Positions 1 to 31,621 of a stretch of 31,621 nucleotides of DNA are shown here, in pieces (position 1 is the first letter of the stretch; each line of letters opens with the position of its first letter). Under the pieces are notes generated by a model. It was given only the letters and a program-made list of their open reading frames with translations, was not told the DNA's origin and did no database searches. A program made the position numbers and the translations under genes. Source of the stretch: Seison nebaliae (taxonomy: Eukaryota); the NCBI GenBank assembly GCA_023231475.1, contig JALJEE010003034.1:62001-93621 (forward strand), written 5' to 3'.

Positions 1-1246
1 GGAACAAGATAAATTACAGGAAGCTGCAAGAAAAGGTGATATTGTAAAATTGAATAAGATTATGGAAAGAGAATGCAACACACCTGGTGAATTACAGCGA
101 ACTCCAGTTCACTGGGCGGCATTATATGGTCGTTTAGCAGCTCTCCAACTTTTAATTTCGAGAGGGTTTCAATAAACCTCATTTATATTAGAATGTTCAT
201 AATTTTCTATTCTATTCTAGAGGTGAACCGGAAAGAGTTGATATTCATGGAAATTCTGCCTTACATTTAGCCGTGATTGGCAATCATATTGATTGCATTC
301 ATTACTTGATTAAATTCAATATAAATATGTGGTTGATTAATAACAAATCAAAAACTGCTCTAGCTTTAGCATCCGAACAACAATCAACGGATGTTATTCT
401 GATGTTATTTAGTGTTTAAATTACTCCGTTTGCACAGGTCATTCACATTTTGGATGATGCAATGATGGAGAAACAACGACTTTATCCTAAACATTCAAGA
501 AAAGATCGAGAGAAAGCAGTAGAACGTCACAAGAGACGAATGGTGGCCTTACAAAAATTTGAAAAGAAATATCAGAAAAGTATTTCCCAAAGGAGTACGA
601 TTAGTCGAAATACATTTCCGGACAATATACAGCAAAGTCCTCAACCTATTGAACGCCCCCCCGAAAGAAGTTACCGAAAAATTGTAATTATCCTAAATTT
701 TTTGCTCACTCAAAAATAAAAATTTTTTAGTGTTCCATAGTCGGATAATTGTTGCACCAGGAAACGATGGTCAATTACGAGGTCAAATGAAGTATGATAA
801 TTCAATTTCAATGAAATCTGTTTCATTACTTTTATCCTCAGAATAATTTTCAAATTATTTAGAATCGACCGATGGTAATCCGAACGACATCACATGAGAA
901 AAAAGAATTATATTCCCCATCAACAACTGATTATAAAGAAAACGATTCTATTTTAAGTTCGGCGGAAGAAACTGAAGAAGATGATGGAGAAGACGAGAAT
1001 GATGATAACGATGAATCTTCAATCGATGATCGTTTTCGTCCTCGACAAACAATTACAAGCATAGTCACTAAAGATCAGCCACAAATAATTAATAATCGTC
1101 AATCTGTCGAATATATTCGTCAACAAGAGAGGATATCCAATAATCATATTGGAATAAATTATCCGCAAAATATTATCAACAATCCACCGCCAATAACATA
1201 TGTCGATGATCTTCAAGATAAAGAATCGATTTCAACTTATTTCTAA
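1..1246 (+). CDS. USH1G (SANS)/ANKS4B-like ankyrin-repeat protein; ATG probably begins 2 nt before the window. Exons <1-165, 221-392, 438-669, 731-819, 863-1246
   Basis: Spliced translation EQDKLQEAARKGDIVKLNKIMERECNTPGELQRTPVHWAALYGRLAALQLLISRGGEPERVDIHGNSALHLAVIGNHIDCIHYLIKFNINMWLINNKSKTALALASEQQSTDVIHILDD... follows the USH1G/ANKS4B N-terminal ankyrin repeats and following helix from memory (AAR.G, TP..WAA..G.L..L.L.VSRGG.P...DI.GN..LHLA). Four GT-AG introns of 43-61 nt keep the frame. Ends ...ESISTYF*. Confidence 0.85.
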
Positions 1247-1361
1247 TAAACAAATTCCCCCCACTATAACTACTTTAATTTATATAACAAATTTTCCATT
1301 TCAAATTTATTGATTTCTCTTAAAATATAATATCAATTTTTTGTTATATGTTCATATTTAT

Positions 1362-4300
1362 CTATTGAATGGCACAAGTTTCTTTCGGATGAGATTTCTT
1401 TCCTGGACCAACGAAAAAACCTTTTCTTCCTTTACCCCACGAATCGTGAATGATATCACCAAATCCATCTCTGACCTTATTGAAGAACATTTCACTCATA
1501 CCTGCTGCAATTTGTCTTCCGAAAGGATTATCTGCCAAACCTGGCATAAATTGCACCATAACGCCCGAAAGTAGACGGGCAGCAGGAGCAGCAAATTTAC
1601 TTTTCTCTTCTTCATCTCGATCACTTAATAAATTAGAGAAAGAGGAAATCAGTCCAGTTAAATCAAATGAATTATTATTATGGACTGTCTGAAGTGACAT
1701 ATCTTCATTTTCACCGTAAGTGGTATTGGCAAAACCTCCATAATTGTTATATCCCCATTGGGAATATTCTTGACCACCTTCATATGGATCTCCATAATTG
1801 TTACCTTGATTCAGACGTGGGACGGATTGAGTTAAAATTGAATCAAGTGCCTTCGACACTGTGGAATTATTGGATATATGTTTTTGTGCCATTGAATTGA
1901 AGAGATCTAAGATGTAAATTACGTAAATAAAATGAAATTGAGAGCATTAAAAGAATAACTTATTACTTGAAATCCTCCGTTCGAATTCATATATTGACCA
2001 CCGAATTGGGCCAACAATTGACGAAGGAGATCGTTGAGATTTACCTGATTCATCGGTTTCCATTTATTTTCATCTTCATATTTCTTCGAACATTAAACGG
2101 TGAATATTTGAAAAAAAAAAAAATTTCTCTAACCGGCAAATTTTCTGGGCCTGGATTATACGGTATCTTATATGTACCATTTGCTGGTTTTTCAGTAAAT
2201 AATCGTACCAAAAATTGACCATCTTGATTCTCATGATAAGTGGAAGGAATAAAGATGTAATATCCTGGATCTAATCGCAGACGTGCTGTTACCTTAAGGA
2301 AATGTGACAAAGAATAATTTTAACATATTTCTGTTCAAAACTTAACTTCTCTCATATTGATATAACTACCAGTAGATCCAACTTTCCTCAGTTGATGAGC
2401 AGATAACTTGACTGCTCCTTGTCCTTGTTCTGCTATTATTTGTTCGGCGACAGCATCATCTTTCACTTGATATGTTCTTAATTGAACATAATATTCTCCA
2501 CTATTTGCCATATCGGCTTGTTCCATTCGTCTTTGTCTTGAATGTTTCTGGATGAGTGACATTAAAATGGTACATTTGGGATCATGATCATTTTCGTCTG
2601 GATCTTCTACTTTCATCAAATATTGTGGATTAGTCCAAAACGAATCTAAAATTAATAATGATATGAAGAAATTGAAGAAATAAAAGGAACAATGAGAAGC
2701 ATTTCCACATCCACCAGCCGATAATCCATTTTTCCAATTTCCATGATACTGAGTTAAACACCAAGTTAAATCTTTCTGAAAAAGTAGAAGAAGTAAAACG
2801 AAATAGAAATTGATAGAGATTGAAATTCAAGTAACATCTCTTGCTTGAATTTCTTCGGAAAAAGCATCAGGTGTCAAATGAACAATTTGGAATCGTTGGA
2901 AGTTTTCCGTCCAATCTCGAAAATTCATCCTGTTAATCGGATTATAATAAATCATATCAAGGAAATGATTCTAACCAAAATTCACCATCATGATCTTTAA
3001 CCAATCCTAAATGTTGTTGACCTTCAGGGCTGACGTTATTCCACAAATGAGAACTTCAAAAATTTTTAATTTGAATTTAATTTCGGTTGGTTAAGAATTT
3101 TGATTTAAACTTGTCACTCCAATCACCATTCCATTCCACTTCATTACCCCACGGATTTCTCAATCTTAATAGTCTACATGTTCTTCCATGGATTTTGAAT
3201 CGTGCTACTCGTGTAATTGAGAAAGCATGACCTCGTACCAGTCCATTGCTCAATCGAGCTTCTTTCACATTAGGATCAGCCTAATTAATGATAAGAAAAG
3301 AATAAGTTAGAGACGATAAATTGAAGATTAACATCAATAGAACATCCCATTAATGAATTGAGTTTACTTGCTTGTAATATGATGTCGAAAAAGTTTCGTT
3401 TTGATCTAACATCCTTTAATTCAAAATTTTCTTGTACTCCACCTGTCATATCAGTCAAGGCATCAGCTGTTAATCCGCCTTCCAACGTTTCATAAGAACC
3501 GTTCAATTTTGCATAAGCTTTCTCCATCAAACATGGCCAAAATTCATTAGGTTGTTCCTTATTCTTGCAAAATATTACTTTGTTATTAACACATGGTAAC
3601 AAATCGTCGACGACGACATCTACCCATTCGCCAAAACGCCAAAATCTGAAGTGGAATATTCCTAACAACATTTAAAAATAACGATATAAAAATATGGTTT
3701 TACCTCCATATGATGGATCCTGATCAGGTAATCCTTGATCTTTTGGAACAATGTGAGTAAATATCTTCCCATTAGTCGCTACCACAGCTGCTCCGGCAAT
3801 AAACCAGCAGTTACCTAACATTCCTTGGTCGAGGTCCATACGACTCGGTCCACCAACAAAGAAGCTTGCATCTTGACGCATTTCCTAGAAAGTGAATGGA
3901 TATTATAATATTTTTTATTTATAACGATAAACTTGTGGTCGTTTCCATTCGATGGAATGGGGAGTTGATTTAGTGTAATATATAGAGGAGCCTTCCGGTG
4001 GGAATTCGGGATCGACAAATAAATTTTCTGAATTATAATATGGTTTCAATTGTTCATATACTTGTCCTTTATATGGTCTGACTTCTGAAGAGACACCATC
4101 AACCTGTAAAGGATTAAACATATCCGATTGCCCATAAGCAAGAGGTGTCTTAGTTTTTATACCGGCAGTTGGGTCATCTGTCACATCATCATCCGGTTCT
4201 GCCGTATCATCGGCTCCCACACCTCCTCGAGCTTCTACAACCGATTCATCGAAATCGAAGTCTTCATCTTCTCCATCGATATCGTCGTCATCATTCAAAT

Positions 4301-4676
4301 TAATCTCAAAATGTTCTTCTGGAGCTGGTGGATAATAGTCTGGATTTTCCCCATATCCTTCTTCTCCATAACTTCCGTCTCCTTGATCTCCCCCTTCATA
4401 TCCACTTCTTCCATAATTATCACCGTCTCCTCCATAACCATCTCCTCCCCCATTTTCGCCCCATTGTCGTCCTCTACCGCTATGATGATGACCATGATGA
4501 CCTCTTCCATGTCCACCTCTACCATGACGTCCGTGGCCGTGATGTTGATCAGTGAAATTTTGGAAGAAATCACCTACTTGTCCGGACCAATCGCCAATGT
4601 CAGCTTGTTGAACAAATCGTTGACCGAACTCTTGTCCAAATTGACGAAATTGATCGAAATTGTCTCTATTCCACAT
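1362..4676 (-). CDS. Atypical calpain: Gly/His-rich and acidic N-terminus, CysPc domain, domain III (CBSW), novel tail ending in CaaX; 11 exons
   Basis: Motifs FVDPEFPP, WKRP, DQGMLGNCW (catalytic Cys), GIFHFRFWRFGEWVDVVVDD, EFWPCLMEKAYAKLNGSYE, GLVRGHAFS (His), LRNPWG (Asn), AGGCGN, FWTNPQY, YINMREV, PGYYIFIPST. Ten GT-AG introns (first 3932-3885) join these to ORF 1362-1892, which ends ETCAIQ*. Confidence 0.93.
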
Positions 4677-5344
4677 GACTGTTCAATGAAACGAAACTCT
4701 TGGAAACGATAAATGACAAATGAAAATTTTAAATCGGTGACTATTTTTTGGAGTTTATACATCAAAAGAGAAAACATAGTTTGAAAACAATCATATTAAC
4801 GACCTTCAATCAATGACTCATTCATGTTCTTCACTGTCTCATTGAGAATTACATGGGAAACTTTGATTTTATTTTTCATTATGTTTTACCATTATGGTAA
4901 GCGATTTGTGATTAGGAGTATTAATACAACCAATTATCTTTAACCAAACTTCAAATTCAAAATACGGAAAATCATAGATATCTGCATATCTAACATATTG
5001 TAAGTAATCTCAATAATTGTCAGTACACTTATATTTAGTTATTCATTTTCCATCTTAATTTCATTTCATCATTAAAGTAATTTCCGATTAATTATATCAT
5101 AATTATTCAAATTAATAACTTTATAAACTCTTCAAATTTTTAAATAGTTTAAAATAATTGTTAAAACCTTGAAAGCTATGAGAGAAAACATTTCCAGATT
5201 TCGTATCTTCTCTTAGCCTAATTCAATAGAAAGGAAAAGAATTTAAAGAATTAGAAGGAAAGAATTTTCTTCGTTTTCGACAAATGTAAAGCTCTCAAAA
5301 ATTAATTAAGATTCACGAGTCTAAAATATATTAGATTAATATCA

Positions 5345-6119
5345 ATGGAGGAAGAAAATGATATCGAATTGGTAGACAACAGGAAGCGTCATGACGAAGA
5401 TATGGAAGTTGAGGAGAAGATAATTGAGAAAGATAATTCGGAGAAGAAGAAACAGACGAAAGTGCAATGGAGGAAAGTGGCAATTCCAAAGAACAGACGT
5501 TCTTATTTGAAAAAGAATTGGATGAAAATTATGGAGACATTAGTTAATCAATTGAATCTCCAAGTACGTTATAATACCGCCACTCATAATGTAGAAATGC
5601 GAGTTATATTTCTCTTCAAAAATTTCTTCTTCTAAAATATTTTATTTCGATTATCATAAAAGACATGTGAGAAAACGGATGATATTTCTATTATTCAGAA
5701 AGCATGTGATTTCATTAATGCATTCGCTCTCGGTTTTGAGATAGATGATGCGATTACTTTAATTCGTTTAGATGACTTATTTCTCGAATCATTTTATGTC
5801 ACTGACGGTTCTCACTTTTTTAATAATTTCAATTAACATTTCTTAACGTTTTTAATTAAAAGTCAAATACTTGAAAGGAGATAGTCTTTCAAGAGCGATT
5901 GGTCGTATCGCTGGTCATAATGGAAAGACGAAATATACTATCGAAAACGTGACAAAAACTAGAATTGTCGTAGCAGATTGTCGAATTCATATTCTGGGAA
6001 GTTATGAGAATATCGCAGTAGCAAAACGATCAATTTGTAATTTGATTATGGGATCTCCTCCCTCCAAAATTTACGGTCGATTGAGATCATTCGCTTCGAA
6101 AGGAATGAAATCATTTTAA
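5345..6119 (+). CDS. PNO1: PNO1/Dim2 KH-domain ribosome biogenesis factor; exons 5345-5602, 5663-5807, 5863-6119
   Basis: RKVAIPKNRRSYLKKNWMKI, QKACDFINAFALGFEIDDAITLIRLDDLFLESF, LKGDSLSRAIGRIAGHNGKTKYTIENVTKTRIVVAD..IHILGS..NI..AKRSICNLIMGSPPSKIYGRLR. Confidence 0.95.
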
Positions 6120-6199
6120 TTAAACGGAAATTCGAAATAAATTTTATTCTTTCGTCACAAAAATCTTTTTTACTTATAAGTTCGTTTAAAATAAATTGT

Positions 6200-9100
6200 C
6201 TATATTGTTACTCTGAAAACGCCACGAACATGTCCGTAAGAACCAGCTGGTGTGTTACTCGATTCCTTCCCAATAATCGTATCCGTAGAGTAGAAGACTT
6301 CATATTTATCATTCATATATCTTAAGGAGAAGTATTGGCGAGTTGCCAATGGATATCGTGCATCATTCAAGTGTACGACACATATATTAATCGACTGGAC
6401 TTTATTCAAATCAGGCAGATCGAGATGTTTCGCTAGAGACAATACGTCATAGATTTCCTGCTGAAACCCTCCCAATTGATAACAAATATTCAATCCAATT
6501 TGAACGACACATGAGAAGATGCCACTTGTCGCTGCATCCGTCGAGAACTTCTCCAATTTCTTATAAGTTAAATCAGGTATCACCAAAACTTTTTTCGTCG
6601 GACTGATAACCATATATCCACTGGAAAGTATTTTTGGTTCTTTCGAACCATCATAAATAAACTGTCTGTGTTGATTTCCATAGAATACGAAATTATGTAA
6701 ATGTAGTCCTGCATCAAACCAATTATTGACAGTTTTCAAATATTTAAAAATCACTAACCGTTCTTCGAATTGATTAATACATCTTCCGGTCCAGCATCTT
6801 TATCCGAACATGCAAACGCCAATTGAATATACATATATTTCTGAAGACCTTTGCATAAGTCGAAAGGTATTTCCAATTTAGCGAAGTCGGCTAAAATTGG
6901 AACGATGGGAAGTCCAGCTCTATTGAAATCGTTCTTAATTTATAGACCACAATATAAAAGAAAGAATAACATTGCTTGTAATTCATTACGGATGTCAATT
7001 GAGCATGCTTGTGGGGGAATAGTATTGATATCTTCCATCTTCTGAGTGATTTGCGCTTTCGTCAAATAAGTTCGGAAAACAGCATTCACTATTTGAACTG
7101 TGCCACCTATTAAGATATTAAGAAAATTTCAGAATAAATTGATGACGATCATTAAGAGGAAACCTTCACAATAAATAACTTCTGTTTCACCATAAGCTAT
7201 ATTCCGTCGATGTAATTCAGCAAGTTTCGATATTCCAATTTTGTATGTTTTACACATCTCGTAAAATTTAGTCAATTTATCTTTAACAACTTCCAGTTTT
7301 TTCGCTTCATACGAGATGTGCGAACCTAAATAATCGACATCTGTTCATAATTTATAGAAAGTTTATTAAAATGATAATTTTCATTAACATGGAGTTACTG
7401 CCGTATTCGGAGTCAGTGTACTAGTATCTGTACTTGTAACCTTTCCCAAAATATGGAGAACTTGATCTGAAAACGATTGAAGCAAATAATTGGAAAGGTT
7501 TATCATTTAACAAAAAAAACCGTAAAATTCCCCAGTTGTTTGTGCCAATTTTTTCGCTAATTTGTCATGTTCTGTAACCGAAGTTTTTAATACTAAAATC
7601 ATTCAATTTAAATAACTTTTTTGCAGATCGAAAATTTTTACTCGTTTGTTCAAAATGCTTTTAAAGAAATCTTCGCTATTTCCATCAGGACCGATAAATT
7701 TAAACATTGTGTCATTGATTTGTTTGATGGTGTCTTCTAATTCTATCAGATTCGACGAAAAATATTAGTTCATATTGAGATTTAATATATTATGAAACTT
7801 TTCCGAATTGTTTCCAGTTGACTATTCTGTTTATTCACATTGTTATCTAATGGACCTATGAGTTTTGCTATTCGAAACATATTCGAATGATTTGAGATCA
7901 ATAATAATTATATTAACTGTAATAGGTAATATTGTTTTGAGTATATGTTAATTGAATATTGTATATTTGGATTTCTAACAATATTTTCAATCAGAACATA
8001 GGGAAAAATTATTGAAACTTTCTTTCGCATCTAATATCAGGTCTTGAAGGCTTTTAGTTGTTTCGCATGTGGTGGAAAGATCAGATCCTACAGTTTAAAG
8101 AATTTTATTAAACAAATTCTTGAAAAATTAAGTTTGAACCAATTCCACTTTTTTGTAAACTCAAAAGTTTTCTTTCTCGTTTCTTGGTACGTAAAGCTGA
8201 AATTAAAAATATTTTAGAATTTCCATGAATTAAGGAATCAAACTTCGATCTAATTCAGGAATATTGTCTTCTAATTTCTTCATTGCTGTAATAATTGAAT
8301 TCGTTGTATTATCTATAAGGAAGATGAATAAGTATATTTAAGAAAGATTATCACAATATTAACAGATAAGTAAATTCTTTGCTTTAAATAGTTCCAACGC
8401 AATCTTTTGCTTCAACAAATCTATTTGAATTATTGAATTGAACAAATATTAATACAACGAGTGATAAATTAATGGATGAAACCTTTTACTATGTCTTTAA
8501 ATTGTTCGTCTATTTTCTGCCTGACAACAATTTGACCTCGAACTTTTGAAAAGTTTATGAGAAACAAACTGTTCTTCAACAACTAACTGAGATCGCTTTG
8601 ATTTAATAGTAGTGAATTATACGCATCAGTCATAGCTGGAATTGACAGATATGATTAGAACGATAATAAAAAAATGTTTTTGATTTTCAGTAAGATAACC
8701 TCCATACAAATTATTCGAATCAGCAATCGATTTCTGTGTTAATTGTTCCACTTCGTTTGATCGTTCTGTCCAATCAACTGGAATAAAAATTTAGTTTGAC
8801 TATCATTAATTAAACAAAAAAAATTTTAACTTGGATCAACTGATCCATCTTTCAGTGCTCGAAATTCATTTTTTCTTTTTTCAACCTCTAAAATTGGATC
8901 ATTTCTTTACACAATAAAATTTGGAAATCGAACCTGAAGTCAAATGTGCTACGTACATAAATGATTGAGCAATTTTATTATTAATTTGACTATTCTGTTC
9001 CACTAACGTAATGAAAATAGTCTAATGATATCAAGAAACGAATTGAAATTAACATATTTTAAATATGCTGTTCTTACCAAAGTTGAGTTGAGGAACAACG

Positions 9101-9875
9101 GCCGCATTTGTTACAACTTGATCGAGAGTTTTGTATTTCTCTGATAATGTTTGATATTCCGTCTGTTTAGCAGTATTTTCTTGATCTTTTTGTAGCCGTG
9201 GATGATATAGTTTTACTAGATTCTATCTAACCTAATGTTGTCAACATTTCATCATCAGTTTTATATTGTTGATCTTAAAGAAATCGAACAAGCTTTGTAG
9301 AACTTATCGAGATTAAAAGAAACTTAAAGAATTGTATACAGTTTCCACGTCGATTTTATCCTTGATCAAACTATTCATTGCTAAAAGTATTAACGAAAAT
9401 TAATATTAAAATCTAATGAAAATTTAAACTTTTTTCCAAATAATTTATATCACTAGACGCATTCCCCGTAAGTTCGTCCTTATCTAAGAATATAAGAAGA
9501 TTAATATCTCTCTTGCACAAAAAAAGAAGAAAAGAATATTAACAAAGACTTTGATATTGCATCTTCAACATTTTCAATTCATTTTCTAGAGATAAAACTT
9601 CTGAAATTATGGAATATTACTATGATTGAAGAAAATTTTAAATAAATAAATATACCATTATTCAATGTGGGTAATTGCCTGGCATGTCTTTTTACTTCGT
9701 TTGGTAATGTCTCATATTTCACTTTAATGAGAAAGATTACAGTTTAATTTCATTGACAATATTAACTCGAGTAAAATATCTTATCCAAACTGAGAAGGTC
9801 ATCGGGTAGCGACCAATATTTATTGAAATTGATAATTAGTATAAGGAAACAAAATAGAAGATTTAATGTCCTCAT
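6200..9875 (-). CDS. Cryptic 25-exon gene for an ~806-aa secreted protein: signal peptide, coiled coil, SUEL/Gal_Lectin-like domain, unknown C-terminal domain
   Basis: Exons (- strand): 9875-9767, 9721-9656, 9600-9544, 9483-9430, 9380-9324, 9273-9232, 9185-9078, 9002-8934, 8887-8831, 8777-8700, 8635-8588, 8542-8483, 8420-8364, 8312-8244, 8196-8140, 8087-8019, 7974-7918, 7867-7799, 7742-7617, 7571-7521, 7466-7389, 7340-7164, 7106-6971, 6919-6759, 6708-6200. All 24 introns are GT-AG, 44-75 nt, and give a stop-free 2421-nt frame. Starts MRTLNLLFCFLILIINFNKYWSLP; middle reads as heptads (EVLSLENELKMLKMQYQSL, KLEDTIKQINDTM); Cys domain IAYGETEVIYCEGGTVQIVNAVF...CSIDIRNELQ...FDLCKGLQKYMYIQLAFAC. 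Confidence 0.85.
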
Positions 9876-10699
9876 ATTTTCTTCTCAAAATTCTAATGGA
9901 AATGTCTCTTCAAATTACTAAACAAATTTATATAAGTTTGAATAAAAAATGAAAACTTTTAAGAACCTTACATAGACATTCTAATTGGGATAAATAAGAG
10001 GAATCGAAGAATATATGTGGAAGCAGTATAAAAAACTTTTCCGCTAATATGGAAAATTTTTTTTTTTTGAATTTTATTTTATGAGATTTATTCATTTAGT
10101 TAAAATTTATTTAGTATAAAAATTAATGTTCTTTATAATAAAGAAAACATGGAACAACATTCAAAAATGCGGGCGACAAGAAAACGGATGTAAATTAAGA
10201 GTCGTCATTCACGACCTAGTGATACGATCCTACACCACCCCAGGATCATCATATGCCTACCCTTATGTTGTCTTTCTAGGTTGATAATAATTTTTAACAG
10301 TGAGGATAACCAATCATCAACGGACACATAAAAAGAATAGGTAAATTACCTAAGGTAATTGATATAACAACAATTATAATCAGCAATCAACTATATTAAT
10401 ACTTTCACTACTTTTCTCTATCAAAGCAAACTTATCATTTACTGATAATAAATTCAAGGAATATCCACAAAGCGAGACCAAATTCTTGTGTTGTTCGGCG
10501 GTAATTTGCAGATAAAATATTAATATTATTATTTATTAATCACAGTGAGTGATAGAAAATTCCGATGAGGGATAAAATTAAGAAAAAATAGGGAAAAAAA
10601 CACATGTAACGGAAGTAAAAGAAATTAAAATATAAGTGAGAAGATGAAGGATGGGAATAGTCAAGACATAATGTTCAAGACATCACTCTAACGGACAAT

Positions 10700-11810
10700 C
10701 TAATAATCGTATAGAGTGTTGCCGTTTAAGAATTTTGAGAGCGCGGTATAATCATTCTGTTCGAGCATAATCCTGGCATCGGAGAGATGTGGACGAAACT
10801 TTGATGGAAGAAAACTAGATGAAGAAAAGTTAAGAATAAAATTTTGGAACTCAGAGGAAGTTGGTGAAAACGGTAGATCATAATAATGTGGAACATGTCC
10901 TAGAATCGACCGATCAGTTTTGAGCATCTCTACGATTAACAAATCCATTCCTTGAAACGACGGATTCGTCGAAACTCCATCCAAGATTCTTAAGATCTGA
11001 AAAGGAACCAGATCAGTGAGGGAAAAGAGAAACGCTCTATTGCAACGACGAAAACAACCGATCAAACAGCGTACAGCCCTGGAGAAGGATCTGTCCATCG
11101 CTAAGAAAGAGTTCGAAGAAGCCACGAAGATGGAATCCAATCCGAATAGTGGCTGAACTAAAATGGTGAAAGGATATTCTTACGTTAGTTCTTAAGGGAA
11201 AGAATTTGACACGATTAAGAAGGGAGAAATAAGTTCGACAAAACGATGATCGAATATTATCGAGAGAACTAGAAGAGAGCTTCCAAGAATCAAGATGGCC
11301 ACCAAGGAAACGGGTAGATGAAGACAATTTGATTGGGGAATCGGTGATTCGATTACCTGCCGTGGAAATTGTAACATTCTTCGACGGATTTACAGCAATG
11401 TGTAGATTCTTCAATGCTAATATGGTGAATGTTGATAGATCCAACAAAATTCGATTAGATGTGGAGAACAGCACAATATTGTCGGCATATGCATATGCTG
11501 CTGGAACTCGCAAGGAATTAACTTGAATAGAAGAACGAGAATTGATGAGATCGGTCCAAGAATCGAGCCTTGACGGACTCCACGGTTGACTTCAAAAGAT
11601 GAGGACTGTAGATTTTAAACCGAAACAGAACAGTATGACCGTGAACACAACGGTCTTATGAACGACAATATCGAATGATGAACCCCACGAGATCGTAGAG
11701 TATGGAGGGCAGGAAGCACATCGATGGAGTCGAATGCCCTTGATGAATATGAAGAGGACGGTTCGTTGTTCTGTGATAATAGATCAAAGATCTTAAAATA
11801 GCTATACATG
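10700..11810 (-). mobile_element. Degenerate, 5'-truncated non-LTR retrotransposon (LINE) reverse transcriptase relic
   Basis: Frameshifted pieces on - strand: SRAFDSID...LRSRGVHHSILSFI (KAFD motif), FEVNRGVRQGSILGP (~11555-11600), AYADNIVLFS (YADD decayed to YADN), LHIAVNPSK, TRFLGGHLD. Higher GC than flanks, no introns. Confidence 0.9.
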
Positions 11811-12269
11811 GATGTTATTATTTTAGTTTTAAAAATTGCTCTTTTAACAACAACATGAGCTCCTGACCGCTCTTTTTTTGCCCATGCCTGCTATATAGTA
11901 TATGTTATAATACTAATGACGAAAAAATTAGAAGGATGGAAGAACGAATGATAAATAATGGAAGAAAAATTAAGGAATATTAATTATAATATTTAGTAAG
12001 GAATTGAAAGTTAATCTCAATAATTATTACCGTTCACATTAAAATTAACTCATAAGTGACTCTTATACCACTTTGTCCAGCTAGCTTCTCATGAAGTTAG
12101 CGAAGTTGAATATGAATTAAGATGTTTAGTAAGGATGCTTAGAATTTGAGAAAACTGAATTTCGGTAACTTTAAATTAGATTATTTATGGCAATTAGACC
12201 TTGTTATTATATCAAATAGAGTTTCTATAACAATATAATTATTACGTAATAGCATTAAGAATACGTCCA

Positions 12270-15200
12270 ATGTTAAAAGAAGAGGCTCTAGCAGCCATAA
12301 GAGATATCGTTAATATTGACTCCGCTGAGAATAGTCCAGATGATAAAAGTCGACTTGTCTTTATGATAGACATTAATGGACTTAGCAAACTTGGAATTGT
12401 TTCTAATGTGCTTATTGACACGATGTTTAAGGAATTGATTCTTATTTTCAGAGAATTAAATTCGGAAGATAAAGGTTAACTAATTCTTATAACACACATT
12501 TGTTCCACACATATGAAATAGTTCAACTGATTGTTATAATTTTTAGTAGCAATAAAGGTTTCTGTTATGATGAAGTGGGTAAAAGATTGCACACCGAACT
12601 AGACGACATATTGAATGATAACAAAACGGATTCGAAACTCCATATACATATTCCGTATGAGGGGGACGATCGTATCCAATGTCAGGTGGAAGCAACTAAT
12701 GAAAGTTGAAACATTATTGAAATTCTTAAAAATTATCTTTACTATTCTCCAGTTAAACGGACCGATGAAGGAATTGTCGTTATTAAAATTCAACTAATTC
12801 TTGACGGTGGTAAAGGCACTTGGGATTGTTTTGAAAAACATGCAAATGCTGCTAAAAAATTACCCAACAGTTTTCGAATATTAATTTCTGGTACGAATCG
12901 AGTAGTGAAACTGATTGAGAATTTTGTATTGTTATCTTTCATTGTTTTATAATAACATCATGAACTTCCATTTTCCGATTATGAATAACTATAGTGGTCA
13001 GATAAATCATGAAACGGAACCACAAGAAGTCTTTTCGGAATTAAAGAAGAACCAAAAAATCAAAGATTTCCAGCATAATTGTTTCATCGCTGATTGGAAA
13101 GAGGACAAAGGCATCGAAGATTCTCTTATTGGTTGTTTTGCAAATATCATCGACAGTGTCGTTGAAAAAGAATGTAATAAAGACAAGGAAAATAGGAAAT
13201 TTCTTTATAAACTATACGTCGTTTATATGATGAGAGTTGCCGAAGGTAAACTTATGGGAATGGATCAATTCACATCATTTAGTAATGCGAAAGATTCGCT
13301 TAAACCAGAAGATTTGAATGTTTATGCAATATATTCTATTGAGAATAAGAATGCTAATTTATTACGTACATGTATCGATTACGATATGATCAAACTGAAA
13401 GAATTGGATGTTGATAAATTGGAAGAAGTTAAATTTGACGCCATACAACCGAATGAAATTTACAGAAATTTCCTCAAGGCAAGTTATCTGGAAAATGTGG
13501 ATAAAATACCATTACCTGGTACTAAAAATTTTTACATGTTGTACTGTTATTGTGTCATTCATACATGTAATGATTTGAATGGTACGAATCTTGAAAATTC
13601 ATTAAGTTATGTTGTTTGGGAGAATAGTGAGAATCCGATTCACTATGCATTATTAACAGCTTCATTGTTAAGGATGTTTGTGAAGAATGAAAAAATTGTA
13701 AGAAAAAATAATCAGAAAGTTGTACTAGACGTAGCTAACGACTGGGAAAAATTAGCGATACGTATCTTTCGTCAAGTCACACATAAATATGATCAATTGA
13801 ATGAAGATTTATTCATTTTGCCAATTGAAGAAGATATCGGTTTAATTATTCGAATATCTCATTTAAAAATTCTTATATCTCTTGAAAAAAAACTACAGAT
13901 ATTACCATACCAACATTAGTAGAGAATGGAGAATGTCAAATGTTCGCAAGTGACGAACCAATGCAGAATTATATCGATGCAATATGGTATCCACCATCAT
14001 ATCAATTACCCGAGAATTCGTCGATGATTATCTTCGAAGTTTCCGTTTTTGTTATCCTAATTCTAATCCTAAATTGTTTAGCTTTTCTTTTGTGCCATTT
14101 TGGTATTCCCTTACTGGATTTTAAAGAAACGTAAACGATTCAAAGATAATAAGATAACTATTCGGGAATTCTTTTCATCCCCGTGTATCACTTATATACA
14201 TCGAGTAGTTAATATTTCGTATATTTCATGTAACTTCTTATTCAATTCATAGTTGGCATATATAGTTCATCTCTCAATTTTCACATATTGGTTGGTTGAA
14301 TATAAGAAAAAGTTATGGTATTTCGAAATATACTCTTTCGGTTTCCATCTCGCTCAAATACTTACCGAACTCGTTCAAACCAAACTATGCGTACCGTCAC
14401 GCTCTGTTACATTTTATTCTTATGGTAAGTCTTCAAATGTTGTTATTTAATAGTGTTGTAGAGTTTCAAGATGTTCAATTAATCTCAAAAAATATTTAGC
14501 AGAAGATTGGAATAGAATCGATCTTATCATAATCATTTTTACGATTGTGGCTTTTATTATTCGAGTTGTCGAGCAATTCTCTCCCATGAATACTTATGTC
14601 ATTCACGTCACTAAACTTTTCTACATCACTGGAGAGACTTTATTATTTGCGAGAATGTTAAACTTCCTAGAAACATTTGAAACAATTGGACCAAAAGTTT
14701 TCGCCATAAAAAAAATGGTTTTATTTCAGTCAATTTAATTGTTAATTGAAATAATTGTTATAGATCGGTAACGTGTTGGGAACATTGCCTGTATTCTTCA
14801 GCATCATTATTGCTGGCAGTGTTGGATTTCAATCATATCTATTTCATAGAGATGTTTTCCGCTTCAAAATCATTACCAGAAATTTATTTAGTTCATTCAC
14901 ATATATGTTGGGTGAATATGAAGATTTTGAGAAGATTGAAGGTTTTTCATCTGTTCATAATTTAATTTCTAATATTTTGATGTGGAAAATAGGAAATATT
15001 GAGAATTGTTATGAAAGAGATGAATATCTGAAACTGATTAATAAGAATAATGTTGATGAACCATACCTATGTCCTAAAAAATATGACCAATTCCATTGGC
15101 CTTACTTTCTACTATGTATCTACGTGGTAATAAGCTCAATTATCTTAGTTAATCTTATCGTCGCTTTTTTTACTAGTGCATTCGAATCAGTCGAGGTTTC

Positions 15201-15530
15201 ATTTTTTTGTTTTTTTCGTCTCGTTTATCAAAAAAAATTCTTTATTTAATTCACTAGCAAGAAGCTCGAATAACTTATGGATATCGCCGTTATTTCTTTG
15301 TGAAAGAATTCAAGGATATGTATTGTGGAATTATTCCTCCTATTGACACCTTAGTCACCATATATTGTTTCCTAAGAGACTGTCGAAAAAACAGGATATC
15401 TCCCAATGTGGAAAAAACTAAAACTGAAGTGCTGAAAAAATTATTTGGATATGAAAAGATGTTATATCTGAATAAAGAGCAAACTAGTCAAATTCAACAG
15501 ATTCAGGAAGTTTTCGATTTTCGAAATTAG
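12270..15530 (+). CDS. Divergent TRPM-like cation channel, ~11 exons
   Basis: Spliced motifs: SLOG-like IQLILDGGKGT...ILISGTNR; MHR4-like ENPIHYALLTASLLR...DWEKLAIRIF; FASDEPMQNYIDAIW; EFFSSPCITY; YLAEDWNRIDLIII (S3); RMLNFLETFETIGPKVFAIKKM (S4-S5); pore FTYMLGEY with a Cys pair (ENCYE...YLCP); ILVNLIVAFF (S6); TRP-box region YGYRRY; IIPP. The exact 3' end could involve one more intron. Confidence 0.88.
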
Positions 15531-15630
15531 TTTAACTTTTTTAATTAAAATTTTCGTTGAAACAACAAATTTTCCAATGATTAAAACAAAATTATTATTA
15601 TTATTTTCATTATTAAAACTGAATATAAAA

Positions 15631-17513
<1,883 letters not shown>

Positions 17514-18239
17514 TCTGATTGATTGAGATTTCTTTGAGATTGAATGTTCAATATCTTTCAATAAAAATATTGGAACATTGGCAAAAGAAGAATGGATGAA
17601 TTATATGACGCCATCAAATCGACCAGAATGACAACTATGTAACGGAATAATAGGTAATGGGAATTGTTTATGAAATTAAATGATAACCGAACGGATAGAA
17701 CTCTTTCAACAACTTTCGAACAAATGAATGACGAACTAGGTATAGAACTATTAATTATTCTTATTAAGACATTCCGTCAATCTACTACTGACATAATCCT
17801 TCATCTCCAAATAATTTCTCCGTTATATGATTACCTGACTATTGTCGCTTAATATCTTTTATGTAAATCGTATTCCACTCTTACGGATATATGGGGATAA
17901 CATAATGATGGCGAATGGGTGAATCCTTCGAGAGACTCGTGTTTAATGAATTCATGTCAGATATCGACGTCCAATTGTTTTCGAGGAACTAAAACAACAA
18001 CCCTATCATCATTACAAAGAAGAAATGAGAGATTTTTCACTTTTTTTCTTGTTGAGTTTTCCGATTCCGATGAAGTTTTTATGTGATCTTTATTTTCACT
18101 AGTACTGTCATCAAGGATGTTAATCCTTCGTTCAAACCGAAGTAATCGAAAGAAAAAGAGATTTTTTTCAGATTTCATTAAAAATAAAGGTGAAAGAAGA
18201 AGAAGAAGAAGAAAAAGAAGAAGTTATTATTTAATCAAT

Positions 18240-21200
18240 TTAATGAGATTTCATCAAAATCTTCCAATTGATATAGACGGGACTGTCTAGTTCGTTTAAC
18301 CTTCTTTGCTTCTTATTCCGTTTTGGAGGTAATTTCTCTGAAGTTAGAGATGTCGACAACGATGACGATGAAGATGAGAAAGATGAGGAGACAGATGATG
18401 AAGATGGGGATGATGATAAAGATGATTCGGTCGGTATAGAAGCTTCCTTAAGAGTTCGCGATGATTCCGAGTCATATTTTAATACTTCTCTCGATTTCTT
18501 ACTTTCTGATCGTGATGTGGATGAATTAATAATTTTCATTCCTTCTAATAAGCCCGATCTATTCACAAATTGTTCTTGTTTTATTTTCGATGGCAAATTA
18601 TTGTCATTCGATTCTCTTTCAGGAACGGGCGGAGGAAATGTATAATTATTCGTCATCATATTATACATATCAGGTGTTGAAGTGGCGACTGGTGCTGGTA
18701 TATATGGAACATATGTCGTAAATGAATTTAATGAACAATGTCCGTTATATGGAGAATTAGAGAGAATTTGTGACATGTTATTCGTTTGGATTGGCGTATT
18801 TGAATTATCGTTGAATGATGGAAATGTAATATTATTATTATTATTATTATTAATATTGTTGGTATTGTTGTTGTTTGTGAGATTTACTGGAAGATTTTGG
18901 TTCGTTGAGTTAATATTAGTATTCGAATTCTCATCGTTATTATTATTGTGATAATCGAGTGGATTTTTCGACATATTCTTCAAAGTATCATTCAACGTGT
19001 TATTGAATGAGGAAATATTATCGAACAACATTGATCGTCGATTGAAATGATTGACAAGGTCTTGGACATTCGATAAATGAGATTTATCAATATTATTTTC
19101 ATGAGACAGTTTCTTATGACTTCCATCAAGCACTACCGTTTTCTCAATCTTCTCTTGATAATACTTACGCCACCAATCAGCTAAAATATAATTCTGAATA
19201 ATATTATAATCCAAATTATAAGATTCAACATTCTTTGTCTGATGATGTTGAAAATGTCGGTTACTGGTCGATGCTGATGATGATGAAGATGGTGATTTCA
19301 ACGTATAATTTTTGAAACAATCTGTCGATTTCGATCTGTTATTTTTCAGTTTAAGTTTTTGTGAATGACTCAAACAAAAATCGACAGATTTATTTCGTTT
19401 CTTCGTCGATTTATTACAAAGACAATTAGAAATCTCTTGTACATGATATTGAGGAGAATAAGATTGAAGTGATGAATTTCCGTCAGATGAATTTATTAGA
19501 TTATTCTGATGATACATTAATTTGTTTAGGATAGAAAGATATAAACGATCCATACTCTTTCTATTGAAATTACGATGAGTTGTAAAATAGCCGTTAATAA
19601 CGAATGGATAGACATATGGATAATTTCTCTTATATGAAGAGAAATCGACAGAATAATTACTTTGAATCCATGAAGTATCATCTTGATAATTACTCTTCTC
19701 TAATTTATTCGTTTCATAATCTGTAAAAATTCCACTGTCGTATGATTCCATCGGTGTGATAGTAGTGGCGGTAGCAGTTTTGGTTAAAGGAGAAAATGAT
19801 TTGAACAGTTTCTTATCTGTCTCAAACGGATGAGAAAATATATCATAATTTGACGCTGTATGTGCACTCACATTCAAATCATTATTTGATGACTGTTTCC
19901 TTCTAACATTATTTTTCAGATAATAATTCGAATTATATGATCGATTTCTTTTCGGATACAAATTTCGTACATTTCCATAAAGATATGACGTTGCTCTTAT
20001 TCCATTATTATTCGGTATATTTCCAATACCATCCAAATGATAAGGTGTGGAATGAGATCGCAATAACGTTGAATGACTTTTGGTCGAATAACGATATCGT
20101 CGATGTTGTTGATGAGATTGTTCGAGTGCTAATTCTTTCCCCGTCAAATAATGATAAGCTGTAGTGGATGATGATCGATTACTCATTTTTAAATTTGTTC
20201 CTTGATTAAAGTTATTCCTATTCGAATTGTTTTTTAGATTTTGTTGAACGGAATTAACATAATAATTTTCAGGTAAAAACGAATCTTTATAATATTCCCA
20301 ATATTTTGGTTGGAAATCGAAATTATTAAAAGAATTCATTGAAATCGAATTAGAAGTAGATACTTGATTCTCATAATAATTTTCTGTTGGCACTATTTGA
20401 TTATTATTGACATTTGACATATGATTCTCATAAGGAAGAGGAATGACATCATCGAATAATTCATTTGTATAATAATCGGGTAATCGATCAACATTCCATT
20501 CCTCAACTAATTTATTATTATCATTTCGAGTTTCATAACGATTCGATCTATTTCGTCTTCGATGTAAATGATTTGATTTATTTTTTATTTTCTTTCTCTT
20601 ATTCTCAGTTTGTTGAGTCCAGAACCAACTCAATTGATTTTGCCACTGTTCATATGACTGAATGGGAACGAAACCAAAATTGTTTTTCGGTAATTCTTCA
20701 TCATCTAAAATTATGAAATATGAAAGAGAAAGTGTTGAAGAAAGAAAAGTTATAAACTTTTGAAAAAATCATTATATTGATCGTTCGTATTCATCCATTT
20801 CTTTAATTTCTTATGTTTTCGACTTCGATGTTTGGGTCGAACGGATGAAGGTTGAAGAGGTTGTTGAATATGATAATCAATGAAAGAAGTCCCATTATTC
20901 TTTAGGGGATAACTGTTAGGATAATCAATCGATTTCGTTTGAGGTTTATTCATGATCGATTGATATTGCTCTCGAGATTTTGAATCGAACAAATTGTTGA
21001 GGTGGTTGGACGGATTAATTGATTGAATCATACGAGGATTATGACGGAAGTAATTGAAAAAAGGAATTGATGCAGATAAATAATCAAAAGGCCGTTTGTA
21101 ACTAATGAGAATACTGGATACTGAATCTATTGTTCTTGAATTGAGTTCTCTATCTGTCCATTGCATCAAATTCGATAAAAGTGAATTGGATGACAACGAC

Positions 21201-23272
21201 TTCCTTGAAATCATATTGTTCAGTTTCGATTGTTTACGGAAGTTTGAACGAGATTTCCGATGGGATTTCGATTTCTCTCTCATTTCTAATCTTTCCTCCA
21301 TTTCAACTGAATTCTTATTTTTCTTTGTTGGCGACGAAGTTTTCCTTTTGTTATTTTTCATAATCCCTTTCGATTTACTTATCGATCTGGATCGATTTAT
21401 CTCCTTGTAAATACTCCATTCTTCAGTTGTAATCGATGAAGTTTTCGATGTTGCCGTTTCATTTCCATTTTCTTTCATATTCTTTTTCATTTTCTCTTTT
21501 TCAATCGATCGCAATTTTTCTATTTTACTGTCAATTATCTTTGAACTTAAATTCAATGCAACTGACAACAAAGACGTTGTTGCATCAGTAGGAGTCGAAC
21601 TGGATGTCGTATTCATTGTAATCGGTTGTATTGTCGATGATATTCGAGATGAAGAAGTTGTCGCTGTCGTCACTGTCATTTTTGATGAGGTGACACTCAA
21701 AGACGTTGATGAGATATTTTTCTCAATTCCAACTTCTTCACTTAATTCATATGATATCTTTCTTGGTCTAATTGAATTGTTGAATGATATCCGATTCTTT
21801 GGTGTTGTTGTGGTGGTTGACGAGATGAGTTCAGTTAAAATCGAATTATCTTTTGTTATTATATCATCAATCTTATGAATATTCGTCGAGTCGGTAGTAA
21901 TTCGTTGAATGGATTCTGATGCGACTGATAAACTTTCAGTTTTTGTTGTTGCAATACTACAAATTGGAGTATCTTCCATTTCACTCTCGTCATTGTGGAA
22001 AACGTCGTCGCTTAATCTTGATACATTGTGAGGACTGATCTCTGAGTCCAAATCTTCACTTGTATCAGTTGTTTCATTTTCGTTCGAATCATTAAAATCA
22101 AATGTTTTCACTTCCAATTTATGAACACTAATATTTGGATCTGTTAAATCTTTAACATCATTTCGTGATATAAATGATGAATCGATTTTCGTACTCCGAT
22201 TCTCCATATAACTACAATTACTTATACAATTATTATTATTATTCTGATTTGGATTAGTCGATAATGAAGAAATTGTTGTTGTTGTTGTTGCTGTGGTCAT
22301 TTCGACAGATTCACTATTTATATTCGGTTCATCAATAATTGAATCGTCATTCAATTCAGGAGATAATATTGTTCGAACATTTGAATTAGTCGATCGCTCA
22401 TCAGAAAAATTTGATAAGAACTTCTTCTTTTCCAGATCCGTTATATGAGTAAAGATACTTGGGGTTGATGTTGATTGAAAATTGTGAAATGGTATTTGAT
22501 AGTTCGATGTAGTCGAATTAAAAGGATGAGTAATTTGTGTGGGATAATAATTTGACGGACGAATTTCCTTAACATTATTTCCTAAATTGCCAATTCTCAA
22601 ATTGTTATATCGATGTATTAACGGATCTGCTGCATTCATTCTTTCCCCACAATTCTTTAATGGATAATCATATTCTGTTAATGGTAATTTCATGGGAATA
22701 TTTTTCTCAATAATTTCTTCATTGTTCTCTCCTTCATTATTTGAATTAGTTAGAAATAATTTCGCATCAAAAAAACTACTTTCCATTTCCTTGTTCGCTT
22801 CCACAACTACTTTCTCCTCTTTTTCGTTATCCAATCGATTATTGTTCTGCTCAAATTTCCTCTTATAATTCTCATTATTATTCACCCTAAATTGCTGGTT
22901 TAACGAATTATTGAATGATCGTGGATTAATTAGATGGTTATCATCTGGTGGTTGAATATTGCAAATGTTATTTACATTTACTCTTGAACATTTATCCAAG
23001 GAGTTCATTTCAATTTGTTCTCTCACATTCGAGTTCAAATTGTCATTCCCCGTTGTGAGTTGAGACGATTGTTTCTCATAAACATTCGTATTATATGAAT
23101 TGTGAACATTCAATCGTTCAATTTTATCGACAACTATTGCTTTCTCTTTTTCTCTTTCACCAGAAATTGATGGTATTCTGATATTCTCTTTCTTCTCATC
23201 TTTCCCATTCGTATAAATATATGTGGTAACTTTGATGCAATTTAACTTTTCTCCCAAAAGTTTATATTTCAT
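18240..23272 (-). CDS. Giant Asn/Ser/Thr-rich low-complexity protein (~1660 aa) from two very long exons; function unknown
   Basis: ORFs 20750-23371 and 18240-20633 join in frame through a 53-nt GTTTAT...TTTTAG phase-1 intron (20757-20705). First ATG in frame is at 23272 (MKYKLLGEK). No recognisable folded domain. It may continue into small exons at ~17600-18140. Confidence 0.7.
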
Positions 23273-24031
23273 TTTCACTTCTTTTATGCCACAAATAATT
23301 CTTAATTGTATTTTCGATATTCTAAATATAATTTCGTAAGAAGAAAAAAAATGAAGAATAAAATGTTTCAAGAAGAAATAAGAATATCTGTGAGGAAATT
23401 ATTTAATAATGAAGAAAATTGACCAATTGTTATTAAAATTAATCTTATTCGTCCACAATATTTATTGGATCAATAATATGATTTCTATTGTTTCTTAACA
23501 TTTCTCTATCATCACATTCGAACACAAGATACATAAATGAGACAATTTTCATCCACCAAATTATCGTCAATTCAATTAGCCTCATTCTTTTCAAAATTAT
23601 TTTAGCTAATTGTTCAATGTTATTTCCTGATCATACTCTTATCTAGTAAGGAAGTAACAAGGAGCTTTCTTTCAATCGAACAAGACAATCGGATATATAC
23701 ATTATTCACATTAACAATTCTCCAATAATGATAAGAATGTGACAAGAAATCACAAGACAAATAATTTTCAAAACGAAAACTATCTTTCCCAATTACCATT
23801 AAATTAATTGTTATCTATTTATTTTTTAGAGAAAGGCATTCACTTTTTGAAGAAGAATTGAGAACCATTTTATTTGAAAATTTATAGGAAAATGGTAAAA
23901 GAATTTTTATAAAATTTTTGTCGATTTTGAGGAATTACATAATGAAAATTAAAAAGAAATTAAAAGAAAATTTTAAGAAATAAAATGATAATCAATTGAA
24001 AATTTTTTTTTCAACTAAATTCTTTTCATTG

Positions 24032-26593
24032 TTATTCATTCACTAACAGTTTAGCAGCTTCATCTGGCATTGTTATATAAAACGGTTCCTCATTTGACAT
24101 AGTTAGAAATTTTGCTTTGAAACTTATATCACCATTTGCTGTCAGTTTTTTCATAATATCAATAAACTTATCCTTCTTTTTAAATTCTTTCAATTTCACA
24201 TCAACAATTTGAACTTTATAAGCAATGGGTTGAATACGTTCCAATTCTTTCGGTAATTCGACAAAGTTCTCTTTTACGACAGATAATCGTGCGACATTCC
24301 CATAATCCAGAAAGAAGACCGTTGCCACACCATAACGTAGATTGACATTTTTAATGAAACATCGATAGAATAATTTATCGCCTGGGTAAAGAGCTAAACA
24401 ATAAAGACCGTAATGCAATTCGACTGGTTTACAATTTTTCTCTTCTCTCGTGATAATTTCGTTAATTTTGTTGAGTAAATTGGTATGAAAATCAAATTGA
24501 ACGTACATAGTTGAAAAATCGACATATTCCACTGGATACATTTCATAATATACATCTAACTTAATCATTACAGGTAAATTGTTTTGAGCAATTTCTAATA
24601 ATTCTATTTCATCAACATCTGCTTCATTCAACGATGTATCTCCCATAAATTTCTCTAGAACATTTTCCACTTTCTCCAATTTCACAGGAACTGATTCATT
24701 TAGATCAGAAATTTTTTCGTTCAAACTTTCACTCCAACGTTGATAAGTGGGAAGTTGTTCATTCAAATTATTCAACTTCTCTAAATTATTCTCGAGCTTT
24801 ATTGAACCTTGAACTATATCCAACTTGTTTCCATGTTCATCAATATTTTCCTCAGCAAACGGTTCCTTATCATCCAAACTGAGTCCATCAAAATTATTCC
24901 ACACATGTTGAACATCAATTTCTACCGGTTTTGTCGATTCATCATCTAATTTCTCTCTTAATAATTTATCCGAAGAATCAGTACAAGTCATTCGTAAATT
25001 AATATCGTTTGGTCCACTTCTTATCAGACTTTCAACATGCATCATCTCATCTGGTTTTTTAGGTGATGGTTCTTTCTCATCAGGAACAGATTCGTCTAAT
25101 CGGAATGATACTCTCTTCTTTAATTTCTGAATGGGTCTCTGATCGTGAGTGACGAGGAGTGGTCGTCGTATTCCACTAAGATTCTGTTGTATTGGTATAC
25201 CATCATCAGGATCGACAATCGGAAGAATATGGGACGTTTCCACTAATTTAGAATGATCTTTTATTATCGAATAATCTAATCTACTTGATTGATCGTGATT
25301 GTTGTTGTTCTGATTGGAATAAGGAATATTTTCTTTTGTATTTAAATCTTCCCAATCCTTTTCCTCATTCAAAGTGTAGACTTTGAAATATTTATCTACT
25401 GTCGCTTTCGGGATTTCTTCCAATACTTCATCGTTGACTTCTATGTCATCAAATTCGTATTGTGAAATTGACTCTTCATCCTCCTCTTGACGATGAGCGA
25501 AAGATGAAAAACTATTCGATGTAGGAATTTTTTTGGAAGGAACGATTATTTGGTTGAGATTAGATGTGGAAGCTTTTGATAAATTTTCAATATTTTTCTG
25601 TTCATTCATTATTGATTTATCAATTTCACTTAAACTTTTTTGATTATTACAATTTATGTTCATTTGACCGTTGGTCATCAATTTCTCTGAATTCTCATAT
25701 TGACCAGTGGTCAAGTCACATTTAGGTGATCGTTCCTGATTGTTCCGTTTATAATAACTACTATTATTCATTGACACAATACTAGTGGACTTAATTGACA
25801 ATGCACAATCTTCCTGACTCTCATTATCATCAACTTGTTGATGATTTTCCTTATCAGCTCTTTCTTTAACTACCGTATCATTTACAGGAGAATTATTGAG
25901 ACATTTATCTCCTTTTTCTTTAGGAGGCCAACCTTTATCCAAAATACTGAAATAAATAGATTCTCCTGGTAATTTAGGTTTCGATTGGTATAAAGAAATC
26001 CAAGTTGCTGTAAATCCTTTTTTAGTCAAATCTTGAATCACCGAACGACCATCAACAATGATTTCATACATATTCAATTTATTCACAATATTCTTACCAC
26101 GATAATTGATCTTCACAATTTTCTTTCCTACAAAATCCATAAAAAATTCATTAGCTTCATCACTCCATTCGATTTCGTTCTTTGGAATTGCATTGAACAG
26201 ACAACCAATTATTACCGGTAAACGACCGATGTGACTAAAACAGCCTCGTAATGGACGTAAATTGTCCTCATGAACATGAATCGATTGTTGGACGTCGATC
26301 AATTCCACTTGATAATTTGTGGAATCGAGTTGTAATTCTATTCTTCCTCTTTGATATTTCAATCTATTTTTGGTGCGAACGACAACCAAATCATCTGGAG
26401 AGTATATTCGCTTAGATTGGTCACTTTTCCCTGTTGGTAACACATTTACTCTTGGAATCCATGCTGATAATGCTTCACTTGCATGATAAACACTCACTGG
26501 TCGAAGAGTAAAGAGACTAGGACCGCTACCTCCAATCAACACATACTCATCTCCGTCTTCAACTGAATTTGGATTATACCCATGTCTGATCAT
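24032..26593 (-). CDS. Tudor-domain protein (TDRD-like): two extended Tudor domains joined by a long acidic/disordered linker; intronless ORF
   Basis: C-terminal Tudor: VEYVDFSTMYVQ...GLYCLALYPGDKLFYRCFIK...ATVFFLDYGN...LPKELERIQPIAYKV. N-terminal Tudor: VSVYHASEALSAWI...YQRGRIE...YQVELIDVQQ...NLRPL...F...GCLFNAIP...WSDEANEFF. Confidence 0.88.
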   Translation of the reverse strand: MIRHGYNPNSVEDGDEYVLIGGSGPSLFTLRPVSVYHASEALSAWIPRVNVLPTGKSDQSKRIYSPDDLVVVRTKNRLKYQRGRIELQLDSTNYQVELIDVQQSIHVHEDNLRPLRGCFSHIGRLPVIIGCLFNAIPKNEIEWSDEANEFFMDFVGKKIVKINYRGKNIVNKLNMYEIIVDGRSVIQDLTKKGFTATWISLYQSKPKLPGESIYFSILDKGWPPKEKGDKCLNNSPVNDTVVKERADKENHQQVDDNESQEDCALSIKSTSIVSMNNSSYYKRNNQERSPKCDLTTGQYENSEKLMTNGQMNINCNNQKSLSEIDKSIMNEQKNIENLSKASTSNLNQIIVPSKKIPTSNSFSSFAHRQEEDEESISQYEFDDIEVNDEVLEEIPKATVDKYFKVYTLNEEKDWEDLNTKENIPYSNQNNNNHDQSSRLDYSIIKDHSKLVETSHILPIVDPDDGIPIQQNLSGIRRPLLVTHDQRPIQKLKKRVSFRLDESVPDEKEPSPKKPDEMMHVESLIRSGPNDINLRMTCTDSSDKLLREKLDDESTKPVEIDVQHVWNNFDGLSLDDKEPFAEENIDEHGNKLDIVQGSIKLENNLEKLNNLNEQLPTYQRWSESLNEKISDLNESVPVKLEKVENVLEKFMGDTSLNEADVDEIELLEIAQNNLPVMIKLDVYYEMYPVEYVDFSTMYVQFDFHTNLLNKINEIITREEKNCKPVELHYGLYCLALYPGDKLFYRCFIKNVNLRYGVATVFFLDYGNVARLSVVKENFVELPKELERIQPIAYKVQIVDVKLKEFKKKDKFIDIMKKLTANGDISFKAKFLTMSNEEPFYITMPDEAAKLLVNE

Positions 26594-27119
26594 TGTGAGT
26601 ATATATAGAATATATTTCTGTTTCTAGAATAAAACTGTAAGTCTGAATCACAAAGGATATTTGTAAATTTACCAAGCACAATCCACGATATTTTCATTTG
26701 AAATTACACGAAAATTGCCTAATAAACAACTAACTTATAATACCGAAATCTAAGCTTTTCCCAATTGCAACGTTTCATACGAATTAGTGTAAACTTTTCA
26801 ATGTATACCATTTTAGGCTTTATATTGTATTTGAAATCCAAATCAGAAAAGCAATTTTGAAAAATTGGTAAAATATGATAGGCATTCGACTGACATCTTA
26901 ATTCCAGATTTTTGGTAAACCAAAAAACATTTTGCTTAAATACTTCAAACGTAAGCTTCTATGTTATACAAATGCATCTGATAATTATTTATTAAAATTA
27001 TTATTCATAGCTTTTTTTTTTTATCCCCACGGGAATATTAATAATAAACAATAAAAGAAAAATAATTATATTACAGATGTATAGCGACCGGATGTTTTAC
27101 AATTTGCAAGATTTGCAAG

Positions 27120-27580
27120 TAGAAAATTGGATATAATTTAGTGTTAATAATTGATGGAAATATGGCTTAAAATTTTTTATTTTTTCTCTCTCTATTTTCA
27201 AAACAACTGCAACTGACGGATTAGATTTTTGTTTTAATCTCGATCCTTAACTTTTTAAATAAATAAAAGTACAAAATGTCGTTATAATTTATATTTTTAA
27301 CGTTTACTATGTCCCTGCTTTGAATTGTCCAGTTTTTAGTACGTATAATTTCTAAAAAACCCATATTTCAACCCTTATTTTTTCGGGTTAAAATTGATGA
27401 ATTTCGCTCGTTTTTTATTTTTAATATATCTATTTATCGAGCTGAATCCAATAGTCCAAAAAAAATATGATTTATGATGTATTATTATTGGAACAAGAGC
27501 TCTAAAGATATGGAAAATGGAGAGAGAAAAAGTAAAAAATTTCCATCAATTATTAACACTAATCTATATCCAATTTTCTA
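27120..27580. mobile_element. MITE / non-autonomous DNA transposon with long terminal inverted repeats and TA ends
   Basis: 27120-27160 TAGAAAATTGGATATAATTTAGTGTTAATAATTGATGGAAA is the near-perfect reverse complement of 27540-27580. A second block 27170-27200 (AAATTTTTTATTTTTTCTCTCTCTATTTTC) pairs with ~27511-27542. No coding capacity. Confidence 0.8.
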
Positions 27581-27833
27581 TGTTAACATATTGTCTGAAA
27601 CTTCAGAAAAAACCCTATCTAACTTACAAGTTGTTAGTCAAAATTAACTTCCTACGTACTAAATATCCATCTAATTAAAGCAATTGAAAAAAATTTCTTG
27701 ATTTTTAGGGATATTTTCCGCTCGGGGATTTTTTCCTACCCTTCTGCTACCAATTACGTCTCCATTGTCGTTTTTCTGTTCATATTACACTCTTCCGAAG
27801 CCTACCCGGTTGTTTAATGTTTCCGTTCTCTCT

Positions 27834-27928
27834 ATTAGAGAGTTTTAGGAAATGTCTTAGACATATGTCTTACATATATATGTCTTGTTAGACATAAAAA
27901 TGTCTTTTAACAAAGTATACTCTCTAAT
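27834..27928. repeat. Small element bounded by a 10-bp inverted repeat, containing repeated AGACAT/ATGTCT motifs
   Basis: ATTAGAGAGT (27834) ... ACTCTCTAAT (27928); internal palindrome AGACATATGTCT plus further ATGTCTT and TTAGACAT copies. Confidence 0.5.
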
Positions 27929-28809
27929 GTAATGCTAATGGAATGGAGGTGGAACAAAGAGATTCTCTTTCTCCTCTGATGGTTCAGAAGGACAGTGATG
28001 GAAAATTAAGAATATTCGTCAATTATGCAAAATTATTAAAATGTATCTCTGTTAAAGTGTCGAAAATTTGAACGTATATTAGGTACAAGACCTGAGGAAA
28101 CGAATTACCTAATATTTTCCAAAGCAAATTATTTGTCAATGATTCGTATCTCTGAATGTTATTTGGTTCCAATAGTTGCAGAACATCGGCATGTAACCAC
28201 TTTCTAATTTGGTTCGAAATACGTTCAGTTTATAATGCAGTTCGGATTAGAAACATATCAAAATAAATTAATGATGTATTTGAACGAAATGTTGTTGAGG
28301 ATATCGAACCAACTCATTGCAATCATGATTATTGGAAAAAGGAACAAAAAAATAAAAGAAATGAGATGAATTTTTTCGTTCTTTTGACTTTCAATTCGTT
28401 ACATAATTCTATTGTGACAAATTTTCCAATATATTTTTTATTTTTTCTAATTATATCTTGATGTTTAATTAAGTTTATTTGTCAATTTAATGACAAATAC
28501 ATCTCTCATGTATTTCTTATTTAACATCGTCTTAAATCCAGTCAAATCGTTCAATTTCTCAAACATAATGTCTCTCATCCTTTTTCTAAAACAGAATTTA
28601 TCTATTGGAAACGATTTCCATTGTAATTTTTATGTGAAAAATTGTTAGTCACTTGACCAGAATATTTCATATAAATTAAAAAAACAGTTAGTTTTAAAAA
28701 AATGAAAAACTTATTATTAGGAAAATTTATTCGTGCACATTTTGATTGTACCAAAATTTTATTTCTATAAGATCCTATATAAAATTTTTTTAATGTTTTT
28801 CATCTCTCA

Positions 28810-29800
28810 CAAGTGGATGTTCCCTTGTAGTTAAATAAAACGAATTCGGTTAAATTCTGATTCTTGTAATTGATTCAAAATTTGTTGTAGTTCATCATTT
28901 TCTGTCCGTTAGTAGTTTCAAACAGATCAACTTGAGCTTGTTCTAATTTGATTCTTTCTTCTTCCAATTCTTGTTTTACACCATATGGATGGTTGTCGGA
29001 TTTGAAGGCACCAATTTATATTTTTTTCCCAAAATTGAAAAATTCGTATTCGAAGGCAATGGACTCAATAGAATAAACATTAAAAGTATGCAAAAAGAGG
29101 GTGCCTTCGAATATGAATTTTCAAATTTGAGAAATCAATATAAAATGGTGCCTCTCATACCTAGATTCCATCCACATTTTCTGTTAATTCTTGAATCTGT
29201 GCTTGATTCTCCACCAGCTGATTTCGGAAGTTCATATAATGAGGATTAACACTCTGGTAAAAATTATAATATTCTTGTACTCGAATAGAAATTTGCGTAT
29301 AACTTTCTTCCAGAACTTTCTTCTGCTTTTCCGTTTCTTTTAGCTGCGTTCCATCTTCTTCAGTTCTTCGAGCTGTTTAAATCCGATCGATCCCTATTGT
29401 TGGAATTGATCGTTTTCATAAGACGGGCGATCTCCATAACTTTCTCTTGATTTTCAGAAGAAATTTCAACAATTTGACATTGTTCTCAAGTGTCATTTCT
29501 CAACAGTATCCTCAATTCTTCTGTCTCCTACTTCTTCTTCTTAACCGATTCATCAAATGATTGTATACAATCAACTTGATACATTCATGCACCATATCTT
29601 GAAGAGTTTGAAATGCCCCCAAAACTGAACGTCCAATTGGAGTGAACATTCTTATTTAATTTGAATTATTATCGAATCTAATTCTTCGCAAAACACATTT
29701 GGCAGGATTAGAATCTTTTGACAATTCTTTTAATCTTTTTCAATTTGTTTCAATTTTTGACCATTGGAATCAAGTTTTAAGAGAAGACTAAATTTAATAA
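28810..29800 (-). pseudogene. Decayed coiled-coil coding sequence, interrupted by a foldback insertion
   Basis: Frameshifted - strand fragments: QKLKQIEKRLKELSK, SENQEKVMEIARLMK, KQLEELKKME, QLKETEKQKKVLEESYTQISIRVQEY, RNQLVENQAQIQELTEN, then after the insertion KQELEEERIKLEQAQVDL, ENDELQQILNQLQE. Stops and frameshifts fall between blocks without intron-sized gaps. Confidence 0.55.
28977..29163. mobile_element. Foldback MITE-like insertion, TA-flanked
   Basis: Imperfect palindrome 29006-29153: AGGCACCAATTTATATT...TTGAAAAATTCGTATTCGAAGGCA versus TGCCTTCGAATATGAATTTTCAA...AATATAAAATGGTGCCT. TA at 28977-78 and 29162-63 where the coiled-coil reading breaks and resumes. Confidence 0.65.
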
Positions 29801-31010
29801 TGTCAATTAGAAATTTGGTTTTCATCAAAAAATGTAAACTTTCATATTGTTCACGAGATTTGTTGTGGTTTCAAATTCCCTTGTGATACCTTACAGTGTT
29901 CACAAAAGAAACCGAACGGTTATTAATATGTTGAGATATCTCATTGAAAACTGGTTAAATATTATTATTTATATTAACAAAATGCAAGAAAGAACATAAT
30001 CCAAATCTAATATCTCAAATATGCTCTCAATAGAAAAAGTCAATTTAAAATATGTGACGAGATGAATATATTTTTCGTTGTAATAAATATTTTATCGAAC
30101 AATAATAAATATATATCGTTTTATTTTTCTCTATGGCGCAAAAATTCAACAGTTTTTTTCTTTTACGAATATACTTTTTTATTGTCTCTTATATTTGTAA
30201 CAAAAAACGATGATATGTAATTTTAATGTGAACAAATTTTTCCACCATCCCCTTCTACGTGTACTCTCCTATGATCGACTGTTTGATTCTTCTCATTTGA
30301 AAAATGAGTGTTTCATATTGCCCTAACCACTTTATTTGTGATTAATTTTTTTTTCGGAAATTAAACTTTCTAAAAATTTGACAGATTCTAAATAATGAAT
30401 TAGTCCGCTTCTAATGGAGATTTTCAATCATTTTCGATACATCTTATAATGAGAACAAATTGAATTTTTTTGGCCAAATAAGCTTACAAAGGAAGTATCC
30501 GATATGCAGGAAACGAAAATTAAACAGCGTATTAAGATAACATTTTTATTTTCTGCCATTTTTTTCAATTAGTGTCTATATTGGAGGAAAACTCATATAT
30601 TACAAATGAGTGGGTTTATGATGGCATATGTGATTTCTGTATAAATTTTGTTGGTCGATCAACATCATAATCAAAAATATTTTAAAATGGCTGCAACTTT
30701 TTTCTTATTTAAAATTCGATAAAAATGAATTCATTTTATGAAAGTACGTATTTTTTTAACCTATCAAACTATTTTAAAAGAAATTTACATATTAGGAAAA
30801 TTATTTAGGGCTAATAAAAAGAAGGTTGTTACGAAGTGTCTCATTTTGCCCCACAAGACCGTGGGAAAGATTTATTATTACTTTTTTTAATTTTTTAATT
30901 TTTTCTTCTTTTTTTTTCACAGGCCTCTTCAGCTTGTCTTTTCTGAAATCCTGCTTCAGTTTACCAACGCCACGATATCGGGCAATTTCTTTGGTAAACA
31001 ATTTTAAATA

Positions 31011-31621
31011 TGTAGCTTAAATGTCGACAATATTAAAATATATTGTAATATTCTAACTAGTTCGAACTATTCTTTAAAGTTTTTAAGCTTAATAGTCTTT
31101 GAACGTTCACTTGGGAAAACTAGTTTTTATTTCCTTTATTTTTTAATTGTTTGGTAAATATCTTCGGTTTCATAATCGTTAACATTTTCTATTAACTTCT
31201 CTTTTGTGTAGTTCGTGTATCTTTTTTATCAAGTAAGATATCAAAAAAGCTCTTGTCTAGATTTTATTCTCTTCTCTCAAAAAACCATCATCTAATCCTC
31301 GTGGATTTTATATCTTGATCTTCTTGATCTAGTACGACATAGGGAAATAAAGATTAATTGTTATTTTTATAATTCTTTAGCTCACGGCTACATCCGCCCG
31401 CCTTCTAAAGTGGCTTGGTAACACAATTTGCAGCAAATTGGATGTGGTTGAGGTTTCGTTTGTTTTTAACCTTAGTACAACGCTGGTGATACCAACTGAT
31501 TTCGCATTGCGGGTTCGCGCATTGTATAAATTTCAATTGGCTTTGTCCTTTCTCGCAATTACAATATTCATGTTTTCGTTTCTTCAGCTTCTTCATCTCA
31601 TCGATTATCAAATTTCGGTTA
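31011..31621 (-). mobile_element. Probable 3' end of a degenerate LTR retrotransposon: PHD-finger ORF end, polypurine tract, ~382-bp candidate LTR
   Basis: - strand: YCNC...FIQCANPQCEISWYHQRC (ING-type PHD), completed after a frameshift by ...PICCKLCYQATLEGGRM*. Purine tract AGAAGGCGGGCGGA (31406-31393) directly abuts TGTAGC at 31392; matching inverted end GCTACA finishes at 31011; TATAAA (~31310) and AATAAA (~31138) lie inside. Truncated by the window edge, so no integrase or RT is visible. Confidence 0.5.

What the first reader, a model, noticed from the sequence alone, without database searches (positions are those of the whole stretch)
6200..9875. Hidden micro-exon cassette gene: 21 consecutive symmetric phase-1 exons building a secreted coiled-coil/lectin protein
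Seen: the ~2.8 kb ORF desert at 7045-9900 is a gene. Exons 2-22 (66,57,54,57,42,108,69,57,78,48,60,57,69,57,69,57,69,126,51,78,177 nt) are all multiples of 3 and flanked by phase-1 introns; 23 of 24 introns are phase 1, whereas the neighbouring calpain, PNO1 and TRPM genes mix phases. The product has a signal peptide, a long heptad-like region, a Thr-rich hinge, a SUEL-like Cys domain and a ~170-aa unrecognised C-terminal domain. Known: phase-1 symmetric exons are typical of shuffled extracellular modules, and schistosome micro-exon genes (MEGs) generate secreted-protein variants by skipping symmetric exons. Inference: any subset of these cassettes could be skipped in frame, giving a combinatorial, variable-length stalk carrying a lectin-like head (adhesive, host-interface or immune-type protein). 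I do not recognise this family.
Basis: partly seen in the sequence, partly recalled or inferred. Interest (0 to 1): 0.9.

Follow-up and report, generated by a model that had tools for sequence, protein, structure and literature searches.

The report
Orphan rotifer rod protein, phase-1 exons
A real, already-annotated gene of the crustacean-dwelling rotifer Seison nebaliae has 21 short frame-preserving exons in a row and likely encodes a secreted rod-shaped protein with a decayed lectin-like head; the exon pattern likely records old internal duplication, and mix-and-match splicing remains untested.

Summary
The gene is real and the exon model is right. A phase-blind parser returns all 24 annotated introns, and a diverged second copy in DNA runs is conserved exon by exon, mostly at silent sites. 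23 of 24 introns are phase 1 (P about 1e-9 against neighbours). The product has a hydrophobic N-terminus, a long heptad stalk, a Ser/Thr hinge, a weakly supported degenerate SUEL-like domain and an unassigned last domain; no homologue was found. The schistosome micro-exon reading is not supported: 0 of 21 exons are 36 nt or shorter, introns are 44-64 nt like the neighbours', and 14 of 21 exons would break heptad register if skipped singly. Exon lengths alternate 57/69 nt (pairs of 126 nt, six heptads), which points to old tandem duplication of a two-exon unit. Splicing itself was not observed, so skipping, above all of exon pairs, is not excluded.

The parts
6200..9875 (-). Whole gene, 25 exons, 814 aa = NCBI KAI3378813.1 / SNEBB_000812 [Seison nebaliae], hypothetical protein
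   Evidence: blind parse
9767..9875 (-). Exon 1 (109 nt, aa 1-36): hydrophobic N-terminus, likely signal peptide; a second in-frame donor lies at 9791
   Evidence: hydropathy (no SignalP available); second copy matches 9763-9805
9054..9721 (-).
   Evidence: heptad autocorrelation; second copy matches exons 5 and 7
8364..9002 (-). Exons 8-13, phase 1-1, aa 173-295: 9002-8934, 8887-8831, 8777-8700, 8635-8588, 8542-8483, 8420-8364; pairs 8+9 and 10+11 sum to 126 nt
   Evidence: second copy matches exon 9
7521..8312 (-). Exons 14-20, phase 1-1, aa 296-461: 8312-8244, 8196-8140, 8087-8019, 7974-7918, 7867-7799, 7742-7617, 7571-7521; lengths 69,57,69,57,69,126,51; one heptad register throughout
   Evidence: second copy matches exons 14, 16, 18, 19 with mostly silent changes
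7389..7466 (-). Exon 21 (78 nt, aa 462-487): end of stalk and Ser/Thr-rich hinge (45% S+T in aa 471-490)
7164..7340 (-). Exon 22 (177 nt, aa 488-546): last predicted helix plus first strand and Cys545 of the SUEL-like domain
6799..7206 (-). Degenerate SUEL/rhamnose-binding-lectin-like domain, aa about 533-632, over exons 22, 23 (7106-6971) and 24 (6919-6759); four of eight cysteines
   Evidence: no Pfam or PDB hit
6200..6708 (-). Exon 25 (509 nt, aa 646-814 and stop): unassigned C-terminal domain with three cysteines
   Evidence: low-confidence model

Best explanation
This is a single orphan gene of Seison nebaliae, likely spliced mainly as one full-length form, predicted to encode a secreted coiled-coil rod that carries a degenerate SUEL-like domain and an unassigned end domain at its tip; the run of phase-1 exons likely comes from old tandem duplication of a 57+69-nt exon pair. 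Mechanism, by step: (shown) 25-exon structure, 23 of 24 phase-1 introns, conserved reading frame, heptad periodicity; (inferred) the N-terminus is a signal peptide, whose phase-1 intron set the phase; (inferred) a 1-1 exon pair of 42 codons, six heptads, was copied repeatedly, which lengthens the rod without breaking frame or register; (inferred) the chains oligomerise into a rod of up to about 70 nm (about 490 residues at the recalled 0.15 nm each) that holds clustered heads away from a surface; (inferred) the head binds a protein or glycan partner but likely not rhamnose or galactose in the canonical way; (guess) an extracellular linker of body coat, cement or egg attachment on the crustacean host.
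For: Gene. Second, less abundant copy about 85% alike in DNA runs: 649 of 701 matched bases lie in exons (62% expected), 13 of 20 piece ends sit within 7 nt outside an exon edge (mean 1.2, maximum 8 in 20,000 random placements), 19 of 24 listed differences at third codon positions (P 5.5e-6), 18 of 22 codons silent; three contigs that bridge an unmatched exon keep nearly the same spacing (-16, +16, +1 nt). Stalk: autocorrelation peaks at 7, 14, 21, 28, 35, 42, 49, 63 (z 2.4-4.1); one register in 12 of 13 windows over aa 265-460; five N-glycosylation sequons, all in the stalk. Duplication: 7 of 20 adjacent exon pairs sum to 126 nt (2.6 expected, P 0.003); 22 equal-length exon pairs (7.8 or 11.8 expected under two nulls, P 0.001 and 0.011); exon 19 is 126 nt, as a fused pair would be. 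SUEL-like: a profile of 95 SUEL domains scores aa 516-645 at 12.8 bits, reached by 0 of 5000 shuffles; the N-terminal half alone lands on the same place (z 4.2). Against canonical sugar binding: Glu and Tyr of the site read Tyr537 and Phe557, and Lys619 reads Thr in one contig of the second copy. Runs of symmetric exons by tandem duplication are described for collagens and other proteins (PMC3632108, PMC4838654).
Against: No splice junction was observed; 'mainly one form' is an inference. No sequence repeat survives between exons or 42-aa units (best exon pair z 3.9 of 210 pairs; exon-anchored register -0.33 against -0.37 for a 7-residue shift), so duplication rests on lengths alone. The silent-change count covers only 24 of roughly 96 differing letters and only exons alike enough to be laid; exons 6, 17 and 23 lay inside bridging contigs yet were not matched at 80%, so parts may evolve fast. 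AlphaFold models are unusable (pLDDT 35-37). Secretion rests on hydropathy of about 1.4-1.5.
Confidence: 0.6

Rival explanations
1. Regulated skipping of adjacent exon pairs (126 nt, six heptads) tunes stalk length in steps of about 6 nm.
For: All 21 exons are frame-neutral; 7 of 20 adjacent pairs sum to 126 nt, which keeps frame and register; skipped exons in animals are enriched for 3n lengths (PMC6142364).
Against: Introns are 44-64 nt like the neighbours', whereas skipping goes with short exons between long introns in most species examined (PMC6142364, which names exceptions). The periodicity is already explained by duplication.
Confidence: 0.1
2. Schistosome-type combinatorial micro-exon gene: any subset of exons is skipped to diversify a host-facing protein.
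For: Hydrophobic N-terminus, symmetric exons, orphan status, host-associated animal.
Against: 0 of 21 exons are 36 nt or shorter; 14 of 21 shift the heptad by 2 or 5, the shifts that break or strain coiled coils (PMC4786415); exon 22 holds part of the head; no paralogue; listed changes mostly silent.
Confidence: 0.05
3. The N-terminal segment is an uncleaved anchor, making a type II membrane protein with an extracellular stalk and head.
For: Stalk-and-head layout with the head at the C-terminus; no cleavage-site predictor was run.
Against: Only three residues precede the hydrophobic stretch, which is short and of modest hydropathy.
Confidence: 0.15
4. The last domain is a very diverged TNF/C1q jelly-roll, making a trimeric C1qDC- or TNF-like protein.
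For: By eye, recalled strand motifs fall in order; four of six strand blocks of a TRAIL-like domain land where I expected them. Coiled-coil plus C1q proteins are known in bivalves (PMC8878817).
Against: The block score equals shuffles (z -0.03, 1023 of 2000 as high); a profile of 90 C1q-like domains scores below shuffles; no Pfam or PDB hit; aa 726-740 looks helical. Only one TNF domain was on hand, so the test is weak.
Confidence: 0.1

Closest known systems
Schistosome micro-exon genes (MEGs)
   Same: Hydrophobic leader, run of symmetric exons, lineage-restricted, host-associated animal.
   Different: MEG exons are 36 bp or shorter, the proteins small, the genes in families with shown skipping (PMC8293314, PMC4015677). 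Here exons are 42-177 nt, the protein is 814 aa with a register-constrained coiled coil, no paralogue was found and skipping is not shown.
SUEL / rhamnose-binding lectin domain (Pfam PF02140)
   Same: Collinear match to the N-terminal strands and to the DPC/KY motif region; cysteines 2, 7 and 8 kept, and Asp, Gly, Lys of the sugar site.
   Different: Four of eight cysteines (90 of 95 natural domains have all eight); YGR motif and the sugar-binding Glu lost; below every library threshold; joined to a long coiled coil. Rotifer secreted SUEL lectins described so far are short with no accessory domain (PMC8878817, which did not screen Seison).
Stalk-and-head recognition proteins (bivalve coiled-coil C1qDC proteins; collectins and CD23/DC-SIGN-type lectins, recalled)
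   Same: Leader, oligomerising helical stalk, C-terminal recognition head.
   Different: No C1q or C-type lectin domain detected; stalk of about 490 aa; two-part head of degenerate SUEL-like plus unassigned domain. A functional analogy only.
Genes grown by tandem duplication of symmetric exons (collagens and others)
   Same: Long same-phase run with recurring exon lengths tied to a structural repeat.
   Different: Here the unit is an exon pair matching six heptads, and sequence similarity between units is no longer detectable.

Membership tests
Micro-exon genes (MEG) | Coding sequence made mainly of exons of 36 bp or shorter | tested here: not met
   0 of 21 symmetric exons; 3 of 21 are 51 nt or shorter; median 60. 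Limit from PMC8293314.
Micro-exon genes (MEG) | Symmetric exons | tested here: met
   21 consecutive 1-1 exons.
Micro-exon genes (MEG) | Signal peptide or membrane anchor | tested here: inconclusive
   Hydrophobic aa 4-24, mean 1.4-1.5; no predictor available.
Micro-exon genes (MEG) | Many isoforms by exon skipping | not testable with these tools
   Needs RNA reads over the junctions.
SUEL/RBL domain | Profile match at the curated Pfam threshold | tested here: not met
   No PF02140 hit; own profile 12.8 bits, above 5000 of 5000 shuffles.
SUEL/RBL domain | Eight cysteines paired 1-3, 2-8, 4-7, 5-6 | tested here: not met
   Four cysteines (545, 581, 614, 629); 2, 7, 8 kept in both alignments, 4 in hhalign only; losses would be pairwise under the topology of PMC3269628.
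SUEL/RBL domain | YGR and DPC...KY motifs | tested here: inconclusive
   YGR not kept; D, C, G, K, Y of the second motif kept, P and T not.
SUEL/RBL domain | Sugar-binding Glu, Tyr, Asn, Asp, Gly, Lys | tested here: not met
   Asp612, Gly616, Lys619 kept; Glu and Tyr replaced; Asn not alignable; Lys619 reads Thr in one low-depth contig.
SUEL/RBL domain | Alpha/beta RBL fold | tested here: inconclusive
   Region unfolded in a pLDDT 25-33 single-sequence model.
TNF/C1q superfamily | Sequence match of the last domain | tested here: inconclusive
   No signal above shuffles with one TNF domain or 90 C1q-like domains; reference set too thin to exclude.
TNF/C1q superfamily | Trimeric jelly-roll fold | tested here: inconclusive
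   Model pLDDT 37; best structural Z 5.3, unrelated rows tied.
Coiled-coil stalk | Long-range heptad periodicity | tested here: met

The most novel reading that the evidence does not exclude
In a genome of 50-nt introns, this gene is a molecular ruler: regulated skipping of 126-nt exon pairs changes a secreted coiled-coil stalk in six-heptad steps of about 6 nm, setting how far a new kind of two-domain head reaches towards the crustacean host.
Probability: 0.1. Interest if true: 0.75.

Novelty: new variant of a known kind. Interest (0 to 1): 0.33.

Why it matters
As it stands it is an orphan, likely extracellular protein from a poorly known animal that lives on a crustacean, with an undescribed head and a clear case of exon pairs matching a coiled-coil register. 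It is a candidate for host attachment or surface coat and a good target for a fold once an orthologue exists. If pairwise skipping were shown, it would be a length-tuning device in a genome whose short introns should disfavour skipping.

Tried and rejected
RNA test: no RNA holder listed; run X1, guessed as RNA, looked like DNA when laid and no splice joint was listed; this is no evidence on expression or skipping. No whole genome was held, so no genome-wide paralogue search or phase background. Homologue searches: only the protein itself (1.84 billion representatives, last domain) added one phage-tail repeat protein, P0002, judged chance; no relative in JGI metagenomes. Pfam and PDB sequence searches gave only coiled-coil-type noise or nothing. 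ESM Atlas gave no answer. Single-sequence AlphaFold models had pLDDT 35-37; their fold searches had no match at E 0.001 and best Z 5.3, with acetyl-CoA carboxylase central domain on top, not taken as meaningful. Trimer prediction of aa 640-814 gave no verdict. TNF/C1q idea not supported; motif scans gave one true TNF domain in all. Sequence repeats between exons not found. Short 19-28-nt matches from high-depth contigs were treated as chance hits from elsewhere and left out; 43 and 30 table rows were not shown. DeMarco 2010 was not held; MEG facts come from two reviews. Literature searches found nothing describing this gene type; the locus tag itself was not searched.

Full report
What was checked. 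A chain of GT-AG introns with exactly the stated exon lengths exists and completes to 806 aa. A search with the last exon returned one protein, SNEBB_000812 of the rotifer Seison nebaliae, 814 aa, 100% identical (accession KAI3378813.1, cluster of one). So the gene is annotated, as a hypothetical protein. How that annotation was made I did not establish.

Is the phase-1 run real? A parser with no phase term returned the 24 annotated introns at three weightings. No open parse exists without phase-1 introns upstream of 7150, and 0 of 5 shuffled regions can be parsed. One spot is soft: at exons 10-11 a parse with a phase-0 intron scores 1.3 lower. Neighbours (PNO1, calpain, a TRPM-like channel, a trypsin/EGF gene; Pfam support) give phases 11/11/8 of 30, so 23 of 24 has P 1.5e-9.

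Independent support from a second copy. The DNA runs hold low-depth contigs (depth 2-5 against 13-28) about 85% alike over this gene and over PNO1. That fits the second, rarer lineage reported in pooled S. nebaliae (PMC8351084, passages seen); a match at PNO1 too argues against a paralogue. Of ten pieces of 31 nt or more, 649 of 701 bases lie in exons, 13 of 20 ends sit at exon edges (random mean 1.2, maximum 8 of 20), and 19 of 24 listed differences are at third positions, 18 of 22 codons silent. Limits: only 24 of roughly 96 differences were listed by place, single contigs under depth 5 may carry errors, and exons too diverged to be laid are missing (6, 17, 23 lay within bridging contigs unmatched). 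The three bridges keep spacing within 16 nt, so no exon was gained or lost there.

The protein. Residues 4-24 are hydrophobic; five N-glycosylation sequons lie in the stalk; aa 471-490 are 45% Ser/Thr. The stalk shows autocorrelation at 7, 14, 21, 28, 35, 42, 49 and 63 and one register in 12 of 13 windows across aa 265-460. No homologue or paralogue was found.

The SUEL-like domain. Pfam and PDB give nothing. I fetched SUEL domains by a motif scan (20 of 20 aligned members confirmed as PF02140) and a profile search (best 120 of 554 hits used). A profile of 95 non-redundant domains scores aa 516-645 at 12.8 bits, reached by 0 of 5000 shuffles; a global-profile test gave z 4.6 (1 of 2000). An earlier profile of 18 gave z 5.1, and its N-terminal part alone chose the same place, but the score was 7 against 114-204 for true domains; hhalign gave E 0.12. 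Cysteines 2, 7 and 8 are kept, 4 depends on the aligner, and 1, 3, 5, 6 are gone, which would be pairwise loss under the published topology (PMC3269628, passages; PMC10817417, passages). Of six sugar-binding residues three are kept, and one of them reads Thr in the second copy. I put SUEL ancestry at about 70% and canonical rhamnose/galactose binding at under 20%.

The last domain is unassigned. A TNF/C1q resemblance that I saw by eye from recalled motifs did not exceed shuffles.

Why the exons are all 1-1. Lengths are not random: 57 nt occurs six times and 69 nt four times; 7 of 20 adjacent pairs sum to 126 nt, six heptads (P 0.003), and exon 19 is itself 126 nt. Repeated copying of a two-exon unit keeps both frame and register and yields a same-phase run with no need for skipping; this route is described for collagens and other proteins (PMC3632108, PMC4838654, passages). 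Sequence similarity between units has gone, so this is inferred from lengths.

Why free skipping is unlikely. Schistosome micro-exons are 36 bp or shorter (PMC8293314, PMC4015677, passages); here 0 of 21 are. Only 2 of 21 exons keep the heptad when removed alone; 8 would act as a 2-residue and 6 as a 5-residue insertion, which break or strain coiled coils (PMC4786415, passages). Exon 22 holds the first strand of the head. Introns are 44-64 nt like the neighbours', while skipping usually goes with long flanking introns, with exceptions (PMC6142364, passages). None of this is a direct test. Skipping of pairs would keep frame and register and is the novel reading left open.

Comparison and verdict. 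It works, most likely, like a stalk-and-head extracellular protein such as bivalve coiled-coil C1qDC proteins (PMC8878817, passages), but is a member of none of the families tested. The role in attachment or coat is a guess from the animal's life on Nebalia; an unchecked scan note reports another candidate adhesive in this genome. All papers were seen as search listings and keyword passages only; no supplements were opened, and those of PMC8351084 could bear on annotation and isoforms. Interest 0.33.

Noticed in passing
window, introns of five genes (2050-17990): Splice donors are mostly GTT: 23 of 24 in this gene and 26 of 30 in four neighbours, where a purine at +3 is the usual animal consensus (recalled). 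Possibly a Seison-wide donor consensus with a matching change in U1 snRNA.
   Followed up: partly
window 9791/9767 and 9078/9054 (minus): Two pairs of in-frame alternative donors, each 24 nt apart, after exons 1 and 7; candidates for small alternative 5' splicing.
   Followed up: no
window 5445-9805: Low-depth contigs about 85% alike over PNO1 and this gene in DNA runs X1-X5, likely a second lineage of the same species.
   Followed up: yes
window 10700-11800 (minus): Broken reverse-transcriptase-like frames (weak RVT_1, E 0.044) about 0.8 kb upstream of the gene's start; likely a decayed non-LTR element.
   Followed up: no
window 6119-6200: PNO1 (+) and this gene (-) end tail to tail with 80 nt between stop codons; their 3' UTRs likely overlap.
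   Followed up: no
window 3933-4676 (minus): The calpain has a long Gly/His-rich then acidic N-terminal extension of about 190 aa in its first exon.
   Followed up: no
window 18240-26623 (minus): Three long intron-free frames (842, 882, 863 aa), two low-complexity Asn/Ser/Thr-rich and one with Tudor domains.
   Followed up: no
L118:3-806 (+), IMG/VR contig of 127,879 bases: An AT-rich viral contig encodes a TNF-family ligand closest to TRAIL (Pfam TNF E 2.5e-32; PDB TRAIL E 3.5e-54).
   Followed up: partly
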